This document shows, piece by piece, positions 1 to 64,000 of a stretch of 64,000 nucleotides of DNA. This DNA is from Candidatus Omnitrophica bacterium 4484_213 (GTDB lineage: Bacteria > Omnitrophota > 4484-213), in NCBI GenBank assembly GCA_002085025.1, contig MZGK01000002.1, positions 15,341-79,340 on the forward strand. Direction: 5' to 3'. A model generated the notes under the pieces. That model was not told where the DNA came from. It searched no databases and saw nothing but the letters and a program-made list of their open reading frames with translations. The number at the start of each line of letters is the position of its first letter. Positions within the stretch are counted from its first letter, which is position 1. A program made the translations under genes and the position numbers.

Positions 1-803
1 TAACAAGAGGATTTCTTTCCCCTTTTTGTATTCTTTAAGATTCAAATAACAGAGCGTTAAGCAATAGAGCAACTTATCCGTTTTTTCAAAGTCTGGATAT
101 TTCTTCAATAAATTATTAAATATAGAGATTGCTTTTTTATATCTACCTTCTCTTGCGTAAATATAACCTAAACTAAATTGAGCATCGTCAGTAAATCCAA
201 ATCTATTTTTTTTATCTTGAGCAATTATCTGTTTAAAAAAAGAGAAGGATCCTTTGAGATTTCCCTTATCTATTCTCTTATCTCCTTCCTTCCATAAATT
301 TTCTATTTCTTTGAGTTTATTTAAATATTCAATTTTATCCAATGCTAATTTTGCAGCCTCTCGAACAGGATAAGAGTCTTTTTCCTTTAAAAAAAAGGAA
401 TCTCTTGAGAGTTTCTTTAGATAAGTAATTGCTCTTTCATCCCCGATAATCCCTAAGGCAATACTTGCTGCCTGACGAATGCGCCAGTTTTTGTCTTTTA
501 GTTGTGAATAGAGAATATCAAGAGATATCTTTCGTTTCTGGGGGTCGGTATTTCTCGCTTCCAGTATCCCTAGAGCGATTATCGCTGTTTCTTTAAGGTC
601 GCCAGCATCTCTCTCAATCAAGGAAATAAATTCCTTTCTTGCTTCCTCTCCTCCTTGCTTTGCTAATTGGTAGGCGGCTTTATCTCTGATGAGTTTTTTC
701 TCACTGCAGAGTAATCTTAATGAGGATTGCAAATCATCGGCTTGAACAAAGGTCTGCCCAATGAGAAACGAAATTAACAAAAAGGATATGTTGATACAAG
801 ATT
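1..803 (-). CDS. HEAT/TPR-repeat protein with N-terminal signal peptide (3' end of gene lies outside the window; start codon at 803)
   Basis: Reverse-complement translation from ATG at 803 gives MKSCINISFLLISFLIGQTFVQA (signal peptide), then PBS-lyase HEAT-like repeats (RIRQAASIALGIIGDERAITYL) and TPR-like helices. The ORF runs off the window edge. Confidence 0.5.
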
Positions 804-1343
804 TCATCGAGAAAGAGGAATTTTTCTTACAAACGGGTCCTTATAACGATTTTTTTTATTTATTTCTTTTAGAGCCGCAGTTGCCTCTTTTTTGGATTTA
901 AATCTGCCGGCATAGATTATCCATAAATTTCCCTGTTCCACTATTCGGGGGTCGTATCCTTGGAGTTTTTTTAGTTCCTGATTTGCATATTTCTGGCTTT
1001 TGTAGGTAGCTAATTGAATTGTATATAAAAAGGCGGTTGATGTATCTTTGAAACTTTTTGCAGAGCTTGTCGCAGGGCTTGGCTTTGTTTCTTCCTTTAT
1101 TTCTTCATAGTGGCTTCCCAGACCTTGCGCTAATTCAACTCTCTGAATTGGTTTAATTTTCTTCCCTCTCTCAATCCCCAAACAGAATGTTAGGACCAGG
1201 AGAAAAAAAAGCCCGATGAATAAAAAGATGGTTTTCTCGCCCGAGAACTCCAGAAGCGTTTTTCTTCCCATACCTAAAAATCTTCTTTTCTGGAAAGACG
1301 ATTGGTTGTCAAAAAGTTCCTTTTGCTGCGGAAAATTCATCAT
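804..1343 (-). CDS. SPOR-domain (peptidoglycan-binding) membrane protein
   Basis: N-terminal TM segment. C-terminal SPOR-like motif YTIQLATYKSQKYANQELKKLQGYDPRIVEQGNLWIIYAGRFKSKKEATAALKEI. Confidence 0.55.
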   Translation of the reverse strand: MMNFPQQKELFDNQSSFQKRRFLGMGRKTLLEFSGEKTIFLFIGLFFLLVLTFCLGIERGKKIKPIQRVELAQGLGSHYEEIKEETKPSPATSSAKSFKDTSTAFLYTIQLATYKSQKYANQELKKLQGYDPRIVEQGNLWIIYAGRFKSKKEATAALKEINKKNRYKDPFVRKIPLSR

Positions 1344-1346
1344 ACA

Positions 1347-1395
1347 TCACTGATGGTACTAATTCTTATCACTGATAACTCATCAGTGTAATCAG
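1347..1395. repeat. CACTGAT / ATCAGTG palindromic repeat cluster immediately 5' of the SPOR gene start
   Basis: atcactgatggtac...atcactgataactcatcagtgtaatcag. The 19-bp palindrome CACTGAT-N5-ATCAGTG matches copies at 19786, 24205 and 49990. Confidence 0.7.
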
Positions 1396-1419
1396 ATTGC
1401 CAAGCGATAGCCAGCCAAT

Positions 1420-1530
1420 CTTTAAGTTTACCCCGTTAGAAAGCTCCTTTCCTCCGTGGGGCGAGGTTAAAATCCCGTTCCCTTTCTTGTAGGGGCAATC
1501 CTTATAAGAACGATAGAAAAACTGCCCCTA
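1420..1530. repeat. Diverged copy of the GTTTACCCCGTTAGAAAG (REP-like) element
   Basis: tttaccccgttagaaagctcc...ggggcaatccttataagaacgatagaaaa resembles the 4045 and 26548 copies in its left arm and internal hairpins. Confidence 0.5.
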
Positions 1531-1552
1531 AATTGCTTTCTGAGGGGGGTCG

Positions 1553-2233
1553 CTATTTTTCTTCTTCCTTTTTTGGCTCAACAAAAGAAGGCAGGGTTTT
1601 CGGAGAAATAACTATCTCTACCCTGCGGTTATTTGCCCTTCCCTGGGGAGTATCATTAGTGTCTATAGGACGATATTCACCATAGCCTACTGCTGAAAGC
1701 CGCTCAGGAGAAACACCCTGTTTGATTAGATAGCGCACAACTTCGGTAGCTCGACATGCTGAAAGTTCCCAATTAGAGGGGTATTTTGTCGAGTATTTGA
1801 TTGGTTTATTATCCGTATACCCCTCTACACTTATTAAATTATTCGGGCAGGTTTTATTGATTATTTCGGCAATCTTATTCAAACCTTCTTTTGCCTGCGG
1901 TTTAATAAGTACTTGACCCGGGTCAAAGAGAATCTTATTACTGACTATGATTATCAAACCTCGCTCCTGGAGATACACTTTTAAATCTCTTTGCGATAAC
2001 TCCTTTTTCAATTTATGCTCTAATTCTATTTTTGTCTCTAAAAGTGCTTCTTTTGGTTTGCACAGCTCCTCCAGCTGGAAATTTAATTGTTCAATAGTAG
2101 TGTTTAAATTAGCAATAACCCTTGATTGTTCCTCGACTTGGCTCCGCAGAGCTTTGCTGGTCGCGCAGCCAGTTGTAACGAAGAGAAGAAAGATAACAGA
2201 GAACAAGACCTTCCTTTTATGAGTAGACATCAT
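1553..2233 (-). CDS. OmpA-family peptidoglycan-associated lipoprotein (Pal-like)
   Basis: Lipobox-like FVTTGCATS, coiled coil, then the OmpA C-terminal domain (ISVEGYTDNKPI...NRRVEIVI). Confidence 0.7.
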   Translation of the reverse strand: MMSTHKRKVLFSVIFLLFVTTGCATSKALRSQVEEQSRVIANLNTTIEQLNFQLEELCKPKEALLETKIELEHKLKKELSQRDLKVYLQERGLIIIVSNKILFDPGQVLIKPQAKEGLNKIAEIINKTCPNNLISVEGYTDNKPIKYSTKYPSNWELSACRATEVVRYLIKQGVSPERLSAVGYGEYRPIDTNDTPQGRANNRRVEIVISPKTLPSFVEPKKEEEK

Positions 2234-2296
2234 AACCTCCTCTTCTCGGTTATCGGTTTGTGGTTCTCGCCAAAACCGAGCATCGAGAACCGATTT

Positions 2297-2554
2297 TTAT
2301 TCCCCTACCAATTTTGCTAAGTGCTCCTCAGCTAATTTATGGCCGGGGTTTATTTCTAAAGTTTTATTAAATACCTCCTTTGCTTCTTTCAACATATTTT
2401 TAGCCTCATAGACAATGCCTAAGTTGTAACAAGCCTCAGCATTTTGAGAATCCTCCTTTAAAATTCTCTGAAAATATTTTATTGCCTCTTCGTAATTTTC
2501 ATTTAGAAAAGAAAATTTTCCCGCTTCCAATAAATCTTCTTCTTTTTTGTCCAT
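2297..2554 (-). CDS. Small TPR-repeat protein
   Basis: TPR consensus (AEACYNLGIVYEAKNMLKEAKEVFNKTLEINP). Confidence 0.5.
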   Translation of the reverse strand: MDKKEEDLLEAGKFSFLNENYEEAIKYFQRILKEDSQNAEACYNLGIVYEAKNMLKEAKEVFNKTLEINPGHKLAEEHLAKLVGE

Positions 2555-2556
2555 CG

Positions 2557-3387
2557 TTATAATTTATTTATCCTCTTAACTACCTCTTCCGCAAGAAACC
2601 TTGGCGTAGAGGTCCCTGTAATTATACCAATTTTTTTCTTACTTTTCAACCACTCTCGCCTTATTTCATTTGCACCTTCAATATGATAAGTTTCTCTTCT
2701 CGTGGCACAAATCTCGGCCAATCTGCAGGTATTAGCACTTTCCTTTCCTCCGATGACTAACATCAGCTCCACTCTTTTGGCTAATTTGACTGCTTCTTCC
2801 TGCCTCCTTTGAACAACTGCGCAAAGCGTATTAAATATTCTTATTTCCTGAAAGTCTTTTCTTAATAGTTCTTTTATTACTCTAGTAAACCTCTCTTTCG
2901 TCTGAGTTGTTTGAGCAATAATCCCGATTTTATCAAAAGAAATTTTTTTGTCTTTGATTTCAGAGATATCTTCAATCACCTTTGCCTTATCAGCAAAACT
3001 CATCAATGCTTGCACTTCCTTGTGTCTCCTTTCTCCAATGATTACTACCTGGTAATCTTGTTGAGAAAGCCGAGCCGCAATTTGCTGAAGATTCTTAACA
3101 AAGGGACAGGTGGCATCAATCAATTTCAATCCTTTCTCCTTTACCCTTTTGATTACTGTTTCTGAAAGTCCATGTGCAGGGATTACTAAAATTCCCTTTT
3201 TCGCTTTTTTTAAATTCCTAATGATCTTCAATCCTTGTTTGACCAATAGGTCATTGATTTGGGGATTGTGAATGAGGGGCCCTAAGCAGTAAGCCCTTTC
3301 TTCTTTTCGCAACAATTCCTCGATCCTCTGGACTGCCTTCTGGACACCCCAGCAAAACCCATATTCTTTTGCCAGTTTTAGTTTCAC
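2557..3387 (-). CDS. ispH: 4-hydroxy-3-methylbut-2-enyl diphosphate reductase
   Basis: GFCWGV, PLIHNPQ, ATCPFV, AQTTQ and NTLCAVV motifs typical of IspH/LytB. Confidence 0.9.
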   Translation of the reverse strand: MKLKLAKEYGFCWGVQKAVQRIEELLRKEERAYCLGPLIHNPQINDLLVKQGLKIIRNLKKAKKGILVIPAHGLSETVIKRVKEKGLKLIDATCPFVKNLQQIAARLSQQDYQVVIIGERRHKEVQALMSFADKAKVIEDISEIKDKKISFDKIGIIAQTTQTKERFTRVIKELLRKDFQEIRIFNTLCAVVQRRQEEAVKLAKRVELMLVIGGKESANTCRLAEICATRRETYHIEGANEIRREWLKSKKKIGIITGTSTPRFLAEEVVKRINKL

Positions 3388-3422
3388 TGATTAAATTGAG
3401 ATTATACCTAGAGAGATGTTTG

Positions 3423-4037
3423 CTATACAGCAATCGTGCTTAATTCGCCCAGCTCTTTTACTTTCTTTAGTATTTCGGCGTTTATCCTCTGAATGTTCTC
3501 TTTTTTACTATTCTTAACAAACTCACTAGGGATTATCCTTTGCCCAAAATAAACAACTATTGGGCAGAATCTAATGAATTTAGCTCCCCGCGGCAAGGCT
3601 TTATCTGTGCCCTTTATGTAAGCAGGAATAATGGAAACATTTGCCTCGTGGGCTAAAAATCCTGCTCCCCCCTTGATTCTCTGCCAGTCCCCCCCGCGGG
3701 TTCCCTGGGGGAAAAGGACAATTACCTTATTTTGTTTTAACTTAGCCAGGGCGCACCTTAAAGCCCTGAAATCAGAGCTATTGCGCACTAGGGGAATTGC
3801 ATTAAGCGAACGAAGAAACTTTCTAAAAAAATAGTTTTTAAACAAACTTTCGCGAGCTAAAAAATTTATCTTGCGGAAGGAAGCTGCGCCCACAACTATA
3901 GGGTCTAAAAAACTTATATGATTAGAGACAATAATGCATCCTTTTTTAGAAGGAATATTTTCTATTCCCTGTACTTTTAGGCGAAAAAATATTTTGAAAA
4001 AAATCTTTGCCAGACAATGGAAAAAAGAGTAAAGCAT
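3423..4037 (-). CDS. plsC: 1-acyl-sn-glycerol-3-phosphate acyltransferase
   Basis: NHISFLD (HX4D) and FPQGTR motifs. Confidence 0.8.
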   Translation of the reverse strand: MLYSFFHCLAKIFFKIFFRLKVQGIENIPSKKGCIIVSNHISFLDPIVVGAASFRKINFLARESLFKNYFFRKFLRSLNAIPLVRNSSDFRALRCALAKLKQNKVIVLFPQGTRGGDWQRIKGGAGFLAHEANVSIIPAYIKGTDKALPRGAKFIRFCPIVVYFGQRIIPSEFVKNSKKENIQRINAEILKKVKELGELSTIAV

Positions 4038-5658
4038 TCCGAATTATCAACGAATTTACCCCGTTAGAAAGCCCCGTTTCCTTCTTCCTTATAGGGGCAA
4101 ATTCCTTATAGGAACGATAAAGAAGTTGTTCCCATTTATACTTGATAGAATTAGTCATTAGGCATTCTAGAATTCTTTTTACTACCTGTTGGATACTCAT
4201 CTCTGTTGTATCAATATAAATCGCGTCTTTGACCCTTTTTAAAGGAGCAACCTTTCTTTCGCTGTCCTTTTTGTCTCTAATTTTGATATTTTGCTCAATT
4301 TTTTCCAGAGATAATTTTTCTCCTTGTAGAGCTCCTGGTTGAGTAAGGAGTTGCTTGTATCGCCGTTTTGTTCTTTCTTCTATAGAGGCGTCTAAGTAAA
4401 ATTTCTTTGCCTGCGGGAAGACAACACTTCCTATATCTCTGCCCTCAGCAACGATATCTTTCCCCTCGCTTATCTTCCGCTGCAAGATAACCATCCTTTT
4501 TCTTATTTCAGGGAGTTTTGCCAAATAGAAAACTTTATTGGTTATCTCCTCTTTTCGGATTTCCCTCTCCACATCTTTCCCATCGAGAAGCAAAACCGGT
4601 TTCTTCGCTTTTTTAAAGCGGAAATTAATCTCTGTTTCTTGACACATTTTTATCAAGCGAGCCTTATCTCTTAAGTCAATCCCCTCCTTTATTGCCTTTA
4701 AGGTAATCGCCCGATACATTGCCCCAGTATCTAAATAGTAAAAACCCAATTTGGCTGCTAATTTTTGGCTAACTGCGCTCTTTCCTGCTCCTGCAGGCCC
4801 GTCAATAGCAATAACTATTCTCTCCTCCTTTAATTTTTTCTGCCTCGCTTTTTTAAATTCCTTTGTTATTTCCTGTGAATCCCCCTTCTGAATTAAATCT
4901 CGCATTATTATTAAATGTTCAATAAAAGCCTCAAGGGCCCTGCTAATTTCTTCTTTGTTGTCTATGCAGATATCCCTTCGCAATGAAGCATCGCTTAAAG
5001 CAATGCGGGTTGAATCTTTCCAACCCTTAGCCGCATATTTTAGGTATCTCTCAGAGACGGAATTCACCAAACTTACGGCGGCAATATGGGGCAAATGGCT
5101 TATCTCGGCTACAATTTTATCGTGCTGAGCAGCAGAGGTAATTTTTGCCCTGCTTCCTACCTCTTCCCATAATTGTTTAACCTTTTTTAAAGCGGCTATA
5201 TCTGTTTTCTTTGATTTTATTAAAAAGGTAAGTGAGTTAGCGAAGAGATCTCTACGCGCAGCTCTCACTCCTTTCTTCTCTGAGCCGGCTAAGGGATGAC
5301 CGCCAACAAAATGGATTTCCCGCGGGAGAATTCTTTCTATTTCTTGTGTAATTTTCTTCTTAGTGCTACCTACATCGGTTATCAGAGAACCTGCACGCAA
5401 AAAAGGGATGATCTTCTGGACAGTAGAAACAACTTCTCCCACCGGGGTGCAGATAATTATTAACTCACTTTCTTGGGCATCTTTTAGTTTTAAACTTCCT
5501 TTATCTATCGCTCCGAGTTTCACTGCCTCCTCTATTGTCTTCTCATGTTTAGCAATGCCAAAGACTTGTCTTGCTAACTTTTTTCTCTTTATAACCAATC
5601 CTAAAGAACCACCGATTAGACCTGTGCCAATAATGGTAATTTTATTGAATTTTTTCAT
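3946..5658 (-). CDS. Prephenate dehydrogenase fused in frame to cytidylate kinase; the 3' end of the ORF reads through a repeat element
   Basis: N-terminus has IIGTGLIGGSLG and HPLAG (TyrA). From about nt 4815 downward it reads IAIDGPAGAGKS...YLDTGAMYR (Cmk). The C-terminal 35 aa (YKWEQLLYRSYKEFAPIRKKETGLSNGVNSLI) are a translation of the repeat at 4045-4142, so the true stop is uncertain. Confidence 0.75.
   Translation of the reverse strand: MKKFNKITIIGTGLIGGSLGLVIKRKKLARQVFGIAKHEKTIEEAVKLGAIDKGSLKLKDAQESELIIICTPVGEVVSTVQKIIPFLRAGSLITDVGSTKKKITQEIERILPREIHFVGGHPLAGSEKKGVRAARRDLFANSLTFLIKSKKTDIAALKKVKQLWEEVGSRAKITSAAQHDKIVAEISHLPHIAAVSLVNSVSERYLKYAAKGWKDSTRIALSDASLRRDICIDNKEEISRALEAFIEHLIIMRDLIQKGDSQEITKEFKKARQKKLKEERIVIAIDGPAGAGKSAVSQKLAAKLGFYYLDTGAMYRAITLKAIKEGIDLRDKARLIKMCQETEINFRFKKAKKPVLLLDGKDVEREIRKEEITNKVFYLAKLPEIRKRMVILQRKISEGKDIVAEGRDIGSVVFPQAKKFYLDASIEERTKRRYKQLLTQPGALQGEKLSLEKIEQNIKIRDKKDSERKVAPLKRVKDAIYIDTTEMSIQQVVKRILECLMTNSIKYKWEQLLYRSYKEFAPIRKKETGLSNGVNSLIIRNALLFFPLSGKDFFQNIFSPKSTGNRKYSF
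4045..4142 (+). repeat. REP-like element family 1 (atcaacgaatttaccccgttagaaagccccg...ggaacgataaagaagttgttcc...), copy 1
   Basis: Near-identical about-95-bp copy at 26548-26646. Contains hairpins gcccc...ggggc and ggaac-GATAAAGAAGTT-gttcc. Confidence 0.8.
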
Positions 5659-5814
5659 TCAATAAGTTCACAACCTACAGGGCCCGAATGCTTTCGGGGC
5701 AACATAAGTTGTAGGAACGCATTTCCGCCGTCGCCAAGGCTTTGGTGGACAAGGAACCCCACACCAATTTCTGTTTTTGGTTAAACATCTTAGAAAATTG
5801 GTGTGCGGATAAGT

Positions 5815-6966
5815 TTAACTTCCTTTTAATATCCCTAAAACTTTTTCTACCACCTTAGCCTTATTACAAACTATCCTTCCTCCCCGTCTTAGACTTATCT
5901 CCACCTTTCCCTGAGCAAAGTTTTTCTTTCCGATAACTATTCTCAGAGGAATTCCGATTAAATCTGCATCGTTGAGTTTAATCCCTGCACTTTCTGAACG
6001 GTCATCCACAAGTACTTCCATTTTTTGATTTCTCAATTCTTGCAAAAGGGAATCAACGTAGGAGACAATCCTCTTTTCTCTGTAGTCTAAGGGGATGATT
6101 AAAACATCATAAGGGGTAAGTGAGAATGGCCAGATAATCCCTTTTTCATCGTGGTTTTTTTCAATGCATCCAGCGATTATTCTATCTACACCAATTCCAT
6201 AACAGCCCATTACTATTGGTCTTTGCCTTCCCTGTTCATCGCTGTAATTAGCACCAAAAACTTCGCTATATTTTGTCCCCAATTTAAAGATATGCCCTAA
6301 TTCAATTTCTTCTCCCGAGCTCAAATAAATTACGAATTCGTGAGAGAGCCTTCCGCCCATTATCCCTGAATCGGCTTCCTTCATCTCGCAATGGGAAAGC
6401 CCGCAACGACTGAAGATATTCTGATAGGCAATTTTCATCTTTTCATAATTTTGGGCTAATCCGGCATCGTCTTTATCAAAACTATATGCGTCTTTCATTG
6501 TGAACTCGCAGGTTCGGATTACCCCATAGCGTGGACGAATTTCATCGCGGAATTTGGTCTGAATTTGATAAAGGATTAAAGGAAGGTTTTTGTAAGAATT
6601 GATTCTTTGGGCGACCAAATCTGTAATTATTTCTTCGTGAGTAGGCCCCAAAACCATCTGCTTCTTATGTCTGTTCGTAAAAGAAATTATTACCTTTCCT
6701 AATAGAGCATCGCGTTTGGATTTCTTCCAGATAAATAGTGGTTGAAGCACAGAAAGAGAAAGTTCCTTTGCCCCCGTTTTATTCATCTCCTCTCTGATTA
6801 TTTCTCTTACTTTATTTAATACCCTTAGGCCCAGGGGCAGATAGGCATAGACTCCCGAGCTAATCTTTTTAATTAAAGAGGAACGCAGCATTAACTGATG
6901 GCTGGCAATCTTTGCCTCAGCAGGAATCTCTTTAGAGGTGAAGATAAAGGACTTGGAATAAAACAT
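5815..6966 (-). CDS. proS: Prolyl-tRNA synthetase, compact form lacking the INS editing domain
   Basis: N-terminal PADAEIASHQLMLRSS, LGPTHEE and YQIQTKFRDEIRPRYG (motif 2). The anticodon-binding domain follows directly. Only 383 aa. Confidence 0.8.
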   Translation of the reverse strand: MFYSKSFIFTSKEIPAEAKIASHQLMLRSSLIKKISSGVYAYLPLGLRVLNKVREIIREEMNKTGAKELSLSVLQPLFIWKKSKRDALLGKVIISFTNRHKKQMVLGPTHEEIITDLVAQRINSYKNLPLILYQIQTKFRDEIRPRYGVIRTCEFTMKDAYSFDKDDAGLAQNYEKMKIAYQNIFSRCGLSHCEMKEADSGIMGGRLSHEFVIYLSSGEEIELGHIFKLGTKYSEVFGANYSDEQGRQRPIVMGCYGIGVDRIIAGCIEKNHDEKGIIWPFSLTPYDVLIIPLDYREKRIVSYVDSLLQELRNQKMEVLVDDRSESAGIKLNDADLIGIPLRIVIGKKNFAQGKVEISLRRGGRIVCNKAKVVEKVLGILKGS

Positions 6967-6983
6967 AACTCTCTAATAGGGTT

Positions 6984-7125
6984 TACTAATCTATACGAAA
7001 GACATCAACGAATTTACTAATCTATACGAATATACGAATGTTTTTGTTCGTAAATTCGTAAGAAATTCGTAATTCGTAGATGTTTCTTTTATTCGTGAAT
7101 TCGTATAGGATTCGTAATTCGCTAA
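6984..7125. promoter_or_regulatory. Iteron-like array: 18-bp direct repeat tttactaatctatacgaa x2, then 6x TTCGTA and 4x TACGAA arranged as an imperfect palindrome, in the proS upstream region
   Basis: Seen directly: ...tatacgaa...tatacgaatatacgaatg...ttcgtaaattcgtaagaaattcgtaattcgtag...attcgtgaattcgtataggattcgtaattcgc. Confidence 0.45.
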
Positions 7126-7132
7126 CATTAAA

Positions 7133-8281
7133 TCAATTAGTCATTTTGATAATCTTTCTTGCTTCTTTTCTTGCCCACTCATCTGCTTGAAGAATATTGT
7201 TAATATCACTATCGTCTAAAGGCCGATGCTTTTCAATAACCTTCTCGACAATTCCACTGATATCAGTAAATTTTATCTGCCCATCTAAAAACGCCCGGAC
7301 GGCTACTTCATCGGCGGCGTTTAGAACAGTAAGTGTTGTTCCTCCTTCTCTTTCTGCTTCCCGCACCAATCTCAGAGAAGGAAATTTTTTTTCATCAGGA
7401 GATTTAAAACTAAGCGGAGGAATTTGGCTGAAATTAAGGGATTCTCCAAAGGGTAGTCGCTGAGGACAACTGAGTGCATATTGAATGGGCAGACGCATAT
7501 CTATAATTCCCAATTGGGCAATGATAGAACCATCGATAAACTCTACCATTGAATGAATAAGCACCTCCGGATGAATAAGAATCTCTATTCTTTCTATTTC
7601 TACATCAAAGAAGTATTTTGCCTCTATGAGTTCCAAGCCTTTATTCATCAGAGTTGCCGAGTCAACCGTGATTTTTTCTCCCATTTTCCATTTAGGGTGT
7701 TTAAGAACACTTTGCGGCGAGACAGACCACAAATCTTCCTTTGTTAAATTATTTAAGGGCCCACCTGAGGCGGTCAGGAATATTCTCTTTATTTCCTGTT
7801 TATTCCTCCCTTCAAGACACTGAAAAATGGCACTCTGTTCGCTGTCAATGGGAAGAATTTTCACTCGCTTTTGTTTTGCTCTTTGAATAACTATTTTACC
7901 TGCGGCTACCAGAAGTTCTTTATTTGCCAAACCAATTTGCTTTTCATTCTCTATTGCCTTTAAGAGAGGAATTAAGGCTTTAATTCCGGACATTGAAAAA
8001 ACAATAAAATCGGCTTCTTTAAAAGTGGCCAACTCAATCAACCCTTCTTTTCCAGTACTTATTTTACATCCCTTAACCCTTTGTTTTAACTCTCTATATC
8101 TCTCTTCATTGCTGACAACAGCGAGGCGAGGTTGAAATTCCTTGATCTGTTCCTCTAAAATTCCAATATTAGAATTGCAGGAAAGCCCGATTATCTTGAA
8201 CTCTTGAGGAAAATCTCGGACTACTTCTAATGTCTTCTTCCCTATTGACCCAGTTGAGCCAAGAATAACAATATTTTTCAT
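7133..8281 (-). CDS. dxr: 1-deoxy-D-xylulose 5-phosphate reductoisomerase
   Basis: MKNIVILGSTGSIGKKTLEVV NADPH-binding N-terminus and the full Dxr architecture. Confidence 0.9.
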   Translation of the reverse strand: MKNIVILGSTGSIGKKTLEVVRDFPQEFKIIGLSCNSNIGILEEQIKEFQPRLAVVSNEERYRELKQRVKGCKISTGKEGLIELATFKEADFIVFSMSGIKALIPLLKAIENEKQIGLANKELLVAAGKIVIQRAKQKRVKILPIDSEQSAIFQCLEGRNKQEIKRIFLTASGGPLNNLTKEDLWSVSPQSVLKHPKWKMGEKITVDSATLMNKGLELIEAKYFFDVEIERIEILIHPEVLIHSMVEFIDGSIIAQLGIIDMRLPIQYALSCPQRLPFGESLNFSQIPPLSFKSPDEKKFPSLRLVREAEREGGTTLTVLNAADEVAVRAFLDGQIKFTDISGIVEKVIEKHRPLDDSDINNILQADEWARKEARKIIKMTN

Positions 8282-8695
8282 TAAATAACAAAACTAATGC
8301 AATAATTTTCAAGTTCTTTCGGGGAGATATCAAAGAATGTTTGATTGCAGAACCAGGCGCATATAACCTTTCACAAATGAGCGGTTTCCTTTAAGCCGAA
8401 TTTCCAACGTTCATTGTGTAATGTCAAATCAAATAGTCCTAGGAAACGTTCAAGAAATCTTCCTTGATTCGCAAGGTCATTGTGGATTTTCCAATAACGA
8501 GCTCAGGCAATTTCGCTTCTATATTTCATATCCCCCCTTAGAAAGCCCGCCCTTTCGGGGATTAGCAAATTTTTCTTCGAAAAATTTGAGCCTGAAGAAA
8601 CGACATTAAGAAATTTCTGAAGGAGCTCCTTCAAGGTTCTTAGAAAACTCCCTCTAATCGCTTCTTCAGGACCAAATTCCCCTGAAGGCAAAATT

Positions 8696-8771
8696 TGGTG
8701 GACCGAGGGGGATTCGAACCCCCGACCTCCTGATTGCGAACCAGGCGTTCTCCCAACTGGACTATCGGCCC
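8696..8771 (-). tRNA. tRNA-Ala (anticodon CGC)
   Basis: Reverse complement GGGCCGATAGTCCAGTTGGGAGAACGCCTGGTTCGCAATCAGGAGGTCGGGGGTTCGAATCCCCCTCGGTCCACCA. G3:U70 pair, anticodon loop TTCGCAA, encoded CCA. Confidence 0.85.
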
Positions 8772-8843
8772 AATTTTTTGCGAAGCAAAAAATTGATCCT
8801 AAAAATGCGACCTTTGGAAGCATTTGAAGGACCTTATCTGTTT

Positions 8844-10049
8844 TTATTCCCCTGCTACCCTTATCACTTCTTCTAAGGTAGTAATCCCCTCTCTTGCCTT
8901 TTTTAGCCCCTCTTCTCGTAAAGGTAATATTTCTGATTTAATTGCCTCTTTTCTTATCTCCTCTTCTAAGCCTTTATTGGCAATCAGTTCTTTTATTTTT
9001 GGCGTTAATAGTAAAAACTCCATAATCCCTATCCTTCCTTTGTAGCCGCTGTTTTCGCAATTGGGGCAGCTTTTCCCCCGGTAAAATACACCCTCAGAAG
9101 TAGAATATTTCTTTCTGCAACGCTCGTGAACCTTGCGCACCAATCTCTGAGCTCCTACGCCAATTACAGAAGAGCTAATCAAAAAAGGTTCTATTCCCAT
9201 ATCGAGCATTCGGGTTATTGCCTCTGAGGCAGTATGCAAGGTAGAGAGCGCAAGATGACCGGTAAGCGCAGCTTTAACAGCAATATCCAGAGTTTCATAG
9301 TCCCTCATCAGAAATCAGTCTACGGTCGTCAGTCTGCAGAAAATCAGTCTTCAGTTTACGGTCTTCAGAAAAAACAATTGACAACCTTTGAATTTTTTCT
9401 CTTTTTTTGTTGCTTATATTCGCCTTCTCGGAAAATCCCCTAGCTGTCCTCTGTTAATAACTGTCGACTGTTGACTGTTTCTTCGCTTTTGCAAAGCTCA
9501 ACTCTGATGTTTTTCTTTTCTTAAGTCTCTCTTCAAATGGACCATAGTAATGCTCAATTGCCTTCTTTATATCCGTAGATGTGCTCACAAAAGCCTGCAC
9601 CTTGCATTTAGTAATATACTCAATATCCTCAATGGCTGTTTTATCAGAAGGATCAACCATCGCCGCGGTGAGTACCTCATCCTATCTTGTCTACCGGTAC
9701 CACATAATATTGATAAGCAAGGTTTTTTGGGAATAAACTGGATAATCTGGGGGTCAATCTCACAATTGCTGAGAAGTAGATGAGGATAGCCAAATTGAGT
9801 TGCTAAAAAAGAGGCAACAATCTCCTTTTCGGTCACATATTTGAGTTTCAATAAAATTTGCCTCAATAATCTCCTTTTTTCTTTTTGCACCTTCAGGGCT
9901 TTATTTAATTGGTACTCGGAGATGAGATCTCTTTCCAAAAGTAGTTGGCCTAAGGGTTTAGGAACAATCCGTAGAGACACCGCCGCCTCCTTCGCTGCAT
10001 TCAGTCGTCGTCGAAAATCAGTTTGCAGTAGGCAATTGGCAATTGGCAA
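8844..10049 (-). pseudogene. Decayed type II/IV secretion ATPase (PilB/GspE family): N-domain fragments plus C-terminal fragment; Walker A/B core deleted
   Basis: 9585..10049 and 9454..9660 encode the T2SSE_N domain (LGQLLLERDLISEYQLNKALKVQKEKRRLLRQILLKLKYVTEKEIVASFLATQFGYPHLLLSNCEIDPQI). 8844..9308 encodes only the C-terminus ([10 protein letters not shown]...CPNC...[12 protein letters not shown]). The frames differ and about 200 aa of the ATPase core are absent. Confidence 0.6.
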
Positions 10050-10063
10050 CTTTTTGCCTACTG
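10025..10063. terminator. Perfect 11-bp inverted repeat gcagtaggcaa...ttgcctactgc just 3' of the GGDEF fragment
   Basis: The hairpin is visible in the sequence. A similar gcctactg hairpin lies 3' of atpC (15447-15500). Confidence 0.4.
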
Positions 10064-10089
10064 CTTACTGCCTACTGTCAATTGTTTTT

Positions 10090-10461
10090 CTATGCTGCTT
10101 TCACGCAGTTTCCTCCTTCCCGCTCTATTTCTTCCATGGCTATCTTTACTTTATTAAACAATTCCTCTGCGCTGTTGTCATCCAGAGGGTTACTGCTTAC
10201 TCCAATGCTTATAATTAATCCCTCTCTTATTGCACCAACATCTTCTTTTATCTTCCCGGCTATATCAATCGCCCTCTTTTTGCTCTTCTCGGGCAAGATT
10301 AAGACAAACTTCTCATCCTCAAATCTGCCAACCTTGTCAATATTGTTAGCATTTTTTCTAAGCACAAGGGCTATCTCTGGCAGAAGAATCCCCTTTGAAT
10401 AGGGCTCAATTTTATCGACCCTTAAAAAAATCAAAGAATAGGGATGCCGAAAGGTAATCAC
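10090..10461 (-). CDS. Stand-alone degenerate GGDEF-domain fragment (GGEEF replaced by EDEKF)
   Basis: SLIFLRVDKIE...DKVGRFEDEKFVLILPE...ISIGVS...NKVKIAMEEIE aligns to the diguanylate cyclase core, but the N-terminal third is missing and the active-site GG is lost. Confidence 0.5.
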   Translation of the reverse strand: MITFRHPYSLIFLRVDKIEPYSKGILLPEIALVLRKNANNIDKVGRFEDEKFVLILPEKSKKRAIDIAGKIKEDVGAIREGLIISIGVSSNPLDDNSAEELFNKVKIAMEEIEREGGNCVKAA

Positions 10462-10506
10462 CCTTTCTATCTCTTCGTTGAGTTGTTTTTTTATATACTT
10501 TAAGAA

Positions 10507-10900
10507 ATGCGTAGACTTGGGGCTGTGAAGTATGAGGTAATAGAATCAGAATCAAAGGAGGTCGCAATGGTGGAAAAAAGATCCACAGCCCAAGAAAAGC
10601 TAGATCTGGTTATAGAGAGCCTCAAAGGCGATGTTGATACCTCAGAGCACTGCCGAAAGCACGATATTTATCTCAGGCATTTGAGATAGACCTTTTAAAA
10701 AATTGACAATGCTGCTCCTTATGATAGACTTGCAGGCCGTGATGTAGAAATCATCAAGATGAGAAAGATCAAGAGCCAATTGGTGCAAAAGAAGCGTAAA
10801 TTAGAGAATCGCATTCGTAAAACTAATTCAAAGACCATGGGAGAAGCTACCCAGGTCTACACAAATAATTTTAATTCTTTCCTTGAAAGGGCATGAAACA
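10507..10900 (+). mobile_element. Remnant of an IS3-family transposase OrfA (HTH_Tnp_1-like), disrupted
   Basis: VEKRSTAQEKLDLVIESLKGDVDTSEHCRKHDIYL resembles transposase N-terminal HTH sequences (KRxFSxEFKLxVVxExLxGExSVAELxRxxGIS). A stop follows and a shifted frame continues (EIIKMRKIKSQLVQKKRKLENRIRK, leucine-zipper-like). No intact transposase is present. Confidence 0.4.
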
Positions 10901-10925
10901 GTTCAGGCCCTACTTATCTATACAT

Positions 10926-11711
10926 CTACACACTCACAATCTTAACTAGATAAAAATAAACCACCGGAGCCGAAAATAATAAACTATCAATCAGGTCTAA
11001 AGACCCGCCCAAGCCGGGAAAAATCTTTCCCGAATCCTTCACATCGGCGTCTCTTTTAAGCAAGGACTCGGCCAGATCGCCTATCTGGGCGAAAATCCCA
11101 GAGAGGGCCCCCAAAACAAGGATATGGAAATAGGAAACATTTAAAAACAGATAACCAGAGATAAGGGCAATAACGATACTAAAAATAAAACCTCCGATTG
11201 CTCCTTCTCTTGATTTAAAAGGGCTGATACGTGGAATCAGTTTATGCCTACCAAATTTCTTTCCAATAAGATATGCCCCGGCATCGCCTCCCTTGCAAAC
11301 CAAAAGCAGAAACAAAATCCATGACTTACTATGCGACAGAAAAATTAATCTTGTCCAAAAACTGCCTAACCATCCGATATAGACTATTCCCAAAAGGGTA
11401 GTAGCAATGGTAAAGATAGCCACATCTCTTTTTTTATGGGTAAATTGCAGGAGAAAGAGACTCAATAAAGAGATAAATAAAATGAGTAGTTCTTGTCCAA
11501 AAAGAAAGGGTAGACAAAAAGCAATAGCCGCGAGCATTCCAATGTATTTATGGACAAAGATACCCTTGCGATGGATTAATTCGGCAAATTCCCCCAATCC
11601 AACCGCCACAAAGGAGATTACCCAGAAGACAAAGAAATGAGAAGGTAAGGCAAATAAAAATAAACAAGTAATGGCAATAAGAATGAGGGAACTAATTATT
11701 CTCTTCGACAC
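10926..11711 (-). CDS. cdsA: Phosphatidate cytidylyltransferase
   Basis: Multi-TM protein with C-terminal SPFKSREGAIGG (CdsA signature SPxKTxEG). Confidence 0.85.
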   Translation of the reverse strand: MSKRIISSLILIAITCLFLFALPSHFFVFWVISFVAVGLGEFAELIHRKGIFVHKYIGMLAAIAFCLPFLFGQELLILFISLLSLFLLQFTHKKRDVAIFTIATTLLGIVYIGWLGSFWTRLIFLSHSKSWILFLLLVCKGGDAGAYLIGKKFGRHKLIPRISPFKSREGAIGGFIFSIVIALISGYLFLNVSYFHILVLGALSGIFAQIGDLAESLLKRDADVKDSGKIFPGLGGSLDLIDSLLFSAPVVYFYLVKIVSV

Positions 11712-12462
11712 TCAATCCTCCGAACCTTCTATTCCTTTTTTTGAAATCAGCAATTGCCTCTAAAAAATCGCTCTTCTGAAAATCGGGCCAGAATTTTGGA
11801 GTGAAATAAAGTTCACTATAAGAAATCTGCCAGAGCAGAAAATTGCTGAGCCGCAGCTCGCCGCTGGTGCGAATCAAAAGGTCAGGGTCGGGAAGCTCTT
11901 TTGTGTAAAGATACTTAGAAAATAGACGCTCATCGATTTTATTTATCTTTACCTTCCTTTTTTGTATATCTTCAGCAATTTTTTTCACTGCGCTGATGAT
12001 TTCCTGGCGACTGCCATAATTTAAGGCAATGTTTAAGATCAACCCTTTGTTATTCTTGCTCAATTTCTCTGTTTTGCTCAACTCTTTTTGCACTGCCTTA
12101 GGCAACCTTTCTCTTTCGCCAATAGAAATAAGATGGATATTTTTTTCTTTTAGAAGTTCTCTTTTTTCTATCAGAAATTTTTTTAAAAGGCGCATTAAGC
12201 CCTGAACCTCTGAAGACGGACGTTTCCAGTTTTCTGAAGAAAAAGCGTAGAAGGTAAGGACTGCAATTTTTTGCTCAACTGCGGTTCTTATTATTTCTTC
12301 TACTGTTTCAATTCCCTTTTTATGGCCCTCAATGCGCGACAATCCCCTCTTTTTTGCCCAACGCCCGTTTCCATCCATTATAATGGCAATATGTTTTGGA
12401 CCTTTGGATAACTTCTGCATTTTAACAAGTGAAGTGTTTTTACTACTCTTAAAAAGTACCAA
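11692..12462 (-). CDS. uppS: Undecaprenyl diphosphate synthase; true start probably MQKLSKGPKHIAIIMDG at about 12420, because the N-terminal 14 aa of the ORF come from the repeat
   Basis: HIAIIMDGNGRWA...FSSENWKRP motifs. Confidence 0.9.
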   Translation of the reverse strand: MVLFKSSKNTSLVKMQKLSKGPKHIAIIMDGNGRWAKKRGLSRIEGHKKGIETVEEIIRTAVEQKIAVLTFYAFSSENWKRPSSEVQGLMRLLKKFLIEKRELLKEKNIHLISIGERERLPKAVQKELSKTEKLSKNNKGLILNIALNYGSRQEIISAVKKIAEDIQKRKVKINKIDERLFSKYLYTKELPDPDLLIRTSGELRLSNFLLWQISYSELYFTPKFWPDFQKSDFLEAIADFKKRNRRFGGLSVEENN

Positions 12463-12582
12463 GAAAAGTTTAAAATGTCTAATTGCTCTAATTAAATAAA
12501 AATTTGGTGATTGGTTATTATTTGGTTATTGTATCTTGGTGTTTGGTTATTATCTGTTTAGGTCAATTAGACATTAGACATC
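12456..12582. mobile_element. MITE-like element family 2 (TIR aatgtctaattg ... caattagacatt; internal TTGGTTATT subrepeats), internally deleted copy
   Basis: Shares both ends with the about-200-bp copy at 51741-51958, including flanking gtaccaagaaaagtttaaa. Confidence 0.7.
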
Positions 12583-12628
12583 TATGCTAGTGCGTAGCAT
12601 ATATAACTCAGTTATATCAATCCATACT

Positions 12629-13429
12629 CTACAGTGGCAGGCGGAGTTCGCCGTTTAGTTGCCCGAGCAATTTCATCGCCGTCTTTACCGGAATTGGATT
12701 TGTCTCAATGAACATCGCTTTGCAGAGAGGAAATAATTTGTAGTGCAGGTCTTTTGCCTTTTGAATATTCCCCTCTAAAAAAGCAGAGGTCATCTGGGCA
12801 ACCTCAGCTGGAACAATATTTGCCACCACCGAAACTACTCCCTTGCCTCCTATTGCCATCATCGGCAGAGTTAAAGAGTCATCGCCGGAAAGAACAGTAA
12901 TATCGCACAAAGCGAGGATTTTACTCACCTGCTCCAAACTTCCGCTTGCTTCTTTGATAGCCACAATATTGTCAATCTTGGACAATCTTGCTACTGTCTC
13001 GGGCAACATTGAAATCCCGGTGCGCGAAGGGACATTGTATAAGATAATCGGAATACCGAGCTCGGCGAGTTTCGCGTAGTGACGAAACTGCCCTTCAGAC
13101 GTGGGTTTGTTGTAATAAGGGGTGATTACCAGAGCGGCGTTAGCTCCGGCTTCTTTAGCATATTTGGTTAAATCATAGGCCTCAGCAGTAGAATTAGAGC
13201 CGGTGCCGGCAAGCACCGGAACTCTTTTATTCACTGTCTCTACCACAATTTTGATTATTCTTTTCTGCTCCTCGTGAGTAAGCGTAGCCGCTTCGCCGGT
13301 GCAGCCGCAAGGGAGAATTCCGTTTGTTCCCTGCTTAATCTGAGACTCTACCAATTCCCGCAGTTTCTCATCATCAACCGCACCATCTTTGAACGGCGTA
13401 ACCAAAGCAACATAAGAGCCTTGAAACAT
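12629..13429 (-). CDS. dapA: 4-hydroxy-tetrahydrodipicolinate synthase
   Basis: VALVTPF...GTNGILPCGCTGE...Y(N)VP active-site context. Full length 266 aa. Confidence 0.9.
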   Translation of the reverse strand: MFQGSYVALVTPFKDGAVDDEKLRELVESQIKQGTNGILPCGCTGEAATLTHEEQKRIIKIVVETVNKRVPVLAGTGSNSTAEAYDLTKYAKEAGANAALVITPYYNKPTSEGQFRHYAKLAELGIPIILYNVPSRTGISMLPETVARLSKIDNIVAIKEASGSLEQVSKILALCDITVLSGDDSLTLPMMAIGGKGVVSVVANIVPAEVAQMTSAFLEGNIQKAKDLHYKLFPLCKAMFIETNPIPVKTAMKLLGQLNGELRLPL

Positions 13430-13458
13430 TTTTCACCTCTTTACCCTGTTAAAAATTC

Positions 13459-13621
13459 ACCTCGGCGAATTCCGCCTTTGGGGGATTTAACGGGGTGAAC
13501 CTACTTCCACCATCAACATTCTGTCTGAAATATAACTCGGCCGTAATATCGGGAACAGTCGCATTTTCTGGAAGTCTTTCTATCATTTCAATTATTTTTT
13601 CTTTTACCGCGCTCACCTTAA
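13459..13621 (-). CDS. Small ORF (about 45-55 aa) resembling DUF2281/addiction-module antitoxin-like proteins
   Basis: Reverse-complement translation VSAVKEKIIEMIERLPENATVPDITAELYFRQNVDGGSRF...; not in the supplied ORF track (under 60 aa). No obvious SD. Confidence 0.25.
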
Positions 13622-13622
13622 A

Positions 13623-13946
13623 TCACTTCCTCACATTATAAACTATATCATCGGCATCAAATTGATGGTTGCCGTCATTATCAAGGAAGATAACTACTGT
13701 CCCTGCTTTAGTATTATCTATTTTTACATCACTACCAGCCGGGTCTTTTGCCGTTATTGTCCCGCCAGTTCCGCATCCCCCATTTGCTACAGTTTCATTA
13801 GTAACACAGACCATCAACCCTGCTGTTCCCAACTTCTCCACCTGCTGGCCAATGGGAGTTACTACTGTGCGGATTTTAATTTCATCAGAGAGGCAAAGCC
13901 GCGAATAACAAAACTCGCGAAGCGAGAGCCGAAGTTCCCCCTGCAC
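13623..13946 (-). CDS. Small hypothetical protein. The N-terminal about 25 aa of the ORF are a translation of the structured repeat unit, so the real start is probably internal (e.g. MVCVTNET)
   Basis: MQGELRLSLREF is the same repeat-derived peptide seen at the C-terminus of ORF 56254..57138. The remainder (GGCGTGGTITAKDPAG...DNDGNHQFD) has no recognisable family. Confidence 0.3.
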   Translation of the reverse strand: MQGELRLSLREFCYSRLCLSDEIKIRTVVTPIGQQVEKLGTAGLMVCVTNETVANGGCGTGGTITAKDPAGSDVKIDNTKAGTVVIFLDNDGNHQFDADDIVYNVRK

Positions 13947-14025
13947 CAGAACGGTGCAGGATCCGCCGAAGCCTTAGCGTAGATGAGCTGAGGATAGAAG
14001 GTTTGAAAGCAAACCTTCACTATCC
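13913..14025 (+). ncRNA. Structured repeat unit (family 4): ctcgcgaagcgag-AGCCGAAG-[variable hairpin]-CTGAGGATAG-[GC hairpin]-T-run
   Basis: Same architecture as the units at 56262, 57783 and 60727. The terminal hairpin gaaggtttg-aaa-gcaaaccttc covaries with ggaaatctgc-aaa-gcagatttcc of the other copies. Confidence 0.6.
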
Positions 14026-14637
14026 TTTTTCCTTATTTATTTTCACTTTCCTCCCTTCCACCTTCAATCTCCCTTCGGCAAACAGTTTAATTGTCAAAGG
14101 ATAAATGATATGCTCTTGGCGGTGAATCTTCTGGCGCAGAGATTCTTCATTATCATCTTCCTCTATCTCTACGACTCTTTGGAGGACAATTGGGCCATTA
14201 TCTATCTTTTCATCTACAAAATGGACAGTGGCTCCACTGAACTTCACCCCATAATTTAGGGCATCGCGAACAGCATTTGTTGAGCCTTTAAACGCCGGGA
14301 GCAGACTTGGATGGATGTTAAAAATCTTATTAGGATACTTCTGGACAAAAAAAGGACTAAGTACGCGCATAAACCCGGCTAAAACAATCAGCCCAATGTT
14401 CTCCTCTTGTAAATAAGCAATGAGTTCCTTCTCAAATTCCTTTTGGGAAGAAAATTCCTGGGAGTCAAGAAATATTGTTTTAACTGCGGCTTTCTTTGCC
14501 CTTTGCAGGCAATGCGCCTCTTTATTATCGCTCACCACCAAAGAGAGCCTTGCTTTGATATCTCCACGCTGAACTGCCTCAATAATTGCCTGCAGGTTGG
14601 TGCCCTCTCCCGAACAAAAAACGGCAATATTTAACAC
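14020..14637 (-). CDS. purN: Phosphoribosylglycinamide formyltransferase
   Basis: IAVFCSGEGTNLQAII...NIHPSLLPAFKG. Confidence 0.85.
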   Translation of the reverse strand: MLNIAVFCSGEGTNLQAIIEAVQRGDIKARLSLVVSDNKEAHCLQRAKKAAVKTIFLDSQEFSSQKEFEKELIAYLQEENIGLIVLAGFMRVLSPFFVQKYPNKIFNIHPSLLPAFKGSTNAVRDALNYGVKFSGATVHFVDEKIDNGPIVLQRVVEIEEDDNEESLRQKIHRQEHIIYPLTIKLFAEGRLKVEGRKVKINKEKG

Positions 14638-14719
14638 TTCGTGTTTGATTGCAGCGATTAAAAACGATTATGGTGATACATTTATCGTTGTAATCGCCTT
14701 TTCTATTGCGGCAATCGCT

Positions 14720-15385
14720 TTATATAATAATTACAAACTCCCCTTTTGCTCCTTTCTCTTTAAAATAAGTGATTAATTCCGAAATTTTTCCTCTGTTTAC
14801 CTCTTCAAATTTTTTGGTGAGTTCACGGCAAACAGCTATCTTTTTATCGCCTAAAAAATTTAGTAAATCTTTTAAGGTTTTTAATAAACGATGGGGGGCT
14901 TCGTACAAGATTACTGTTCTTTCTCCCTCGGCAATTTCTCTCAAGCGGTTTTCTCTTTTTTTGCTTTTGCGAGGTAGATAACCCTCGAAGATAAATCTAT
15001 CCGGAGCAGCCCCCGAGACTACCAAAGCGGCTAATAAAGCCGAGGCACCGGGAATGGGGACTACGCAGATGTTTTCTTTTATTGCTAAGGTAACGAGATA
15101 AAAACCAGGGTCGCTTATGCAAGGCGTGCCGGCATTACAAACCAGAGCAATATCCCTGCCATGTTTTAATTTCTTAATTAGAACATCTGCGCGGGCAATC
15201 TTATTGTAGTCAAAATAGCTGAGCAGAGGGGTTTTTATTTTATAATGCGAAAGAAGTTTTCTTGTCTGACGAGTATCCTCAGCGGCAATTAGATGTACAT
15301 TCTCTAAAGTCTCCAATGCCCTTAGGCTGATATCTTTCAGATTTCCAATAGGCGTGCTGACGATGTATAATTTACCCTGTTGCAT
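14720..15385 (-). CDS. rsmI: 16S rRNA (cytidine1402-2'-O)-methyltransferase
   Basis: LYIVSTPIGNLKDISLRALETL...AAEDTR tetrapyrrole-methylase fold. Confidence 0.8.
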   Translation of the reverse strand: MQQGKLYIVSTPIGNLKDISLRALETLENVHLIAAEDTRQTRKLLSHYKIKTPLLSYFDYNKIARADVLIKKLKHGRDIALVCNAGTPCISDPGFYLVTLAIKENICVVPIPGASALLAALVVSGAAPDRFIFEGYLPRKSKKRENRLREIAEGERTVILYEAPHRLLKTLKDLLNFLGDKKIAVCRELTKKFEEVNRGKISELITYFKEKGAKGEFVIII

Positions 15386-15446
15386 AACTTAGAGGACAGA
15401 AAATAGAAATCAGAAGATAATCTAGAGTGTGGAGTAGTAGTAGAAG

Positions 15447-15500
15447 TAGGCAGTATGCGATATGCAATAGGCAATTTTATTTTGCCAACTGCCTACTGTT
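15447..15500. terminator. Hairpin (gtaggcag...ctgcctact) 3' of atpC, with a CTGTTGACTGTT-type low-complexity flank
   Basis: Inverted repeat seen directly downstream of the atpC stop on the minus strand. Confidence 0.35.
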
Positions 15501-15756
15501 GACTGTTAACTGTAGTTTGAATTAATATTTCCACCCCATCTTTATCCACCTTCATAAACCCCTTTTCTATTTCTATCTTCTTTCTCTTTTCTTCTTTCTT
15601 TATCCTTATTTCTCCTTTCTTTAGAGCGGAGATTAAAGGAATATGGTGACTCAGAATTCCAAGCCCCCCTTCTTTTCCGGGCACAATTACCATATCGATC
15701 TTTTCATCATAAATTACGCCTTCGGGAGTAATGACGGTTAAATCAAAATTGCTCAT
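15493..15756 (-). CDS. atpC: F0F1 ATP synthase subunit epsilon (short form)
   Basis: N-terminal beta-sandwich LTVITPEGVIYDEKIDMVIVPGKEGGLGILSHHIPL, immediately downstream of atpD. Confidence 0.75.
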   Translation of the reverse strand: MSNFDLTVITPEGVIYDEKIDMVIVPGKEGGLGILSHHIPLISALKKGEIRIKKEEKRKKIEIEKGFMKVDKDGVEILIQTTVNSQQ

Positions 15757-15798
15757 TTTAATAGGATTTTTACGTTTTGAGCGAAAAATGCGAAAATC

Positions 15799-17310
<1,512 letters not shown>

Positions 17311-17376
17311 TTAAGCGGCAAATCCCTCGCTGGGGGATTTGACCGCGTGCTTCGTGCGACCAACCCTATGCCGACC

Positions 17377-19778
<2,402 letters not shown>

Positions 19779-19785
19779 TTTTCTC

Positions 19786-19822
19786 CTTTATCACTGATTA
19801 CACTGATGAATTATCAGTGGCA
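19786..19822. repeat. CACTGAT palindrome (atcactgattacactgatgaattatcagtgg) between the PGI/PMI stop and the metK SD
   Basis: 19-bp perfect palindrome CACTGATGAATTATCAGTG, seen directly. Confidence 0.7.
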
Positions 19823-20850
19823 TTAGTGTTTTTCTTTAGTTGCTTCTTTAGGTAGTCTATTTTCTCCACCGGCGTGGGGTCAACCTTATTCAATAAAGCG
19901 AGATAATAAGAAATAAAATCACCTATATAGACCAACGAAAAAGTGCGCGCCAAGAGAGACTCTCCTCTTGACCAGATTTCCAAAATCCCTGCCTTTTCTT
20001 TTATAATCTCCTGAGAGACACAAAATCTCTTTTTGATAGGGGTATTTTCTTTCTTGTCGCGCAAAAAAAGCACCCTGAAGTCTCTAAGCAAATAAGGAAA
20101 CTCCCAGCCTACTATCTCATTGTGATTCATCTCCGGCAGAAAATTGACCGATGATAAGGTCTTACTATTCTCAGCCAACTGCTGTTTTAGGCGGATTGCC
20201 ACGGCGGCAAAAGAATTAGCGGTATAAATAATAGGAAGTTTATTTAAAAAAGAAAGCGAAACTTTTTTTGCCTCATTTTCTTTCTCTTCCATAATCTCCT
20301 TCTTGACCTTTTCTAAAGTAAGAATCGTCTCGCCGATATCTTCTTTCTTTTCAGAAATGAGTCCATATTGAAAAAGAAGAATCAAAGGAATAAAGAAAGA
20401 ATAAGCCAAAGCAGTGCGCGGGGGCATCCCGGAAGGAATAGTTATAAAGGAAACCTTGTCGCGTTGAGCTTTTTTAATCAGTTCACCTCCTGAACTAATA
20501 ACCACTAAATCTGCCTTTTTTTTCTTTACCTCTTCATAGGCAGCGAGCGTTTCCTCAGTATTTCCTGAGTAACTGTTTACAAAAATGAGCGTCTCGCTAC
20601 TTACAAAATTAGGGAGGGAATAATCTCTGTTTACAAAGATAGGGATTTTTATTTCGTTATTCAAATAACCTTTAAGTAGCTCGCCGGCGATTGCCGAACC
20701 TCCCATCCCGCTAAATATTATATTTCTATAAGCGCTTCGGGCTTTACGCTTTGCAGTTTGCGCTTTCTTTCCTATCTCCACCGCCTCTTTAATTTGCTGA
20801 GGAAAAGCGAGTAATTTCTCCCACATATTTGATTTATCCAGATTCTCCAT
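19798..20850 (-). CDS. Bifunctional phosphoglucose/phosphomannose isomerase (SIS domain)
   Basis: Two SIS-like halves (FSGMGGSAIAGE...) typical of archaeal-type PGI/PMI. The last about 8 aa derive from the palindrome repeat. Confidence 0.65.
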   Translation of the reverse strand: MENLDKSNMWEKLLAFPQQIKEAVEIGKKAQTAKRKARSAYRNIIFSGMGGSAIAGELLKGYLNNEIKIPIFVNRDYSLPNFVSSETLIFVNSYSGNTEETLAAYEEVKKKKADLVVISSGGELIKKAQRDKVSFITIPSGMPPRTALAYSFFIPLILLFQYGLISEKKEDIGETILTLEKVKKEIMEEKENEAKKVSLSFLNKLPIIYTANSFAAVAIRLKQQLAENSKTLSSVNFLPEMNHNEIVGWEFPYLLRDFRVLFLRDKKENTPIKKRFCVSQEIIKEKAGILEIWSRGESLLARTFSLVYIGDFISYYLALLNKVDPTPVEKIDYLKKQLKKNTNATDNSSV

Positions 20851-20909
20851 AAAATAACGATTACGGCGATTAAAGAATAATTACGGCGATAAACCCTCTC
20901 AAATTTCTT

Positions 20910-22667
20910 TTAGAACTGTCTAGTAGGGTAAATACATCGCTGTAATCGCTGTATATTAAATCTGCTTCGGGAAAAACGTTTTATATCTTTTATTGTCTCT
21001 AAATTCAAAATCTCTCTAGCCGCGGCCTTTGCTTCCTTTAAAGATACTGAACGAATTACCTTTTTTACTCTCAATAGCATTAAAGGGCTGACGCTAAATT
21101 TAGTCAACCCTAACCCCAAGAGCAAAGGAATGAAAACTGGCTCGCTACACATCTCTCCGCACATTCCCACCCAAATACCTTCTTTGTGAGCAGCCTCAAT
21201 GACAGTTTTGATCAATCTTAATATCGCCGGATGATTGGGTTCATACAAATAGGCAATCTTTTCATTTATTCTATCTACTGCTAAGGAATACTGAATGAGG
21301 TCATTGGTTCCGATGCTAAAGAAATCTGCCTCTTTTGCCAGAATATCAGCGGTGAGAGCCGCTGATGGAATCTCAATCATTGCTCCTATTTCTACTTTTT
21401 TGTCAAAGGGAATACTTTGTTCTTCTAAATCTTTCTTTACCTCTGCTAAGACTCTATTTGCCTGTCTAAATTCCTCCACACTGGAAATCATTGGATACAT
21501 AATTTTTAACTTGCCATATTTACTTGCCCGCAAAATGGCCTTTAACTGTGTCTTAAAGATATCTGGCCTTGCCAAACAAAATCTTATTGCTCGCCAACCC
21601 ATAAAAGGATTCATCTCTGCCGGGATATTTAAATGCGATAAAAATTTATCGCCACCCAAATCTAATGTCCTGATGACTACCGGATGCGGGTTCATCTTTT
21701 GAGCAACAAACTTATACGCTTGATATTGTTCTTCTTCGGTAGGCAGAACAGAACGGTTGAGAAAAAAATATTCTGTGCGATACAGTCCAATGCCCTCAGC
21801 CCCTTCTTTTAAAACGGAGTCAATCTCTTCAGGCAACTCTATATTTGCAGTTATCTCTATCGGGCAGCCGTCCTTGGTTTGAGCAGGCAAAGCCCGTATC
21901 TTCTTCAATTCTTGATTAAACTTTAAAACCTCTTCTTTCTTTTTATAATACTTTTCAATTACCTCAGGCCGAGGATTTATAATTACAATTCCTTTGTCTC
22001 CGTCGATAATTAAAAGATCACCATTCTTTGCCTTGGTGCTAATTTTTTCTAATCCCACAACAGCAGGAATCTCGAGGGCGCGAGCCATAATTGCCGTATG
22101 GCTCGTCTTTCCGCCAACATCGGTAGCAAAACCCATAATTTTTTCTTTACGCATTAAGGCAGTATCCGAAGGAGACAAATCATAAGAAATGACAATGACA
22201 TTTCTCTCGAGATTAGCCAGATTCGTCTTTTTTCTTCCTAAAAGATTTCTAATTATCCTCTTTCCTACATCCTGAATATCACTTATCCTCTCTTTAAAAT
22301 AGGCATCGTCAATCTTAGAAAACGCCTTTTTATAATTTCGGATAATCTGCTGAAAAAGATATTCCGCGGTGAGTTTTCTTTTCTTTATCTTCTCAGTCAT
22401 TTGCTCCGTTAATACAGGGTCGTCTAAAATTAATAAATGGGCATTAAAGATGTCGCTATGTTTAGAGCCGAGTTCTCTATTTAACTTCTTCTGAATATTG
22501 ATAATCTCCTCACGGGTTTGCTTCAATACCTGTTTAAAGCGCTCAATTTCCTCAGGAACCTCCTCTTTTTTTATCGCTATCTTAGGAATAACAAAACTCT
22601 CCATATTCAGCAAGAACGCCTTGCCGATTGCTATTCCTGGTGAGACGGCAATTCCTTTTAGAGCCAT
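20910..22667 (-). CDS. ptsI: Phosphoenolpyruvate-protein phosphotransferase (PTS enzyme I)
   Basis: MALKGIAVSPGIAIGKA...GGKTSHTAIMAR (active-site His)...PEP-utilising TIM barrel. Confidence 0.9.
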   Translation of the reverse strand: MALKGIAVSPGIAIGKAFLLNMESFVIPKIAIKKEEVPEEIERFKQVLKQTREEIINIQKKLNRELGSKHSDIFNAHLLILDDPVLTEQMTEKIKKRKLTAEYLFQQIIRNYKKAFSKIDDAYFKERISDIQDVGKRIIRNLLGRKKTNLANLERNVIVISYDLSPSDTALMRKEKIMGFATDVGGKTSHTAIMARALEIPAVVGLEKISTKAKNGDLLIIDGDKGIVIINPRPEVIEKYYKKKEEVLKFNQELKKIRALPAQTKDGCPIEITANIELPEEIDSVLKEGAEGIGLYRTEYFFLNRSVLPTEEEQYQAYKFVAQKMNPHPVVIRTLDLGGDKFLSHLNIPAEMNPFMGWRAIRFCLARPDIFKTQLKAILRASKYGKLKIMYPMISSVEEFRQANRVLAEVKKDLEEQSIPFDKKVEIGAMIEIPSAALTADILAKEADFFSIGTNDLIQYSLAVDRINEKIAYLYEPNHPAILRLIKTVIEAAHKEGIWVGMCGEMCSEPVFIPLLLGLGLTKFSVSPLMLLRVKKVIRSVSLKEAKAAAREILNLETIKDIKRFSRSRFNIQRLQRCIYPTRQF

Positions 22668-22939
22668 TAGCCCTCCAAATCACTCATCAACAATTTTTCT
22701 AATTCTTCTACTGCCTTGCGGGCATCTTTCCCCTTTGCCTCTATTTCCACCTCGTCCCCTTTTCCCGCAGCCAGCATCATTACACCCATAATTGACTTTC
22801 CGTTTATCTCCTGAGCCTCTTTTCGGATACTAATATCGCTTTCAAATTTGTTAGCTAATTGTACAAAAAGAGCGGCAGGCCGAGCATGCAGACCTAATCT
22901 GTTTTTTATTATTACTTTCTTTTTTATGGAAGACATCAA
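22667..22939 (-). CDS. ptsH: Phosphocarrier protein HPr
   Basis: KKKVIIKNRLGLHARPAALFV (His15 context) and GKSIMGVMMLAAGKGDEVEIEAKG (Ser46 region). Confidence 0.85.
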   Translation of the reverse strand: MMSSIKKKVIIKNRLGLHARPAALFVQLANKFESDISIRKEAQEINGKSIMGVMMLAAGKGDEVEIEAKGKDARKAVEELEKLLMSDLEG

Positions 22940-22982
22940 TAAAATTTTATAACCAAAAATTCCTGATTTATTTAGAAATCCT

Positions 22983-24203
22983 CTAAATCAAATTCCTCTG
23001 CAAGAGGTTGATTAAAAGAGCTGCCAATTTTTCGGAGTTATGACGCACATAATTAGAGGTGTCGATTATATCTCCTTGCACTACTGCATAACCTCTCTTT
23101 CGAATTCTTTCTGTATCTAAAACAACAGGGTAGGCATTTTCTTGTTTATATTTAGCCAGTAACTCATCAGGTACAGGGGCGCTATTTATAACACAATAAT
23201 TAACAATTTGAGGATAGGTATGTTTTATTATAGCCGCTAAATGCTCAAAAGCAGTATACCCATCAGTCTCTCCGGATTGGGTCATTACATTGCATACATA
23301 AACCTTGATTGCTTTACTTCTCTTTATTGCTTCCTGAATTTTTCTAATTAGAAGATTGGGAATTACACTGGTATATAAACTCCCAGGACCTAAAATGATA
23401 AGTTCGGCATCCTCTATCGCCTGAATAGCCTCAAAGGTAGGTTGGCAGTTATCAGGCTTCAGAAAAACCCGTTCTATAGAAAGATTGGCTTTTGTAATAT
23501 TTGTTTCTCCTTCGATTACTCTCCCGTTTTTCCCCCGGGCAATCAAAGAGACGTTTTCTAAGGTAGAAGGAACTACTTTTCCTTGAATAGCTAAAACTTC
23601 GCTTGATTTTCTTATCGCTTCTTCAAAATCTCCGGTGACATCTGTAAGAGCAGCAATAAATAGATTGCCAAAACTATGTCCACTTAAATCACCATTCTTA
23701 AAGCGATAATTAAAAAGGTTCTTCATTAAAGGTTCGGTTTCTGCTAAAGCGACCAGGCAGTTTCTGATGTCCCCCGGAGGGAGCATATTAAATTGTTTAG
23801 TCAGTCTCCCCGAGCTGCCGCCGGTATCCGTTACAGTAACAATTGCAGTAATATTATCTGTATACTTCTTAACCCCGTGCAAAAGTGTAGAAAGACCCGT
23901 CCCTCCGCCAATGGCTACAATTTTGGGGCCCCATCTTAACTGCCTTTTTTGGTAGATGATATCTACTATTTTTTCTTCCTGTTTTGGCAAAAGAACATTT
24001 ATGAATACCTTTATTATTTTCTCTATGCTTAAAATTACCGCCCCTATTCCTGCGATGAGCAGCAGAAGTCCCGACTGCTTAATAGGAAATTCGGCAGAAG
24101 CCCATCGGACGGCTCCCGAAGTAATCATAATAATCCCGAGGGTGCATAAACATATCCATCTCTTTATGCGCATTCCCGGGTATAGCCATTTTATCAGTTT
24201 CAT
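22983..24203 (-). CDS. YvcK-like gluconeogenesis factor (CofD/UPF0052 family) with N-terminal TM segments
   Basis: IVAIGGGTGLSTLLHGVKKYTDNITAIVTVTDTGGSSGRL is the YvcK signature. Confidence 0.8.
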   Translation of the reverse strand: MKLIKWLYPGMRIKRWICLCTLGIIMITSGAVRWASAEFPIKQSGLLLLIAGIGAVILSIEKIIKVFINVLLPKQEEKIVDIIYQKRQLRWGPKIVAIGGGTGLSTLLHGVKKYTDNITAIVTVTDTGGSSGRLTKQFNMLPPGDIRNCLVALAETEPLMKNLFNYRFKNGDLSGHSFGNLFIAALTDVTGDFEEAIRKSSEVLAIQGKVVPSTLENVSLIARGKNGRVIEGETNITKANLSIERVFLKPDNCQPTFEAIQAIEDAELIILGPGSLYTSVIPNLLIRKIQEAIKRSKAIKVYVCNVMTQSGETDGYTAFEHLAAIIKHTYPQIVNYCVINSAPVPDELLAKYKQENAYPVVLDTERIRKRGYAVVQGDIIDTSNYVRHNSEKLAALLINLLQRNLI

Positions 24204-24204
24204 A

Positions 24205-24262
24205 ATATCACTGATGACACTGATTATTGCTGATTACACTGATGAACTATCAGTGTAATCAG
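24205..24262. repeat. CACTGAT palindrome cluster (37-bp perfect palindrome cactgattacactgatgaactatcagtgtaatcagtg) at the yvcK start
   Basis: Seen directly. Confidence 0.7.
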
Positions 24263-24268
24263 TGTTGT

Positions 24269-24823
24269 TTAGAATACCTCATTCAACCCTTTTTCTTTAT
24301 TCATCTTTGCCAGGAGTTTTTCGTCCAATTGTTTAGCCGGATGGAGCCCCATCCTCTTTGCTCTCTGGGTTAAAGCAGCGACCTCAATAAGTGTGGCTAT
24401 ATTCCTTCCTGGACGCACCGGGATTATTAAATAGGGCAATTTAACATCCAGGATTGCATAAGTTTTTTCCTCTAATCCTAAACGTTCGTATTCTTGGTTT
24501 GAATCCCACTTCTCTAAGCAAACAACCATTCCAATCCTTTTTTGATTTCGAACCGCTCCTACTCCAAATATATCTTTCACATTTATAATTCCTAACCCTC
24601 TAATCTCTATATAATGCTTTATTAATTCATCAGCACTTCTCCCAAGCAAGATTTTCTTTCCTTTAAGTTCAATATGTACCATATCATCAGCAACTAAGCG
24701 GTGTCCTCGCTCTATTAATTCTAAAGCACATTCGCTTTTCCCTGCTCCGCTTTTGCCGGTAAGTAATACTCCCACACCATAGACATCTACTATAGTACCA
24801 TGAAGGGTAAGGGTATTTTTCAT
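24269..24823 (-). CDS. hprK: HPr kinase/phosphorylase, short form (catalytic C-terminal domain only)
   Basis: VYGVGVLLTGKSGAGKSECALELIERGHRLVADD P-loop. Only 184 aa. Confidence 0.8.
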   Translation of the reverse strand: MKNTLTLHGTIVDVYGVGVLLTGKSGAGKSECALELIERGHRLVADDMVHIELKGKKILLGRSADELIKHYIEIRGLGIINVKDIFGVGAVRNQKRIGMVVCLEKWDSNQEYERLGLEEKTYAILDVKLPYLIIPVRPGRNIATLIEVAALTQRAKRMGLHPAKQLDEKLLAKMNKEKGLNEVF

Positions 24824-25287
24824 TATTCCTGCCGTTTATCCTCAGCAATTATTATCTTCAATAATTCTTTCTCGCTCTTTGCCTGCCGCAGAGAGAGACA
24901 AAAATTCTTATCTTTAAGAAGACGGGATATCCTTGCCAATGCTTTTAAATGCGGTCCTGAAGAATTCCGAGGAGCTACCAATAAAAAGAAGATATAGACC
25001 AATTCTCCATCCAGGGCATCGAATTTTACCCCTTGCTTAGAAATCCCCACAGCGCCAGTTAATTTCCTTATTGTATCTGACTTACCGTGAGGAATAGCAA
25101 TCCCCTGGCCAATTCCGGTGCTTCCCAACTCCTCTCTCTCCATAAGGGTTTTGACCAAGACATCTTTCTGTTCAGCCTCCCCCGCTTTTATCAATAAATC
25201 TACCAATTCTTCAATCACTCCTTTTTTGTCTTTAGCCAAGAGATTGACGCTGACTGCTTTCTGGTTTAAAAAATCTACAATTTTCAT
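24823..25287 (-). CDS. ptsN: PTS IIA-like nitrogen regulatory protein
   Basis: PTS_EIIA_2 fold with GIAIPHGK active-site His. Confidence 0.8.
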   Translation of the reverse strand: MKIVDFLNQKAVSVNLLAKDKKGVIEELVDLLIKAGEAEQKDVLVKTLMEREELGSTGIGQGIAIPHGKSDTIRKLTGAVGISKQGVKFDALDGELVYIFFLLVAPRNSSGPHLKALARISRLLKDKNFCLSLRQAKSEKELLKIIIAEDKRQE

Positions 25288-25455
25288 TTTTAATAAGCAC
25301 GCGATTTACGGAACGAAGTGCTCGTAAATCGCTGTGCACATTGAGCCCAGCGCTTATTTTACCAAGAACAGTTGAGAATAAAACATAAGCATAGCTTTTA
25401 AAAAATTGTTTTATTTAAAAATTACCTTGATGATAAAATAAGCGCTGGGAAATTC
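25288..25455. other. Shared leader / long inverted-repeat element family 3 (agcacg-hairpin-gctgtgcNNattgaRcccagcNNNNAtttt ... about 75 nt AT-rich ... aaaaTNNNNgctggg) abutting the ptsN start
   Basis: Arms gagcccagcgcttatttt / aaaataagcgctggg. The same architecture with compensatory changes occurs at 43213-43365 and 48963-49046, and a truncated copy at 55689-55765. Confidence 0.65.
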
Positions 25456-25500
25456 CACTAACAAATTTGCGAAGCACTTCGTGCAACGCAAATTTGAGTT

Positions 25501-25788
25501 TCATTTATTTTTTATCTTATCCTTTAAATGAGAGAGCTGTTCTTCTACTTTGTCAATCGCTTTATTTAAACAAAAGCGAAGGTCCTCATTCTCTTCTTTG
25601 GCTGTGCAGGTTAACTTCTTAGCTGATAGAATTATTTCCGTGAGGTACCTCTCCTTCTGGCGAGAAATAACAACATGCACATTAATAATATGAGTAAAAT
25701 ATTTCTTAAATCGCTCTACCTTAGTTTCAATATCTCTTTTTAAATTATCACTTAGTTCAAAATGCCTTCCGGTAATTGTAAGATTCAT
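25501..25788 (-). CDS. hpf: Ribosome hibernation promoting factor
   Basis: MNLTITGRHFELSDNLKRDIETKVERFKKYF matches the RaiA/HPF family. Confidence 0.85.
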   Translation of the reverse strand: MNLTITGRHFELSDNLKRDIETKVERFKKYFTHIINVHVVISRQKERYLTEIILSAKKLTCTAKEENEDLRFCLNKAIDKVEEQLSHLKDKIKNK

Positions 25789-25799
25789 CAGCTTCCTCC

Positions 25800-26525
25800 T
25801 TACAACCTAAACTTCTCCCCCAGATAAATCTTTCTTGCCTGGGGGTCATTAACCAATTCCTCAGAGGTTCCCGAAATTAAAATTTTCCCTTCTGCCATTA
25901 TATAAGCGCAATCAGTTATAGCCAGCGTTTCTCGCACATTGTGGTCGGTAAGCAGAATACCAATTCCTTTTTGTTTTAAATGAGCGATAATTTCCTGAAT
26001 GTCAGCAACGGCAATGGGGTCTACTCCACTGAATGGTTCATCTAAGAGAATAAAAGAAGGGTTAGTAACTAATGCTCTGGTAATTTCTAATCTTCTCTTC
26101 TCTCCTCCGGAGAGTGTCCAGGCTTTATTTCCGGCTAAATAGGTTATATTTAACTCTTTTAGAAGCTGTTTTAATCTATTTCTTCTTTCTGCGCGCGATA
26201 AAGGAAAATTTTCTAAAATTGCCATAATATTTCCTTCTACAGTAAGGTTTTGAAAAACAGAGGTCTCCTGAGAAAGATAGCTAATTCCCAATCTTGCTCT
26301 TTTATACACCGGTAATTTACTTATCTCTTGATTATTGAAGAATATTCTCCCAAAATCTATCTTTATTATACCTACAATAGAATAAAAAGTAGTTGTTTTT
26401 CCTGCTCCATTAGGACCTAATAAACCAACGACCTCTCCCGTATGCACTTCAATTTCTACTTTGTCAACCACTTTTTTTTGGTTATAAATCTTTACTAAAT
26501 TTTCTGTCCGCAATAATGAAGTCAT
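25800..26525 (-). CDS. lptB: LPS export ABC transporter ATP-binding protein
   Basis: Walker A GPNGAGKTTTF, LSGGEKRRLEI, and the lptB-hpf-ptsN context. Confidence 0.85.
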   Translation of the reverse strand: MTSLLRTENLVKIYNQKKVVDKVEIEVHTGEVVGLLGPNGAGKTTTFYSIVGIIKIDFGRIFFNNQEISKLPVYKRARLGISYLSQETSVFQNLTVEGNIMAILENFPLSRAERRNRLKQLLKELNITYLAGNKAWTLSGGEKRRLEITRALVTNPSFILLDEPFSGVDPIAVADIQEIIAHLKQKGIGILLTDHNVRETLAITDCAYIMAEGKILISGTSEELVNDPQARKIYLGEKFRL

Positions 26526-26529
26526 CTCT

Positions 26530-28831
26530 TTAAAAGTAGAGAGATATCAACGAATTTACCCCGTTAGAAAGCCCCGTTTCCTTCTTCCTTATAGGGGCAA
26601 ATTCCTTATAGGAACGATAAAGAAGTTGTTCCCATTTATACTTGATAGTCAATATCTCAGGCAACTTTTCTATGTTTCTAGCTGTGGCTTGGGCAAAGTC
26701 AACCTTCCCCCCGCCTCTTCCATCCAGCTGCTCGGCAATTTCATTAATCACCTGTCCACAGTGAATTTTCCCGCTTAAATCTCTCGTGGTAGTCATTATT
26801 AAATAAATCTTATTATCCTTCACCGAGGCCAAGCCAATAACATCTAAATCTATCTTTTTTCTGAGAACATCGGAGATCTCTCTTAATTCAGGAAAATCAA
26901 AACCGAAGAACTGGCGAATAACTACATCCCTTTCCTTCTCCTGATTAAGAGAAGCAAAGATGTCCTTAGCATAATAACCAAATAATTCTCTTTTCAATCT
27001 CTCATTTCTCTTCTTCGACTCTTTTAGCTGCTGAATAATATCCTTTGCTTTCTCAATTATTTTTTTACGCGAAGCAGAAAAGATTTGGGCAAGCTCTTCA
27101 ATCTTGTTTTCTTCTTCTTTTATTAATTGATAAAGTCCTTCGGACATGGACACCACCACAAAATTCCTTACTGTAATTACCGATAGAAACAACTTGCACT
27201 TCTTCTCCATATTTCTCCTCAAACAAACCAATTGCCCCAGCCTCAATTGCTTTTTGTTTGGGCATTAATTCCCTTTCCACGGCGTCATTGTTTAAAATTC
27301 TATTATTAACCATTTCCTCTACCTTTGTCAACTCCTCTTTGGTTAAACCCCGGGGGTGGGTAAAGTCAAAATGGAAATAAGCCGGAAAGATAATGGAACC
27401 GGCCTGTCTGATATGTCTGCCCAGAATTTCTCTTAACACACTTTGCAAAATGTGAGTGGCTGTGTGATTGCGAGCAACATCTATCTCTTCTTCTCCCCAC
27501 ACCCCTAGCAAAGGTAATCCTTGCTTTTTTGCCCTTTCCTTTTCATCTTGCTTAGTAAAAATTTGTTTATTAAAAACTGATTTTTCTCTTGAACGCCGAC
27601 GTTGTTTTTCCACATATTGAATGAATTTCTGCCTATTTAACTCAATTCCTCTCTGGGAGACCAAATTTTCAATTTCTTCATAGGGAAGACCATAAGTATC
27701 ATAGAGTTCAAAAGCGGTTTTTTCGTTTATATCCTTTTTGTTATCTAAAATTGATATCGCTCGATTTATTGTTTGGATAAATTTCGCTTCTTCCTCTTTT
27801 ATTGTTTCTTTTATCCTTTTTTCTGCCTCTTTGACCTCAGGATAAACGCCCTCGGCGAGTTTGACAACAACTGGCACTAAATTATATAAAAAAGGAGATT
27901 CTATCTTTAAATCTCTCCCCAAACTGGCTGCCTTGCGAATCAACTTTCTAATTACATAGCCTTCCCTTTCATTAGCGGGAATAGCACCATCAGCAATGGT
28001 AAATACGACCGCTCGGATGTAATCAGCAATGATATAATGAGCGGGTAGCGGGTAGCGGGTAGCGGGTAGCGGGAGAGATTCTACGATTAGCTTGAAGAGG
28101 TCGGTTTCAAAGTCGTTTCGCACACCTTGGAGCACTGCAGTGAGTCGTTCCAGGCCCATCCCGGTATCAACATTCTTATTTTTCAATTCTTCTATTTTGC
28201 CCTTATCGCGATTAAACTGGGTAAACACAAGGTTCCACACCTCTATAGAGTTATCGGGGCAGAATTCTTCCCTGCCTTGCTGGCCAGTAGCTTCCCAATC
28301 ATAGAAAATTTCCGAACAAGGACCACAAGGCCCATCCGGACCCTCCTCCAGGGCATTGCTTGGCCAGAAATTCTCTCTCGAACCAAATTTTTTAATCCTT
28401 TCTTCAGGAAGCCCGATTTTCTTTTTCCATATTTGCGCGCTCTCTTCATCGTCTTCAAAGACTGAAACCCATAACTTCTCAGCCGGGAGGCTTAACTTTG
28501 AGGTCAAGAATTCCCATGCCCACTTAATCGCCTCTTCCTTATAATAATCCCCAAAAGAAAAATTGCCCAGCATCTCAAAGAATGTGTGGTGGCCTGGAAC
28601 CCTCCCTACTTCTTCTATATCGGCTGTCCGCAAGCACTTCTGACAGGAAGCCGCTCTTTTTAGATCTTTGGGTGGATGCAAAAAGAACTCCTTGAATTGA
28701 TTCATCCCTGCTGAGGTGAATAATAAGGAAGGGTCATCTTGGGGAAGCAGAGAAGATGAAGGAAAAATCTTGTGCCCCTTTTCCTTGAAGAAACTCAAAA
28801 ATTTCTCTCTGATTTCATTAGCAGTTGTCAT
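26530..28831 (-). CDS. alaS: Alanyl-tRNA synthetase, split into two overlapping ORFs (27098..28831 and 26530..27246) by a frameshift near nt 27150; the C-terminus reads into REP-like element
   Basis: N-terminal catalytic core (FTSAGMNQFK...), then FCGGVHV where the frame is lost, and the continuation SEGLYQLIKEE...DHHA1 GRGGGKVDFAQA in another frame. Confidence 0.8.
26548..26646 (+). repeat. REP-like element family 1, copy 2
   Basis: Near-identical to 4045-4142. Confidence 0.8.
28041..28073. repeat. Heptanucleotide tandem repeat (GCGGGTA)x4.7 inside the alaS coding sequence
   Basis: gcgggtagcgggtagcgggtagcgggtagcggg encodes LPATRYPLPA in frame. Confidence 0.8.
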
Positions 28832-29853
28832 ATTTCCCTTCCTGCCACTTCGGCAAACTCTTTAAGTTCCTCCATCAACTTTTCAAATTTCGCCGGCAGC
28901 AGGGATTGAGCACCATCAGATAACGCCTCTTCTGGACAAGGATGAACCTCAATAAGTAAACCATCACTTCCACAAGCAACAGCGGCTCTGGAAAGAGGAA
29001 AGATTAGTTTCCAGCTCCCACTGGCGTGGCTGGGGTCAACAATAATGGGCAAATGGGTCAAACTTTTGACTATAGGAATAGCAGAAATATCCAGGGTATT
29101 ACGGGTAGCCGTTTCAAAGGTTCTAATGCCTCTTTCGCAGAGGATGACATTGGAATTGCCCTGGGAAAGAATATACTCGGCGCTCATCAACCATTCGTTA
29201 ATAGTGGACATCAATCCTCTTTTTAACACCACTGTCTTTTTAGATAGACCAACTTCTTTCAAGAGATTAAAGTTCTGCATATTGCGAGCACCAATTTGGA
29301 GAATATCAGCGTATTTTTCTACGAGCTGGACATCGCGAGTGTCCATAACTTCAGTGACTGTAAGCAATCCTACATCTTTTCCTACCTGCTTTAAGTACTT
29401 TAGCCCTTCTTCTCCTAATCCTTGAAAACTATAGGGAGAGGTGCGCGGCTTAAATGCTCCTCCTCTTAGAATAGTCACTCCGGCTTTCTTCACTGCCCTT
29501 GCCGTCTGCAATAAATTATCATAACTTTCAATCGCACACGGCCCAGCCATTACCACGATTCTCTTGCCTCCAATCTGTTCTCTTAGGCCTCCATTAGAAA
29601 CACTAATTATACTGTTTTCAGGATGAAACTCTCGAGAAACCAATTTATAGGGCTTAAGGATAGGCATTACCTTCTCTACGCCGGGAAATGCCTCCAGTGG
29701 TTGAACCCTTAATTTATCTTCTTCCCCGATAACGCCGATAATTGTCCGCTCAATCCCCTTGGAAACAATGGTCTTTAGCCCCCAAGATTGAACCTTCTCT
29801 GTAATATGCTGAATTTCCTTTTCCGTAGCAGTTGGTTTCAAGACAATGATCAT
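28828..29853 (-). CDS. 3-deoxy-7-phosphoheptulonate (DAHP) synthase, type I-beta with N-terminal regulatory domain
   Basis: N-terminal ferredoxin-like domain followed by the KDO8P/DAHP-synthase TIM barrel (GPCAIES...LKRG...VDPSHASG). Confidence 0.8.
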   Translation of the reverse strand: MIIVLKPTATEKEIQHITEKVQSWGLKTIVSKGIERTIIGVIGEEDKLRVQPLEAFPGVEKVMPILKPYKLVSREFHPENSIISVSNGGLREQIGGKRIVVMAGPCAIESYDNLLQTARAVKKAGVTILRGGAFKPRTSPYSFQGLGEEGLKYLKQVGKDVGLLTVTEVMDTRDVQLVEKYADILQIGARNMQNFNLLKEVGLSKKTVVLKRGLMSTINEWLMSAEYILSQGNSNVILCERGIRTFETATRNTLDISAIPIVKSLTHLPIIVDPSHASGSWKLIFPLSRAAVACGSDGLLIEVHPCPEEALSDGAQSLLPAKFEKLMEELKEFAEVAGREI

Positions 29854-29926
29854 AAGTTCCCCTTTTTAAAAATGATTACAGCGATAAATAACGATTACGG
29901 CGATTGACAATCTCAAGTTTTTAAAA

Positions 29927-31039
29927 CTATCTATCCTTTATCTCTAAAAGTGCCTTAATAAATTTCTCGTTCTCTTCTTTTTTTCCAATAGTTAAGCGCA
30001 CAAAGTTATTCAGTTTATAAGGTTTTAAATTGCGCACGATTATTCCATAAGCAAGCATCCTTCGGCAAAACTCTCTACCGTCTTGTCGAACATCTATGGT
30101 AACAAAATTGGTAGCGCTATTTATGTAAAAAAAATTCAGTTTATCTAAGGAGTTGCAAATATATTCTTTCCCTTCGCTTACCACCTCTTTTGTTTGGTTT
30201 AAGAATGTTTCATCATCTAAAACTGCTGCTGCGGCTTGTTGGGCTAGATAATTGACATTAAAGGGAAGGCGAACACGGTTCAAATAATCAATAAATTGAG
30301 GATTGCTGATTCCGTAGCCAATCCTCAGGCCGGCCAAGCCATAAAATTTAGAAAATGTCCTCAAGAGGATGAGATTTTGTTTATCTAAAAACTCAAGCAT
30401 CCGGGGATAATCATCGGCCTGAACAAACTCTATATAGGTCTGGTCTAAAATAATAACCACATTTTCGGGAATATCCTTTAAAAAATCTTCTATTTCACCT
30501 TGTTTTAAATAACTTCCTAAGGGATTGTTGGGGTTGGAGATAAAAATCAATTTTGTTTTGTTGTTGATTGCTAATTTTATTCTTTTTAAATCGGTCCTAA
30601 AATCCTTGACAGATACACAAACAATCTTGGCGCCAGCCGCCTTAGCCGCCAATTTATAAATTAAAAAATCGGGTTCACTCAAGATTACTTCTTCTCCGGG
30701 ATTTAAAAATGCTTTAATAATCAGCTCAATAATCTCATCCGAACCATTGCCTAAGATTATATTTTGGGGATTAAGGCCGCATCTCTTAGCAATCTTTTCT
30801 CGCAGAGAAAAGGGTCTATCCGGGGGATAACGATAGATATTCTTCAGCGAAGATTTTATCGCTTCTATCGCCTTCTGCGAAACCCCAATTGGATTCTCAT
30901 TGGAAGCGAGTTTAATAAGCTCTTTATCAATGCCGACATCCTTTGCATTCAGCCCTGGCTGATATGGTTGTAAGCCAAGAATGGATTCTTTGGCTAAATT
31001 TTGGAGTTGGGTGGACATTTCAGAAAGTGCTATTTCCAT
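29927..31039 (-). CDS. hisC: Histidinol-phosphate / aromatic aminotransferase (class II)
   Basis: LASNENP...PLP-lysine context SKFYGLAGLRIGY. Confidence 0.75.
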   Translation of the reverse strand: MEIALSEMSTQLQNLAKESILGLQPYQPGLNAKDVGIDKELIKLASNENPIGVSQKAIEAIKSSLKNIYRYPPDRPFSLREKIAKRCGLNPQNIILGNGSDEIIELIIKAFLNPGEEVILSEPDFLIYKLAAKAAGAKIVCVSVKDFRTDLKRIKLAINNKTKLIFISNPNNPLGSYLKQGEIEDFLKDIPENVVIILDQTYIEFVQADDYPRMLEFLDKQNLILLRTFSKFYGLAGLRIGYGISNPQFIDYLNRVRLPFNVNYLAQQAAAAVLDDETFLNQTKEVVSEGKEYICNSLDKLNFFYINSATNFVTIDVRQDGREFCRRMLAYGIIVRNLKPYKLNNFVRLTIGKKEENEKFIKALLEIKDR

Positions 31040-31102
31040 ATTCTTTTTTTCTGCTCTGTCTTTTAGCTTGAAGTCTGGAGCTTGTTGTCTCCAGCCTATA
31101 AT

Positions 31103-32176
31103 CTATAACCCACTCTTCGGATACGCCCCTAATATCTTTAGATAAATGCACTTCTTATTCAGCTCTGTGAGGACTTTTTTCACCTTTTTATCCTCAGAGT
31201 GCCCCTCTAAATCTACGAAGAAGTAATACTCCCAGGCTCTTTTTTTGGAAGGGCGGGATTCTATTTTGGTAAGGTTAATTCCTTGTTTTTTAAATGGCAG
31301 AAGCGTTTCATAGAGTGCTCCTACTTTATCTTTTAGTGAAAAGACGATTGAGGTCTTATCCTTACCAGTTTTAGAGACCTCGTTTTTACCAATTATCAAA
31401 AAGCGAGTGATGTTATGTAGGCTATCCTGAATGTCCCTTTTGACTATCTTTAGATTGTAAATCTGAGCAGCTAACTCATTAGCAATTGCCCCCGAATATT
31501 CCTCCCCGGTGGCAATCTCTGCTGCTTTCGTTGTGCTGGAAACCTCAATCAGTTCAGCATTGGGTAAATTTCTGTTTAGCCAACCGCGACATTGCCCAAA
31601 CACCTGAGGATTGGAATAAACCCTTTTAATCTCGGTGAGGGGAAAATTAGAAAGAAAACTGTGTGAAATCTTCAGAAATATCTCTGAGCATATTTTTATA
31701 TCAAAATCTATAAACATATCCAGGGTGTAGTTCACCGCTCCCTCAATAGAGTTTTCAATAGGAACTACTCCATAATCCGCCTCTCCTTTCTCCACGAGTT
31801 TGAATATACCGTCAATATTTGAGGAGTTAAGATATTCTACCGAGCTACCGAACTTTTTTAAAGCCGCTAAATGGGTGAAGGTAGCCGCTGGTCCTAAGTA
31901 AGCAATACGCATTTCCTTCTGGAGAGAGAGGGTGCCAGACATAATCTCACGGTAGACTGCTTTTACAGTTTTCTCGCGCAGGGGTCCCTTATTCAGTTTA
32001 ATAATCCGGCGATAGATATCTTCTTCTCTCTGGGGTGCATAAACAGAGATACCCTTCTTATCTTTTATCTCGCCAACCCTGAGAGCAACCTCTGTGCGCT
32101 GATTAAGAAGTTGAATTATCTTTTTATCTAAGTGATCAATCTCTCGGCGAAGTATCTCTAATTTTTTCTCTTTCAT
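31103..32176 (-). CDS. pheA: Bifunctional chorismate mutase / prephenate dehydratase
   Basis: N-terminal CM helix (LRREIDHLDKKIIQLLNQR), PDT domain, C-terminal ACT. Confidence 0.85.
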   Translation of the reverse strand: MKEKKLEILRREIDHLDKKIIQLLNQRTEVALRVGEIKDKKGISVYAPQREEDIYRRIIKLNKGPLREKTVKAVYREIMSGTLSLQKEMRIAYLGPAATFTHLAALKKFGSSVEYLNSSNIDGIFKLVEKGEADYGVVPIENSIEGAVNYTLDMFIDFDIKICSEIFLKISHSFLSNFPLTEIKRVYSNPQVFGQCRGWLNRNLPNAELIEVSSTTKAAEIATGEEYSGAIANELAAQIYNLKIVKRDIQDSLHNITRFLIIGKNEVSKTGKDKTSIVFSLKDKVGALYETLLPFKKQGINLTKIESRPSKKRAWEYYFFVDLEGHSEDKKVKKVLTELNKKCIYLKILGAYPKSGL

Positions 32177-32786
32177 TTTTCTTCAGTTTCGGAAGGTCGC
32201 TAAGCGACCTTAAACCAAAATACTGCAAAAAATGGGAAGTTGTGCGGTAGATTAAGGGCCTACCCAGCGTTTCTTTTCTGCCAGCAATCCTAATCAATTT
32301 TTTTTCGGTGAGCAATCTCAAGATTCCTCCTACCTCTACTCCTCTTATAACTTCGATATCGGCACGGGTTACCGGCTGACGATAGGCAATAATAGATAAG
32401 GTTTCTAAAGCAGCGGCAGAGAGTCTCTCTTCTCGCTCTCTTCTAGCTATCCTTTTTAACCAGGGAGCATAAAGAGGTAAGGTGCAAATTTGAAACCCTT
32501 GGGCAATCTCTACAATCTGGAAACTCCGTTTCTCCTTCGCATATTCATTTTTCAATTCCTCAATAATCTCTCTTATTGCCTTATTTCCGAGCCTTAAAAC
32601 CTTATTTAGCCCTTCAATTAACAAGGGTTTAGGGCTAGCAAATAAGGCAGCTTCAATTATTCTCTTCGCTTCCTCCCTACTTATCGGTTTCTCCATATAT
32701 AGAGTGAGCTCCACCCTTTCTGCTTTCAGGAAATTCTTTAGGGTAAGAATGGGCGGGATAAATCCAAATTTCTCCAAACAATTCAT
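32136..32786 (-). CDS. scpB: Segregation and condensation protein B (start probably the internal Met at about 32705)
   Basis: ALLFASPKPL...LSIIAYRQPVTRADIE...RGV winged-helix repeats. Confidence 0.8.
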   Translation of the reverse strand: MNCLEKFGFIPPILTLKNFLKAERVELTLYMEKPISREEAKRIIEAALFASPKPLLIEGLNKVLRLGNKAIREIIEELKNEYAKEKRSFQIVEIAQGFQICTLPLYAPWLKRIARREREERLSAAALETLSIIAYRQPVTRADIEVIRGVEVGGILRLLTEKKLIRIAGRKETLGRPLIYRTTSHFLQYFGLRSLSDLPKLKKNEREKIRDTSPRD

Positions 32787-33453
32787 CTTGGCGGACAGTT
32801 ATCTGCTCAGTCTTTATTAATTCCAGAGTAGCCAAGAAAATAGCAATCATCTCTATTTTAGTCTCTGCTGATCGGAATAACTTTCTTAGAGAAATGAAAG
32901 ATTCGTTTTTTAACCTATTTAAAATTTGCGAAATCTTATCGCGGATAGTCCATTTTTCTTTAACCAGTTTAATTTCTTTATCTGGGATAAACGAGGAAAT
33001 TTGAGCAAAAGCAGTGATTAAATCCTGAATATTTACCCTCTCTTGCTTGGTATTATCCTCCTTGGTATCTTCCTCTATTTTCATTCTTGGGCGGCCAAAA
33101 AACAAACTCCGTTCCTTCTCCTTACTCCTTAACTCCTTTGCTATATTTTTAATCTGCTCATAGGCCCAGAGTTTTTGCTCCAAAAGATTCTTCAGATTCT
33201 CCTTTTCCTGCTCGGGAGCAACTTCTCTTTTTGGCAAAAGTGAAACCGACTTCAAAAAAATCAAACTGGAAAAAATTAATAAAAAATCCGCGGCAATATC
33301 TATACTTCTCTGAAAATCTAATAGCCAATCAAGATACTGATTGACTATTTCAATCAAGGAGAAATTGCAGATATCCAATTTTTCTTCTTTAACTTGCTGG
33401 AGAAGAACTCGGGGTTCTCCGAAGAAATTTTCTAATTCTAAATTTAGAGTCAT
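32677..33453 (-). CDS. scpA: Segregation and condensation protein A
   Basis: Kleisin ScpA N-terminus (LDICNFSLIEIVNQYLDWL). Confidence 0.75.
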   Translation of the reverse strand: MTLNLELENFFGEPRVLLQQVKEEKLDICNFSLIEIVNQYLDWLLDFQRSIDIAADFLLIFSSLIFLKSVSLLPKREVAPEQEKENLKNLLEQKLWAYEQIKNIAKELRSKEKERSLFFGRPRMKIEEDTKEDNTKQERVNIQDLITAFAQISSFIPDKEIKLVKEKWTIRDKISQILNRLKNESFISLRKLFRSAETKIEMIAIFLATLELIKTEQITVRQDELFGEIWIYPAHSYPKEFPESRKGGAHSIYGETDK

Positions 33454-33471
33454 GTTGTCTCGCTAATGCAA

Positions 33472-33610
33472 GCTCCAATAACCAAGATACAAGATACAAA
33501 TAAATTCCAATATTCAGTAATCAATAACCAAACCAAAACAATAACCTCTGTTTGGTTATTGGAATTTGGTGATTGGTTATTATTTGGTTATTGTATCTTG
33601 GTTATTAAAG
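33472..33610. mobile_element. MITE family 2, internal-fragment copy lacking the TIRs
   Basis: aataaccaaaccaaaacaataacctctgtttggttattggaatttggtgattggttattatttggttattgtatcttgg matches the internal part of 51741-51958. Confidence 0.65.
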
Positions 33611-34604
33611 GAACAAATCCTATCCTCTCCCGCACCTCTTTTAATGTTCTCTCAGCCCGTTCGCTCGCTTTCTCTGCTCCTTGCTTTAAGATGGTAAGTA
33701 TATATTCTTTATCACCAATAAGTTTTTTATACCTATTTTGTATCGGACGCAACGTCTCAATAATTAACTCGGCAAGTTCTTTTTTAAATCCAGCATAGTT
33801 TTCGTCTTTAAACTGTTCTTCTAATTTGGCTATAGGTATCCCCGATAGACAAGAATAGATAGTCAAGAGATTGCTTATACCTAATTTTGTTTTATTTGCC
33901 TTTATCTCTCTTCCTGAATCTGTAACGGCTTGTCTAATCTTTTTGAGCACCACCGATGGTTCATCTAATAAAGCAATATAGTTGTTAGAATTGAGGTCGG
34001 ATTTGTCCATTTTACGTTCGGGATTGAGCAAACTCATTATTCTTGCTCCTGCTCGGGAAATATAAGCCTCGGGAATTTGGAATACCTTTCCGTATAAATT
34101 ATTAAATCTACTGGCAATGTTTCTGGTTAATTCAAGATGCTGCCTCTGGTCATCTCCGATAGGCACAATATTGGCTTGATATAGCAATATATCAGCAGCC
34201 ATTAGCACAGGGTATACATAAAGTCCGGCATTAACATTGGAGGAATATTTCCTTGCTTTATCTTTGAATTGGGTCATTCGGTTCAATTCACCGACGTTGG
34301 TGAAGCAGTTCAGAATCCAAGCCAATTCTGCATGCGCCGGGACATTGGACTGAATAAATATTATACTTTGTTCTGGGTCTATTCCCGAGGCAAGATATTG
34401 AGCGGCAAACGATATAGAGCGCTCTCGCAGAGTAGATGGGTCTTGGCGCACTGTAATTGAATGCATATCTACAACTATAAACAGACAATCATAGTGGGCC
34501 TGCATCTGGCTCCAGTTCTTTAATGCCCCGATGTAATTACCTATGGTGAGATTTCCGGTAGGGGCAACGCCGCTCAAGAGTATTTTTTTATTATTGATTT
34601 TCAT
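33588..34604 (-). CDS. trpS: Tryptophanyl-tRNA synthetase
   Basis: Class I fold, GVAPTGNLTIGNYIGAL (HIGH-like) and KMDKS. Confidence 0.9.
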   Translation of the reverse strand: MKINNKKILLSGVAPTGNLTIGNYIGALKNWSQMQAHYDCLFIVVDMHSITVRQDPSTLRERSISFAAQYLASGIDPEQSIIFIQSNVPAHAELAWILNCFTNVGELNRMTQFKDKARKYSSNVNAGLYVYPVLMAADILLYQANIVPIGDDQRQHLELTRNIASRFNNLYGKVFQIPEAYISRAGARIMSLLNPERKMDKSDLNSNNYIALLDEPSVVLKKIRQAVTDSGREIKANKTKLGISNLLTIYSCLSGIPIAKLEEQFKDENYAGFKKELAELIIETLRPIQNRYKKLIGDKEYILTILKQGAEKASERAERTLKEVRERIGFVPLITKIQ

Positions 34605-35064
34605 ACCTTTCTATCTCTTCTGAGAGGACCTTAAGTTCTACACCTGCCTTTTTGAAGAGCCCTCTTGTATCGGCACCAGCGTGATATCTCTTATTACAGA
34701 CCACCCTTTTTATTCCACAGTTTACAATCATCTTTGCGCAGGTAAAACAGGGCTCCATTGAACAATATAAAGTAGAACCATTTAAAGATATGCCAAATTT
34801 AGCCGCCTGACAAATAGCATTCTGTTCAGCATGGATGGTTCGTATGCAATGTTTGCTCACAGAACCATCGGGTGTAATGACATCTCTTAACATATGGCCT
34901 GCTTCATCGCAATGAGGCAAGCCGGAAGGCGCTCCTACATAACCAGTAGCAAGAATTCGCCGGTCTCTTACTATTACACATCCACTCTTTCCTCTATCGC
35001 AGGTTGCCCTTGTTGCTACTTCCCGAACAATTCCCAAAAAATATTCATCCCAATCTGGTCGCAT
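34591..35064 (-). CDS. dCMP deaminase (cytidine/deoxycytidylate deaminase zinc-binding)
   Basis: HAEQNAI...CSMEPCFTCAKMI zinc ligands. Confidence 0.8.
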   Translation of the reverse strand: MRPDWDEYFLGIVREVATRATCDRGKSGCVIVRDRRILATGYVGAPSGLPHCDEAGHMLRDVITPDGSVSKHCIRTIHAEQNAICQAAKFGISLNGSTLYCSMEPCFTCAKMIVNCGIKRVVCNKRYHAGADTRGLFKKAGVELKVLSEEIERYENQ

Positions 35065-35089
35065 AACTCTTCCTGAAAGTCTCCAGCAA

Positions 35090-35200
35090 GAAGAAAAAGG
35101 GTTAACATGGGTGATAAGGGGTAGGAAGGGTTAGAAAAGGAATGGGGAATTCCCCTGCTACCCCCTACTAACCCTTGCCATCCCTTTCTAACCCCTGTGT
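35090..35200. repeat. Nested/crossing palindromes related to the GTTAGAAAG family (ggggtagg..gggttagaaaagg..ggggaattcccc..ctacccc..cctttctaaccc)
   Basis: Seen directly between the dCMP deaminase gene and glyA. Confidence 0.5.
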
Positions 35201-35307
35201 TTTCTATTCTACCACATTCCCCTATTTATACAAACTCCCTTAGAAATATACATAGAAACTTCAGCCAGAACTTTTAAAAACCTCTCTTACATTATAACAG
35301 GAGTTTT

Positions 35308-36591
35308 CTAACGGGGCAAGGGGAATTTTGCTACTAATTTATCTACTTCTTTAGTTACCTCTGCGATTACTTCTTCGTTATTGATATTACTAATTACTCT
35401 ATCAATCAAATGAGCAATTTTTTTCATCTCCTCTTCTTTCATCCCCCGCGTGGTCACCGCCGGTGTGCCGAGGCGAATCCCACTGGTCACAAAAGCACTT
35501 TGGCTATCAAAGGGAATTAAATTCTTGTTTACAGTAATTCTTGCTTTGTCTAGGGCAGTAGTGGCATCCTTGCCGGTTATCTTTCTGCTGGCGAAAACAT
35601 CTACAAGCAGCAAGTGATTATCTGTCCCGCCGGAAACAATTCTATAATTTAGTCTTTTTAACTCCTCGGATAGCACAGCCGCATTTCGAACAATCTGGCG
35701 TTGATATTGCTTGAACTGCTCACTTAAGGCCTCTCTAAATGCTACTGCTTTGGCAGCGATAACATGCATAAGGGGCCCCCCCTGGATTCCCGGAAAAACC
35801 GCAGCATCAATCTTTTTCCCAAATTCCTTTCGGCATAAAATCATCCCTCCCCGCGGGCCTCTTAGCGTTTTATGAGTGGTGGTGGTAATAAATTCAGCAT
35901 AAGGAACAGGGTCAGGATGAAGTTTTGCCGCTATCAAACCAGCAATGTGGGCCACATCTGCCATTACAAATGCCCCACTTTTATCGGCAATCTCTCGTAC
36001 TCTCTTAAAATCAATTATTCGTGGATAAGCAGAGGCGCCAACCAGAATCATCTTCGGTTTATTTTTTTTAGCCAACTCCTCTAATTCATCATAGTCAATC
36101 TTTTCATCTCTCGAGCTAACACCATAAGGAATAATCTGAAAATACTTCCCGGAGTAATTTAAAGGATGACCATGGGTTAGATGCCCGCCATGAGTCAGAT
36201 TCATTGCCAGGACCTTATCTCCCGGCTTCAGCATTGCAAAATAAACGGCCATATTTGCCTGTGCCCCCGAATGGGGCTGAACATTGACATATTCGGCTCC
36301 AAAGAGTTCCTTTGCCCGTTCGATGGCTAAGGATTCGGCAACATCGACGAACTGGCAGCCCCCATACCAGCGCCTTCCCGGATAGCCCTCGGCATATTTA
36401 TTGGTCAAAACCGAGCCTTGAGCTTCTAATACTGCCTGGCTCACAAAATTCTCCGAAGCAATTAGTTCAATATTTTCCTGCTGTCTTTTGAGCTCATTTT
36501 GAATTGCCTCGAAAATCTCATTGTCGACTACCTTTAACTGCTCATTTACCCTCTTAGAGCTTCGTTCATCAACAACTAACTTTTCTTCCAT
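35308..36591 (-). CDS. glyA: Serine hydroxymethyltransferase
   Basis: LIASENFVS...[17 protein letters not shown]-lysine motif. Confidence 0.95.
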
Positions 36592-36660
36592 CTTTTCTCC
36601 TTCTTTTAGCCTGTTAAAACTCCTAACAGGGCTTATCAGCTTGCTCTTGTCTTTACCTTG

Positions 36661-39600
36661 CTAGAAAGCCCCACCCTTTCTAACGGGGTTTACTTCCACT
36701 GTTACTCTTTCTTTTCCTATTAACTGCTCGAGTTGAAGAAGAAAACTTTCAGTGCACTTAGCGGTTAAGGAAGAACGAATAGTGTGCTTTCCTCGCGGAG
36801 AGGAGAAAATTAAATAAAGCGGAACATCTCCTTGGTGAGCAGAAACAAGCCTTTTTATCTGCCGAAGAAGATTTTCATCGCTGTCTGCCTCTAAATTCAG
36901 AGAAATAGAAGCAGTATATTTCTGAGAAATTTGCTCTATTGGAATTAATTTCTCAGCAATTATCTTGCGTTCATTATTTCTTAAACTAATCTTTCCTTCG
37001 ACAAAGATTGGAGCATCTATTTTAACATAATTGCTTACTTTATTAAAGACCTTTGGAAAAAGGATAATCTCAATCGCCCCATTAGAAATCTCTAAATTAA
37101 AAAAAGCCATCTTCTCCCCGCGTTTGGTAACAATTTGTTTAATCTTAGTAACAACTCCCCCGACTAACACCTCTTCGTTTTCGCTGTAGTTATTTAATTC
37201 AGTAAAGGAAACGGAATATCTCTTCAGTACCTGCTCATACTCTGCTAAGGGATGACCGCTGAAATAAAAGCCCAGAAGCTCTTTTTCAAAGGCCAATAAC
37301 TGATTGCGCGGCCATTCTTTTATTGTTATCTTTTTCTCTTCTTTTCGAGGTTCAAAGTAAGAGAGATTATCAAGAAGGGATAGTTGCCCCCGACTTTTAT
37401 CTCTTTGGAGCCGATTTGCCCTCTGGAGGCTACCCTCTAAATCCACTATTAACTGGGCTCGTGGCAAATTGAAACAATCAAATGCTCCGCATTTTATCAA
37501 ACTCTCAATTACCTTTTTATTTACGAGTCTCAGATCTACTCGCTGGCAAAAATCTTCTAAAGAAAAAAAATTCTTTCTCGTCCTCGCTTTAATAATAGAA
37601 TCGATTGCTCCCCTTCCTACATTCTTCACTGCTAACAAACCAAATCTGATGCTATCTTTCTCAACAGTGAATTCAGCAAAAGATTGTTGGACATCGGGAG
37701 GTAAGATTCTTATACCCATCTTCCTGCATTCTTCTACATAATCAGCAATCTTGTCCGTATTATCCTCTTCACTGGTTAATAAAGCAGCCATAAACTGCAG
37801 AGGACAATTTGCCTTTAAATAAGCTGTCCGGTAAGAGATAAGGGCATAGGCGGCGCTATGGCTTTTATTAAAACCATAGCCGGAAAAATATTCGATAAGA
37901 TTAAATACTTTTTCCGCTACTCTTCTTCGTATCCCATTTTTTAGGCATCCTTCAACAAAAGATTCTTTTTGTTGCTCGATGACCTCGGGAATCTTTTTGC
38001 TTATTGCTCGACGCAGTAAATCTGCTTGGGTTAAACTAAACCCGGCCAGAATATGAGCAATTTGCATTATTTGTTCCTGGTAGAGGATAATCCCATAGGT
38101 CTCTTTTAAGATTGGTTTCAACTTAGGATGGTCGTATTTGATTAATTTAGGATTGTGTTTTCTCTGAACGAAATCATTAATCATTCCACTCCCTAAAGGA
38201 CCTGGGCGATGCAAAGCGAGAATAGCTATAATATCCTCAAAATTCTGGGGTTCAATCCTCTTCAATAAATCCTGCATTCCTGCACTTTCTAATTGAAACA
38301 CCCCTGTCGATTTCCCCTTGCAAAGCAGATGATAAGTCTTTTTATCGTCAAGAGGAATACTCTCAACACTGATTTCTTTTCCGGAAAACCTCCTTATGTT
38401 TTCTATTGTTTTACTAATTACCGTTAAAGTACGCAATCCTAAAAAGTCCATCTTTAAAAGACCTATCTTTTCCAGAGAAAACATAGAATACTGAGTAGCA
38501 ATCTTCCCATCAGGGCTTTTAAACAAAGGTACAATGTCGCTCAGGGGCTGCTTGGAAATTACAACTCCGGCTGCATGGGTAGAAGCGTGCCGGGTTAAAC
38601 CCTCTAGGCTCTTAGAGATATCCAACAATCGTTTTATCTGTTTGTCCTGCTCGTAAAGCTCCTTTAGGCGTGGCTCCTGATAAAGTGCTTCTTGAATGGT
38701 AATATTGAGCGTTAAGGGGACTAGCTTAGCAATCCTATCTACTTCTGAATAAGGCATTCCCATTACCCTGCCGACATCTCTGATTACTCCATGCGCGGCC
38801 ATTGTGCCGAAAGTAATTATTTGAGAAACGTTTTCTTTGCTATATTTTTGAGTGACATAGTCAATCACCTCATCCCTGCGCTGATAACAGAAATCAATAT
38901 CAATATCAGGCATCGTTATCCGCTCATAGTTCAAAAACCTTTCAAATAAAAGATTATATTTCAGAGGATTGATATCGGTTATTCCTAAGATATAAGCGAC
39001 TAAACTGCCGGCCACAGAACCTCTACCGGGTCCAACGGCAATATTATTCTTCTTAGCAAAGTTAATAAAATCCTGCACAATAAGGAAGTAAGATGCATAA
39101 CCAGATTCTTCAATTATTTTTAACTCCTGGTTCATTCTCTGGATAACCTCTTCATTTACCCTGCTAAATAATTCGCTTGGGCGAACAGCGCCTTTGGCGG
39201 ATTTAACAGGGTTTATCCCATTAAATTGCGCCTTTGACGCCCCCCCGACGGAAGTGTCGGAGAATTCGGGGTGAACTTCTTTAAACCTTTCTTTCAACCT
39301 CTGCTGACAGAGTTCTTTAAGATATTCTTTATCTGTTAGACCCTGGGGGGGAGAAAAAACAGGCATATACTTCTTACTAAAATCGAGCTCGAGATTGCAT
39401 TTATTAACGACCTTTAGCGTATTGGTCAAAGCAGAGGGAATTTCCGAAAATAACTCTTTCATCTCTTCTTCACTCTTGAGATAAAATTTATTGGTAGAGA
39501 ATCTCATTCTTTTAGGGTCATCTAGGGTAGTTTGCGTCTGAAGACAGAGAAGGATTTCATGGTTGTAGCTATCAGATTTATGTAAATAATGCACATCATT

Positions 39601-40269
39601 TGTAGCTACTAATTCTATATTCATCTCCTTTGCTATCTTAATCAACTCTCTATTTACCTTTTTTTGTTCAGGGATTAATTGGTCCTGAAGTTCTAAATAA
39701 AAATTATCTTTTCCAAATATATCCTGAAAGTCAATAATTGCTTTTTTGGCTTTATCGATCTGGTCATTAATAATATAATTGGGAATCTCTCCATGGAGAC
39801 ACCCACTGAGCCCAATAAGTCCCTCTGAATACTGAGATAAAATTTCTTTGTCTATTCTTGGTTTATAATAGAAGCCTTCTAAATAAGCCGCTGTAGCGAG
39901 TTTAACCAAATTTTTATATCCTTTTAGGTCTTTTACTAACAGAGTGAGATGTTTTCTTCCTCTCTTTTCCACTTCTGGATCTCGGTTGAATCTGCTTTCC
40001 GGAGCGAGATAAGCCTCATAGCCAATTATTGGCTTTATCCCTTGTTTCATTGCTTCCTGATAAAACTCAATTGCCCCAAACATATTTCCGTGGTCAGTAA
40101 TGGCAATAGCCGGAAATTTTAATTCTATACTTCTCTTGATTAAGTCAGGGAGTTTACAGGCGCCATCGAGAAGACTATATTGGCTATGAACATGAAGGTG
40201 AGCGAAATTTGCGTGAGTCACGTTTGGTAGGGAGGTGTTGGTTTGGTTACTAGTGCCGAGGATATGCAA
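36661..40269 (-). CDS. dnaE: DNA polymerase III subunit alpha
   Basis: PHP domain HLHVHSQYSLLDG, palm/fingers, OB fold. 1202 aa. Confidence 0.95.
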   Translation of the reverse strand: MHILGTSNQTNTSLPNVTHANFAHLHVHSQYSLLDGACKLPDLIKRSIELKFPAIAITDHGNMFGAIEFYQEAMKQGIKPIIGYEAYLAPESRFNRDPEVEKRGRKHLTLLVKDLKGYKNLVKLATAAYLEGFYYKPRIDKEILSQYSEGLIGLSGCLHGEIPNYIINDQIDKAKKAIIDFQDIFGKDNFYLELQDQLIPEQKKVNRELIKIAKEMNIELVATNDVHYLHKSDSYNHEILLCLQTQTTLDDPKRMRFSTNKFYLKSEEEMKELFSEIPSALTNTLKVVNKCNLELDFSKKYMPVFSPPQGLTDKEYLKELCQQRLKERFKEVHPEFSDTSVGGASKAQFNGINPVKSAKGAVRPSELFSRVNEEVIQRMNQELKIIEESGYASYFLIVQDFINFAKKNNIAVGPGRGSVAGSLVAYILGITDINPLKYNLLFERFLNYERITMPDIDIDFCYQRRDEVIDYVTQKYSKENVSQIITFGTMAAHGVIRDVGRVMGMPYSEVDRIAKLVPLTLNITIQEALYQEPRLKELYEQDKQIKRLLDISKSLEGLTRHASTHAAGVVISKQPLSDIVPLFKSPDGKIATQYSMFSLEKIGLLKMDFLGLRTLTVISKTIENIRRFSGKEISVESIPLDDKKTYHLLCKGKSTGVFQLESAGMQDLLKRIEPQNFEDIIAILALHRPGPLGSGMINDFVQRKHNPKLIKYDHPKLKPILKETYGIILYQEQIMQIAHILAGFSLTQADLLRRAISKKIPEVIEQQKESFVEGCLKNGIRRRVAEKVFNLIEYFSGYGFNKSHSAAYALISYRTAYLKANCPLQFMAALLTSEEDNTDKIADYVEECRKMGIRILPPDVQQSFAEFTVEKDSIRFGLLAVKNVGRGAIDSIIKARTRKNFFSLEDFCQRVDLRLVNKKVIESLIKCGAFDCFNLPRAQLIVDLEGSLQRANRLQRDKSRGQLSLLDNLSYFEPRKEEKKITIKEWPRNQLLAFEKELLGFYFSGHPLAEYEQVLKRYSVSFTELNNYSENEEVLVGGVVTKIKQIVTKRGEKMAFFNLEISNGAIEIILFPKVFNKVSNYVKIDAPIFVEGKISLRNNERKIIAEKLIPIEQISQKYTASISLNLEADSDENLLRQIKRLVSAHQGDVPLYLIFSSPRGKHTIRSSLTAKCTESFLLQLEQLIGKERVTVEVNPVRKGGAF

Positions 40270-40320
40270 AACTGCCTTCAGCAGGACATTAGGTCCTTCG
40301 TCGCTCGCTTACGCTCACTC

Positions 40321-40349
40321 CTCAGGATCAAATCTGCCGAAGGCAGATT
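40321..40349. repeat. Fragment of the family-4 module (cctcaggatc-aaatctgccgaaggcagattt hairpin) abutting the 3' end of tRNA-fMet
   Basis: Compare ctgaggatag-gaaatctgcaaagcagatttc in the other units. Confidence 0.45.
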
Positions 40350-40426
40350 TGGTAGCGGGGAGAGGATTCGAACCTCTGACCTTTAGGTTATGGGCCTAAC
40401 GAGCTACCAGGCTGCTCCACCCCGCA
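40350..40426 (-). tRNA. tRNA-Met (CAU), probably initiator tRNA-fMet
   Basis: Reverse complement TGCGGGGTGGAGCAGCCTGGTAGCTCGTTAGGCCCATAACCTAAAGGTCAGAGGTTCGAATCCTCTCCCCGCTACCA. The D and T arms are near-identical to E. coli tRNA-fMet. Positions 1:72 are unpaired (U.U) and the anticodon loop is CCCAUAA. Confidence 0.8.
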
Positions 40427-40576
40427 TCGTATATGCTTCGCTATTGGTCGGCATTGATTATGTAGATTAAATACTCATTGCAGCGATAACAGAGAGGGTT
40501 TAATCTCTACAAACTTCTGAAATCCCTGCCTGCGGCAGGCAGGGATGTAACCAAGTTAGTATTAACTTCCTTAATA

Positions 40577-42031
40577 CTAACCGATTTTTGTTAAAATGTC
40601 AAGAGATTTTCTCCAACGCCCTCCATCTTTTGTATCCTCTAAAATAATCCCTCTTTTCTTTAATTCTTCTCTTATTCTATCGGCTAATTCAAAATTTCTC
40701 TTTCTACGGGCTTCTTCTCTTTGTTCAATTAATCTTCTCTCTTCCTCATCAATCTCTTTCGGGGAATCAAATTTGAGAATTCCTAATACGCTATTAATCT
40801 TCTCAATTAAACCTGCGGCTTCTCGTAAATCGCTTTCTCCAATCCTTTCTTCACTGATTGCCTTATTGATATCCTTAATTAGGTCAAATAAAGCAGCAAG
40901 GGCAGAAGAAATATTCAGGTCATCGTCCATTGCTTTTTCAAAGTCCTTCTTCGCCCTTCTTACCCTATCTTTGAAAGATAGTTTACTTGCACGCCTGGTG
41001 TGCAAGTAGCTCTTGATATTCAAATAAAAATCGCTCAATTTTTTGAGGGTTTGTTTGGCTTGCCTTAAACCGTCAAGGGTAAAATTCAAACTATGCCGGT
41101 AATGAGTGGACAAAAGCAAAAATCTTATTACCAAGGGATCATATCCCCTCTCCAATAAATCGCGCAGGGTAAAGAAATTTCCTTTTGATTTGGACATCTT
41201 CTCATTGTTCACCAACAAAAATTTACAATGCAGCCAATAATTAACAAATTTTTTGCCTGTAGCCGCTTCGCTCTGGGCAATCTCATTTTCGTGATGGGGA
41301 AAGATGTTGTCCTCCCCTCCGGTATGAATATCAAAACTTTCTCCTAAATACTTCATTGACATTGCTGAACATTCAATATGCCAGCCCGGTCTGCCTCTTT
41401 CCTTCCCCGGCCCTGGCCAGGATGGTTCATCCTCCTTCACCTTTTTCCATAAAACAAAGTCGGCCGGGTTTTCTTTATCGTACTCATCGGCGTCCTCCCG
41501 CCTTTGTTCGCCTGCGGCAGGCCTCGGTGACCAAGTCGGGCGCTGAGTATCAGATAAAGGTTTGCCTGAGAGTTTCCCATACTCTTTAAACTGAGAAATC
41601 TGGAAGTAAATTGAGCCATCTTTCTCGTAAGCAAAACCTTTTTTTAAGAGAACCTTTATCAACTTTACCATCTCAGAGATATGCTCTGTTGCTCGGGGGT
41701 ACTCCTCTACTCTCTCAATATTCAGTTTTTCCAAATCCTCAAAAAAGGCATCGGTATATCTTTTAGTAAAATCACTTAGTTTAATTGCCTCTCTTTTTGC
41801 TCCGGCAATTGTCTTATCGTCAACATCAGTAATATTCATCACCTGAAGGACACGGTAGCCCTTATATTTTAGATAGCGTCGCAAGAGGTCTTCAAATACA
41901 TAAGCTCGAAAATTACCGATATGGGCGAAGTCATAGACCGTCGGCCCGCAGCTATATATCTTTACAATTCCTTTCTTTAAGGCAGTGAACTTCTCTTTCC
42001 TGCGGCTAAGGGTGTTATAGAAACAAAGCAT
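40577..42031 (-). CDS. cysS: Cysteinyl-tRNA synthetase
   Basis: CGPTVYDFAHIGN (HIGH), KMSKS and the zinc-binding Cys context. Confidence 0.9.
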   Translation of the reverse strand: MLCFYNTLSRRKEKFTALKKGIVKIYSCGPTVYDFAHIGNFRAYVFEDLLRRYLKYKGYRVLQVMNITDVDDKTIAGAKREAIKLSDFTKRYTDAFFEDLEKLNIERVEEYPRATEHISEMVKLIKVLLKKGFAYEKDGSIYFQISQFKEYGKLSGKPLSDTQRPTWSPRPAAGEQRREDADEYDKENPADFVLWKKVKEDEPSWPGPGKERGRPGWHIECSAMSMKYLGESFDIHTGGEDNIFPHHENEIAQSEAATGKKFVNYWLHCKFLLVNNEKMSKSKGNFFTLRDLLERGYDPLVIRFLLLSTHYRHSLNFTLDGLRQAKQTLKKLSDFYLNIKSYLHTRRASKLSFKDRVRRAKKDFEKAMDDDLNISSALAALFDLIKDINKAISEERIGESDLREAAGLIEKINSVLGILKFDSPKEIDEEERRLIEQREEARRKRNFELADRIREELKKRGIILEDTKDGGRWRKSLDILTKIG

Positions 42032-42078
42032 TTTTTAAATTATCAACACGACTTTTGAAAAATGAGATCTATATTGAG

Positions 42079-43209
42079 CTATACTTTTTCATAAGGGTCA
42101 AACAACTTTTTATATTCCTCGAGAGCAAATCTATCGGTCATTCCGGCGATATAATCACAGATTGTTCTCTCTAATCCTTCCTTTTTAATTTTCTCCTGGC
42201 AGGAGAAAGGCAGTTGCGTCGGTTTCTTTAAATATATCTCGAAAAGCTGCTTAATAAACCGCTGAGCTTTGTTTGTCATCCGCATTACCCGATAGTGGTA
42301 GTAAAGATTCTTGAATAAAAAATCTTTCAATTGCTTACGCTTCTCAAATATCTCTTTGCTAAAGGAAATTAAACCCTCTGATTTATGAACCTCTTCTCTA
42401 CTTTTAATATCCTTTAATCTTCTTTCCGATTCGTTTATTAAATCAGTAGTAGCAAGATTTATTAGGGACTTTATGGTCTGATATTTCAGTATTTCTTTGT
42501 TAGTAATTTTTTTAGCTAATGGCTCATAGATGTCTCGCCAGATTTTTACCTTTAAGAGCTGCTCTTCGTCAATTAAGTTAGCGGTAAGCCCATCGTCTAA
42601 ATCGTGGCTGTCATAGGCAATCTCATCGGCTAGATTTACTACTTGCGCCTCTAAGGTGGGTTGTTTATTCTTGAATTCTTTATTTGCCTGGTCAAAAAGA
42701 GTTTTATGCTTGGCAATGCCCTCCCGTGTCTCATAGCTTAGATTTAACCCCTTAAAATCGGGGTATCTCTCTTCCAATAGGTCAACTACTCTTAACCCTT
42801 GCTGATTGTGCTCAAAACCGCCAAAATTCTGCATTAACTCTCGGAGAGCATTTTCGCCGGCATGACCAAAAGGGGTATGTCCGATATCGTGGGCAAGGGC
42901 AATTGCTTCGGTTAAATCCTCATTCAATCTTAGAGAACGGGCAATAGAAACAGCAATTTGGGCTACTTCTAAGGTATGCGTAAGCCGGGTGCGGTAATAA
43001 TCGCCCTCGTGATTTACAAATACCTGGGTCTTATATTCTAATTTACGAAAGGCATTGGAATGGATTATTCTATCTCTATCACGTTGATAAACCGAACGAA
43101 AGGGGTGTTCTTCTTCTTTATGAACCCTTCCTTGTGTATATTTACTTTTGGCCGCATAAGGAGCAAGAATTTTCTCTTCTCTTTGCTCTAATTGCTCACG
43201 GGTTAGCAT
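42079..43209 (-). CDS. dgt: dGTP triphosphohydrolase-like HD-domain protein
   Basis: YRTRLTHTLEVAQIA...HDIGHTPFGHAGE. Confidence 0.85.
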   Translation of the reverse strand: MLTREQLEQREEKILAPYAAKSKYTQGRVHKEEEHPFRSVYQRDRDRIIHSNAFRKLEYKTQVFVNHEGDYYRTRLTHTLEVAQIAVSIARSLRLNEDLTEAIALAHDIGHTPFGHAGENALRELMQNFGGFEHNQQGLRVVDLLEERYPDFKGLNLSYETREGIAKHKTLFDQANKEFKNKQPTLEAQVVNLADEIAYDSHDLDDGLTANLIDEEQLLKVKIWRDIYEPLAKKITNKEILKYQTIKSLINLATTDLINESERRLKDIKSREEVHKSEGLISFSKEIFEKRKQLKDFLFKNLYYHYRVMRMTNKAQRFIKQLFEIYLKKPTQLPFSCQEKIKKEGLERTICDYIAGMTDRFALEEYKKLFDPYEKV

Positions 43210-43212
43210 TCA

Positions 43213-43365
43213 ATGAGCACGTAATCCCGAAAGCTTTCGGGATTGCTGTGCGAATTGAACCCAGCACTAATTTTCATAGAAATCAGTGATTGCTTTGTTT
43301 GAAGATGTAAGGTTGTTAAATTTATAGATTAATTTTGTATCTCAAAAATTAGTGCTGGGTAAGTT
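43213..43365. other. Family 3 long inverted-repeat element abutting the dgt start (hairpin aatcccgaaagctttcgggatt, then arms gaacccagcactaattttc / gaaaattagtgctgggtaag with 66-nt spacer)
   Basis: Aligns position-for-position with 25288-25455. The hairpin and the arm interiors differ but stay complementary. Confidence 0.65.
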
Positions 43366-43410
43366 CGACTAAAGCTTTGCGAAACAGCAAGTGCTTCGCA
43401 AAACCAAGTT

Positions 43411-43740
43411 TCATTTATTCTTCTCTACATATTTCATCATCACTTCATAAAGCAAATTCTTTAACATCTGTTCCTCATCTTTATCCAGATTCCCTTTGGT
43501 TTTTTGCTCTAAAATTTCTAAAATATCAATTGTTTGCTTTGCCTGTTTTAAATCCTGTTCTTTTTTATTAGTCAGGGGATTGACAATCTCTCCCAAATGC
43601 ATCAGCGCCTGCATTCCTAAACTGGAAATGAACAAACTAAAACTCATCTTGAGAGGAGGTATCTGATTTTCAGACTCCCTTTTCTTGCTATTTTCTTCAC
43701 TCTCTTTTTCTCTATTCAGCACTTCCTCTTTAGCGTCCAT
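43411..43740 (-). CDS. Hypothetical small acidic protein (DUF1844-like)
   Basis: Only weak recognition: SLFISSLGMQALMHLGEI hydrophobic core flanked by charged tails. Confidence 0.35.
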   Translation of the reverse strand: MDAKEEVLNREKESEENSKKRESENQIPPLKMSFSLFISSLGMQALMHLGEIVNPLTNKKEQDLKQAKQTIDILEILEQKTKGNLDKDEEQMLKNLLYEVMMKYVEKNK

Positions 43741-45346
43741 TTTCCCTCCATACCCTTATTCCCTTCCCTAACATAATCAAGGCAAAGATAATCAAGGTTA
43801 AATCGATTACAAATAAGAGATATTTTCCAGTGCTAAAGAATCCTTTGCCTTGATAGAACAAAGCGGCTATGGTAGTGACAAAAATAAAGAGACACGGAGC
43901 AAGGGTATAAATTACCTTTTTCCGTTTTCTTTTTAAATAAACACTAATCACCAATAAGGTTAAAGCGGCGACAAGTTGATTAGAGGCGCCAAATGCGGGC
44001 CAGAGAACCTGCCAGCTCCCCAGGGTTAAATAACCAGCAAGTAATATAATAGCCGTAGTAATCAAATAGCGGTTTTTACCTATTTTAATTTCTCCGAGAA
44101 GTTCCTCTCCGATATAACGGCTAATTCGGGTCGCTGAGTCCAAAGTAGTCATTACAAATGTCTTTAAGGTAGTAATAGCAATGAGTGCCCCTAATCCACC
44201 AAATATAGGTTTGGTCAATTCTCCATATCCCATACCAAAGGTAACAATCCAACCTTTCTCCTTGACCAATTCAGGATAAACCAAATTGGGAAATTGCTTG
44301 CTTTTCCAATATAAACTGGCAGAGACAGCAACAAGGGTTAAAACCGCCAGCACCCCTTCTAAAAGCATCCCTCCATAGCCAATCTTTTGGGCATCCCCTT
44401 CGCTGGCCAATTGTTTTGAGGTTGTTCCCGAGGCAATCAAAGAATGAAAGCCGGAGAGTGCTCCGCAGGCAATCAGAACAAAGAGCATTGGCCAGAGATT
44501 TCCCTGTCCTGATTTCCAGGAAACAAAAGCCGGAGCGTGCATCTGGGGATGGGTCAGAACAATCCCTAAATAACCAAAAAATAGACCAAAGAAAAGCACA
44601 AAAGTAGCCAGATAATCACGCGGTTGCAAGAGAAGATTTACCGGGAGCACAGAAGCGATGAAGGCATAGATTAAAAGGACGATTGTCCAGATAGTTGCTG
44701 CATTCGCTCCTAATTTTATCGGAAAATGATAACCTGAAATAATCAAACCAAACAGCAAACCAACGCCAGTCAAAGTAGAGATTGTTTGATTAACCCGCCA
44801 GCGATAGAGCATAAAACCGAGCAACGTAGCAACTAGGATTAAACCAAATGTAGGAATAACTACCTGCGGCTGGACAGCAAGCGTCTTTCCACCCACTGCC
44901 GCAAATACGGCGATTACCAGAATTAAGCTCAATAAAAGAAAAGAGGCGAAAATTACTTTTACAAAATAACCGAGGGTAGTTTTAGAAACATCGGCAATAG
45001 AGATACCCTGATGGCGCAAGGAAATCATTAGCGTAGAAAAATCGTGTACTCCCCCTAAAAATATTGAGCCCAAGACAATCCAGATTAGAGCAGGTAACCA
45101 GCCAAATAAGGCGCAGGCAATTACTGGTCCAATTATTGGACCCGCCCCGGCAATAGAAGAAAAATGGTGGCCAAATAGAATTGACCAATGTTTTGCCGGT
45201 ACAAAATCTATTCCATCCTGCCGGCTATAAGCAGGAGTGATATTTTTAGGATTGATTTCCCAAAAGCGGGCAATTTTTCTGCCATAGAATCGGTAACCAA
45301 AAATAAATAGAACCAAACTACCAAAGGCAATAATTAAAGAGTTCAC
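43730..45346 (-). CDS. cstA: Carbon starvation protein A family transporter
   Basis: Multi-TM CstA-like sequence (GPIIGPVIA...GYGGMLLEG). Confidence 0.8.
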   Translation of the reverse strand: MNSLIIAFGSLVLFIFGYRFYGRKIARFWEINPKNITPAYSRQDGIDFVPAKHWSILFGHHFSSIAGAGPIIGPVIACALFGWLPALIWIVLGSIFLGGVHDFSTLMISLRHQGISIADVSKTTLGYFVKVIFASFLLLSLILVIAVFAAVGGKTLAVQPQVVIPTFGLILVATLLGFMLYRWRVNQTISTLTGVGLLFGLIISGYHFPIKLGANAATIWTIVLLIYAFIASVLPVNLLLQPRDYLATFVLFFGLFFGYLGIVLTHPQMHAPAFVSWKSGQGNLWPMLFVLIACGALSGFHSLIASGTTSKQLASEGDAQKIGYGGMLLEGVLAVLTLVAVSASLYWKSKQFPNLVYPELVKEKGWIVTFGMGYGELTKPIFGGLGALIAITTLKTFVMTTLDSATRISRYIGEELLGEIKIGKNRYLITTAIILLAGYLTLGSWQVLWPAFGASNQLVAALTLLVISVYLKRKRKKVIYTLAPCLFIFVTTIAALFYQGKGFFSTGKYLLFVIDLTLIIFALIMLGKGIRVWRENGR

Positions 45347-46200
45347 CGTTTTACACTCCTTTTCATTAGCCCAATAGGAGCCTTTTCCCCTGTCCAGAGC
45401 TCAAAAGATAGAGCGGCCTGCTGAATGAGCATCCCCAGACCACTTACTGCTTTTAGCCCCTTTTTTCTTGCTGCCCTTAACAACTTTGTTTCTGCTGGGT
45501 TATAAATAAGATCAAAGACAAGCAATTGCGGAGAGAAATAAACTGGATTAACGAGTAAATTATCGTTGAGATTCATTCCTATCGGCGTGGCGTTAACCAA
45601 GAGGTGCGAGTTTCTAATTGCCTCTTGATTGTGAGTATGAGTTAATTCTACTCTTGTATTCGGAAAATTCCTTTGAATATTCTCGGCTAAAGCCTTTGCT
45701 TTCTTCTTATTTTTCTCAACAACAAAAATTTGCCTTGCCCCATATTTTGCCAGACTGATGCCTACTGCCTTTCCTGCTCCCCCGGTGCCCATAAGAAAAA
45801 CAGTTTTATTCCCGGGGTCAAATCTTAAATCCTCCTTCAATGCTTTGATAAAACCCTCAGCGTCGGTATTGTAGCCAATCAACCTATTTTCTCTGCTGAC
45901 AATTGTATTTACCGCTCCGATGAGTTTGGCAGTCTTTTCTATTTCATCTAAATGAGAGAGGCAAGTTTCTTTATGAGGAATGGTTAGATTTACCCCTTGA
46001 ATATTTAGCACCCTTATTCCTTCTATTGCTTCCTTTATATTCTCGGGTTTAGTCTCAAAACATAGATAACAGGCGTCTATTTTTTTTGCTTCAAAAGCAG
46101 AATTATGAATTAAAGGTGAAAAACTATGTCTCACCGGATAGCCCAATAGCCCGTAGATTTTTGTTTTGGAAGTGAGCATACTTCGCGCTTCACACTGCAA
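45343..46200 (-). CDS. aroE: Shikimate dehydrogenase
   Basis: GLLGYPVRHSFSPLIHNSAF...GTGGAGKAV Rossmann motif. Confidence 0.8.
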   Translation of the reverse strand: MQCEARSMLTSKTKIYGLLGYPVRHSFSPLIHNSAFEAKKIDACYLCFETKPENIKEAIEGIRVLNIQGVNLTIPHKETCLSHLDEIEKTAKLIGAVNTIVSRENRLIGYNTDAEGFIKALKEDLRFDPGNKTVFLMGTGGAGKAVGISLAKYGARQIFVVEKNKKKAKALAENIQRNFPNTRVELTHTHNQEAIRNSHLLVNATPIGMNLNDNLLVNPVYFSPQLLVFDLIYNPAETKLLRAARKKGLKAVSGLGMLIQQAALSFELWTGEKAPIGLMKRSVKR

Positions 46201-46406
46201 ACTGTTATCTTATCAAAACCACTTCATCAATCCAACTGATACACCTTCTCTTATTTGCACATGACTGATTTTCTCAGCGTTAGATACCTTGATTATGGCA
46301 TAAGCAGAATATTTCTTTCCCTCAGGTGGAGGTAATACTTTTACTTTAACACCCGTATTTGCAATATCTAAGTAACGATAGGAAGGAAGATACTTTTTCT
46401 TGTTCT

Positions 46407-47921
46407 TTATTCTTTGTTTTTCCGACCTGCAGCCTGTCTATTCACCGCCTCCAGATATGCCTTTGCGCTTGCTTCAATAATATCGGTGCTTGCTCCGCGG
46501 GCGGTAATTATCTCATCTTTAAATCGAACCTTGATGCTAACCTCTCCGAGGGCATCCTTCCCCGAAGTAATTGCCTGCAAAGAATAATCCAGTAGTTTCC
46601 CCTTTAGCCCCGTAATTCTTTCAATTGCCTTATAACAAGCATCAATAGGGCCATCGCCACAGGCAGAGTCTTCTAATATTTCCTCACCCCTTTTCAGTCT
46701 TATCGTCGCTGTAGGCACAGTTTTATTCCCGCTACTGATATGGATGTATTCTAATTGCCAGATTTGGGGAATCCTCTTTTTGACTTCATCTAAAATTATC
46801 TCTAAATCCTCATCGAAAACCTCTTTCTTTTTATCAGCAATTTGCTTAAAATGAATAAAGAATTTGGCAAATTCCTTTTTTGTCAGATGATAACCCATCC
46901 TTTTTAGATGCTCCTCTAATGCGTGACTACCTGAATGCTTACCCAAAACCAATCGACTTTCTTTTACCCCTACATCTTTGGGGTTAATTATCTCATAAGT
47001 TGTTCTCTTCTTCAGAATTCCATCCTGATGAATTCCGGCTTCGTGGGCAAAGGCATTGCTTCCGACAATAGCCTTATTGGGTTGAACCGGAATGCCCGTA
47101 AGATGGCTGACTAAACGACTAACCTTAAACAGCTCCTCGGTTTTTATATTCATCTCCCTTCGGAAAATCTCCGGATGCAGTTTTATATTCATCGCCACTT
47201 CTTCCAGAGAGGCATTGCCAGCACGTTCGCCAATGCCATTGACCGTGCACTCAACCTGGTTAGCCCCCTCTTCCACGGCAGTTAAGGAGTTAGCCACAGC
47301 CAGTCCTAAATCGTTATGGCAATGCACACTCAAGTTAACATCCTTAAAAGAAATTTGTTGTCTTAGGTCTTTGATTAGTTTAGTAAATTGGGATGGGAAA
47401 ATACAGCCCACCGTGTCCGGGATATTGATGGTAGTCGCTCCGGCCGCAATCGCCGCCTGAACTACTTCCACCAAAAAATTAAAATCGGTGCGCGTAGCGT
47501 CCTCGGGAGAAAACTCAATGTCGTCGATAAACCGCCTGGCATATCTTATACTCTCCACAGTCAACCTTAGAATCTCCTCCTTTGCCTTTTTTAATTTGTA
47601 TTTTAGATGAATCTCAGAGGTAGCGCAAAAGATATGAAGGCGTGGTTTATTTGTCTTATCCAAGGCTTTTAGGCAACAATCAATATCCTTCCTGAGGGTG
47701 CGCGCTAATCCGGCAATTATTGGCTTCTTTACCTTTTTGCAGATCTCTCTAATTGCCTCTATCTCGCCCGGTGAAGAAGCCGGATAACCAGCCTCAATTA
47801 TATCCACATTAAGACGAGCAAGCTGTTCGGCAATGCTCAACTTCTGCTCGGGAGTCAAACTTGCTCCTGGTGACTGCTCGCCATCTCTAAGAGTTGTATC
47901 AAATATCAGTATTTTGTCCAT
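46407..47921 (-). CDS. leuA: 2-isopropylmalate synthase / citramalate synthase family
   Basis: IFDTTLRDGEQSPG...HCHNDLGLA and the C-terminal LeuA dimerisation domain. Confidence 0.85.
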   Translation of the reverse strand: MDKILIFDTTLRDGEQSPGASLTPEQKLSIAEQLARLNVDIIEAGYPASSPGEIEAIREICKKVKKPIIAGLARTLRKDIDCCLKALDKTNKPRLHIFCATSEIHLKYKLKKAKEEILRLTVESIRYARRFIDDIEFSPEDATRTDFNFLVEVVQAAIAAGATTINIPDTVGCIFPSQFTKLIKDLRQQISFKDVNLSVHCHNDLGLAVANSLTAVEEGANQVECTVNGIGERAGNASLEEVAMNIKLHPEIFRREMNIKTEELFKVSRLVSHLTGIPVQPNKAIVGSNAFAHEAGIHQDGILKKRTTYEIINPKDVGVKESRLVLGKHSGSHALEEHLKRMGYHLTKKEFAKFFIHFKQIADKKKEVFDEDLEIILDEVKKRIPQIWQLEYIHISSGNKTVPTATIRLKRGEEILEDSACGDGPIDACYKAIERITGLKGKLLDYSLQAITSGKDALGEVSIKVRFKDEIITARGASTDIIEASAKAYLEAVNRQAAGRKNKE

Positions 47922-48081
47922 TTCTTACCCCTTTATCAAAACTTTCAAAACCTCCCTTGTGTTACAAGAAATTTTTAATAGGGTTTAGTTCATTTAAAAA
48001 AATAGTATAACACCTTTCCTGCCCACTGTCAATGCACCCTGTCAATAATGCAACATTTAAGGTAAGACCTCTTTTGTTGCA

Positions 48082-48903
48082 TTAGACACTAAACCGAAAG
48101 TCAATTATATCTCCGTCCTCAACAGGATAATCCTTTCCTTTGAGTAAGGCAAGCCCGGCCTTCTCAACTGCCTGTTTACTGCCCAATCTGAACAAATCAG
48201 CGCATTTGATTACCTGGGCCCGGATGAAGCCTCGTTCTATGTCAGAATGCACCTTGCCGGCAGCTTGGGGGGCTAATGTCCCACGGCGGACGCTCCAGGC
48301 GCGCACTTCATCCTTTCCGATGGTAAAAAAGGATATGAGACCCAAGAGCTGATAAGCCACTCGGGTGAGTTTGTGGGTAGCTGGTTCACCGATACCTAAT
48401 TCTTTTAAAAACTCTTCCTGCTCCTTTTTTGATTCTAATTGAAAAAGCTCTTGCTCAATCTTTGCCGAAATCTGCACTGCCCCCACATTTCCATCGCTTT
48501 CTATCTTTCTTAGCAAATTTGGATTGTCCAGTTTATCTTCATTCACATTCAGAACAATGAGTTTCCTCTTGAGTGTCAACAAGGGATAATTATTAACGAT
48601 TTTTTGCTCATTTTCATTCAAATTCAAGGTGAATAAGAATCTTTCTTGCTCTAATGTGGCTTTAAAATTAAGTAGAAGTTCTCTTTCCTTCTCCTGAATT
48701 CCTCTTTTTTCTTTTTTCTTTTCTTTATCTAACCTCTCCAGACGGAGTTCCACAAAAGCAAGGTCCTTTAAGAGCAATTCGCTATCAATCTTTTTAATAT
48801 CGCGCAGAGGGTCTATACTCCCATCAATATGAAAGATAGTTTCATCTTTAAAAGCACGGATAACATAACAGATTGCATCTACTTCCTCTAATGATTTAAA
48901 CAA
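48082..48903 (-). pseudogene. ychF: 5'-truncated ychF (ribosome-binding ATPase): G1/P-loop region missing, TGS domain intact
   Basis: The ORF starts at a position equivalent to about residue 95 of YchF (AICYVIRAF matching AIGHVVRCF) and ends with GFIRAQVIKCADLFRLGS...DGDIIDFRFSV (TGS). No P-loop is found in any frame of the 157 nt upstream, which are instead occupied by a family-3 IR element. Confidence 0.55.
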
Positions 48904-48962
48904 CCATCAATAATGCCACAATTTAGGCGACTGATAAGGAGACTAAATTGTATGGCAGAATT

Positions 48963-49046
48963 GACCCAGCACTAATTTTCTGCTGTGCCCTAAACCATTT
49001 TTTAGGGCTGTGGATTAAGCATCTCTAAAAAATTAGTGCTGGGTAA
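48963..49046. other. Family 3 inverted-repeat element (arms gacccagcactaattttc / aaaaaattagtgctgggtaaa, 45-nt spacer with internal hairpin)
   Basis: Seen directly. It occupies the space where the ychF 5' end should be. Confidence 0.65.
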
Positions 49047-49060
49047 ACTTGAATATAATA

Positions 49061-50038
49061 CTAACTCACTTTTGTTCTCCCCAAGATTGTGTTCTTGCTT
49101 ATCCTATGGCCGATAATAAATTCCTTACTGCTCATCCTTCTTCTTCCCTCTATTTGCAGTTCCTCTATCCAGAGGCCATTCCTTCCGGTAGAAACCAAAA
49201 TTCCTTTATCTTTATCAATCTTTAATATTTCTCCAAAGAAAGAAGAGGAAGATCTTTTAGGAGCTACCCTTGTCTTCCAGAGTTTTATCCTTCCCCCCCT
49301 CCAGAAGGTAAACGCTCCTGGTTCGGGGGTAAACCCACGAATTAGATTATAGATCTGAGAGGCCGGTTTTGACCAATCAATTTCCCCATCGCTCTTATTT
49401 AATTTGGGAAAATAAGTGGCTTCTTTCTCATTCTGGGCAGCGAGCACTACCTTTTTATGTCTGATTAATTCTATTGTTTTAAGCAAAGCCAGCGCTCCTT
49501 CTTCTGCTAGACGCCGACCTAACTGGCCAGCGTTCTCTTCCTCCTTTATCTCTATCTCTTTCTGATAAATTATCTCCCCGGCGTCTATCCTCTCGCTAAT
49601 CTTAATTACTGAAATCCCCGTTTTTTTTTCTCCGTTGATTAAAACCCAGTTAATCGGGGCCGGGCCGCGATATCTGGGCAGTAGAGAAGGATGGAGATTT
49701 ATAGAGTAAATTTTGGGGATGCTCAGAATTTCTTTAGTTAACTTTCGGCCGTAATTTACTACTATAAATAATTCCGGTTCATCTTTCTTTAAGGTATCTA
49801 TAAAATCCGACAAGAGATTCTCGGGTTGATAGATGGAGAACCTTTGCCGTTGAGAAAATTCCTTTATCGGGTCAATACCTATTTTCAGTCCCCTTCCCTT
49901 TCTTTTATCTGGTGAAGCCACCACTCCTAAAATCTGGTATCTGGGAACAAGTTTTTTGAGAGAAACTAAAGCAAATTCTCCATTTCCCCAAAATATTATC
50001 TTCATTTTATCACTGATTACACTGATTATCAGTGACAT
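49061..50038 (-). CDS. fmt: Methionyl-tRNA formyltransferase
   Basis: MKIIFWGNGEFAL...NLHPSLLPRYRG...C-terminal Fmt domain. Confidence 0.8.
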   Translation of the reverse strand: MSLIISVISDKMKIIFWGNGEFALVSLKKLVPRYQILGVVASPDKRKGRGLKIGIDPIKEFSQRQRFSIYQPENLLSDFIDTLKKDEPELFIVVNYGRKLTKEILSIPKIYSINLHPSLLPRYRGPAPINWVLINGEKKTGISVIKISERIDAGEIIYQKEIEIKEEENAGQLGRRLAEEGALALLKTIELIRHKKVVLAAQNEKEATYFPKLNKSDGEIDWSKPASQIYNLIRGFTPEPGAFTFWRGGRIKLWKTRVAPKRSSSSFFGEILKIDKDKGILVSTGRNGLWIEELQIEGRRRMSSKEFIIGHRISKNTILGRTKVS

Positions 50039-50085
50039 CAGTGTTTAATATCAGTGTAGTCAGTGTTTGATCAGTGCCATTAGTG
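49990..50085. repeat. CACTGAT palindrome cluster at the fmt start (atcactgattacactgattatcagtgacatcagtgtttaatatcagtgtagtcagtg...)
   Basis: Multiple CACTGAT/ATCAGTG units, seen directly. Confidence 0.7.
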
Positions 50086-50089
50086 TTAT

Positions 50090-51796
50090 TCAGAAGAAAA
50101 ACAAAGGGTCAACATCTACTATTATCCTTTTATCTACTCTCTTTCGCTGAAACTCGGCTAATACTTTTCTCAGAGATTGATTTGTTTTGAGGACATTTTC
50201 TGTCCTCAAGGTAATATACCAGGAATTTAAAAAATTGGCCGGTCCTAAAATCCTCTCTTTGCCAAATTCCCTTCTTAAATCCTCTGATAACTCCGTTATT
50301 CTTTTCTTTAATCTCTGTTCGTCTTTGTCCTTTAAAATTATATTAATAAAATGTACAAAAGGAGGATACTTTAACTGGCGGCGATAGGTTATTTCCTGTG
50401 TGTAAAAATCCTCGTAATCTTCGCTGATAGCCGCAGTGATGCTGAAGTGAGCAGGGTTATAGGTTTGAATAATGAGTTCTGCTTTTGCCTGCTGGGCTTC
50501 CCTGGCTATCTGAAAAAGGAGCTCGAAGGTACGCTCACTTGCCAGGAAATTAGGAGAATTAAGGACACTATCGGCGGAGAGAACTCCTATTAAGCCCACC
50601 TGGAAAAAACTCTCGCCCTGCACTTTCCTCTGTCTGCCTAATTTCTCATAGATAATAACTCTTTTCTTCTTGGCCAGACATTCATCTATCTTTGCTTTTA
50701 AAAAAGGAGAAAGAGAAAGCCTCTCTTTGTTTCTATCTATTATCCTTATATTGGGAGAGATGTTATTGCCTCTTGTCTTTAACTTTAAAAGTTGATATCT
50801 CCCCGAAATGGTTTTATGATAGGATTCCAGGCAAGGGATAACGCTGCCTAAGACTACTATTGCTTTTTCTATCTTCGCTCTCTTGATTGCCACATTGCGG
50901 GCATTATAGCGAGGGATATTCTCCTCTTTGTAAGAATTGTCCTGCTCTTCGTCGACAATAATCAGCCCCAAGTTTTTCAAAGGCGAAAAGACCGCTGACC
51001 TCGTGCCAATGACAATCCGGGCATCTCCCTTCTTTATCCTCTGCCACTCTTGAAATTGCTGGCGAGAAGAAAGTTGAGAGTGGTACTCAGCAATTATCTC
51101 TCCAAAATGAGAAATAAATCTTGCAATTATCTGAGAAGCTAAAGAAATCTCAGGCACTAATATAATTACCCCTTTATTTTGGCTGAGAATGCTTTCAATT
51201 ATGTGCAGATAAATCTTTATTCTTTCCTCGCTTTGTCCATACACCAGAAAAGTCCGTGGCTGGTTCTCCTTCATTGCCCTGATAATCTTATCTGCGCCTA
51301 AAGGCGCCTCAGGTTTCAAATCTAAATTTTCTTTCTCCTCCACCCACCTGTAGCGCGGAGGTGCAAGCGAGGTCGCTCTTGTCTTTTGCACTCCCCTTCG
51401 CAAGGCCGGGGGGAGAGTTATCGCCAATGCCTCCCCCCAGGAGCAAAAGTAGTATTCCGAAAGCCATTTAACCAAAGATAACAAAGAAGAGGTGATAATC
51501 GGCTGGCTATCGATTACCTTTTTAATCTCTTTAACCTTCTTTAACTTCGATTCCTTGACTAATCCAACTATATAACCAACTGTCTTTTTGTTCCTAAATT
51601 CTACCCAGACCCTTTTGCCGATTTCAGCTTCTTCTCTTAGATGGTCGGGAACGGCGTAATCAAAAACTTTATCCACCGGAAGGTTTAAAACAATTTGGGC
51701 ATAGTTCATAACCAGGCTGTCGACTTTTCTAAAAGTAGCGAGTACCAAGAAAAGTTTAAAATGTCTAATTGCTCTAATTAAATAATAAATCACCAA
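50090..51796 (-). CDS. priA: Primosomal protein N' (PriA) homolog with degenerate Walker A and no Cys-rich zinc region; true start probably MNYAQIV at about 51706
   Basis: Aligns to E. coli PriA across the helicase core (LVPEISLASQ, IIVDEEQD, GTRSAVF), but GVTGSGKTE is replaced by YGQSEERIK and no CxxC clusters are seen. The first 30 aa of the ORF derive from the MITE. Confidence 0.75.
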   Translation of the reverse strand: MVIYYLIRAIRHFKLFLVLATFRKVDSLVMNYAQIVLNLPVDKVFDYAVPDHLREEAEIGKRVWVEFRNKKTVGYIVGLVKESKLKKVKEIKKVIDSQPIITSSLLSLVKWLSEYYFCSWGEALAITLPPALRRGVQKTRATSLAPPRYRWVEEKENLDLKPEAPLGADKIIRAMKENQPRTFLVYGQSEERIKIYLHIIESILSQNKGVIILVPEISLASQIIARFISHFGEIIAEYHSQLSSRQQFQEWQRIKKGDARIVIGTRSAVFSPLKNLGLIIVDEEQDNSYKEENIPRYNARNVAIKRAKIEKAIVVLGSVIPCLESYHKTISGRYQLLKLKTRGNNISPNIRIIDRNKERLSLSPFLKAKIDECLAKKKRVIIYEKLGRQRKVQGESFFQVGLIGVLSADSVLNSPNFLASERTFELLFQIAREAQQAKAELIIQTYNPAHFSITAAISEDYEDFYTQEITYRRQLKYPPFVHFINIILKDKDEQRLKKRITELSEDLRREFGKERILGPANFLNSWYITLRTENVLKTNQSLRKVLAEFQRKRVDKRIIVDVDPLFFF

Positions 51797-51958
51797 TAAT
51801 CAAGATATACCCTAGCGGGCACAGGCAAGATACAGACAAATTCCAATAACCAAACCAAAACAATAACTCTGTTTGGTCATTGGAATTTGGTGGTTGGTTA
51901 TTGTTTGGCTATTGTATCTTGGTGTTTGGTTATTATCTGTTTAGGTCAATTAGACATT
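51741..51958. mobile_element. MITE family 2, full-length copy (TIR aatgtctaattg / caattagacatt)
   Basis: About 200 bp, terminal inverted repeats at 51761-51771 and 51947-51957. Internal TTGGTTATT / AATAACCAA subrepeats. Related copies at 12456 and 33472. Confidence 0.7.
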
Positions 51959-52862
51959 ACCTGTTAAATAATTTCGCTGAAGGTGAAATTCCGCCGCCTA
52001 AGGCGAGGGAATTAACAGGGCAAATCCCTTCATAATCATAAAATCTTCCTCTTAATTGTGAGATGGGAGAAACCACACCAAGCAGGGTTTGAGCGGCAAA
52101 TTTCCCCAATGCGCAAATTATCCGCGGACGGATTATCCTTATTTGCTCTTTTAAATAAGGAAAGCAATTTTTAATCTCCTGAGGTAGAGGATTGCGGTTT
52201 CCCGGCGGTCGGCACTTTAGAATATTGGTAATATAGACATCTTCTCTCTTTAGACCTATGGACTGGATGATTCGGGTAAGGAGTTGTCCGGCTTTACCCA
52301 CGAATGGTTTTCCTTGCCTATCTTCCTCCTCCCCGGGCGCCTCTCCGACAAATAATAGAGAGGCCTCGTTATTTCCCTCGCCAAATACATAATGTGTTCT
52401 AGTTCTGGCAAGTGGGCACTTTGTACATTGGTGAACTATTTGAGAAAGAAGCTCGAGCTCTTGAGAAGAAGAAATAGAAGGATCAACTTCTTTCCCCTGA
52501 GTGGCTTTCAAAAACAAACCAATCTTGGGTTTGCGGCAGTCGCAACCATCTTCTTCGCGATGCGGGCAGTAATAGACCTCCATCTTTCCCCCTTCTCTTT
52601 TTACCTCTTCAATCATTCGTCGGGTAATCTCGTTTAGGGACTCCTGACTATAAATTCCCTTAGCTATTCCCGATTGATTAGAGATAACCTTAATTTCGTA
52701 CCCCTCTTCAGTCAATCTGCGGATTGCTTTTAAAGCATTGGGCAGAAAATGAAATTCCTCCCATCGAGTAACAAATTTTCTCTCGCCGGGATATCTATTA
52801 ATCACTCCATCGCGGTCTAAAAAGAGTATTTTTTGCATATTAGGTCCTTCGCTCAGGATCAC
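51957..52862 (-). CDS. Fusion protein: HAD-superfamily phosphatase (GmhB / DNA 3'-phosphatase-like) N-terminal domain plus family-4 uracil-DNA glycosylase C-terminal domain
   Basis: FLDRDGVIN...ISNQSGIAKG...YYCPHREEDGCDCRKP (HAD with GmhB-type zinc motif), then CTKCPLA...GEGNNEASLLFVGEAPGEEED...GKAG (UDG family 4). Confidence 0.7.
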   Translation of the reverse strand: MILSEGPNMQKILFLDRDGVINRYPGERKFVTRWEEFHFLPNALKAIRRLTEEGYEIKVISNQSGIAKGIYSQESLNEITRRMIEEVKREGGKMEVYYCPHREEDGCDCRKPKIGLFLKATQGKEVDPSISSSQELELLSQIVHQCTKCPLARTRTHYVFGEGNNEASLLFVGEAPGEEEDRQGKPFVGKAGQLLTRIIQSIGLKREDVYITNILKCRPPGNRNPLPQEIKNCFPYLKEQIRIIRPRIICALGKFAAQTLLGVVSPISQLRGRFYDYEGICPVNSLALGGGISPSAKLFNR

Positions 52863-52890
52863 CCAGCACTTTCAGAAAGTGCTGGGTGGT
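52861..52890. other. Short family-3-type hairpin cccagcactttc-a-gaaagtgctggg overlapping the 3' end of tRNA-Arg
   Basis: Seen directly. It shares the CCCAGCAC/GTGCTGGG stem of the long IR elements. Confidence 0.5.
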
Positions 52891-52962
52891 GCCCCTAACC
52901 TGATTTGAACAGGTACTTCTGGCTCCGGAGGCCAGCGCTCTATCCAATTAGGCTATAGGGGC
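52887..52962 (-). tRNA. tRNA-Arg (anticodon CCG)
   Basis: Reverse complement GCCCCTATAGCCTAATTGGATAGAGCGCTGGCCTCCGGAGCCAGAAGTACCTGTTCAAATCAGGTTAGGGGCACCA. Anticodon loop CTCCGGA, encoded CCA. Confidence 0.85.
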
Positions 52963-53258
52963 AAACAAACTTCAAGCTACAGGCTTCAGGCTTTAAGTTT
53001 TTTGTTTTTAACTTGCAGCTTGCGGCTTGTAGCTTCAAGCTTGTAGCATTTATATTATCTCAATTAGAGAAAAAAGTCAAACAGAAACAAAAAAGGACAG
53101 ATTATCTGCCCTTTTATAATACCAAACTCAATGCAAAATCTGGGTAACCCCTTCGAAATTGGTTTGCCCCGTTAGACAACTTTATTGAGAATAACATTAC
53201 CCCAGCAAGGTGTCAATGTATCTATTTTAGAATAGAAGTTATCTAATAGGGAGAATCA

Positions 53259-53738
53259 TCAACTATCCGATTGAAAATCCGATACCTTAAAGAACAACCA
53301 ATTCTTATCCTCGCTTAATTTGGGCCTTAATTTTAGCAAACAATAATTGCCTCTCAATCTATCTCCCTTTAATTCAAAGATTATTTTTTGAGGACCCCAC
53401 TCCTGCAAAGCATAACTCCCTTTATCCCAAATCTTCACTTTGCCGGCACCGTATAATCCATGAGGAATTTCTCCGGCAAAATCTGCGTAATCTAATGGAT
53501 GGTCTTCTACCTGGATTGCCAGACGTTTAATATTAAACTCTGTGGGCGGCTGCTTAGGAATAGCCCAGCTCTTCAGAACTCCATCTTTTTCCAAACGAAA
53601 GTCATAATGCAAGTGAGTTGCCTCGTGTCTTTGGATAACAAATATTGGTTCTTTTCCTCGTTTGAATTTTCTGGTTGCTTGTGGCTCAGGGGATTTGCTA
53701 AAATCGCGTTTTTTAAAATACTCGGTTAACTTTTCCAT
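53259..53738 (-). CDS. Stand-alone LigD-type 3'-phosphoesterase (PE) domain protein
   Basis: KRDFSKSPEP...FVIQRHEATHLHYDFRLEKDGVLKSWAIPK matches the LigD PE module; no ligase or Ku gene adjacent. Confidence 0.7.
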   Translation of the reverse strand: MEKLTEYFKKRDFSKSPEPQATRKFKRGKEPIFVIQRHEATHLHYDFRLEKDGVLKSWAIPKQPPTEFNIKRLAIQVEDHPLDYADFAGEIPHGLYGAGKVKIWDKGSYALQEWGPQKIIFELKGDRLRGNYCLLKLRPKLSEDKNWLFFKVSDFQSDS

Positions 53739-54651
53739 CGGAGAGAATTTCGTTCAGGGCATCTATCCCCTTTTTCTCAAGGTCCTGAACAAACCTCTGA
53801 AAAATCCTCTGCGTTGTTCGCACATCGCCCATTGCCCGATGTTCTTGTTCATAGTCAATCTCAATACCTAAAGAGCGAGCAATGCTTCCCAGATTATTAC
53901 TCCAGAAGTCAAAATAGCGGCGAGCAAGGGACAGCGTATCTACTATCGGGCAGGAAGGAAGGGGTAGATTAAGGACATTAAGTTCAGCCTTCAGAAAACC
54001 CATATCAAAGAAAGCATTATGACAAACAATAACTGTTCCTTCTAACCTCTTTAATATATCCTTGGCAACCTCGCTGAATCTGGGTTTGCCCCTTAGCATC
54101 TGGGGGGTTATTCTGTTTACGGCATAAGCCCCTTCTGAGATCGGACGTCCGGGGTCAATAAGGGTATGAAAAGAAGAAACATCCTTACCATTACGGCTTT
54201 TTAGAATAGCAACTTCACAAATTTTGTCTCCATTATAATGTTCCAGCCCGGTCGTCTCCACATCAAAAAAAGCAAAAGTAACATCCTTCATCATTTGTTT
54301 TTTTTTTCTACTCTTCATCCCGGGGGCCAGCTTAGCTTTCTTCCCCCTAATAGATGAAGGTGAATATGAAAAACCGCTTGCATCCTTGTTGTTGTTTAAC
54401 ACCAAACGATAGCCACTCTCGGCTATTCCTTTTTCTTCGGCGAGTTTTTTAGCAGTAAAGATGAGTTCGGAGATGATATCTTTATGCGATTCTTCTAAAT
54501 CGGAAATTCGAGAAATGTGTTTTTTAGGAATGATAAGGATATGCACCGGCGCTTGGGGATTAATGTCCTTAAAAGCCAAAACCTTCTCGTTTTCATAGAG
54601 AATATCAGCAGGAATCTGCTTTGCTATTATTCTGCAGAAAAGGCAATTCAT
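53713..54651 (-). CDS. Fusion protein: HIT-family hydrolase N-terminal domain plus DnaQ-like (DEDDh) 3'-5' exonuclease C-terminal domain
   Basis: N-terminus HIT fold (ILYENEKVLAFKDINPQAPVHILIIPKKHI). C-terminus FAFFDVETTGL...VCHNAFFDMGFL exonuclease motifs I-III. Confidence 0.65.
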   Translation of the reverse strand: MNCLFCRIIAKQIPADILYENEKVLAFKDINPQAPVHILIIPKKHISRISDLEESHKDIISELIFTAKKLAEEKGIAESGYRLVLNNNKDASGFSYSPSSIRGKKAKLAPGMKSRKKKQMMKDVTFAFFDVETTGLEHYNGDKICEVAILKSRNGKDVSSFHTLIDPGRPISEGAYAVNRITPQMLRGKPRFSEVAKDILKRLEGTVIVCHNAFFDMGFLKAELNVLNLPLPSCPIVDTLSLARRYFDFWSNNLGSIARSLGIEIDYEQEHRAMGDVRTTQRIFQRFVQDLEKKGIDALNEILSDGKVNRVF

Positions 54652-54661
54652 TGCTTCCTCC

Positions 54662-55435
54662 TCATAATCTTACCTCCATATCATCTTGGCCGGAGAATGT
54701 ATTGGGAAATATTTTTTTCGCCTCTCTTTCGGCTCTTTTTCTATCGGCTAAAGTCGGATAAAAATGGGGATTAAAATGAATAAGGGCTAATTCTTTGGCA
54801 GAAGCCTTTTGGGCTATCTGGGCAGCTGTTTGCGGATTTAGATGCGGCCAATCCTCTTTAGTCTCACCTACTTTTAAAGAACATTCGCAGAGCAGTAAAT
54901 CGGCATCCTCGGCTAATCTTAGAGCGTTATCGCAGATTCCCGTATCCAAGCAATAGGCGATAATTTTATTATCTATCTCCAGGCGATACCCAAAACAGGG
55001 TACAGAATGAAGAAGCGCCCACCCTTCAACAAAAAAGGGTAAATCTTCCTTGTCCTCTCCCAGTCTGGTAGAGCGCCCCTCTTTAACTTCAAAGAGTTTT
55101 ACCGAATAAGGCAATTCATCCAAAGCCACTGTATAAGGAAAAGAGATAATCTTATTTAAAATTTCCTTTATCCCTTTATAGCCGTAGATTCTAAGCCCCT
55201 GGGGAAATTTGAATTTATTTAAACTGTGCAGACCAGTAATATGGTCTAAATGAAAATGACTCAGAAAAAGATAGATGGGCTTCTGAGTCTTGATAAATCT
55301 ATCAATTTTATAAAGACCATCCCCCGCGTCAAGAATAATATAGCAATCCTTGCTTTCTATAAGGATGCAGGTTGTATTCCCTATGCTTGTATTGAACCAA
55401 CCGTTTGTTCCCAAAAAAATAATTCTTAGCTTCAC
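54662..55435 (-). CDS. Metallo-beta-lactamase-fold hydrolase (RNase Z / nuclease-like)
   Basis: LSHFHLDH metal-binding motif and the MBL fold. Confidence 0.65.
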   Translation of the reverse strand: MKLRIIFLGTNGWFNTSIGNTTCILIESKDCYIILDAGDGLYKIDRFIKTQKPIYLFLSHFHLDHITGLHSLNKFKFPQGLRIYGYKGIKEILNKIISFPYTVALDELPYSVKLFEVKEGRSTRLGEDKEDLPFFVEGWALLHSVPCFGYRLEIDNKIIAYCLDTGICDNALRLAEDADLLLCECSLKVGETKEDWPHLNPQTAAQIAQKASAKELALIHFNPHFYPTLADRKRAEREAKKIFPNTFSGQDDMEVRL

Positions 55436-55686
55436 TCTGTTACTTTATAGACCTTATCGTGCTCATGCACTCTTTGGTTAACCTTGATTCCCACCTGGTC
55501 CCCGGGCTTCCCTTCCTGCACCTCTTGATGCTCAATCTGGAGAGAGTCTACTCTCTGGCTGAAATCGCTGGTATGTCCTTTGATATGGATGGTATCGCCA
55601 AGTTTTAGGACATCGGTCAAAGCAATTATCCCTACACCAATCTTGCCAAAATAATGAGTAATCGTACCGATTTCTTTTTCTTCCAT
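55432..55686 (-). CDS. Small beta-barrel protein resembling EF-Tu domain 2
   Basis: GTITHYFGKIGVGIIALTDVLKLGDTIHIKG; weak family assignment. Confidence 0.35.
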   Translation of the reverse strand: MEEKEIGTITHYFGKIGVGIIALTDVLKLGDTIHIKGHTSDFSQRVDSLQIEHQEVQEGKPGDQVGIKVNQRVHEHDKVYKVTE

Positions 55687-55688
55687 TT

Positions 55689-55765
55689 TTAATAAGCACG
55701 CAACTTACGGCACGCCTACCTAACGGCAGGAAGTGCTCGTAAATCACTGTGCGCATTCCGTCATC
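55689..55765. other. Truncated family-3 leader (agcacg-caacttacgg...aagtgctcgtaaatcactgtgcgcattcc) abutting the start of the small beta-barrel gene
   Basis: The first 20 nt upstream of the ATG (gcgtgcttattaaaaATG) are identical to the ptsN leader at 25288. Confidence 0.55.
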
Positions 55766-55818
55766 GCCAAGGATCTGGCGGAGAGAAAAGCAGGCACTCA
55801 TCTAAATTATGGTTTCAT

Positions 55819-56238
55819 TTACCCCAACGTTTCAATCGCCTTATCATTATCTTCAACCTTCAAAATAAAACGACAGGGAGAAGTGCCCTCAGAAACAGTG
55901 CCATAGCAATACAGTAGATTAACACCTGCTGACTTTAATTTCGCCCCAATCTGGCTCAGTGCACCTATCTTATTTTCTAAATCAATCCTTACAACTTCTT
56001 CCTCTTCAACCTGCCACCCCTTTGTTTTAAGAGCGGGGATAACTTTCTGATTTTCCGAAGTAATGATGTAAAACTTCGCTTTTCCCTCTAAACCATGGGC
56101 ATTGATTGCTTCAATATTTACATCTGCCTCGCTTATGGCTTGACTTACCTCGGAAAGCATCCCAGCCTTATCTTCCGTAGTTATAACTAATTGACTTATC
56201 TTTATACCTGACTTCGGTTCAGGTCCTCTTTCTGTCAT
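55819..56238 (-). CDS. Tandem ACT-domain protein
   Basis: Two beta-alpha-beta-beta-alpha-beta modules (IKISQLVITTEDKAGMLSEV...; VRIDLENKIGALSQIGAKL...). Confidence 0.55.
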   Translation of the reverse strand: MTERGPEPKSGIKISQLVITTEDKAGMLSEVSQAISEADVNIEAINAHGLEGKAKFYIITSENQKVIPALKTKGWQVEEEEVVRIDLENKIGALSQIGAKLKSAGVNLLYCYGTVSEGTSPCRFILKVEDNDKAIETLG

Positions 56239-56253
56239 TTACACCTCCTTTCC

Positions 56254-57138
56254 TTACTCGCGAAGCGAGAGCCGAAGTTCCCCGTAGGGGAACTGAGGAT
56301 AGGAAATCTGCAAAGCAGATTTCCGCTTTTGTTTTTTTCCTTTCCTTACTAACGGACAACGCCCACAATCAGGTTTTGTCTTTTTGCAGATATCCTTTCC
56401 TAGACGCACAAAAAGGGCGTGGAACTCGTTGAACAATTGAGCATCTAAAGGTAGGTTCTGCATAAAAAGCTGTTGAATCTCCTGATAATCTGCCTTCTCG
56501 GAAATCAATTGGAGACGCGATAATATCCGGCGGGTATAAGCATCCACCACAAACACTGCTCTATTTCCCGCATAAAGCAAAATAGAATCGGCGGTCTCCC
56601 GACCAATACCTTTAATCTCCAATAACTCCTGACGGAGAAGATGCGTCTCTTTTTTAAACATCCTTTTGACACTACCGCCGTAATTAATAAACAGAAAATC
56701 TATAAACGCCTTCAGCTTTTTTGCTTTTTCATTAAAATAACCCGCAGAACGAATTGCCTTGGCTAAATCTTCGAGCGGCACATCCCTTAACCCTCGCGCC
56801 GAAAGCAACCCTTGTTCTTTGAGATTTCTGATCGCTTTCTCCACATTTGTCCAGGCCGTATTCTGGGTCAAGATTGCTCCGGCAATTATCTCAAGGGAAT
56901 CTTCTCCAGGCCACCAATTTTGTGGACCAAATGCCTTGTAGAGCCGCTGATAAATTGTCTGGATTTTCACCATCTCTTTCCCCCCTATAAAAACAGCAGA
57001 TTCCCGCCTGGATCTAAAAAGAGAAGAGAATCTCCCGCCATCTCCCTTTAACATCCTGCGCGATAACTTTAAATTTATACCAATATCTTTATTCAAACTA
57101 TTATCTATGAGAAGTGCACCTTTTCTTTTATTTTCCAA
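56254..57138 (-). CDS. HhH-GPD base-excision glycosylase (endonuclease III-like). The N-terminal about 57 aa and the C-terminal about 12 aa of the ORF are probably spurious (C-terminus is repeat-derived)
   Basis: GPQNWWPGEDSLEIIAGAILTQNTAWTNVEKAI...IKGIGRETADSILLYA HhH-GPD motifs. The C-terminal ...FPYGELRLSLRE is a translation of the family-4 unit. Confidence 0.65.
   Translation of the reverse strand: MENKRKGALLIDNSLNKDIGINLKLSRRMLKGDGGRFSSLFRSRRESAVFIGGKEMVKIQTIYQRLYKAFGPQNWWPGEDSLEIIAGAILTQNTAWTNVEKAIRNLKEQGLLSARGLRDVPLEDLAKAIRSAGYFNEKAKKLKAFIDFLFINYGGSVKRMFKKETHLLRQELLEIKGIGRETADSILLYAGNRAVFVVDAYTRRILSRLQLISEKADYQEIQQLFMQNLPLDAQLFNEFHALFVRLGKDICKKTKPDCGRCPLVRKGKKQKRKSALQISYPQFPYGELRLSLRE
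56262..56360 (+). ncRNA. Family-4 structured unit (ccttactcgcgaagcgag-AGCCGAAG-ttccccgtaggggaa-CTGAGGATAG-gaaatctgcaaagcagatttc-cgcttttgttttttt) plus abortive start of a second unit
   Basis: On the plus strand it ends in a canonical hairpin-plus-T7 intrinsic terminator. Its reverse complement ends ...CGCGAGTAAGGAAAGGAGGTGTAAATG, i.e. the SD and start of the ACT-domain gene. Confidence 0.65.
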
Positions 57139-57465
57139 TACCCTTTGAAAATCAAGGCGTGAATTTCCTTTGTTTTTCGCTTAAGATGGATCTTTTGACA
57201 TTGATATACAATTCCCTGATTTTTATTTACCTCCCATTTACTTTGAAATGTAAGGGTGCTTATCTCTCCTATTCTTTAATTAGCCGATTATAGGAACCTA
57301 TTTCATCTCTTACTTTTGTCATAAATTATGCCTCACAGATTAAATGCAGATTGCACAATTCTCTATCGTATTTTTATCGCTGTAATCAGCATCGGATTGA
57401 AAATCCGGTGCAATAAAAAACCTTCGCAAAAACAGCAAAGGTTTTTTCATAATTCACTAAAAAAT

Positions 57466-57545
57466 ATGGCCGGCTAAACCCCGTTAGAAACGTTGCCAAA
57501 TAATTTCATTTTGGAAGGGATCCCTAACGGGGTAAACCGGCCTCT
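57466..57545 (-). terminator. Long REP-like hairpin (ggccggctaaaccccgttag ... ctaacggggtaaaccggcc) followed on the minus strand by a U-run: cspA terminator
   Basis: About 20-bp arms of the GTTTACCCCGTTAG family. Minus-strand sequence after the hairpin is atatttttt. Confidence 0.6.
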
Positions 57546-57558
57546 TTGTCTTTTTAGG

Positions 57559-57759
57559 TTATAACTTCACTACATTTGTGGCTTGTTCACCTTTAGAGCT
57601 TTGCTCGATATCAAACTCAACCTCCTGGCCTTCCTCCAAAGACTTAAAACCTTCACCCTGAATTGCACTATAATGTACAAATATGTCATTGCCTCCCTCA
57701 GGGGTAATAAATCCATAACCTTTCTGGTTGCTGAACCATTTCACCTTTCCTCTTGCCAT
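57559..57759 (-). CDS. cspA: Cold-shock protein
   Basis: [33 protein letters not shown] (RNP1/RNP2 motifs). 66 aa. Confidence 0.9.
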
Positions 57760-57770
57760 TACTTATTTCA

Positions 57771-58040
57771 CCTCCTTTCCTTACTCGCGAAGCGAGAGCC
57801 GAAGTTCCCCGTAGGGGAACTGAGGATAGGAAATCTGCAAAGCAGATTTCCGCTTTTGTCTTTTTCTTTCCTTACTCGCGAAGCGAGAGCCGAAGCCAGC
57901 CAATTTCCTTTTAAGGACAATAGAGAAGTTGTCCCTAATAATACCTGTAGCTTTAGCGCAGGTAGGCTGAGGATGGTCCCGAAGTTTCGGGGGGAATGGA
58001 GCAGGATAAATCTACTCTGCAAATTTCGCTCTCGTTTCCC
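57771..58040 (+). ncRNA. Two tandem family-4 structured units forming the long 5' leader of cspA (minus strand); the second unit is expanded with extra hairpins
   Basis: Unit A 57771-57866 is identical in its core to 56262-56345. Unit B 57867-58040 keeps ctcgcgaagcgag-agccgaag and ctgaggatgg but has a larger variable region including the ggacaATAGAGAAGTTgtcc hairpin. The reverse complement of the junction gives CGCGAGTAAGGAAAGGAGGTGAAATAAGTAATGGCAAGA (SD plus cspA start). Confidence 0.65.
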
Positions 58041-58044
58041 TAAT

Positions 58045-58140
58045 AAAACGAGTATAGCATATACTATTTTTTTCTACTTGTCAACCCTGTTAAATAACCT
58101 GGGGCAATTCGCCATAGGCGAATTATTTAACAGGGTTGAC
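58045..58140 (-). promoter_or_regulatory. Candidate cspA promoter (minus strand TTGACA-N17-TATGCT) overlapped by a 19-bp perfect inverted repeat ttgtcaaccctgttaaataa ... ttatttaacagggttgac with inner hairpin ggcaattcgcc/ggcgaattatt
   Basis: The motifs are visible. The -35 hexamer is part of the palindrome arm, a classic operator arrangement. Confidence 0.4.
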
Positions 58141-58154
58141 TAAATTAATCTAAA

Positions 58155-58328
58155 AATTATTCTATCTCCTCAAATTCCACATCCACAGCATCTTTGTAAT
58201 TAGATTTATCATTCTTGTTTCTCTTGTGATAACCTTTATGGCTAAAAGTTTCTTTCCCTAAAATAAGCTTAAACAGAAAACGAAATAATAAATAAAGAAG
58301 CAACAATCTCACGATCAAACTTACCATT
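58155..58328 (-). CDS. Small membrane protein (57 aa), not in the supplied ORF track
   Basis: Reverse-complement [59 protein letters not shown], preceded by a strong SD GGGGGAGGG 7 nt upstream. Confidence 0.35.
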
Positions 58329-58415
58329 TTTACCCTCCCCCCTACCTTACTTCCACCGCCCAGGTGAGGTAATTGCGAAGTAGGAGTTTAAATTACGAAC
58401 TCTCACGGTGTAAAT

Positions 58416-59270
58416 CTAATCAAAAATAACGGTTTTATTATTATAGACAAGAATTTTTCTCTCTAAATGCCACCTCACGGCGCGACCCAAAACTATCTTC
58501 TCTAAATCTTGACCTTTTCTTATTAAGTCATCGAGAGAATCCCGATGGCTTATCCTGATAGTATCTTGCTCAATAATTGGGCCGGCATCCAACTTTTTTA
58601 TAAGGTAATGGCTGGTAGCACCGATAATCTTAACTCCTTTTTCGTAGGCTTGTTTGTAAGGTTGGCTACCTGCAAATGCAGGAAGGAAAGAATGGTGGAT
58701 GTTTATAATTTGCTCCGGAAATTCTTCTACAAATTGTTTGCTAAGAATCTGAGTGTATCTCGCCAGAACAATAAGGTCAATCTCTTCCTGTTTTAATAGC
58801 GCTATTTCCCTCTTCTCTTGTTGCAACTTATTTTCCTTAGTAATAGGGAACTCTACAAATCTGATACCGAAACTATCGGCGGTTTCCTTGGCAAGGGAGT
58901 GATTACTTATAATTAAAGGCAGTTCACAATTTAGCTCACTCCCTTTAAAGCGCAAGAGCAGGTCGTGGAGACAGTGTTCATATTTAGAGACAAAAATAGC
59001 CATACGCATGACTTTATCAGCGAAGTGAAGTGCCCAGCGCATTTTGAACCTATCTGCCAAGGGTCTAAAACTTTCAGCAATCTTACCCTTCTCGATTTTA
59101 AAATCCTTCAGTGACCATTCAATTCTCATAAAGAAGGTATTGGTCTGAGAATCTATATGCTGGTCGGCGTGTTCTATATTGCCGTTATTTTGATATATAA
59201 AATTAGCAACACTGGCGGTGATTCCTTTTGTATCCGGGCAGGAAATAAGAAGCATGGCATTATTATTCAT
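58416..59270 (-). CDS. purU: Formyltetrahydrofolate deformylase
   Basis: N-terminal ACT domain (MLLISCPDTKGITASVANFI) plus formyltransferase core (HHSFLPAFAG). Confidence 0.85.
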   Translation of the reverse strand: MNNNAMLLISCPDTKGITASVANFIYQNNGNIEHADQHIDSQTNTFFMRIEWSLKDFKIEKGKIAESFRPLADRFKMRWALHFADKVMRMAIFVSKYEHCLHDLLLRFKGSELNCELPLIISNHSLAKETADSFGIRFVEFPITKENKLQQEKREIALLKQEEIDLIVLARYTQILSKQFVEEFPEQIINIHHSFLPAFAGSQPYKQAYEKGVKIIGATSHYLIKKLDAGPIIEQDTIRISHRDSLDDLIRKGQDLEKIVLGRAVRWHLERKILVYNNKTVIFD

Positions 59271-59368
59271 AACAAATTCAAACCCTCCTTAAATTTCTTG
59301 GTAATCCAATTCAATCGGGAGCTCAAAAATATCCCGTCTAATTGGCTCGCGTTTTTTCTTGCTTTTTC

Positions 59369-59824
59369 CTATTCCCCTATCAAATGCGGAATTACTATCC
59401 ACAAAAGATACCAGTTTTCTTCCTTCTCCAGAGAGACAACTCCCCCGGGATAAAATTTAATCAAATTTAGGTCCTTATTTCCTGATAAGAGCAGAGAGGC
59501 TAAACTTGCCAAAAAAGGCAAGTGCCCGACGAGCATTAAATCTAAATTAGATTTAATAATCTCCGAGGGAAGTTTCTCCACCGGGTCAAGGGGATTAATA
59601 TCCTCTCTTTCAACCAGATCTTCACCTATACCTACCTCCTTAAAAATCTGAGCAGTTTGAATTGCTCTCAACTTCTTGCTATGCCAGATGCAATCTATTT
59701 TTACCTTTCCTTTTAGAAAATTCGCTATTTTAAAAACATCTGTTTTTCCTTTTTCAGATAAGGGTCGCTCTGGAGCAGTTTCCTTAGATAAAGCCTCTCC
59801 ATGTTGAACTAAATACAACCTCAT
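59369..59824 (-). CDS. sixA: Phosphohistidine phosphatase SixA-like (histidine phosphatase superfamily)
   Basis: LYLVQHGEA...RAIQTAQI...LVGHLPFL (RHG-like catalytic His context). Confidence 0.65.
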   Translation of the reverse strand: MRLYLVQHGEALSKETAPERPLSEKGKTDVFKIANFLKGKVKIDCIWHSKKLRAIQTAQIFKEVGIGEDLVEREDINPLDPVEKLPSEIIKSNLDLMLVGHLPFLASLASLLLSGNKDLNLIKFYPGGVVSLEKEENWYLLWIVIPHLIGE

Positions 59825-59855
59825 TCTTCACCTCCTTTTCCAGCTTTAGTTTATT

Positions 59856-60200
59856 TTAACAGGTAAGATGAAAAGCGCCTACTGCTTTTTTACCCTTCTC
59901 AATATACTCGTTAAAAATCTGATAAGCTTGGCTGATATTCTTCTCAATGAGCTCTATCTGCTTATCTTTAAGCACTTTCTTGGTGCACTTAGGTATATCT
60001 ACAGCGCCGTACGCCCCCGTGCCAACTATCAACACCTCTGGTTTATAATCTATCACTTCTTTTAAATCCTCTATTGCTAAACACTGCCCTTCCCTCCGCC
60101 ACCAGTTGGTCCTGACTCTTTCAGGAAAAATAATCAAATCTCTATTATATACCTTGCTATCAATGGTCATCAAACCGAATGAGTAGGTCTCAATTTTCAT
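59856..60200 (-). CDS. Mth938-like (DUF498) domain protein
   Basis: Weak family recognition (EVLIVGTGAYGAVDIP). Confidence 0.4.
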   Translation of the reverse strand: MKIETYSFGLMTIDSKVYNRDLIIFPERVRTNWWRREGQCLAIEDLKEVIDYKPEVLIVGTGAYGAVDIPKCTKKVLKDKQIELIEKNISQAYQIFNEYIEKGKKAVGAFHLTC

Positions 60201-60361
60201 CTTTGATTAATTCAAATAGAGATATTCATTATGGAACGCTCATTTTCCCTCTCGTTTTAACCAAGGGAAGTTTTATCACCATCCTCTTCGTTTCTTCTGT
60301 AACATTGGCTGTGATAGTTAAGACACTGACAATCAACAAAGATAGAATCTTTTTCTGCATC

Positions 60362-60717
60362 TTATCCTGAGATTTTCTTTAGTAAATCTGCAAATCTCTT
60401 GGCAAATCTTTGGCAGTTAGCTTCTACCCTTTTGTCCAAAGCGCCAATGGCTACCGGGCCATAGTGGTCGCCCTCGGAGTCGCCCTGAACAACCATTCCG
60501 TGAATAAGCATTGCCTCTAAAATGCTCAAGATAGCGGTTTCATTTCCTCCGCCGATATTATTAGAAGAAGTGAATGCTCCTCCTATTTTTCCATCCAACT
60601 TTCCTCAACCCTTTTAAGAATAACCTCCAGATTTTCTTTTTTAATGGACTCAGCGATTGTCTCAGCCATCTGTTTGGTATTCCCTGTCTTTGAATAATAA
60701 GCAATCAATACCTTCAT
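60362..60717 (-). pseudogene. WrbA-like flavodoxin (NAD(P)H:quinone oxidoreductase) in two frames with the central about 70 aa absent
   Basis: MKVLIAYYSKTGNTKQMAETIAESIKKENLEVILKRVEE (WrbA N-terminus) ends at stop 60583. A second frame gives LDGKIGGAFTSSNNIGGGNETAILSILEAMLIHGMVVQGDSEGDHYGPVAIGALD (WrbA C-terminal half). Confidence 0.5.
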
Positions 60718-61025
60718 TTTGTACCTTTTTTCCTTACTCGCCGAAGGCGAGAGCCGAAGCCCGCCTACGCTCGTAGGCGGGCTGAGGATAGGAAATCTGC
60801 AAAGCAGATTTCCGCTTTTTGTCTTTTCCTTTCTCGCGAATCGAGAGCCTGCCTGCGCCCGTAAGGGTAAGCGAAACGAAGGATAGAAATGGACGAAGTC
60901 CATTTCGCTTTTATTTATTTCCTTTCTTTGCTCGCCAGTTCCTTTTAAGGGCAATAGAGAAGTTGCCCCTAATTATACCTGAAGGTGAGAGCCAAAGCCT
61001 CGAGAGTTCAAGGCTGAGGATAAAA
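60718..61025 (+). ncRNA. Three tandem family-4 structured units between the flavodoxin gene and the wrbA-like gene
   Basis: Unit 1 (60727-60815) has ctcgccgaaggcgag and cccgcctacgctcgtaggcggg as covarying substitutes for hairpins 1 and 2. Unit 2 (60822-60905) has ctcgcgaatcgag and a terminal hairpin aaatggacgaagtccattt plus T-run. Unit 3 (60910-61025) carries gggcaATAGAGAAGTTgccc and ends ctgaggataaaag. Confidence 0.65.
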
Positions 61026-61031
61026 GTATAG

Positions 61032-61544
61032 TTAGCCATAGACATGCTGGTAGAGATTACTCTCATTTTTCAATGCATCTTTGATTACTTCGCTTGCTAA
61101 ACTTTGTTTATCAACCTTTGACTCCTGAATAGAAAATCTAAAAATTTTCTTTGCACCTTTGTTTCTCACTTCCTTCTCCATTATATTTAAACATCGCCTT
61201 ACACCGAGTCCACTCCCATAAGTAACAAATAGAATGATATCCTTGCCCTGCATACCTTTGCATTCTTCTAAATATTTATTCATTGCCGGAGCGGGTGCAA
61301 AAGCCCAAACCGGCGTTCCTAAACAAATAAGAGCGTATTCAGAAAGGTCTATCTTTATAGGTTTAATCTTCGTCTTTGCTCTCTTAAAGGCTTGCACCGC
61401 TTGAGTAAAAAATGCTTTTGGTTCATTAATAGACTCTAATTTGATTAACTCACCAGAGCCATTTTGCCTAATATGCTCAGCCAATATCTCAGCAACCTTC
61501 GCCGTATTACCGCTATGGGAGTAATAGATAATGATTGATTTCAT
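61032..61544 (-). CDS. Flavodoxin-domain protein
   Basis: MKSIIIYYSHSGNTAKVAEILAEHI FMN-binding loop and the flavodoxin-like fold. Confidence 0.75.
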   Translation of the reverse strand: MKSIIIYYSHSGNTAKVAEILAEHIRQNGSGELIKLESINEPKAFFTQAVQAFKRAKTKIKPIKIDLSEYALICLGTPVWAFAPAPAMNKYLEECKGMQGKDIILFVTYGSGLGVRRCLNIMEKEVRNKGAKKIFRFSIQESKVDKQSLASEVIKDALKNESNLYQHVYG

Positions 61545-61695
61545 TATTTAATCCATCTTCCAAGAGATATTACTTTAATTTCGAAACTGCTTCCATAAGC
61601 GCTCAAACCGAGATTCATATATTAGATAGTAAAGATAGGCCTTATTGGGAAATAACTTCTTTATCAACTCCTTAAACTTATTTTTCTCTATCTCT

Positions 61696-61971
61696 CTATG
61701 CGGGGATAATCAGAATTAAAATAAGGGAAACTATCTTTTCTGAAGCCCTCTTTATCTTTGAGAGTTTCTCCTCTTCAACTTCTTGCTCATAGTGCTTGAG
61801 TTCTTTTCCTAAGTTATCTGTAAACTCCTTATGTTTTAATCCGATTCTTTCTCCGCATTCACAGATTACTCCTTTTTCAAATTCAAACAGGGTTACGTCG
61901 TATTCTCTACCACACTTAGGACATCTTATGGCCATAACTTCTACAGCTCTATCTTTTCCAGACATGCTCAT
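61696..61971 (-). CDS. Small zinc-ribbon protein
   Basis: CPKCG...CECGE (CxxC...CxC) and a C-terminal hydrophobic tail. Confidence 0.4.
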   Translation of the reverse strand: MSMSGKDRAVEVMAIRCPKCGREYDVTLFEFEKGVICECGERIGLKHKEFTDNLGKELKHYEQEVEEEKLSKIKRASEKIVSLILILIIPA

Positions 61972-62496
61972 GACAATTAGAAATGGGAAATAGAAATTTA
62001 ATGTTTATTATCGTTTCTACGCCTCTGACCCTGCTTTCCCAATAAAGTTCTTTTTCTCTATTTTTAAAATGGTCGTCTAAAAAATCTGAACCTAAGTGGT
62101 TTTAAAAACCAATCAAAATCATACCAATAACCTTCCTTTACTCCCTTTGCATCACATAAAAGAAGGATTGATTCTTTGGTTCATCAAATTCTATCTTAGA
62201 ATTAATAATGTTTCTATTATACCTCTGGATATTTCTTTTAAAAGAATCAATTTCTTTAGTTGTAAATTCTTCTTTAGAATTTAAAATTTCATAAAAATCC
62301 TCTTCATCCCAAAAAGCTTCCTTTTGGCAATGAAGAACCCCTCCTTCTGCTTCTATTTTATATCTTCTTTTATCGCATTAATATCTATTTGTTCTGATAT
62401 GCCAATAGATCTTCCCGCCAAAAAACTCCCAAGCTAACTAAACCGATTATTACTAATTTCCTCATTATAACGCCCTCTTCTTTGCTCGCTATACCT

Positions 62497-62636
62497 GCCT
62501 GCCGGTAGACAGTCGTTTATCCCGTTAGAGAAAGCCAGCGATTTCAATCGGTGGCCATTACCGATTGAAGCTGACGGTGGTTTAATGCCACCATCAGCGC
62601 AAACCGTTAGAGGACGAAATTCTCTAACGGGGTTTA
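62497..62636. repeat. REP-like structured element of the CCCGTTAGAG family with three internal hairpins and alternative pairing partners
   Basis: tcccgttagag ... tcaatcggtggccattaccgattga ... gctgacggtggtttaatgccaccatcagc ... ccgttagaggacgaaattctctaacgggg. Two copies of ccgttagag compete for one ctctaacgg. Confidence 0.55.
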
Positions 62637-62656
62637 CTTTTCTCAGAGTTCATTTT

Positions 62657-62881
62657 TCACACTAATTTCTGAATGAGTTTATTTCTCGTTTTTTCTCCCT
62701 TTATAATTCTCAACTCAGATTTCCTGCAGTTAAAATGTCTAGCTAAAATCTGGATGAGTAGTTTGTTTGCTTTTCCTTCAATTGCTGGTGCAGTAAGATA
62801 AACCTTAAATCCCTTTTCTTCCCTTTTGATTTCATTCCTTCTAGCATTAGGAATTACCTTTACGGGGATAACATTAGCCAT
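62657..62881 (-). CDS. DUF167 (YggU-like) protein
   Basis: IPVKVIPNARRNEI...LTAPAIEGKANKLLIQILARHF matches the YggU family. Confidence 0.6.
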   Translation of the reverse strand: MANVIPVKVIPNARRNEIKREEKGFKVYLTAPAIEGKANKLLIQILARHFNCRKSELRIIKGEKTRNKLIQKLV

Positions 62882-63305
62882 CTATCTCCATCTCATCTGG
62901 TTCCGGCCGATAAGAACGCATCTTTCTCTTCTCTGACCTTTCCCTTTTGGCTTCCAACATCTTCTCTTTGGCCCGCTTTGAACGTTTGCGCTTCTGCCTT
63001 CTTATTTTTTCTATCCGCTTCTTCTCTTCTGATAATACTCCTAATTTAATTCTCTCAATTTTATTTACCAGAATTCTCCTTGCCAAAAATCTATTCAAGG
63101 CCTGTGAACGCTCTTGTTGGCATTTTACCTCTATGCCAGTCGGTATATGCTTTAAATAAACGCAGGTGGATACTTTATTTACATATTGGCCCCCTTTTCC
63201 ACCTGAACGGATGAATTTCTCCACAAGGTCCTTTTCGTAAACCCCTAACCTGCGCATCCTTTTCTGCAATGCTTCTTGTTTAACCTCACTTACACCGAAG
63301 TTCAT
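62874..63305 (-). CDS. arfB: Peptidyl-tRNA hydrolase ArfB (RF-1 domain, GGQ motif)
   Basis: RSGGKGGQYVNKVSTCV...C-terminal basic tail. Confidence 0.8.
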   Translation of the reverse strand: MNFGVSEVKQEALQKRMRRLGVYEKDLVEKFIRSGGKGGQYVNKVSTCVYLKHIPTGIEVKCQQERSQALNRFLARRILVNKIERIKLGVLSEEKKRIEKIRRQKRKRSKRAKEKMLEAKRERSEKRKMRSYRPEPDEMEIDG

Positions 63306-63377
63306 AATACATCAAAGAGTTTTCTCATTTCGGCAATATAACCTAATTAGCTAAAATTCATAATGCTTTTTAAATGA

Positions 63378-63757
63378 TCAAATTCTAATAACCTCTCCAC
63401 GGTTAATCATATCCTCTATCTTTTGCCTAATCCAGTGTTTAAGCGAACCCCGCGTCAAGGGAACTGATCCTATAAGACCTATTATGTCTGTTATAAAGCC
63501 GGGCGTCAAAAGCAATATGCCGCTGCAAAAAATTAAAACGCCGTCAAGCAATTTATCCGCCGGCATCCTGCCTTGACTTACATCTTCCTGTATCCTCCGC
63601 AGAGTAATAAACCCCTGCATTTTCGCCAGATACGCCCCGGCTATGCCGGTAGAATAACAGCAACAACCATCCAGCTTATTCCTATATCCTGGCTAATTTT
63701 CACCACGAGAGTTAGTTCTATAACCGGAATTAAGATAAATAGTAAAATCAAATATCC
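63378..63757 (-). pseudogene. fxsA: fxsA with a frameshift between the N-terminal TM region (about 63640-63757) and the C-terminal part (63378..63620)
   Basis: Downstream frame has LIFCSGILLLTPGFITDIIGLIGSVPLTRG (FxsA signature). Upstream frame has MLGYLILLFILIPVIELTLVVKISQDIGISWMVVAVILPA followed by a stop, in a different frame. Confidence 0.5.
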
Positions 63758-64000
63758 TAACATGTGCACCTACTTTCACTCCCGTATTATTAAATTTTGT
63801 TTTCCTATGTGAACTAATAGCCATGGCAATAATTTCTTTATAGCATCTTCAGGGCAATGATTTCTTGGTGTTCTTTGAATTGCTTGTGTATTTGCTTCTG
63901 GATCTCTACTCAACAGCTCAATTGTTTCGTCGAGCAAAAAAAAGATAGACTAAAATCCTTTTGCCTGATAAAAAAATAAACTTCCAGAAGCCTCGGGAGA

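Follow-up and report, generated by a model that had tools for sequence, protein, structure and literature searches.

The window, the whole 64-kb stretch of DNA that was analysed, carries near its left end a repeat unit, copy A, which is wedged between purN and the gene of a small protein, both encoded on the minus strand. Read along the plus strand, copy A consists of a first hairpin (H1), a conserved linker (L1), two internal hairpin modules, a second conserved linker (L2), a terminal hairpin (H3) and a T-run. The features of this locus are:

13623–13913, minus strand: small-protein gene, truncated at its 5' end (RBS, ATG and N-terminus gone)
13914–14035, plus strand: copy A, whole unit, with the part order of the copies at 56–61 kb
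13914–13926, plus strand: H1 CTCGCGAAGCGAG, hairpin CTCGC-GAA-GCGAG with GCGAAGC, followed on the minus strand by TTTTGTTATT
13927–13934, plus strand: L1 AGCCGAAG (CTTCGGCT in the mRNA sense)
13941–13959, plus strand: hairpin module CTGCACC-AGAAC-GGTGCAG, exact reverse complement of CTGCACCGTTCTGGTGCAG, its loop thus flipped
13963–13987, plus strand: degenerate module CCCGCC-[A/G]AAGC[C/T]TTAGCGTA-GGCGGG (compare L002, L019 and L015)
13988–13997, plus strand: L2 CTGAGGATAG (CTATCCTCAG in the mRNA sense)
13992–14025, plus strand: variant H3, inner stem GAAGGTTTG-AAAG-CAAACCTTC at 13997–14018, lengthened by GGATAG/CTATCC
14026–14035, plus strand: T-run (14026–14030) and CCTTA tail to 14035; together with 14020–14025 it encodes the end of purN on the minus strand
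14020–14637, minus strand: purN, phosphoribosylglycinamide formyltransferase (Pfam Formyl_trans_N, 1.3e-53)

The stop codon of purN is the reverse complement of 14020–14022, and its last four codons together with this stop lie inside the tail of the unit. On the other side, the small ORF as called (13623–13946, minus strand, 107 aa) has an N-terminus that is a read-through of the repeat unit. The initial annotation had placed the copy between the purN stop and a small hypothetical ORF; purN is confirmed, whereas the boundaries shift, in that both the end of purN and the N-terminus of the ORF are located within the unit.

The repeat family and the place of copy A

On the plus strand, a unit of the family is made up of CCTTTCCTTA, H1, AGCCGAAG, at least one interchangeable hairpin module, CTGAGGATAG, H3 and a T-run, and covers ~80–120 nt. 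The H1/L1 and L2/H3 portions are constant, and the internal hairpin modules differ in number, type and orientation. The unit ends, CCTTTCCTTACTCGCG on the left and CGCTTTTTGTTTTT or CGCTTTTGTTTTTTT on the right, are not complementary when read from the sequence, and terminal inverted repeats are absent. Units follow each other head to tail in arrays of one to four. Seven of them are present in the window: copy A alone at 13.9 kb, copy B alone at 56.3 kb, the pair C and D at 57.8 kb and the trio E, F and G at 60.7–61.0 kb. The features belonging to the copies other than A are:

56247–56349, plus strand: copy B, one canonical unit, filling the spacer from the HhH-GPD glycosylase gene to the RBS of the ACT-domain gene
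57774–58015, plus strand: copies C and D, two units, making up most of the csp leader
58056–58084, minus strand: predicted sigma-70 promoter TTGACA-17-TATGCT, directly upstream of the csp array and kept in all csp alleles
60727–61072, plus strand: copies E, F and G with the distal module GGATAAAAGTATAGTTAG, a 335-nt array absent at the 95%-identical AUK068 locus

Copy A had been described at the outset as a distant member of this family with the same order of parts, 42 kb from its relatives. Every part listed there is present on the plus strand, and the next copy is 42,343 nt away. The 21-mer CTCGCGAAGCGAGAGCCGAAG occurs four times in the window (at 13914, 56257, 57784 and 57875); 100 shuffles yielded no copy. 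A covariance model, R1, was trained on 11 units, drawn from the window and from related genomes and not including copy A, and was run over the whole 64-kb window with filters off. Copy A (13914–14030) was recovered with 51.6 bits (E 1.1e-9) over model positions 1–81 of 81; the five top matches in the window are the four window units used in training and copy A, and matches outside the family reach at most 15 bits in the 64 kb, so that the copy aligns clearly better than random sequence does. Its H3 can be aligned column by column with the canonical GGAAATCTGC/GCAGATTTCC, the changes being paired.

The variable region of copy A is a mosaic of a flipped CTGCACC module, whose counterpart CTGCACCGTTCTGGTGCAG is present in other units (L015, L012, L014, L018), and the degenerate CCCGCC...GGCGGG module. 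The second GCCGAAG that had been remarked upon in this region is found at 13965–13971, and is explained by the degenerate module that sits there. In front of H1, copy A has AATAACAAAA and not the CCTTTCCTTA that abuts the reverse complement of RBS and start codon; its orthologue L040 keeps AAGGAAAGGAGGTAAAAATG. The missing CCTTTCCTTA/RBS junction fits a secondary deletion. Copy A is a true member of the family, albeit a rearranged and atypical one rather than a clean unit.

Beyond the window, the 21-mer was found in three MAGs of Candidatus Omnitrophota, namely AUK068 (on many contigs), CSMAG_2044 and CSMAG_2090, and in 17 metagenome contigs, three of which (L020, L030, L033) match by chance only, in coding DNA of high GC content. 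With R1, 42 units were obtained from the window and the loci of the three MAGs. The metagenome loci gave 25 matches, 22 of them genuine units; the remaining three, namely one overlap on the reverse strand, one match cut off by the end of a contig and the chance match in L033, were discounted. The AUK068 contig L012 is syntenic with 53.7–62.0 kb of the window at ~95.5% identity, which identifies the source of the window as a close relative of the AUK068 MAG. The family is thus dispersed, as had been proposed, and not confined to one array: it is present at four sites of the window, in at least three MAGs of Omnitrophota and in ~14 contigs from metagenomes. In viral contigs the 21-mer was absent, and the 11 matches to a looser pattern equalled the chance expectation, none of them fitting the model; an association with phages or mobile elements was set aside on the strength of this search. 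We found no published account of such repeats for Omnitrophota. The family is a previously undescribed, lineage-specific, mosaic and hairpin-rich interspersed repeat of Candidatus Omnitrophota.

Stem covariation and the question of strand

Among 38 distinct units, 96% of the modelled pair cells hold standard pairs (97% for the H3 cells). Changes on both sides were observed at all 6 pairs of H2 and at all 10 pairs of H3, which bears out the covarying terminal hairpin of the initial annotation; H1 is nearly invariant. Intermediates in other genomes, GAAATTTGC/GCAAATTTT, GAAAGTTTGC/GCAAGCTTTC and GAGGTTTGT/GCAAATCTC, link the H3 of copy A to the canonical form, and GAGATTTGT/GCAAATCTC and GAAAGTTTGC/GCAAACTTTC are further ones. 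The covariation is real as a pattern, yet it is no proof of a functional RNA, because the stems contain G-T and A-C mismatches in roughly equal numbers (37 versus 32 in a strand-symmetric hairpin scan), and because loops have also been flipped, as in H3 of L026, L028 and L040 and in the CTGCACC module of copy A. The higher count of G-T over A-C (22 versus 9) after fitting to the covariance model was discarded as a pointer to the functional strand, since the alignment itself favours G-U.

The plus orientation folds more stably than the minus orientation in 45 of 54 units, with folding z values of −6.1 (plus) and −3.0 (minus) for copy A. Folding energy is confounded by G/U content and by the kinship of the units, and was rejected as a guide to the functional strand. 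It should be recorded that a purely minus-sense RNA role does not predict this greater plus-strand stability, which may reflect G/U content only.

Several assignments for the unit were tried and set aside. A search of the whole window with Rfam 15 returned three tRNAs only and no match to the repeat; for 13800–14150 the best score was 19 bits, against a gathering score of 97. A hammerhead ribozyme had been considered on account of CTGAGGA, but the next hairpin is followed by CGCTTTT and not by GAAA, and both a stem III and an Rfam match are lacking. A mini-ORF within the unit is at odds with a variable part that is not a multiple of 3 and with an unconserved start codon, and a promoter in every unit, with TATCCT as −10 element, lacks an acceptable −35 element at 16–18 nt and does not appear among the predicted promoters.

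The sequence GCGAAGC occurs in H1 and in many H3 loops. It belongs to an extraordinarily stable type of DNA mini-hairpin (GCGNAGC) (PMC13037366), a hint that single-stranded DNA may matter for the dynamics of the repeat.

Position, polarity and turnover of the arrays

In 27 non-orthologous arrays, the sequence to the left of H1 is CAT-N5-9-(C)CTCC-TTTCCTT (CAT-N5-9-CCTCC-TTTCCTTA), antisense to the gene in all of them; immediately beyond the H1 end comes the reverse complement of 'AAGGAAAGGAGG-N-ATG'. Read in the sense of the gene, H1 is followed directly by TAAGGAAAGGAGG, a short spacer and ATG. The arrays fill the stretch between a promoter, or the stop codon of the gene before, and the Shine-Dalgarno sequence of the gene on the opposite strand, and they consequently lie, with one polarity, in mRNA leaders. 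Within the 64-kb window, all ORFs taken as genes are on the minus strand, and the units are antisense to them. According to Pfam, the genes that follow arrays encode proteins of nucleic-acid binding and translation (CspA, two HU-family proteins, EF-Ts, ribosomal protein S13), metabolism (GAPDH, IlvC, IlvD, RibH, PanD, biotinyl-carrier protein), energy and redox chemistry (ATP synthase subunit c, two flavodoxins) and secretion or pili (secretin, T2SS-F protein, two pilins), in addition to an ACT-domain protein, DUF5320 and a zinc-ribbon protein. Many of these genes are of kinds that are typically highly expressed, such as those for CspA, HU, GAPDH, EF-Ts and S13.

From the predicted promoter at 58056–58084, a minus-sense transcript would run through copies D and C into csp, and a similar TTGACA motif precedes the array of the ACT gene in L012 and L023. 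Judging from gene order and promoter prediction, the arrays are most likely transcribed in the sense of the gene, as mRNA leader or as intercistronic RNA. Whether a unit sequesters or exposes the Shine-Dalgarno sequence was approached with RNAfold; the unpaired probability of 0.55 with arrays versus 0.47 at element-free loci shows no clear difference and is uninformative, the picking of start codons being imperfect.

Five arrays located beside genes of stable RNAs have the opposite, that is the sense, polarity:

AUK068: sense arrays after tRNA-Ile and after tRNA-Ala inside the 16S operon
CSMAG_2090: sense array after tRNA-Ala
Between tRNA-Cys and tRNA-Leu: sense array
CSMAG_2044: sense array after a truncated tRNA

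In these arrays, too, a CCTTTCCTTA-like sequence precedes H1, and CCTTTCCTTA is therefore part of the unit. Units within stable-RNA operons belong to a subtype whose T-run is degraded, and both orientations of the unit coexist in one co-directional locus, L015.

On the plus strand, H3 with its T-run fits the pattern of an intrinsic terminator in five of the seven window units. In copy A, the G+C-rich stem at 13997–14018 is followed by the tail ACTATCCTTT, with a T-rich tract within 0–2 nt; this terminator-like site has no obvious target, as there is no gene-like ORF on the plus strand in 64 kb. On the minus strand, H1 of copy A and the tail TTTTGTTATT are terminator-like as well; this signal, which follows purN, is weak (5 bp) and arose by deletion.

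The array content of a locus changes, by gain, loss and reshuffling, far faster than its sequence does by point substitution. At the ACT gene, one unit in the window corresponds to four units and a promoter-bearing palindrome in AUK068. At csp, there are two units in the window and none in AUK068, where only the distal half of H3 is left. At the flavodoxin gene, the three units of the window (335 nt) are missing in AUK068, in which the upstream gene and the flavodoxin gene overlap by ATGA; the insertion in the window gives the upstream gene a new C-terminus, and the flavodoxin gene of the window is a pseudogene with a 127-nt internal deletion. An exact look-up of the CspA protein led to 20 contigs with leader alleles of ~65, 170 and 290 nt, corresponding to 0, 1 and 2 units, all with the same promoter and a 100% identical CspA protein; the one-unit allele also has a second type of module. 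Unit numbers likewise differ in the orthologous pairs L014 (4) and L021 (1) and L010 (2) and L022 (1), and the content of H2/H3 modules differs between the orthologues L016 and L026 and between L017 and L019.

Many arrays have a CCTTTCCTTA-like sequence at either side, yet it is also the junction between units, and an unambiguous target-site duplication was not seen; in the one apparent empty site, an A/T-run is split. Nor did an unsystematic look turn up a transposase, RAYT included, or any other mobilising function. The idea that the element brings the RBS with it was abandoned, since the csp RBS AAGGAAAGGAGGTGAAATAAGTAATG is intact in unit-free alleles, although these look like deletion derivatives.

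The purN locus exists in three states. In the empty state (L036–L038), a 157-nt spacer contains a different palindrome, a GGAGG RBS and the ATG, and R1 has no match above 15 bits. In the canonical state (L040), an array, antisense to the genes and scored by R1 at 43.1 bits, extends from one base past the purN stop to CAAGGAAAGGAGGTAAAAATG of an intact small gene. In the fused state (the window and L039), H1 runs directly into ...TTTTGTTATTCGCGG..., which aligns with ...GCGTGAGTTTTCTGTTATCCGCG... in the signal-peptide codons of the intact genes. The small-gene homologues are 79–95% identical. Three of them start with MIKRFLSVLICVSFLLSASICVSDEIKIRT... or similar, and orthologues have the N-terminus MIKRFLSVLICVSFLL..., which we read as hydrophobic and signal-peptide-like; the window protein and its 95% relative start with VQGELRLSLREFCYSRLCLSDEIKIRT, the translated repeat unit. 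The C-terminus of PurN is NKEKG* in the window, compared with NPKPQ* at the element-free orthologous locus. The simplest history suggested by these extant states would begin with the acquisition of a canonical array in the spacer, followed by a deletion between GCGAG in the 3' arm of H1 and GCGTGAG in the signal-peptide codons. By this deletion, the small gene would have lost its RBS, its ATG and ~13 codons; the distal end of the unit now provides the last four codons and the stop of purN.

Interpretation and relation to known repeats

Taken together, copy A is probably best understood as a rearranged member of a fast-recombining, mainly selfish or near-neutral leader repeat that has side effects on mRNAs. 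Once transcribed, an array would form a row of stable hairpins in the leader, ending directly at the RBS. Its polarity may be kept since, in the other orientation, H3 and the U-run would terminate transcription between promoter and gene; alternatively or in addition, the unit may spread by way of the polar, RBS-like TAAGGAAAGG(AGG) and A-run that border each unit. The turnover would be explained if the conserved segments and short direct repeats undergo recombination or slippage. This selfish or near-neutral reading is favoured because the arrays are hypervariable in front of identical proteins, are lost without visible consequence and cause collateral damage to genes. We infer that the family is unlike a conserved regulatory RNA in its behaviour, though its units may have a generic, stabilising or insulating function in leaders. 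The enrichment in front of genes of typically highly expressed kinds, the strict abutment to the RBS and the preserved stems are observations that also fit a selected leader function.

Such a selected module, in which the hairpins and SD-like junctions (UAAGGAAAGG) stabilise the mRNA, insulate the RBS or recruit the 30S subunit and thereby raise the output of highly expressed genes, with copy A as a broken example, is the strongest of the alternatives, although we consider it rather unlikely. It would explain why the H1 end is always at the RBS with one polarity in the 27 arrays, why many of the genes behind them are typically highly expressed, and why stems are preserved through double changes. 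The promoter just upstream makes H3 a hairpin near the 5' end, and the 5'-most hairpin of csp has its G-U pairs only in the minus sense. Against this stand the 0, 1 or 2 units between the same promoter and an identical CspA, the presence or absence of arrays between 95%-identical genomes, a predicted accessibility of the Shine-Dalgarno sequence that does not clearly differ from that at element-free loci, and the fact that two of the window arrays adjoin damaged genes, namely the truncated small gene and the flavodoxin pseudogene.

It would be more surprising if the units acted at the level of DNA, their hairpins serving as single-stranded substrate of a HUH-type enzyme (RAYT, IS200/IS605-like) or as sites for nucleoid proteins, with the RNA structure being incidental; we regard this as improbable. 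The stable GCGAAGC mini-hairpin, the fast gain and loss, and the loop inversions together with the symmetric G-T/A-C decay, which point to DNA-level processes, are in line with such a role. Yet an unsystematic look noticed no associated transposase gene, the units are arranged head to tail and not as inverted REP pairs, and a conserved 5' GTAG is absent; furthermore, polarity tracks the neighbouring gene and not the replication strand, and both orientations occur in co-directional L015. Finally, it is very improbable that the unit is read on the plus strand up to H3 and the U-run, be it as the gene of a small RNA, as cis-antisense RNA or to stop antisense transcription: although the terminator pattern in five of seven units, the more stable plus-strand folding and the sense units after tRNA genes and within the 16S/tRNA operon would agree with it, the plus strand has neither a conserved promoter, the upstream sequence being the variable start of a coding region, nor a gene-like ORF in 64 kb, stem mismatches carry no strand signal, the loops of H3 and other hairpins are found flipped, and the T-run is degraded in the stable-RNA-operon subtype.

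Known repeats offer several points of comparison for a selfish or near-neutral leader repeat. The BOX elements of Streptococcus pneumoniae and S. suis are modular composite repeats with a variable number of internal modules; they are intergenic, co-transcribed, predicted to form stem-loops and variable between strains, can alter the ends of genes, and have been reported to affect neighbouring genes depending on their orientation (PMC3049150). The Omnitrophota units share the arrangement of fixed terminal modules around variable internal ones, a resemblance in kind only. They differ as head-to-tail units of three hairpins with the fixed linkers AGCCGAAG and CTGAGGATAG, abut the Shine-Dalgarno sequence in strict polarity, belong to a different phylum and have no known sequence relationship to BOX. 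SPRITE repeats of pneumococci are dispersed stems with a U-rich tract, whose positions are thought to be limited by terminator activity (PMC3049150). The Omnitrophota unit is likewise a stem followed by a U-rich tract. SPRITEs, however, are for the most part sense-oriented and lie at the 3' end of a gene, whereas the Omnitrophota units lie at the 5' end of protein genes, turn their terminator-like side away from them, and, unlike SPRITE, adopt the sense orientation only beside tRNA and rRNA genes.

The REP/BIME elements of enterobacteria and the REPIN/RAYT systems comprise high-copy extragenic palindromes in mosaic arrays with conserved linkers, which evolve fast both inside a genome and from one genome to another (PMC2817692, PMC3116915). 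Mosaic arrays, conserved linkers and fast change are common to the Omnitrophota repeats; the REPs of a BIME alternate in orientation and REPINs are inverted pairs, in contrast to direct repeats of 80–120 nt with three hairpins. REPs are imperfect palindromes of 20–40 nt with a 5' GTAG, a motif that the Omnitrophota units have inside some modules only. Correia (NEMIS) and ERIC elements are small repeats, co-transcribed with their neighbours, that change mRNA processing, stability and expression in an orientation-dependent manner (PMC3049150, PMC3184786). The likeness to the Omnitrophota units is that of small repeats; Correia and ERIC have long terminal inverted repeats, and Correia TA duplications, whereas the Omnitrophota ends CCTTTCCTTACTCGCG and CGCTTTTTGTTTTT do not form terminal inverted repeats. 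The latter are a defining feature of MITEs as well, which the Omnitrophota units lack. The 5' stabiliser stem-loops and STAB-SD sequences of Gram-positive mRNAs, as in the cryIIIA and aprE leaders, are single, locus-specific features. Their relation to the leader hairpins and the SD-like GAAAGGAGG of Omnitrophota would be a functional analogy only, as they are not dispersed and the Omnitrophota units form a dispersed, hypervariable family. The repeat is an undescribed example of the familiar class of small interspersed repeats and not a new kind of system.

A bolder variant would have the unit as a self-propagating cassette that homes to ribosome-binding sites via its own RBS-like ends. Taken as a whole, including a tuning of expression, this proposal is doubtful. 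If true, a standard row of hairpins, in some arrays with a promoter-like module, would be placed before highly expressed genes, and leader length, and so expression, would be tuned by rapid gain and loss of units, a dial driven by recombination at the level of populations in Omnitrophota. The csp leader alleles with 0, 1 and 2 units constitute a natural series for testing effects on expression.

For annotation, the units are to be masked or modelled, and not taken as terminators, sRNAs or coding sequence; gene callers make chimeric ORFs from them, as exemplified by the 107-aa ORF that starts inside the repeat. Copy A damaged its neighbours, and such repeats rewrite gene ends, here with an altered C-terminus of PurN and a lost start of the small gene. 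A handful of model bacteria have been examined thoroughly for small interspersed repeats, whereas uncultivated phyla have received hardly any such attention. Omnitrophota have a hypervariable, strictly polar mosaic repeat that fills the stretch from promoter to RBS at many core genes.

A second module family and its settings

A second module family, of the form TTCCTTATAGGxxCGATAGAGAAGTTGxxCC...TATAC and with a covarying hairpin, recurs in the window and in L015, a locus of the Omnitrophota genome AUK068.

Copies of the second module
Window 1498-1543
Window 4102-4147
Window 17273-17318
Window 26602-26647
Window 57905-57950
Window 60939-60984
L015 2235-2285
L015 2930-3000

Read in gene sense, the module conserves a TATAAT-like hexamer, and it might be a promoter-bearing module. 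It is found as a solitary copy, nested inside the loop of H1 (the CTCGC-GAA-GCGAG hairpin at the end of the mosaic unit), and, at pilin genes, between H1 and the ribosome-binding site; the 16S-tRNA spacer of AUK068 holds it as well. Two 104-nt stretches (repeat family D5; window 4045-4148 and 26545-26648), which are 100% identical to each other and both lie upstream of - strand genes, contain both the TTTACCCCGTTAGAAAGC motif and this module.

The palindrome at the predicted csp promoter and its surroundings

The palindrome CCCTGTTAAAT...ATTTAACAGGG (window 58084-58140; about 3030-3100 in L012, the syntenic AUK068 contig; 2905-2950 in L036) adjoins TTGACA, the predicted -35 of the promoter of csp, the CspA gene. 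The palindrome also precedes other arrays and is present at the purN locus that lacks the element, which makes it another dispersed element, besides the unit family. A 348-nt segment (window 57045-57391) in the interval from csp to the HhH-GPD glycosylase gene is absent from the AUK068 contig, which is 95% identical to the window. Downstream of the three-unit array E-G, the flavodoxin gene (window 60583-60729, - strand) is shortened by a 127-nt internal deletion in comparison with AUK068 (L012 6813-7050), which leaves a 44-aa ORF; it is probably a pseudogene.

Other repeats in the window

A repeat of ~120-200 nt, located at gene boundaries and rich in short TTGGT/ATTTGG repeats (families D4, D8 and D12), is 96-98% identical between window 12455-12576 and 51741-51959, and partly present also at 33522-33638. 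Short inverted and tandem CACTGAT/ATCAGTG repeats form clusters (window 1370-1395, 19788-19833, 24192-24269 and 49994-50087), found directly upstream of several - strand gene starts, and the heptamer AGCGGGT is tandemly repeated 4.9 times without mismatch inside a - strand ORF (window 28040-28073).

Stable-RNA loci in relatives

At L015 1373-2131, the AUK068 16S rRNA gene carries, near its 3' end, a group I intron (Rfam RF00028, 61 bits), and the operon continues with tRNA-Ile, tRNA-Ala and then a protein gene, not 23S rRNA. At about 2010-2046 of L003, another of the related loci, a tRNA-like 5' half (GGACCGCTAGCTCATCTGGTAAAGCACCG) breaks off sharply where it meets a unit's CCTTTCCTCA/H1 end, and may represent another gene truncated by the mosaic repeat.

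Follow-up and report, generated by a model that had tools for sequence, protein, structure and literature searches.

The window analysed here, a stretch of 64,000 nucleotides from a member of Candidatus Omnitrophota, carries all of its genes on the minus strand, and the elements described below are therefore read on that strand. Three of these genes, dgt, ptsN and an ORF of 84 amino acids, are directly preceded by a conserved hairpin module ending in ...GTGCTYATTRAA, and two of these three copies additionally contain a long inverted repeat. As reported in a first-pass annotation of this DNA, the three genes start directly after a nearly identical sequence devoid of a Shine-Dalgarno (SD) motif: CGTGCTTATTAAAAATG occurs exactly twice on the minus strand (25285-25301 and 55684-55700) and CGTGCTCATTGAATG once, ending at the ATG of dgt (43209), where chance would yield 0.5 occurrences of a 17-mer with up to three mismatches. 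The complementary hairpin pairs that it listed, GCGATTTACG/CGTAAATCGC and AATCCCGAAAG/CTTTCGGGATT, are real as well (100% complementarity), and CTGGGYTCAATKYGCACAG is found twice against 0 expected. Arms of the type CCCAGCRCTWATTTT form three inverted pairs (25346/25435, 43260/43345 and 48965/49029; chance expectation 0.9), which in the window measure 16-19 bp and enclose spacers of 49-70 nt. This part of the annotation holds for these three pairs but not for the copy at 55689, which has no long inverted repeat, nor is the region at 48963 an ordinary copy, being partial, rearranged and entirely devoid of the 3' module.

The unit upstream of dgt (copy A) is a whole miniature of 205 nt (43209..43413, minus strand), delimited by its sequence and by an empty orthologous site in a relative (locus L042), and with a fold z of -7.6. 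The interval originally proposed, 43213-43365, missed both a third hairpin at 43368-43410 and the true 5' end. This end is a TGA (43413-43411) that is also the stop codon of the upstream DUF1844 gene, and the 3' end is ATTGAA, the final A of which (43209) is the A of the dgt ATG. Host TAAA (43414..43417, minus strand) lies directly 5' of the unit and is a candidate target located within the AAT AAA codons of the DUF1844 gene; AATAAA is also present in the empty orthologous site of L042. From 5' to 3' on the minus strand, copy A consists of the left-end hairpin HP1 (43368..43410; AACTTGGTTTTGCGAAG...CGCAAAGCTTTAGT), the linker CGAACTTA (43360-43367), the long inverted repeat HP2 (43259..43360; arms ACCCAGCACTAATTTT and AAAATTAGTGCTGGGT around a 70-nt AT-rich interior) and the right-end module HP3 (43209..43259). 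The latter reads TTCAATTC GCAC AG [AATCCCGAAAGCTTTCGGGATT] AC GTGC TC ATTGAA, scores 60.8 bits with the covariance model R1 and is supported by covariation. HP1 is missing from the orthologue of copy A in the AUK068 genome (L037), and the HP2 arms are identical at 14 of 15 positions to those of a full-length element (L076).

Copy B, a second whole miniature (215 nt; 25289..25503, minus strand; R1 74.4 bits), occupies the space between the stop codon of hpf, which encodes a Ribosomal_S30AE protein (TGA, 25503-25501), and the ATG of ptsN (25287-25285), with the HP1 arms at 25462-25496, the HP2 arms at 25346-25364 and 25431-25449, and HP3 at 25289-25346 (all minus strand). Copy D is a deleted derivative without the long inverted repeat (55688..55817, minus strand; R1 41.4 bits; orthologue L018 in AUK068) that retains the left-end start TGAAACCATAATTTAG, has an additional 30-nt hairpin (..CTCCGCCAGATCCTTGGCGATGACGGA..) and shows an enlarged HP3 apex; its flanks are a host TAAA (55818-55821) that includes the upstream TAA stop and, downstream, an ATG at 55686. 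Copy C (48909..49047, plus strand), located in a region that is rearranged in AUK068, is partial or rearranged: it contains a single left-end-type terminal hairpin (arms 48918-48926 and 48943-48951) and a long inverted repeat (48961-48979 and 49029-49047), and no GCACAG...GTGCTYATTRAA module is found anywhere in 48909..49047. No full-length copy was found in the 64-kb window.

The transcribed strand of these units bears a structure supported by covariation, as the first-pass annotation anticipated. In copy A, 216 nt of the sense strand fold with a z of -7.6 and those of the antisense strand with a z of -5.9. Across species, 94.9% of the cells of HP3 pair, seven pairs change on both sides and all wobbles are G.U, with no A.C, while the base stem TTCAAT/ATTGAA covaries too (C-G 11 times, U-A six times). 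These are genuine compensatory substitutions; however, the two hairpin versions originally put forward as such are swapped palindromic modules, and the AUK068 orthologue, from a genome of 95-97% identity, bears yet another apical hairpin. The left and right ends align with each other as inverted repeats, and the HP3 covariance model matches the left end, on the opposite strand, in nine full-length elements. HP1 and HP3 with their linkers are mutual inverted copies and thus constitute terminal inverted repeats of 60-90 bp, each containing a palindrome. An additional helix, formed between the host flank and an internal segment, covaries as TAAAT/ATTTA, TAAGT/ACTTA, CAAAT/ATTTG and TGAAT/ATTCA; 98% of its cells pair, a value matched in 0 of 500 shuffles, and the pairing is broken by an A.C mismatch in copy A and in L076.

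The likely parent of these miniatures is a hairpin-rich mobile element of which full-length copies carry a small GIY-YIG nuclease gene. The full-length element starts just after host TAA(A) with TGA, followed by HP1, GAAYTTNA, one arm (CCCnnCACnnnTTTT) and the gene for a GIY-YIG/UPF0213 nuclease of 85-96 amino acids, and continues with the second arm (arm'), TTCAATKC, HP3 and GTGCTYATTRAA up to the host sequence. This is exemplified by L011 and L024, in which a GIY-YIG ORF lies between the arms (Pfam PF01541, E = 2e-15 and 4e-16), and the complete HP1-arm-ORF-arm-HP3 arrangement occurs in 10 of 31 metagenomic GIY-YIG loci, with arms in nearly all of them. GIY-YIG is the only gene ever seen inside the ends, and it comes in two forms that are 34-36% identical. 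In the window copies this gene has presumably been deleted down to an AT-rich remnant of 49-74 nt, so that the two arms now give the impression of a long inverted repeat with a spacer in between. Compared with solved structures, the cassette protein matches UPF0213 proteins best (PDB 1zg2 and 1ywl; E = 2.5e-16 and 1.4e-11), the chains of which were named "hypothetical protein" by their depositors, and matches SLX1 (7wme, 7cq2) and UvrC structures weakly. Arm-bounded GIY-YIG cassettes are also located inside 16S and 23S rRNA genes of other bacteria (L062, L071-L075, L077-L079). The metagenomic 16S and 23S loci have arms (CCCCnCACCAnTTT and its complement) of the same kind as the long inverted repeat of the window, and arm-bounded cassettes may prefer hairpin tips. 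HP1 and HP3 never occur in rRNA-inserted copies and are confined to copies between protein-coding genes or beside a tRNA gene; the window copies lie outside rRNA genes, unlike rRNA intervening sequences.

Searching with the pattern GCACAGYRAT-N15-45-YGTGCTYATTRAA retrieved 33 genome loci, about 24 of which belong to Omnitrophota MAGs (at least 15) and the remainder of which is consistent with chance; the module covaries strongly among the Omnitrophota copies. The downstream genes (dgt, ptsN, etfB and others) are unrelated, and one copy adjoins the gene for tRNA-Trp. Several junctions exist in more than one state among relatives. Between DUF1844 and dgt, both the window and AUK068 contain the element and L042 does not (..GAATAAAAAGTGCTAACC). 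At the hpf-ptsN junction, the site of copy B, three states are seen: L048 has no element (..AATAAAGGAGGGAGATAAATG), L046 has one and retains the SD, and the window has one but no longer an SD. The lptB-hpf junction is empty in the window (TTGTAA directly followed by GGAGG) and filled in L046. The relatives with empty sites show 75-90% protein identity, so the exact sequences before insertion are presumptive. Modules also turn over between genomes of 95-97% identity, in which HP1 is present or absent, an extra 30-nt hairpin appears and the HP3 apex is swapped, and the interior of the inverted repeat is itself inverted in L008 relative to L003 (66/71 vs. 44/71 identity).

The element is placed exactly at the junction of two genes, after the stop codon of the first and before the start of the second. 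The unit extends from TGA... to ...ATTRAA, just 3' of a host TAA(A), and in about 30 copies the sequence to its left reads NTAAA or TAAG. The stop of the upstream ORF (n = 29) is the TGA of the element in 15 cases and the flanking TAA in seven, and falls within +8 to +13 in five. Of 28 copies, about 17 have the downstream start codon at -1 to +1, and about seven are followed by an SD. The element is thus found immediately 3' of host TAA(A) or TAAG, often the stop codon or the last codons of the upstream ORF, supplies its own TGA stop, with stops in the other frames within 16 nt, and has its 3' end 0-2 nt upstream of the SD or start codon of the next gene. Pairing of host TAAR with the internal ATTTA or ACTTA may guide this insertion. 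No clear target duplication is apparent: TAA(A) or TAAG flanks the element on the left, TTGAA or TTAAA forms its right end, and the G variant of that end is never seen in the left flank and changes together with an internal base. These data fit better with no duplication than with a 3-4-bp duplication of the TAAA ... TRAA type, which is nevertheless conceivable. Candidates for a fixed duplication, ranging from 8 bp (AAATGAAA, copy B) to 2 bp, differ from copy to copy and were rejected; the frequent gene start ATGAAA accounts for them in part. A MITE bounded by target-site duplications had been named as the finding that would speak against a regulatory leader; in essence such an element is what the empty sites and the autonomous-looking parent reveal, although no clear target-site duplications were seen.

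Neither an internal promoter, which would produce a leaderless mRNA, nor an intrinsic terminator is predicted inside copies A and B, and transcription of the operon thus probably continues across the element, which would fold into three hairpins in the mRNA. The downstream gene would then start either from a retained SD or, independently of an SD, behind the A/U-rich tail YAUURAA, and the hairpins may render the insertion harmless at the mRNA level. The claim that most other genes have GGAGG, and with it the idea that SD motifs dominate in this genome, is not supported, as an SD-like motif precedes only 12 of 31 pipeline-called gene starts in the lineage (about 40%). Because the element landed on stop/start junctions in a lineage in which only some 40% of the genes have an SD, the lack of an SD at these starts is best regarded as a side effect of insertion.

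The apparent SD-less leader is therefore likely a gene-less, MITE-like miniature of about 200 bases derived from a modular palindromic mobile element of Candidatus Omnitrophota, and it is probably co-transcribed with host genes. This reading draws on the empty junctions, the unrelated downstream genes, the GIY-YIG parent and the terminal inverted repeats. In fact, the copies are short, non-coding and dispersed (three with the right-end module plus a partial one in the 64-kb window, at least eight in the AUK068 MAG), share terminal inverted repeats with longer, gene-carrying elements (L011, L024, L050-L061, L076) and are polymorphic for presence at three orthologous junctions. The anatomy and distribution of the element, its covariation, its presence or absence at orthologous sites and its association with the GIY-YIG cassette are directly observed, whereas the mechanism of its mobility is inferred. 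The element class appears to be undescribed in the literature searched, which yielded nothing relevant on Omnitrophota repeats or structured RNAs, or on GIY-YIG miniature or inverted-repeat elements, except PMC11270868.

The first-pass annotation proposed a regulatory leader for non-SD initiation or a protein-binding cruciform. In the former case, a dedicated cis-acting RNA leader, the three-hairpin mRNA structure would be under selection to drive or regulate SD-independent initiation. Such a leader could possibly act as a standby site, by alternately masking and freeing the tail next to the AUG, with UUCAA pairing to one or the other of two UUGAA segments, or by bringing a stranded upstream SD beside the AUG. 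All 28 right-end modules indeed point the same way as the downstream gene, and either the AUG lies at -1 to +1 or an SD comes directly after the module; in L009 a promoter directly precedes the element and an SD-less start follows it. Moreover, the fold of the sense strand is stronger than that of the antisense strand, the base stem covaries, and HP3 covaries with G.U and no A.C wobbles. However, hairpin-dependent mobile DNA shares this covariation of structure, which thus does not discriminate between the two. A regulatory leader would be expected upstream of coherent genes at conserved orthologous loci, whereas the genes found here are functionally incoherent and include one tRNA, the same junctions in relatives are element-free with an ordinary SD or an overlapping stop/start, and a single junction shows the element both with and without an SD, an ordinary SD plus ATG often following it. 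Furthermore, full-length copies have a nuclease gene in the middle of the element, whole apical stems have been replaced between near-identical genomes, starting without an SD is usual in this lineage, and no Rfam family matches. As primary explanation, neither a dedicated regulatory leader nor a protein-binding cruciform is thus supported, and we regard the former as unlikely, although the uniform sense orientation, the tight start spacing and the G.U-only wobbles would also fit an RNA-level function co-opted by the mobile element. Even less probable is a host-domesticated intercistronic element for mRNA processing or stability, comparable to rRNA intervening sequences or the RNase III sites of phage T7, in which RNase III would cut the arm stem, HP1 would protect the 3' end of the upstream mRNA and HP3 the 5' end of the downstream mRNA, and the latter may be nearly leaderless. 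HP3 ends 0-2 nt before the AUG, HP1 and HP3 are confined to copies between protein-coding genes or beside a tRNA gene, and GIY-YIG insertions at helix tips in 16S and 23S rRNA genes, which the mature rRNA would be expected to lack, have the same arms on either side. Nevertheless, copy D and others keep HP3 without the arm stem, and processing would account for tolerance of the insertion but not for its origin or spread; it is compatible with the mobile element rather than a true alternative to it.

The mode of mobilization is a separate matter. IS200/IS605 elements have subterminal hairpins but no terminal inverted repeats, move by means of the Y1 transposase TnpA and insert without duplication 3' of a specific tetra- or pentanucleotide, and pairing between guide and cleavage site has been shown for IS608. 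In REP/REPIN systems, hairpins with a conserved 5' tetranucleotide flank a RAYT gene in inverted orientation. The Omnitrophota element could accordingly be an IS200/IS605 PATE/MITE or a REP/REPIN, that is, single-stranded DNA mobilized in trans by a Y1 HUH enzyme (TnpA/RAYT), within which the GIY-YIG cassette is nested. Like those, it has hairpins with related stems at both ends, inserts without clear duplication 3' of a short host sequence (TAAR) that pairs and covaries with an internal guide, shows at the foot of its right hairpin a cleavage-site-like ATTGAA pairing with the TTCAAT 5' of it, and is strictly strand-oriented with G.T-tolerant pairing on one strand; in addition, the rRNA-inserted cassettes without HP1 and HP3 indicate that the two layers are separable. 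However, a crude regex search of about 410 kb of fetched Omnitrophota loci found no Y1 transposase motif and no RAYT gene, the ends are long mutual inverted repeats, unlike those of IS200/IS605, the guide lies 3' rather than 5' of the left hairpin, and the sole gene seen inside the ends, flanked by them in inverted orientation, is GIY-YIG in its two divergent forms. Y1-type mobilization is thus quite unlikely here. The GIY-YIG protein itself, a member of the SLX1-like family of structure-specific nucleases, may be the mobilizing enzyme, although the gene could also be cargo. In eukaryotes, SLX1 acts with SLX4 on branched DNA. One can tentatively envisage, as a less probable reading, a new class of transposable element: a minimal 85-aa SLX1/UPF0213-like GIY-YIG protein would be the mobilizer, hairpin or cruciform tips and TAAR would be recognized through guide pairing, and the RNA ends would form an open three-helix junction placing the stop (and a stranded SD) beside the AUG. 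In that case, insertion at stop/start junctions would be translationally silent, and the element would be parasitic DNA that brings its own RNA adaptor.

Short, multicopy and modular hairpin repeats in transcribed intergenic regions include BOX, BIME/REP, REPINs, Correia/NEMIS and ERIC. Like bacterial MITEs and other mosaic palindromic repeats, the Omnitrophota copies differ in presence among relatives and are probably transcribed together with the genes on either side; unlike them, they have a GIY-YIG rather than a DDE or Y1 parent, each terminal inverted repeat contains its own covarying hairpin, and insertion at TAA(A) is nucleotide-exact, with a stop supplied, the start abutted and no clear duplication. 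The PF01541 GIY-YIG domain (UPF0213 type) belongs to a homing-endonuclease family, and free-standing homing endonuclease genes such as seg and mob of phage T4 are likewise small selfish nuclease genes that lie among conserved genes and share their orientation and transcripts. By homing, a gene is copied into the corresponding locus of a genome that lacks it, cleavage of the empty allele limiting the spread to one cognate site per genome, and copies inside genes reside in self-splicing introns or inteins, whereas the elements described here occupy dozens of unrelated loci per genome, mostly as gene-less miniatures, without signal of a group I or II intron, and their 85-aa protein, unlike homing endonucleases, has no room for a sequence-specific DNA-binding domain. 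Closely related systems are the non-intron insertions encoding GIY-YIG proteins in rRNA genes of CPR bacteria (Tsurumaki et al., J Bacteriol 2024, PMC11270868), the small protein of which is of the same family as that of the Omnitrophota cassette. Compared with what is reported there, the Omnitrophota copies differ in being located between ORFs, in their additional HP1 and HP3, in the existence of gene-less miniatures and in their exact stop/start placement; the main text of that article does not contain the phrase "inverted repeat", nor were miniatures or inter-ORF copies found described in it.

Searches of Rfam with the window (gathering threshold) and with copies A and B (E-value threshold) returned only tRNAs and chance miRNA-like hairpins, so these sequences belong to no known RNA family, ribozyme or intron. 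Other candidates were considered and rejected: a mini-ORF from the ATG of TAAATGA differs in length and sequence between copies (MKLGFAK... of 21 aa, MKP*, MKL*); a hammerhead-like core (UGA-hairpin-GAA) is missing the CUGA part and has no Rfam match; and an integron attC-like site, suggested by the fit of GTTGAAT to GTTRRRY, has no matching inverse core and is surrounded by housekeeping genes.

A single mobile-element family would unite the GIY-YIG insertions in CPR rRNA genes, the intergenic hairpin repeats of Omnitrophota and the SD-less starts. To our knowledge, no bacterial insertion-sequence family uses a GIY-YIG nuclease, and the literature searched did not link the UPF0213 family to mobile elements. 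If a UPF0213-type protein mobilizes the cassettes, this would give a function to a widespread "hypothetical" family and reveal a new transposition chemistry. The occupation of stop/start junctions is, moreover, a natural experiment in how operon translation tolerates structured insertions of 130-600 nt. In practice, these elements are a source of contig breaks and of wrongly called gene starts and ends in MAGs of Omnitrophota and CPR, and could mislead searches for structured RNAs.

In the window, every substantial ORF lies on the minus strand, so the repeated elements are read with this strand as sense. On it, a 17-mer (CGTGCTTATTAAAAATG) matches exactly at 25285-25301 and 55684-55700, and the dgt start codon (43209) marks the end of a variant (CGTGCTCATTGAATG). 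Arms of the type CCCAGCRCTWATTTT form three inverted pairs, and the segment CTGGGYTCAATKYGCACAG occurs twice against an expectation of zero. The short hairpins of the copies are perfectly complementary, and for the dgt copy (copy A) the sense strand, 216 nt long, folds much better than its shuffles (z = -7.6). The repeats, arms and hairpins reported by the first-pass annotation, an observation that was largely correct, thus exist and are not due to chance. The sense strand of a full copy reads host ..TAAA, then TGA, a left-end hairpin (HP1), GAAYTTN and a long inverted repeat (HP2; arm CCCAGCRCTWATTTT, spacer, complementary arm), followed by the right-end module (HP3), TTCAATKC-GCAC-AG-(variable stem-loop)-C-GTGC-TY-ATTRAA, and then ATG. 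The gene upstream of copy A, and likewise that upstream of copy B (25289-25503, between hpf and ptsN), terminates at the TGA of the element, while the corresponding stop in copy D is the host TAA. Copy A had been delimited too narrowly, since the unit spans 43209-43413 and includes a third hairpin upstream. The copies placed at 48963 (C, 48909-49047) and 55689 (D, 55688-55817) are present, the former without the start-proximal module and the latter without the long inverted repeat. No Rfam family matches any part of the element.

A scan of one genome per species with the pattern GCACAGYRAT-N15-45-YGTGCTYATTRAA returned 33 loci, about 24 of them from Candidatus Omnitrophota, spread over at least 15 different MAGs, and the others in a number that agrees with the chance estimate. 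Folding of the 260 nt upstream of each match gave this arrangement of three hairpins again in many species, with conserved linkers and a middle inverted repeat whose sequence varies by copy (e.g., CCCAGCACTTATTTAC, CCCCCCACCACTT, CCCTTGACATT, CCCTGTTAAAT). Among 25 right-end modules, 94.9% of cells pair, compared with 86% for shuffled sequences and 21-40% when the register is slid, both sides have changed in seven pairs, and G.U is the sole wobble type on the sense strand. The base stem TTCAAT/ATTGAA also covaries (C-G 11, U-A 6, C.A 8). Moreover, the linker 3' of HP1 pairs with the host flank and the first T of the element across a tandem GA/GA (TAAAT/ATTTA, TAAGT/ACTTA, CAAAT/ATTTG, TGAAT/ATTCA). 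In this set, whose selection demanded the four base pairs beside GA/GA and left the flank pairs free, 98% of cells pair, a level reached by 0 of 500 shuffles; the exceptions are copy A and locus L076, with one A.C mismatch each. The hairpins are maintained on the sense strand, and the covarying structured element proposed earlier stands.

The interpretation of this element as a regulatory SD-less leader is not the best explanation. At the DUF1844-dgt junction, a relative whose dgt is 84% identical (L042) is empty (..GAGAAGAATAAAAAGTGCTAACC), the DUF1844 stop overlapping the GTG start, whereas the window is filled (..GAGAAGAATAAA, then TGAAAC..205 nt..CATTGAA, then TGCTAACC); two other relatives have only an arm-type inverted repeat (L040) or an unrelated 43-nt spacer (L043). 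Between hpf and ptsN, one locus is empty (L048, ..AAGAATAAAGGAGGGAGATAAATGAAAATT) and another filled with its SD kept (L046: AATAAA, then TGACAC..element..CTTATTGAA, then GGAGGAAGAAACAAATG); this left junction recurs in the window and in L045, where the SD has been lost (ATTAAA, then AATG), and L047 retains a degenerate right module only. The lptB-hpf junction is empty in the window (TTGTAA directly before GGAGG) and filled in L046 (TTATAAA, then TGAAAC..CATTGAA, then GGAGA). In each of these three cases, TAA(A) belongs to the native host sequence and the TGA...ATTRAA unit is additional, with a possible 3-4-bp duplication (TAAA..TRAA). In addition, the downstream genes are unrelated to one another, and L008 carries the HP2 interior in the opposite orientation to L003 (66/71 versus 44/71 identity). 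Because of the empty orthologous junctions, unrelated downstream genes, retained SDs, module turnover and inverted HP2 interior, these comparisons indicate an insertion and not a leader. SD-less starts, for their part, are common in the organism: the statement that most genes carry GGAGG was wrong, as an SD-like motif precedes only 12 of 31 pipeline-called gene starts of this lineage, for which a mechanical check was run as well.

The origin of this modular palindromic insertion is indicated by two loci, L011 and L024, in which a small ORF and not a short spacer precedes the right module. L011 reads TAAG, then TGAGGTC-HP1-GAACTTA-CCCCCCCACCACTTTTT-ORF-AAAAAGTGGTGGGGGG-TTTAATTC-HP3-CTCATTAAA, and L024 is equivalent, with arms CCCTTGACATTTT. 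Both ORFs encode a GIY-YIG domain (PF01541, E = 2e-15 and 4e-16) in proteins only 34-36% identical; among solved structures, the UPF0213 proteins 1zg2 and 1ywl are nearest to them, with SLX1 and UvrC further off. Searches returned 80 GIY-YIG homologues among proteins and 35 loci in metagenomes, and inverted arms of the CCCnnCACnnnTTTT type bracket nearly every gene found; those of L076 (CCCAGCACCAATTTT) are 14/15 identical to the arms of copy A. The complete HP1-arm-ORF-arm-HP3 architecture occurs in 10 of 31 loci, co-oriented with the flanking genes, and other GIY-YIG loci lie inside 23S or 16S rRNA genes with arms only, lacking HP1 and HP3. A right-end covariance model also matches left ends on the opposite strand, and direct alignment shows the two halves to be 60-90-bp inverted repeats. 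Hence the long covarying inverted repeat of the window, with its AT-rich spacer, corresponds to the cassette arms with the nuclease gene deleted, the supposed leader hairpin is one of two terminal inverted repeats, and the gene-less miniatures derive from the GIY-YIG cassette. The window feature is thus probably a miniature, MITE-like form of a GIY-YIG-associated mobile element that is apparently undescribed and resides at stop/start junctions, and it is akin to miniature mobile elements and selfish nuclease cassettes, both known kinds. The only related report found in the literature on Omnitrophota repeats or structured RNAs and on GIY-YIG miniature or inverted-repeat elements describes GIY-YIG proteins in non-intron insertions of CPR rRNA genes that apparently do not spread by homing (PMC11270868); its main text lacks the phrase "inverted repeat", and the parts consulted contain no description of miniatures, inter-ORF copies or Omnitrophota elements. 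The rRNA insertions, with 12-19-bp inverted arms, occupy several positions in 23S (L062, L071, L072-L075, L077, L078) and 16S (L079) genes, and L062, L078 and L080 have an apparent -10 box of their own (TATAAT, 6-7 nt, ATG) placed for a leaderless transcript. Very short arm-only palindromes (e.g., CCCAGCACCACTTTTTGCGTAACAAAAAGTGGTGCTGGG), which are minimal miniatures of the arms alone, adjoin full cassettes at L063:~2330-2400, L064:~860-950 and L067:~2400-2450.

As to mobility, the UPF0213/SLX1-like nuclease would mobilise the cassette, although it may also be cargo. A crude regex screen of about 410 kb of Omnitrophota loci found no Y1 motif, which is weak evidence against a Y1 enzyme acting in trans. 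Arm-bounded cassettes are seen at rRNA helix tips, at the centre of the palindrome GAATTGA/TCAATTC between HP1 and HP3, and at the HP3 apex in the related MAG AUK068, from which we infer preferential insertion at hairpin or helix tips. The outer HP1/HP3 layer may pick TAAR by base pairing, in the manner of target choice by IS200/IS605 elements. The lack of HP1/HP3 in the rRNA cassettes argues against a need for them in moving the core, and agrees with their serving, in intergenic insertions, as an adaptor or as a separate host-element layer.

The simplest reading is that the element lands beside TAA(A), in compact operons the stop codon or the final codons of the preceding ORF. Of 29 left ends that have a long ORF upstream, 15 have its stop at the TGA of the element itself, 7 at the host TAA four bases before, and 5 at a TAA or TAG lying 8-13 nt into the element, so that stops are offered in all three frames within 16 nt. 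On the right, ~17 of 28 copies have the start codon at position -1 to +1, and about 7 of 28 (~1/4) are followed by a normal SD that begins within 0-2 nt. A native stop-SD-ATG junction would leave the SD downstream of the insertion, and an overlapping or abutting stop/start (TAAATG, GTGA) would strand it upstream, with the start codon directly behind ATTRAA. In several copies, e.g., dgt, the terminal A of the element completes the ATG, as it does in L017 for the gene downstream of rplL (L7/L12, identified by its C-terminus ..GAKVEVK-stop); the right end of L076 adjoins the canonical EtfB N-terminus. In the mRNA, three helices (flank/HP1, arms, and HP3 with TTCAAT/ATTGAA) could meet in an open junction, which would keep the inserted sequence compact and might hold the downstream AUG close to the stop and SD on the upstream side. 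No promoter or terminator is predicted inside copies A and B, which makes read-through plausible. Also in L017 (4473-4603, minus strand), a right end (..CTTATTGAA) directly joins the first base of a tRNA-Trp gene, which would put the RNase P site at the very edge of the element. Good sigma-70-like promoters (e.g., TTGACA, 17 nt, TAAAAT; TGATATAAT) lie ~10-40 nt upstream of the left end in L006, L009 and L016, ending 3-7 nt before its first base, and the element would there be essentially the whole 5' UTR. Other repeat families also place an A-rich tail directly before ATG (e.g., GTAGCCTGAAAA); one ending ..TGTAGCCTGAAAA precedes the ATG of aroE and lptB (L036:7021-7043, L045:2810-2832), and thus a second, unrelated element type adjoins start codons without an SD.

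Between the window and AUK068, the coding DNA of which is 95-97% identical, HP1 is present in one and missing from the other, an inserted hairpin of 30 nt separates the arm from HP3, and the apex of HP3 is not the same (AATCCCGAAAGCTTTCGGGATT in the window versus AACCCAGCACTTCCAGAAAGTGCTGGGTT in AUK068, the latter an arm-type mini-palindrome). This 30-nt module (..TCCGCCAGAKCCTTGGCGAYGRCGGA..; window 55762-55800, L037:9917-9950, L007:3276-3320) looks like a separate small palindromic insertion, and TTCAAT is replaced by CGGAAT where it is present. Over about 20 kb (window 31900-53000 versus L037 of AUK068, coding DNA 94-97% identical) every intergenic region is rearranged, and turnover of intergenic repeats in the lineage is extremely fast. 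All 9 alignment breakpoints lie between genes, where the sequence has been replaced, lengthened or shortened and holds different repeats, either hairpin-rich or of low complexity. Further families lie at 56235-60853 (D1, D3, D7) and at 12501, 33563 and 51884 (D4), and include CTCGCGAAGCGAGAGCCGAAG modules and long AATTTGGTGATTGGTTATT.. low-complexity palindromes; several differ in presence from AUK068 (L018). A 104-nt stretch is duplicated with 100% identity 22.5 kb apart (4045-4148 and 26545-26648); it overlaps two large ORFs in their 5' regions, as well as the repeat families D2 and D6. Finally, a related Omnitrophota contig (L042:1-1428) has an intein in its gene for GTP cyclohydrolase I, as indicated by Pfam matches to PT-HINT, Intein_splicing and LAGLIDADG.

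Follow-up and report, generated by a model that had tools for sequence, protein, structure and literature searches.

A glycosylase reading frame extended into a three-hairpin repeat: probable deletion within a Shine-Dalgarno-joined leader array in Omnitrophota

Rickettsia palindromic elements insert in frame inside genes, and the STAB-SD of cryIIIA (GAAAGGAGG) and the 5'-terminal hairpin of ompA are single, gene-specific 5' stabilisers of mRNA with experimental support. Modular repeats are represented by the BOX elements of Streptococcus pneumoniae, which vary in module number, are co-transcribed, create open reading frames (ORFs) and are found in one species group (PMC3049150), and by BIMEs, which are mosaics of palindromes and linkers (PMC2817692, PMC3184786). 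Here we describe a repeat unit lying between a glycosylase gene and an ACT-domain gene in a 64,000-nt stretch of DNA (hereafter the window) from Candidatus Omnitrophica bacterium 4484_213. As judged from sequence, the family to which it belongs most resembles modular repeats of the BOX/BIME type, but is locked in the sense orientation and ends in the Shine-Dalgarno sequence (SD) of the next gene.

The units share with BOX, as well as with RUP and SPRITE (PMC3049150), a modular interspersed build, a variable number of modules, restriction to a species group, co-transcription with neighbours and extensive secondary structure; like BOX they also give rise to new or altered ORFs, at times interrupt genes, and vary in copy number from strain to strain. 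The two are unrelated in sequence, and BOX elements have the structure A-B(n)-C with complementary ends and occur in both orientations, whereas our units are direct head-to-tail repeats, nearly always sense, whose 3' end is fused in one constant register to the SD of the following gene. This likeness is drawn from a comparison of architecture (PMC3049150) and denotes a functional resemblance, not membership. With the REP/BIME repeats of enterobacteria and pseudomonads, which are associated with RAYT transposases (PMC2817692, PMC3184786), the units have in common that they are mosaics of a few hairpin types and conserved linkers, occupy transcribed intergenic or intercistronic space, reach high copy number and act as hotspots of recombination. 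In BIMEs, successive REPs face in opposite directions, each has a conserved GT(A/G)G head, and their usual place is 3' of genes, while the modules of our units are all direct, comprise at least six unrelated stem sequences, have no GTAG head and form arrays that end at an SD. The 7 units of the window and the 44 found overall were direct and without a common head when examined as REP/BIME candidates. Examined as MITEs, their ends (the A-rich linker and GCGAGTAAGG) were not inverted repeats, and the flanks of first units held no consistent duplication. The unit at the glycosylase gene and the Rickettsia elements are alike in that a repeat is translated within a host protein whose conserved domain is intact, although the former became coding only through deletion of the native gene end. 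The STAB-SD and ompA stabilisers, like our units, combine SD-like purine tracts (AAGGAAAGG in the units) or stable hairpins with a position in the leader upstream of the true ribosome-binding site; the units differ in being a repeated cassette.

All plausible genes of at least 100 aa in the window lie on the - strand, and the junction between the two genes is therefore read on that strand; the + strand ORFs of this size all overlap longer - strand ORFs. From 5' to 3', the glycosylase codons TGT CCG TTA are followed by GTAAGGAAAGG, the A-rich linker, hairpin A, CTATCCTCAG, hairpin B, CTTCGGCT, hairpin C, TAAGGAAAGGAGGTG, TAA and the ATG of the ACT gene (Table 1). The unit thus has the form that defines the family, namely hairpin A-CTATCCTCAG-hairpin B-CTTCGGCT-CTCGC(N3-4)GCGAG-(T/A/G)AAGGAAAGG, and a 51-mer of it is found again, exactly, at 57801-57851, 1.5 kb away (0 expected by chance). 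An earlier note on this DNA had described a repeat unit at 56262-56360 that joins the SD of the ACT gene at GGAGGTG-TAA-ATG. Reading of the sequence bears out both the repeat and its fusion to the SD, with limits that were slightly off.

Table 1. Positions of the repeat unit, the adjoining genes and related features in the window.
Feature	Position	Strand	Basis or remark
Repeat-derived stretch, one copy of the three-hairpin repeat	56242-56349	-	read from sequence
Repeat unit proper	56242-56336	-	covariance model R1: 106 bits, E 6e-20
ATG of ACT gene	56238-56236	-	read from sequence
Spacer TAA before ACT ATG	56241-56239	-	
SD GGAGGTG (perfect Shine-Dalgarno)	56248-56242	-	unit 3' end TAAGGAAAGG merges into SD
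TAAGGAAA	56256-56249	-	its TAA (56256-56254) is the glycosylase ORF stop
Hairpin C, CTCGC-TTC-GCGAG	56269-56257	-	
Linker CTTCGGCT	56277-56270	-	
Hairpin B, TTCCCC-TAC-GGGGAA	56292-56278	-	
Linker CTATCCTCAG	56302-56293	-	
Hairpin A, GGAAATCTGC-TTT-GCAGATTTCC	56324-56302	-	
A-rich linker	56338-56325	-	
Stump of junction to a presumably lost upstream unit, GTAAGGAAAGG + start of A-rich linker	56337-56349	-	
ACT-domain gene, 139 aa, SD fused to unit	55819-56238	-	Pfam ACT
Conserved part of HhH-GPD (endonuclease III-related) glycosylase gene, end at ...CGRCPL	56350-56973	-	Pfam PF00730 HhH-GPD, E 5e-18; 8000 homologues
Repeat-encoded 31-codon tail VRKGKKQKRKSALQISYPQFPYGELRLSLRE + TAA stop (56254-56256)	56254-56349	-	ORF translation
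Two-unit array forming the cspA leader; second unit with inserted 'D2' hairpin module	57769-58030	-	preceded by promoter 58084-58056
Three-unit array between two flavodoxin genes	60722-61030	-	covariance model
Single unit; 3' end replaces SD, ATG and about 13 signal-peptide codons of a small secreted-protein gene	13899-14030	-	
Private deletions of 5 nt + 22 nt in HIT gene	54230-54400		versus L001, L002, L037
Private deletion of 118 nt between GGAAGT and GGAAAGT repeats, second flavodoxin gene	about 60601-60604		versus otherwise 100%-identical L025
Second modular repeat 'D2'	57905-57950, 60939-60984, 4102-4147, 26602-26647, 17273-17318, 1498-1543	sense strand	

A covariance model (R1) built from 17 copies of the unit recovered 7 copies in the window, at four loci and all on the - strand (E 6e-20 to 0.13), and 44 units in the window together with 27 further loci. 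Both linkers, as well as hairpin C, are all but invariant, the linkers even across species, while the stems vary, hairpins A and B being drawn from at least six unrelated palindromes. Base pairing holds in 95% of the stem cells, and both sides have changed in 139 of them, compared with 38.5 for shuffles; RNAalifold extends hairpin B by a conserved pairing of CCUCAG with CUUCGG. An exact-pattern scan of 185,579 species representatives returned two, both Omnitrophota MAGs (AUK068 and CSMAG_2090), and a scan of metagenomes added contigs from a few related samples; matches set aside were metagenome contigs L024, L028 and L036, where the surrounding unit sequence is lacking, and the viral contig L042, whose 52-nt match spans the same sequence as those of L028 and L036. 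Rfam, run on the whole window at the gathering threshold, reported three tRNAs and no match to the unit, for which the best sub-threshold hit scored 21 bits against a cut-off of 67, and our search of the literature on Omnitrophota repeats and structured-RNA motifs found no paper on this family. We conclude that it is an undescribed, fast-changing three-hairpin repeat of a small Omnitrophota group, with arrays that are completely remodelled between genomes of ~95% identity. Short-read contigs of this population repeatedly end inside unit arrays (L003-L007, L030, L037 and L043), so that unit counts may be underestimates. Arrays can also grow by 26-nt sub-modules. On L041, at 1390-1490, the hairpin (C/T)CCGACTTGCGTCGG(A/G) plus GCTTCGGCTC occurs three times in tandem. 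A hammerhead ribozyme was considered and rejected: CTGAGGA on the + strand fits the CUGANGA box, but on both strands the second hairpin lacks a GAAA after it, and Rfam gave nothing. UUCG tetraloops, as evidence for RNA on the sense strand, were likewise dismissed, the loops actually being triloops (UUC, UAC, UUU) closed by C-G.

In about 25 loci the last unit ends in ...GCGAG(T/A/G)AAGGAAAGGAGG with the ATG 4-9 nt further on, and fusion to the SD is thus a general property of the family and not peculiar to the ACT locus. At about 20 genes, units occupy the whole stretch between the SD and the stop codon or promoter upstream. By Pfam, the genes downstream of arrays encode two HU-family proteins (Bac_DNA_binding; one listed as IHF-like), EF-Ts, GroES, PanD, RibH, DUF5320, a UVR-motif protein, T2SS-F, a zinc-ribbon protein, CspA, an ACT-domain protein and flavodoxin, to which DnaK-type and S20-type genes can be added on their N-terminal sequence only; one array runs straight into tRNA-Met. 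Units are kept before the same genes (HU, EF-Ts, PanD, ACT and cspA) in different lineages. Near-consensus promoters precede the arrays of cspA (TTGACA-17-TATGCT) and S20 (TTGACA-17-TATAAT). The idea of a promoter directly upstream of every array was discarded, a consensus-like one (by a crude consensus) being present at 5 of the 33, while several arrays are intercistronic and start right after the upstream stop codon (for example before EF-Ts, GroES and HU). Thirty-two of the 33 arrays point to the next gene. The sole reversed unit, at 2305-2397 of L017, lies between tRNA-Ala and an EF-G-like gene (identified by N-terminal sequence only), where its antisense hairpin A and U-run could terminate the tRNA transcript.

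The glycosylase ORF spans 56254-56973, or reaches 57138 from an upstream TTG, and ends in ...CPLVRKGKKQKRKSALQISYPQFPYGELRLSLRE*. As had been reported earlier, it stays open until the unit has been translated; its first stop is the TAA in the unit-SD junction (GAG-TAA-GGAAAGGAGG). The C-terminal CX6CX2CPL motif is present and is conserved in the alignment of homologues, and the conserved region of the family stops at CPL (8000 homologues). The nearest orthologues (97% and 93% identity) terminate in ...CPLKKVSNRQSPGHQRSEN, and distant homologues stop 1-20 unconserved residues past CPL, many of them after 1-3. The 31-aa tail was absent from all homologues compared, and a protein search found no proteins with the unit-derived peptide; within the window, the spurious ORF 57781-57903 repeats the whole tail peptide. 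GenBank has the exact read-through protein, of 239 aa, as OQX54622.1 (B5M48_00645, 'hypothetical protein', Candidatus Omnitrophica bacterium 4484_213), which can be recognised as an endonuclease III-related glycosylase whose last 31 residues are repeat-derived, on one contig only.

Comparison with relatives indicates that the read-through was caused by a deletion, which would have removed the end of the glycosylase gene, its stop codon and the ACT promoter; the frame runs through the unit because the contig has lost the gene's own end. On contig L043, positions 1-2289 are 100% identical to 58638-56350 of the window, up to the base right after CCGTTA, and 2495-2599 are 100% identical to 56350-56246. 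Between these two blocks L043 holds 16 more glycosylase codons, a stop, a short spacer, a TTGACA-N17-TAAAGT promoter and unit 1, such that the window equals L043 minus 205 nt and a further 92 nt for each additional unit (205 + 92k). The left breakpoint falls after the Leu codon of CPL (between 56349 and 56350) and the right one before GTAAGG in a junction between units; the two share a microhomology of 1 nt. The 48-nt junction sequence GTAAGGAAAGGAAAAAAACAAAAGCGGAAATCTGCTTTGCAGATTTCC is present twice in L043 (2496-2543 and 2588-2635) and once in the window (56302-56349). The glycosylase end and promoter are intact, as in L043, in L001 (99.9% identical) and L002 (95% identical). Beyond CPL, the intact allele of L001 and L043 has 16 codons and TAA, then a short spacer, TTGACA-N17-TAAAGT and the array; this promoter is found in L001, L002 and L043 and is missing from the window. 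The locus carries one unit in L001 (a count that may be too low, as noted above for contigs ending in arrays), at least three in L043, the end of which falls within the third unit, and about five in L002. A simple deletion from a single-unit allele of the L001 type is ruled out by 38 differing nucleotides, which the multi-unit allele of L043 accounts for.

These comparisons settle several points of the earlier note. Its 'partial second unit', taken as a sign of unit gain and loss, equals base for base the inter-unit junction of the L043 array and represents loss. The true stop of the glycosylase gene, which the note had called unclear, lies 48 nt past the CPL codons in relatives and is deleted here. 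Where the note had envisaged orthologous loci lacking the unit, the orthologous loci carry one to about five units and an intact gene end. The note would have been refuted by orthologues that conserve the C-terminal peptide; their tails differ or are missing, and its view that the tail is not conserved coding sequence stands. Its view that units create artefactual ORF extensions holds for ORF 13623-13946, the N-terminus of which derives from a unit, but not for the glycosylase, the native stop being physically missing from the contig.

Taken as a whole, a deletion within a leader array of an SD-fused, BOX/BIME-type family provides the best explanation of the locus (probability about 0.75), with the read-through ORF as its ordinary consequence. 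The unit at 56242-56349 would then be all that survives of a tandem array built from a modular three-hairpin repeat specific to this lineage. Within this Omnitrophota population such an array probably forms a transcribed leader that runs from a sigma-70-type promoter to the ACT SD. The deletion, of 205 nt and some whole number of 92-nt units, would have taken away the last 16 glycosylase codons and stop, the short spacer, the ACT promoter and all units except the last. The glycosylase frame now runs via the junction stump into the unit, adds 31 unconserved residues and stops at GAG-TAA-GGAAAGGAGG, 15 nt before the ACT ATG. With the promoter gone, we infer that the ACT gene is expressed solely by read-through from the glycosylase transcript, and since the glycosylase stop sits atop the SD, 15 nt before the ATG, translation of the two genes is probably coupled by termination and reinitiation. 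Translating ribosomes would also melt the leader hairpins. More generally, recombination between identical units would allow arrays to expand, contract and delete into neighbouring genes.

Could the junction instead be an assembly or chimeric-read artefact, with cells keeping the native glycosylase end and stop as in all other assemblies? The read-through allele is confined to one 87,772-nt contig, its only other copy being the IMG version of the same contig, and the otherwise identical glycosylase with the native tail is found in at least four other assemblies. The contig also bears three further private deletions within 8 kb relative to ~100% identical contigs (Table 1), and short-read assemblies break or collapse at identical tandem units. 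Against an artefact, the left breakpoint, CCGTTA, lies in unique coding sequence that has no k-mer in common with the unit, and collapse of the repeat can therefore not have made the junction. The other private deletions have flanking microhomology, as real deletions do, and an analogous unit-into-gene junction at 13.9 kb is present in the independent assemblies P0122 and P0132. With repeat collapse excluded, we favour a real strain variant, which rests on a single short-read metagenome contig, and regard an artefact as rather unlikely. The notion that selection maintains the tail as a real extension of the glycosylase C-terminus is effectively refuted, as far as sequence comparison can tell: the frame is open across the unit, and open in the same frame at two other places, but no homologue has the tail, otherwise identical proteins in four assemblies bear a different one of 16 residues, and conservation in the family stops at CPL, with many members ending 1-3 residues on.

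As to what the units do, we tentatively see in them a co-transcribed RNA leader or intercistronic cassette, in which a strong SD flanked by stable hairpins would modulate mRNA stability or translation. Their sense orientation, fixed SD register, invariant linkers across species and retention before the same genes point to such a role at the RNA level. Neutral or adverse to it are the like hairpin energies of the sense and antisense strands and the small share of arrays with a consensus-like promoter directly upstream (5 of 33). With regard to pairing of the SD in the leader structure, as in riboregulators of the RNA-thermometer type, the mean unpaired probability predicted for GGAGG differs weakly between native and shuffled leaders (0.32 versus 0.23, n = 14, p = 0.06). 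Nearly as likely, the family consists of MITE-, REP- or BOX-like interspersed repeats that are selfish or neutral and serve no host function; they would then lie at the SD through a preferred insertion site or through recombination at purine-rich, SD-like sequence, with collateral effects on genes. A restricted taxonomic range and rapid turnover are as compatible with selfish DNA as with function: exact matches are confined to the two species representatives, arrays are wholly remodelled between close genomes, a given locus can have units or lack them (L041 versus L038, and the flavodoxin pair), and units intrude into genes. Reasoning of this kind has also been applied to BOX, RUP and SPRITE (PMC3049150). 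Stem mismatches, moreover, are strand-symmetric (18 G.U versus 19 A.C), which makes wobble-pair asymmetry uninformative as strand evidence. However, terminal inverted repeats and target-site duplications were not seen, and a selfish origin sits less easily with the near-uniform orientation of arrays, the GGAGG register fixed in about 25 loci, the units kept before HU, EF-Ts, PanD, ACT and cspA in different lineages, and linkers that are invariant between species where stems vary. It is improbable that the antisense (+) strand is the functional one, hairpin A followed by GCTTTTGTCTTTTT acting as an intrinsic terminator against antisense transcription, or the hairpins as single-stranded DNA structures with GNA triloops. 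A consensus scan found no intrinsic terminator on the sense strand of the unit and matches on the + strand only (56302-56324 and 57829-57851), the + strand loops are GAA, GTA or AAA, and the reversed L017 unit stands right after tRNA-Ala, where a terminator is expected; yet it is the only one of 33 arrays so oriented relative to its neighbours, SD fusion and the fixed distance to the ATG belong to the sense strand, and the T-run is simply the complement of the A-rich linker. A bolder version of the leader, which we consider decidedly unlikely, would make the units a dedicated, clade-specific cis-regulatory system: a portable cassette whose linkers and CTCGC-N3-GCGAG hairpin are invariant and which has several GGA/SD-like tracts, recognised by a protein (CsrA-like or other) or by idle 30S subunits, that co-ordinates highly expressed and stress genes (HU, GroES, DnaK, CspA, EF-Ts and S20), with unit number as a rapidly evolving expression dial. 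If the units are functional, an SD-fused, orientation-locked modular repeat before many highly expressed genes would amount to a simple natural 'leader cassette', and its copy-number differences between near-identical strains would offer a convenient system for repeat-tuned expression in an uncultivated phylum.

The glycosylase is not the only gene into which a unit junction reaches. ORF 13623-13946 begins MQGELRLSLRE FCYSRLCLS DEIK..., and contains at its N-terminus the GELRLSLRE of the glycosylase tail, as had been pointed out in the earlier note, whereas its relatives start with the signal peptide MSKKFLFALICVSFLLFASICVS DEIK.... At 13.9 kb hairpin C (GCGAG) is joined directly to codons from midway through the signal peptide, and the ORF can be regarded as a 5'-truncated secreted-protein gene; in L041 a unit, a perfect SD and the ATG stand ahead of this gene, and in L038 there is no unit. 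From these two junctions, units therefore appear to mark, repeatedly, the end-points of deletions that reach into genes, and because the frame ...GELRLSLRE happens to be open, the ORFs are lengthened. The two flavodoxin genes overlap by 4 nt in the relative L002, with no array between them, which suggests that the array in the window was inserted between formerly overlapping genes. The private deletions also alter ORFs. The 118-nt deletion cuts the second flavodoxin gene to 44 codons, and the 5- and 22-nt deletions shift the frame of the HIT gene across its histidine triad and, totalling 27 nt, restore it, leaving HIT fused to an RNase T-like gene in ORF 53713-54651 (312 aa). Short-read assemblies break at unit arrays, which also give rise to spurious ORFs and to deletions that extend into adjoining genes, and gene calls beside arrays in Omnitrophota MAGs thus deserve caution.

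The second modular repeat, D2, consists of a TATAAT-like box and a hairpin with a covarying stem and conserved loop AACTTCTCTATC, followed by TATAAGGAAC. It is placed alone in leaders, inside the hairpin C loop of units and, elsewhere, directly before GGAGG. Two stretches of 104 nt, at 4045-4148 and 26545-26648, are 100% identical and lie just upstream of two different - strand gene starts; they hold D2 and the motif CTTTCTAACGGGGTAAA, which is also present downstream of cspA (about 57515-57540). A related motif to TTTAACAGGGTTGACA, AAATAGTCGCTACGCGAATTTAACAGGG, occurs in either orientation in relatives and is missing from the window. In both the cspA and the ACT promoter the -35 box lies within TTTAACAGGGTTGACA itself, which upstream of cspA forms a 65-nt perfect palindrome. 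The sites concerned are 58072-58143 of the window, L001 1590-1625 and L038 1420-1450. The + strand ORF 57583-58143, which runs antisense through cspA and its array, is probably spurious.

Follow-up and report, generated by a model that had tools for sequence, protein, structure and literature searches.

Immediately upstream of the cspA gene of Candidatus Omnitrophica bacterium 4484_213 (an open reading frame with a CSD domain, PF00313; minus strand, start codon at 57757-57759, Shine-Dalgarno sequence (SD) GGAGGTG at 57769-57775) lie two tandem copies of a hairpin-rich unit that recurs elsewhere in the window, by which we mean the whole stretch of 64,000 nucleotides analyzed here. Read on the plus strand, the region 57771-58040 starts with CACCTCC, the antisense of the cspA SD, followed by TTTCCTTA and by hairpin 1 (HP1, CTCGC-GAA-GCGAG); thereafter come the linker AGCCGAAG, HP2 (TTCCCC-GTA-GGGGAA), the linker CTGAGGATAG, HP3 (GGAAATCTGC-AAA-GCAGATTTCC), and GCTTTTGTCTTTTTCTTTCCTTA. 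The junction TTTCCTTA (57776-57783, plus strand), which here separates the antisense SD (CCTCC) from HP1, is present at every unit boundary. In the first copy, unit B (57784-57874, plus strand; 103.5 bits with the covariance model, with a terminator-like site), HP1 occupies 57784-57796, the linker AGCCGAAG 57797-57804, HP2 57805-57819, the linker CTGAGGATAG 57820-57829, HP3 57829-57851, and the T-run together with the junction 57852-57874. Unit C (57875-57992, plus strand) has its HP1 at 57875-57887 and the first linker at 57888-57895; a second repeat family (D2) is nested inside its HP2 (about 57896-57966), and after the linker CTGAGGATGG (57967-57976) and HP3 TCCCGAAGTTTCGGGG (57977-57992), it ends without a T-run. 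Next to unit C, a degenerate inverted short unit (CTCGTT..AACGAG AGC GAAATTTGC...; about 57993-58046, minus strand) makes up the 5' part of the predicted cspA leader. The predicted cspA promoter (TTGACA-17-TATGCT, 58056-58084, minus strand; 10/12 in the promoter scan) sits upstream of the array, which would place the units inside a predicted 5' untranslated region (UTR) of about 290 nt, and no convincing outward promoter was found within the unit itself.

The degenerate inverted unit forms imperfect inverted repeats with units B and C and is kept in relatives that lack both of them; in the predicted fold, it can pair with units B and C over a long range, a pairing that is impossible in the Omnitrophota genome AUK068. 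The SD of cspA is predicted to be unpaired in both the minimum-free-energy and the centroid fold of the sense leader. The sole Rfam match nearby was to the cspA thermoregulator model, at 32 bits compared with a gathering score of 78, and it lies mostly over the coding region.

A modular unit in four arrays

A covariance model trained on 17 units (82 positions, 21 pairs) and run with its filters off returned seven units in four arrays, all of them on the plus strand, and nothing else of significance in the window. The matches comprise two single units (13907-14025 and 56250-56331), the cspA array (57777-57858 and 57868-~58000), and a three-unit array (60730-60820, 60826-60914, and ~60930-61023). 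The conserved cores recur far above chance, with four copies of the exact core CTCGCGAAGCGAGAGCCGAAG (0 expected) and five of CTGAGGATRG (0.25 expected). The first-pass annotation of this DNA had described a recurrent module in the order HP1, AGCCGAAG, HP2, CTGAGGATAG, and HP3 with a T-run that it could not place in any ribozyme or riboswitch family, and these points were borne out: the architecture is as described, and Rfam 15 gave no match on the units, be it at the gathering score or at E<=10.

Unit A, a one-unit array (56250-56349, plus strand), lies directly upstream of and antisense to an ACT-domain gene and is flanked by a 12-nt direct repeat, TCCTTTCCTTAC; the same sequence is an ordinary unit-to-unit junction and possibly part of the unit itself. 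An HhH-GPD open reading frame runs through this array. Over 104 nt, flanks included, the stretch with unit A (56239-56342) is 97% identical to that with unit B (57766-57869), which, as read from the sequences, is the mark of recent copying or gene conversion and runs counter to the initial claim that the units are not recent copies. Units E, F, and G (60730-61031, plus strand) lie between two flavodoxin-type genes; in unit G, the second repeat family is nested in the loop of HP1 and HP3 is missing. Unit D (13907-14025, plus strand) is single and follows the stop codon of a putative formyltransferase gene, which we take to be purN-like; its HP2 is composite, and no SD adjoins it. An end at the SD of a gene, at first ascribed to every copy, was found for the gene-proximal unit of three of the four arrays (cspA, ACT, and flavodoxin-like genes) but not for the unit at 13907. 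Similarly, the terminator attributed to each unit was recovered by terminator scoring as a terminator-like HP3 and T-run on the plus strand in four of the seven window units, not in all, and several units (C and G in the window, and those at loci L008 and L038) have no T-run. Across the unit family, the second, smaller repeat family sits inside hairpin loops.

The units carry no terminal inverted repeats of the MITE type, as their ends (CCTTA... and ...T-run) are not complementary and the inverted repeats are the internal hairpins only, and no unambiguous target-site duplication was seen around them. A hammerhead-like reading of CTGAGGA was rejected (no GAAA, no stem III, and no Rfam ribozyme match even at E<=10), and so were integron attC sites and CRISPR arrays, because the hairpins are short and stand as three separate elements, R'/R'' boxes are missing, and the "spacers" are palindromes that fall into a few types.

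Distribution, placement, and orientation

Species-representative genomes and metagenome contigs were scanned with the pattern GAGAGCCGAAG-N10-40-CTGAGGATAG, and true copies were found only in Candidatus Omnitrophota metagenome-assembled genomes (MAGs; AUK068 and CSMAG_2090) and in a few metagenomes. Chance matches in unrelated taxa, which have no hairpins, were left out (L002, L004, L021, L023, L028, L029, L034-L036, L041, and L043-L045). The covariance model gave 68 matches in the window plus 32 loci, which derive from two or more Omnitrophota MAGs and from several metagenomes; because these loci came from an exact-linker pattern, the conservation of the linkers is overestimated. The stable-RNA genes in the loci are tRNAs and one group I intron, with no rRNA gene. 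In one unit-bearing metagenome, some contigs match parts of the window at 100% identity.

The placement of the arrays is sharply defined. Among the 40 arrays that were classified, which include a few orthologous sites of close relatives and are therefore not all independent, 26 have CCTCC exactly 8 nt from HP1, the gap being TTTCCTTA, with the start codon 5-9 nt beyond; six abut another small repeat on this side, and the remainder face tRNA ends or other contexts. Arrays between protein genes take up the whole spacer, beginning at or close to the stop codon of the upstream gene and ending at the SD of the next, and nearly all arrays are antisense to both flanking protein genes. In four cases, a unit comes directly after a tRNA gene, at its CCA end and in the sense direction (Ala-TGC, Cys, Ala-GGC, and Val), and not one sense-oriented unit was found after a protein gene in this sample. 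Since all 58 credible open reading frames of the window lie on the minus strand, the window alone cannot separate the direction of genes from that of replication, but the loci can: at L019, a sense unit after tRNA-Cys and antisense units between the downstream protein genes occur within the same co-directional run, so that orientation follows the neighboring feature and not replication. An explanation of the orientation by replication strand is thereby ruled out.

The genes downstream of the arrays encode CspA, an ACT-domain protein, a flavodoxin-like protein, two HU/IHF proteins, a UVR-motif protein, lumazine synthase (RibH), PanD, BCCP, KARI, a class II aldolase (FBA), GroES, and DnaK. This set is largely housekeeping and can be expected to be highly expressed, and it does not amount to a common-signal regulon; the "stress flavour" that had been noticed among the genes of the window fails across at least 25 downstream genes.

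Hairpin cassettes and turnover between relatives

In the model-fitted alignment, 93.9% of the cells are paired, compared with 71% in shuffles, and both sides change in 16 of the 21 pairs, with HP1 nearly invariant; the formation of the hairpins is clearly maintained. The hairpin variants are a few discrete, perfect-palindrome cassettes. Those found in the HP2 slot are TTCCCC-GNA-GGGGAA, CCCCGAA-AC-TTCGGGG, CCCGCCTACG..CGTAGGCGGG, and TCCGCC-NAA-GGCGGA, and those in the HP3 slot are GGAAATCTGC-NAA-GCAGATTTCC, AAGGTTTGC..GCAAACCTT, TCCGCC-AAA-GGCGGA, and TCCCGAA-AC/GT-TTCGGGA, with CCCCGAA..TTCGGGG and TCCGCC..GGCGGA occurring in both slots and with the loop in either orientation. A gradual compensatory change is present in the GAAATCTGC/AAGGTTTGC series of HP3. 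The compensatory substitutions initially reported therefore stand as far as the kept pairing and this series are concerned and are otherwise largely cassette replacement; the "covariation" is for the most part the product of separate palindromic cassette types, some of them used in both variable slots.

Nor do the hairpins point to a transcribed strand. Among 87 distinct hairpins, the wobbles show no strand bias (11 G-T and 10 A-C), and an early impression from few copies that an asymmetry of G-T wobbles indicates the transcribed strand failed at these counts. The predicted fold energies of the cspA leader RNA are alike on both strands (-102.8 and -103.4 kcal/mol). The loops are asymmetric, with GAA occurring 16 times and TTC never and a C-G closing pair in 46 of the 87 hairpins, and GAA is favored on the strand complementary to the mRNAs. 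On the plus strand, loops and closing pairs give GCGAAGC, with a GNA triloop, and GCGAAGC is an extraordinarily stable DNA mini-hairpin (PMC13037366, PMC3201870). Taken together, the unbiased wobbles, the equal folding of the two strands, and the loop asymmetry imply that conserved pairing is no argument for an RNA over a DNA palindrome. The conserved single-stranded linker amounts to only about 18 nt.

We then turned to orthologous sites, of which the cspA leader is the best populated. The 66-amino-acid CspA is identical on many contigs, with the same promoter, SD, and start region throughout (the promoter is conserved in L048, L052, and L055). The leader holds two units in the window, L051, and L056; one partial unit and another small repeat in L055; and no unit in AUK068, L053, and L054 (leader ...GCGAAATTTGCGGA|AAGGAAAGGAGGTGAAATAAGTAATG), and the relatives without units keep the same SD and spacer. 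As the "empty" AUK068 leader retains AAGGAAAGGAGGTG, gain and loss cannot be polarized here. Within the window, the exact sequence AAGGAAAGGAG occurs solely beside units, yet it is also found in the unit-free AUK068 leader, and it may be carried by the element, a footprint of its loss, or native to cspA. Judged from these leaders, the array before cspA is dispensable and is not a sensor.

The spacer between the HhH-GPD and ACT genes contains no unit in L047, L048, and L049, where the ACT protein is 86-89% and 69% identical and where the spacer has another sequence and its own SD, TTGGAGGTGCAAAATG; the similarity of these relatives to the window starts at GGAGGTG. The same spacer of AUK068 contains a promoter module and at least two detected units. 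Differences within arrays are seen even between nearly identical flanks: the window and L030 (flanks 99% identical) differ in the 3' half of HP3 and about 115 nt, L011 has two units where L027 (97%) has one chimeric unit, both variable hairpins are replaced between L018 and L032 (95%) with the flanks unchanged, and L005 and L042 (96%) carry different repeat families after the same tRNA-Ala. Orthologous sites still carry units even where the flanks of the loci have diverged to 75-87% identity. The units thus display a MITE-like presence/absence polymorphism at orthologous sites, and the idea that they are recent identical MITE copies holds in part, insofar as units are gained and lost. We consider this turnover the decisive evidence: as far as sequence comparison can tell, it is that of unstable, recombining repeat DNA and not of a conserved sensor.

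Origin and possible roles of the repeats

The most plausible explanation, to which we assign a probability of roughly 0.7, is that the family consists of lineage-specific, noncoding, small interspersed mosaic repeats of Candidatus Omnitrophota, of the BIME/REP or BOX/SPRITE kind. In such repeats, a scaffold of short conserved linkers (CCTTA, AGCCGAAG, CTGAGGATAG, and the T-run) would carry three perfect palindromic hairpins, with HP2 and HP3 drawn from a small pool of interchangeable cassettes, and tandem arrays would grow, shrink, vanish, and exchange cassettes as fast as strains diverge, probably through unequal crossing-over, ectopic gene conversion, or hairpin-associated template switching. 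New arrays would be seeded at a fixed junction beside CCNCC(A/T), a motif supplied either by the complement of a strong SD or by a tRNA with its CCA end, and this fixed junction suggests either targeted insertion or microhomology-anchored recombination. HP3 and the T-run would act as an intrinsic terminator in one direction; the terminating direction would be tolerated after tRNA genes, being harmless or useful there, and mRNA leaders and intercistronic spacers would hold the unit only in the nonterminating, antisense direction. This bias within operons would arise because sense insertions would be polar and purged by selection. The spacer units would be cotranscribed as a stable string of hairpins that ends just 5' of an exposed SD. 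Any effects on mRNA stability or antisense transcription would be a side-effect or a secondary co-option, with mRNA stabilization and insulation from antisense transcription as possible secondary benefits. The fallback proposal of the first-pass annotation, a mobile leader module with an antisense-facing terminator, broadly fits the units, which lie antisense to the genes, reside in the predicted 5' UTR of cspA, and are gained and lost. Against a view of the units as repeats only, the 8-nt SD junction, the enrichment at genes expected to be highly expressed (CspA, HU, GroES, and DnaK), and the persistence at orthologous sites could reflect a selected role at the RNA level.

Among the closest known counterparts are the BIMEs of Escherichia coli, which are mosaic clusters of REP sequences. 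Like these, the Omnitrophota units are extragenic mosaic clusters of short, GC-rich palindromes with short conserved linkers, which are nevertheless predicted to be transcribed, often within one operon, which vary in copy number and composition between strains, and whose stem pairing survives two-sided changes. Unlike BIMEs, to which they have no sequence similarity, they stand in direct rather than alternating tandem, lack a GTAG-type motif, include a T-run terminator in the design of the unit, and are anchored to the downstream SD and start codon or to a tRNA 3' end instead of the 3' end of the upstream gene. A second parallel comes from pneumococci, where BOX elements are built as boxA-boxB(n)-boxC and SPRITE is terminator-like (Croucher et al. 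2011, PMC3049150). The likeness extends to modularity, a variable number of internal modules, strong folding, and one family that resembles Rho-independent terminators, and the pneumococcal repeats have been read as mobile and largely parasitic, with a placement shaped by tolerance (PMC3049150). However, SPRITE copies concentrate where convergent genes meet at their 3' ends, whereas the Omnitrophota units lie almost only between co-directional genes, antisense, at the next SD; moreover, their hairpins are swappable cassettes, and they belong to another phylum without any sequence relation.

The loop asymmetry would fit a site-specific, single-stranded DNA mobile element, either REP/RAYT-like or descended from IS200/IS605 and protein-less, although we hold this origin to be unlikely, as we do its detailed version in which an HUH transposase encoded elsewhere recognizes the mini-hairpins of the plus strand and inserts the unit 3' of CCNCC(A/T). 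GAA/GNA triloops with C-G closure on one strand only (16 GAA against 0 TTC; 46/87) would be such recognition sites, the CCTCC or tRNA ...CCA junction is fixed whatever the direction of the neighboring gene, tandem arrays would be expected if each unit regenerates its target at the far end, and the nesting of the smaller repeat within loops points the same way. Against this stands the finding of no transposase in about 0.3 Mb of window and loci, a small sample in which tblastn with IS200-like TnpA gave nothing below E=0.4. Furthermore, there is no conserved cleavage motif of the GTAG type (the hairpins are preceded by GAAG, ATAG, or CTTA, and the units are in direct orientation), the base before HP1 is variable (TTA, TTT, TTC, or TTG), cassette swaps with unchanged flanks resemble recombination and not transposition, and the junction sequence is kept in the unit-free cspA leader.

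The exposed strong SD just downstream of 26 of the 40 arrays raises the question of a domesticated, RNA-level expression module, in which hairpins would shield mRNA ends from nucleases and the consensus SD GAAAGGAGGTG would drive strong translation. We regard this as rather improbable, and likewise the more specific proposal that the ends protected on the gene-sense transcript would be the 3' end of the upstream and the 5' end of the downstream mRNA. The proposal would account for the enrichment downstream of genes expected to be highly expressed (CspA, two HU proteins, GroES, DnaK, KARI, and FBA) and for units at orthologous sites with 75-87% identical flanks, and it has precedents, as REP/BIME elements stabilize upstream mRNA and 5' hairpins and "STAB-SD" sequences stabilize mRNAs. 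However, both cspA and the ACT gene manage without units in close relatives, the bias toward GAA loops, with TTC never seen, is a property of the strand complementary to the mRNAs, and the strongest SDs belong to highly expressed genes, such that an insertion bias anchored at CCTCC predicts the same enrichment.

Selection could instead have favored a one-way terminator or insulator that ends tRNA transcripts and that, in operons, blocks antisense and passes sense transcription. The canonical hairpin and T-run on the plus strand, the sense orientation directly after four tRNA genes, the antisense orientation in nearly all protein-gene spacers, and the precedent of the terminator-like SPRITE repeats (PMC3049150) all argue for it. 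HP3 and the T-run would suffice for this function, though, leaving HP1, HP2, and the linkers unexplained; the T-run is missing in unit C, unit G, L008, and L038; no unit of the sample is sense-oriented after a protein gene, where terminators are most needed; and the orientation bias is equally well explained by selection against polar insertions. We thus give this selected function low odds, and similarly low odds to the corollary that the operon genes guarded against antisense transcription are the highly expressed ones. It is tempting to speculate that the units are site-specific mobile DNA of a new kind that targets CCNCC(A/T) and homes to the 3' ends of stable RNAs and to strong ribosome-binding sites (RBSs), but we consider this quite doubtful. 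CCNCC(A/T) would be what tRNA 3' ends and antisense strong SDs (equal to the 16S rRNA 3' tail) have in common, the RBSs of the most strongly translated genes would be hit by mimicry, and a hairpin leader would be installed in the sole orientation in which the terminator is harmless.

Finally, a cis-regulatory structured RNA (a riboswitch or RNA thermometer that would precede cspA and other stress genes and switch its structure in response to temperature or a ligand), as first envisaged, is highly improbable and largely refuted by the presence/absence data as we read them, because, even though the array lies in the predicted cspA 5' UTR, hairpin pairing is strongly kept, and CspA, GroES, and DnaK are among the downstream products, units are missing from cspA leaders of near-identical genomes and from orthologous ACT-gene leaders, copy number and the interchangeable hairpins vary between genomes with 95-99% identical flanks, the conserved linker is short, the minimum-free-energy fold leaves the SD unpaired, it is the antisense strand that carries the T-run terminator, neither strand is preferred, units after tRNAs take the other relative strand, and the downstream genes are heterogeneous, with no common function and no Rfam match for the units.

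The observation as such is real and statistically solid, and its interpretation as a sensor is not supported. What remains is a family of repeats not described before, unusual and precise in its placement and mainly of interest as mobile DNA, and one false riboswitch or thermosensor candidate is removed. Cassette-swapping palindromic repeats can mimic RNA covariation, which calls for caution in covariation-based RNA discovery in metagenomes. A full-text literature search gave no paper with both "Omnitrophota" and "repetitive elements," and this is apparently the first documented repeat-rich intergenic architecture in this uncultivated phylum, whose repeats reshape leaders, intercistronic spacers, and even gene ends between strains. 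A fixed junction with RBSs and tRNA ends, in opposite relative orientations, is unusual for bacterial interspersed repeats and, if it reflects targeting, would represent a new insertion specificity.

Several features of the units recur singly in other bacterial repeats. The mycobacterial MIRUs are reportedly tandem direct units of 46-101 bp in operon spacers with a fixed orientation, and their arrays are said to reach into the stop codon on one side and into the start region of the next gene on the other and to be polymorphic in unit number between strains, all as seen here; unlike the Omnitrophota units, they reportedly have no hairpin cassettes, no terminator, and no association with tRNA ends. 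Very small cyanobacterial repeats are said to be nested in the hairpins of other repeats, a nesting comparable to that of the smaller family here. Rickettsia palindromic elements are inserted in frame in genes, and both the cyanobacterial and the Rickettsia repeats differ from the present units in sequence, host, and unit architecture. In the ACT gene, one hairpin is inserted in frame in the coding region, at the N terminus.

Genes at or near the repeats

Family-4 units are modular repeats built of three hairpins (HP1 to HP3). The minus-strand ORF of the HhH-GPD glycosylase spans all of unit A, the unit upstream of the ACT-domain gene, and runs across it (56254-56350) to a stop codon that is the TAA of GAGTAAGG, so that its C-terminal tail is repeat-encoded; the 3′ end of this gene in the window differs from that in strain L030 and in the relative MAG AUK068. 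In the ACT-domain gene itself (minus strand), comparison with the orthologues of two related contigs, L047 and L048, shows a 27-nt in-frame insertion containing a hairpin (ACCTGAACCGAAGTCAGGT) among the N-terminal codons (about 56196-56228), where the window has MTERGPEPKSGIKISQL and the orthologues have MAEKIGQL. Another gene, encoding a flavodoxin-like protein (FMN_red; 60362-60717, minus strand) downstream of the three-unit array, is broken into ORFs of 44 and 78 aa, and is intact, with 141 aa, on the related contig L059. The split reflects a frameshift or, alternatively, a fault in the assembly.

Repeats nested in, flanking or resembling family-4 units

The loops of family-4 hairpins harbour small repeats of a second family, TTCCTTTTAAGGRCAATAGAGAAGTTGYCCCTAATWATACCTG, with one copy at 57896-57960, within HP2 of unit C in the cspA leader, and another at 60937-60983, within the HP1 loop of unit G, the last of the three-unit array. 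Other copies occur near 1498, 4102, 17273 and 26602, and a variant with the end ...TATATTACTTTTCCTTT lies immediately 5′ of HP1 in 6 of the 40 family-4 arrays, from the window and related loci, whose HP1-side flank was classified.

A palindromic module with arms AACAGGGTTGAC occupies 58072-58150 and includes the −35 element of the predicted cspA promoter and, on the opposite strand, a mirror-image promoter-like site; in L030, L048 and L052 this module also precedes the ACT gene.

On their 3′ side, the tRNA genes of the window carry a modular element different from family 4 (40288-40352 and 52839-52889, minus strand; also in L005, L008 and L015). Its layout is a hairpin, GATCCTGAG, an optional hairpin and CGAAGGACCTAAT, and the linkers look similar to those of family 4 when the latter are reverse-complemented.

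Related contigs, other duplicates and ORF orientation

In L048, which comes from a relative with 89% identity in the ACT protein, a run of N in the assembly (130-229) falls exactly at the expected position of the cspA leader array, suggesting that the repeats break assemblies. The AUK068 contig L010 carries a group I intron (2286-2500, minus strand; Rfam RF00028, 78 bits) together with family-4 units.

Within the window, two more long intergenic duplicates are members of other repeat families: a 104-nt perfect copy (4045-4148 and 26545-26648), separated by 22.5 kb, and two stretches with about 96-98% identity (12455-12576 and 51741-51959), separated by 39 kb. When all ORFs of 90 aa or longer across the whole window are counted, 58 of 59 lie on the minus strand; the sole plus-strand ORF of this size (57583-58143) crosses the repeat array and is an artefact.
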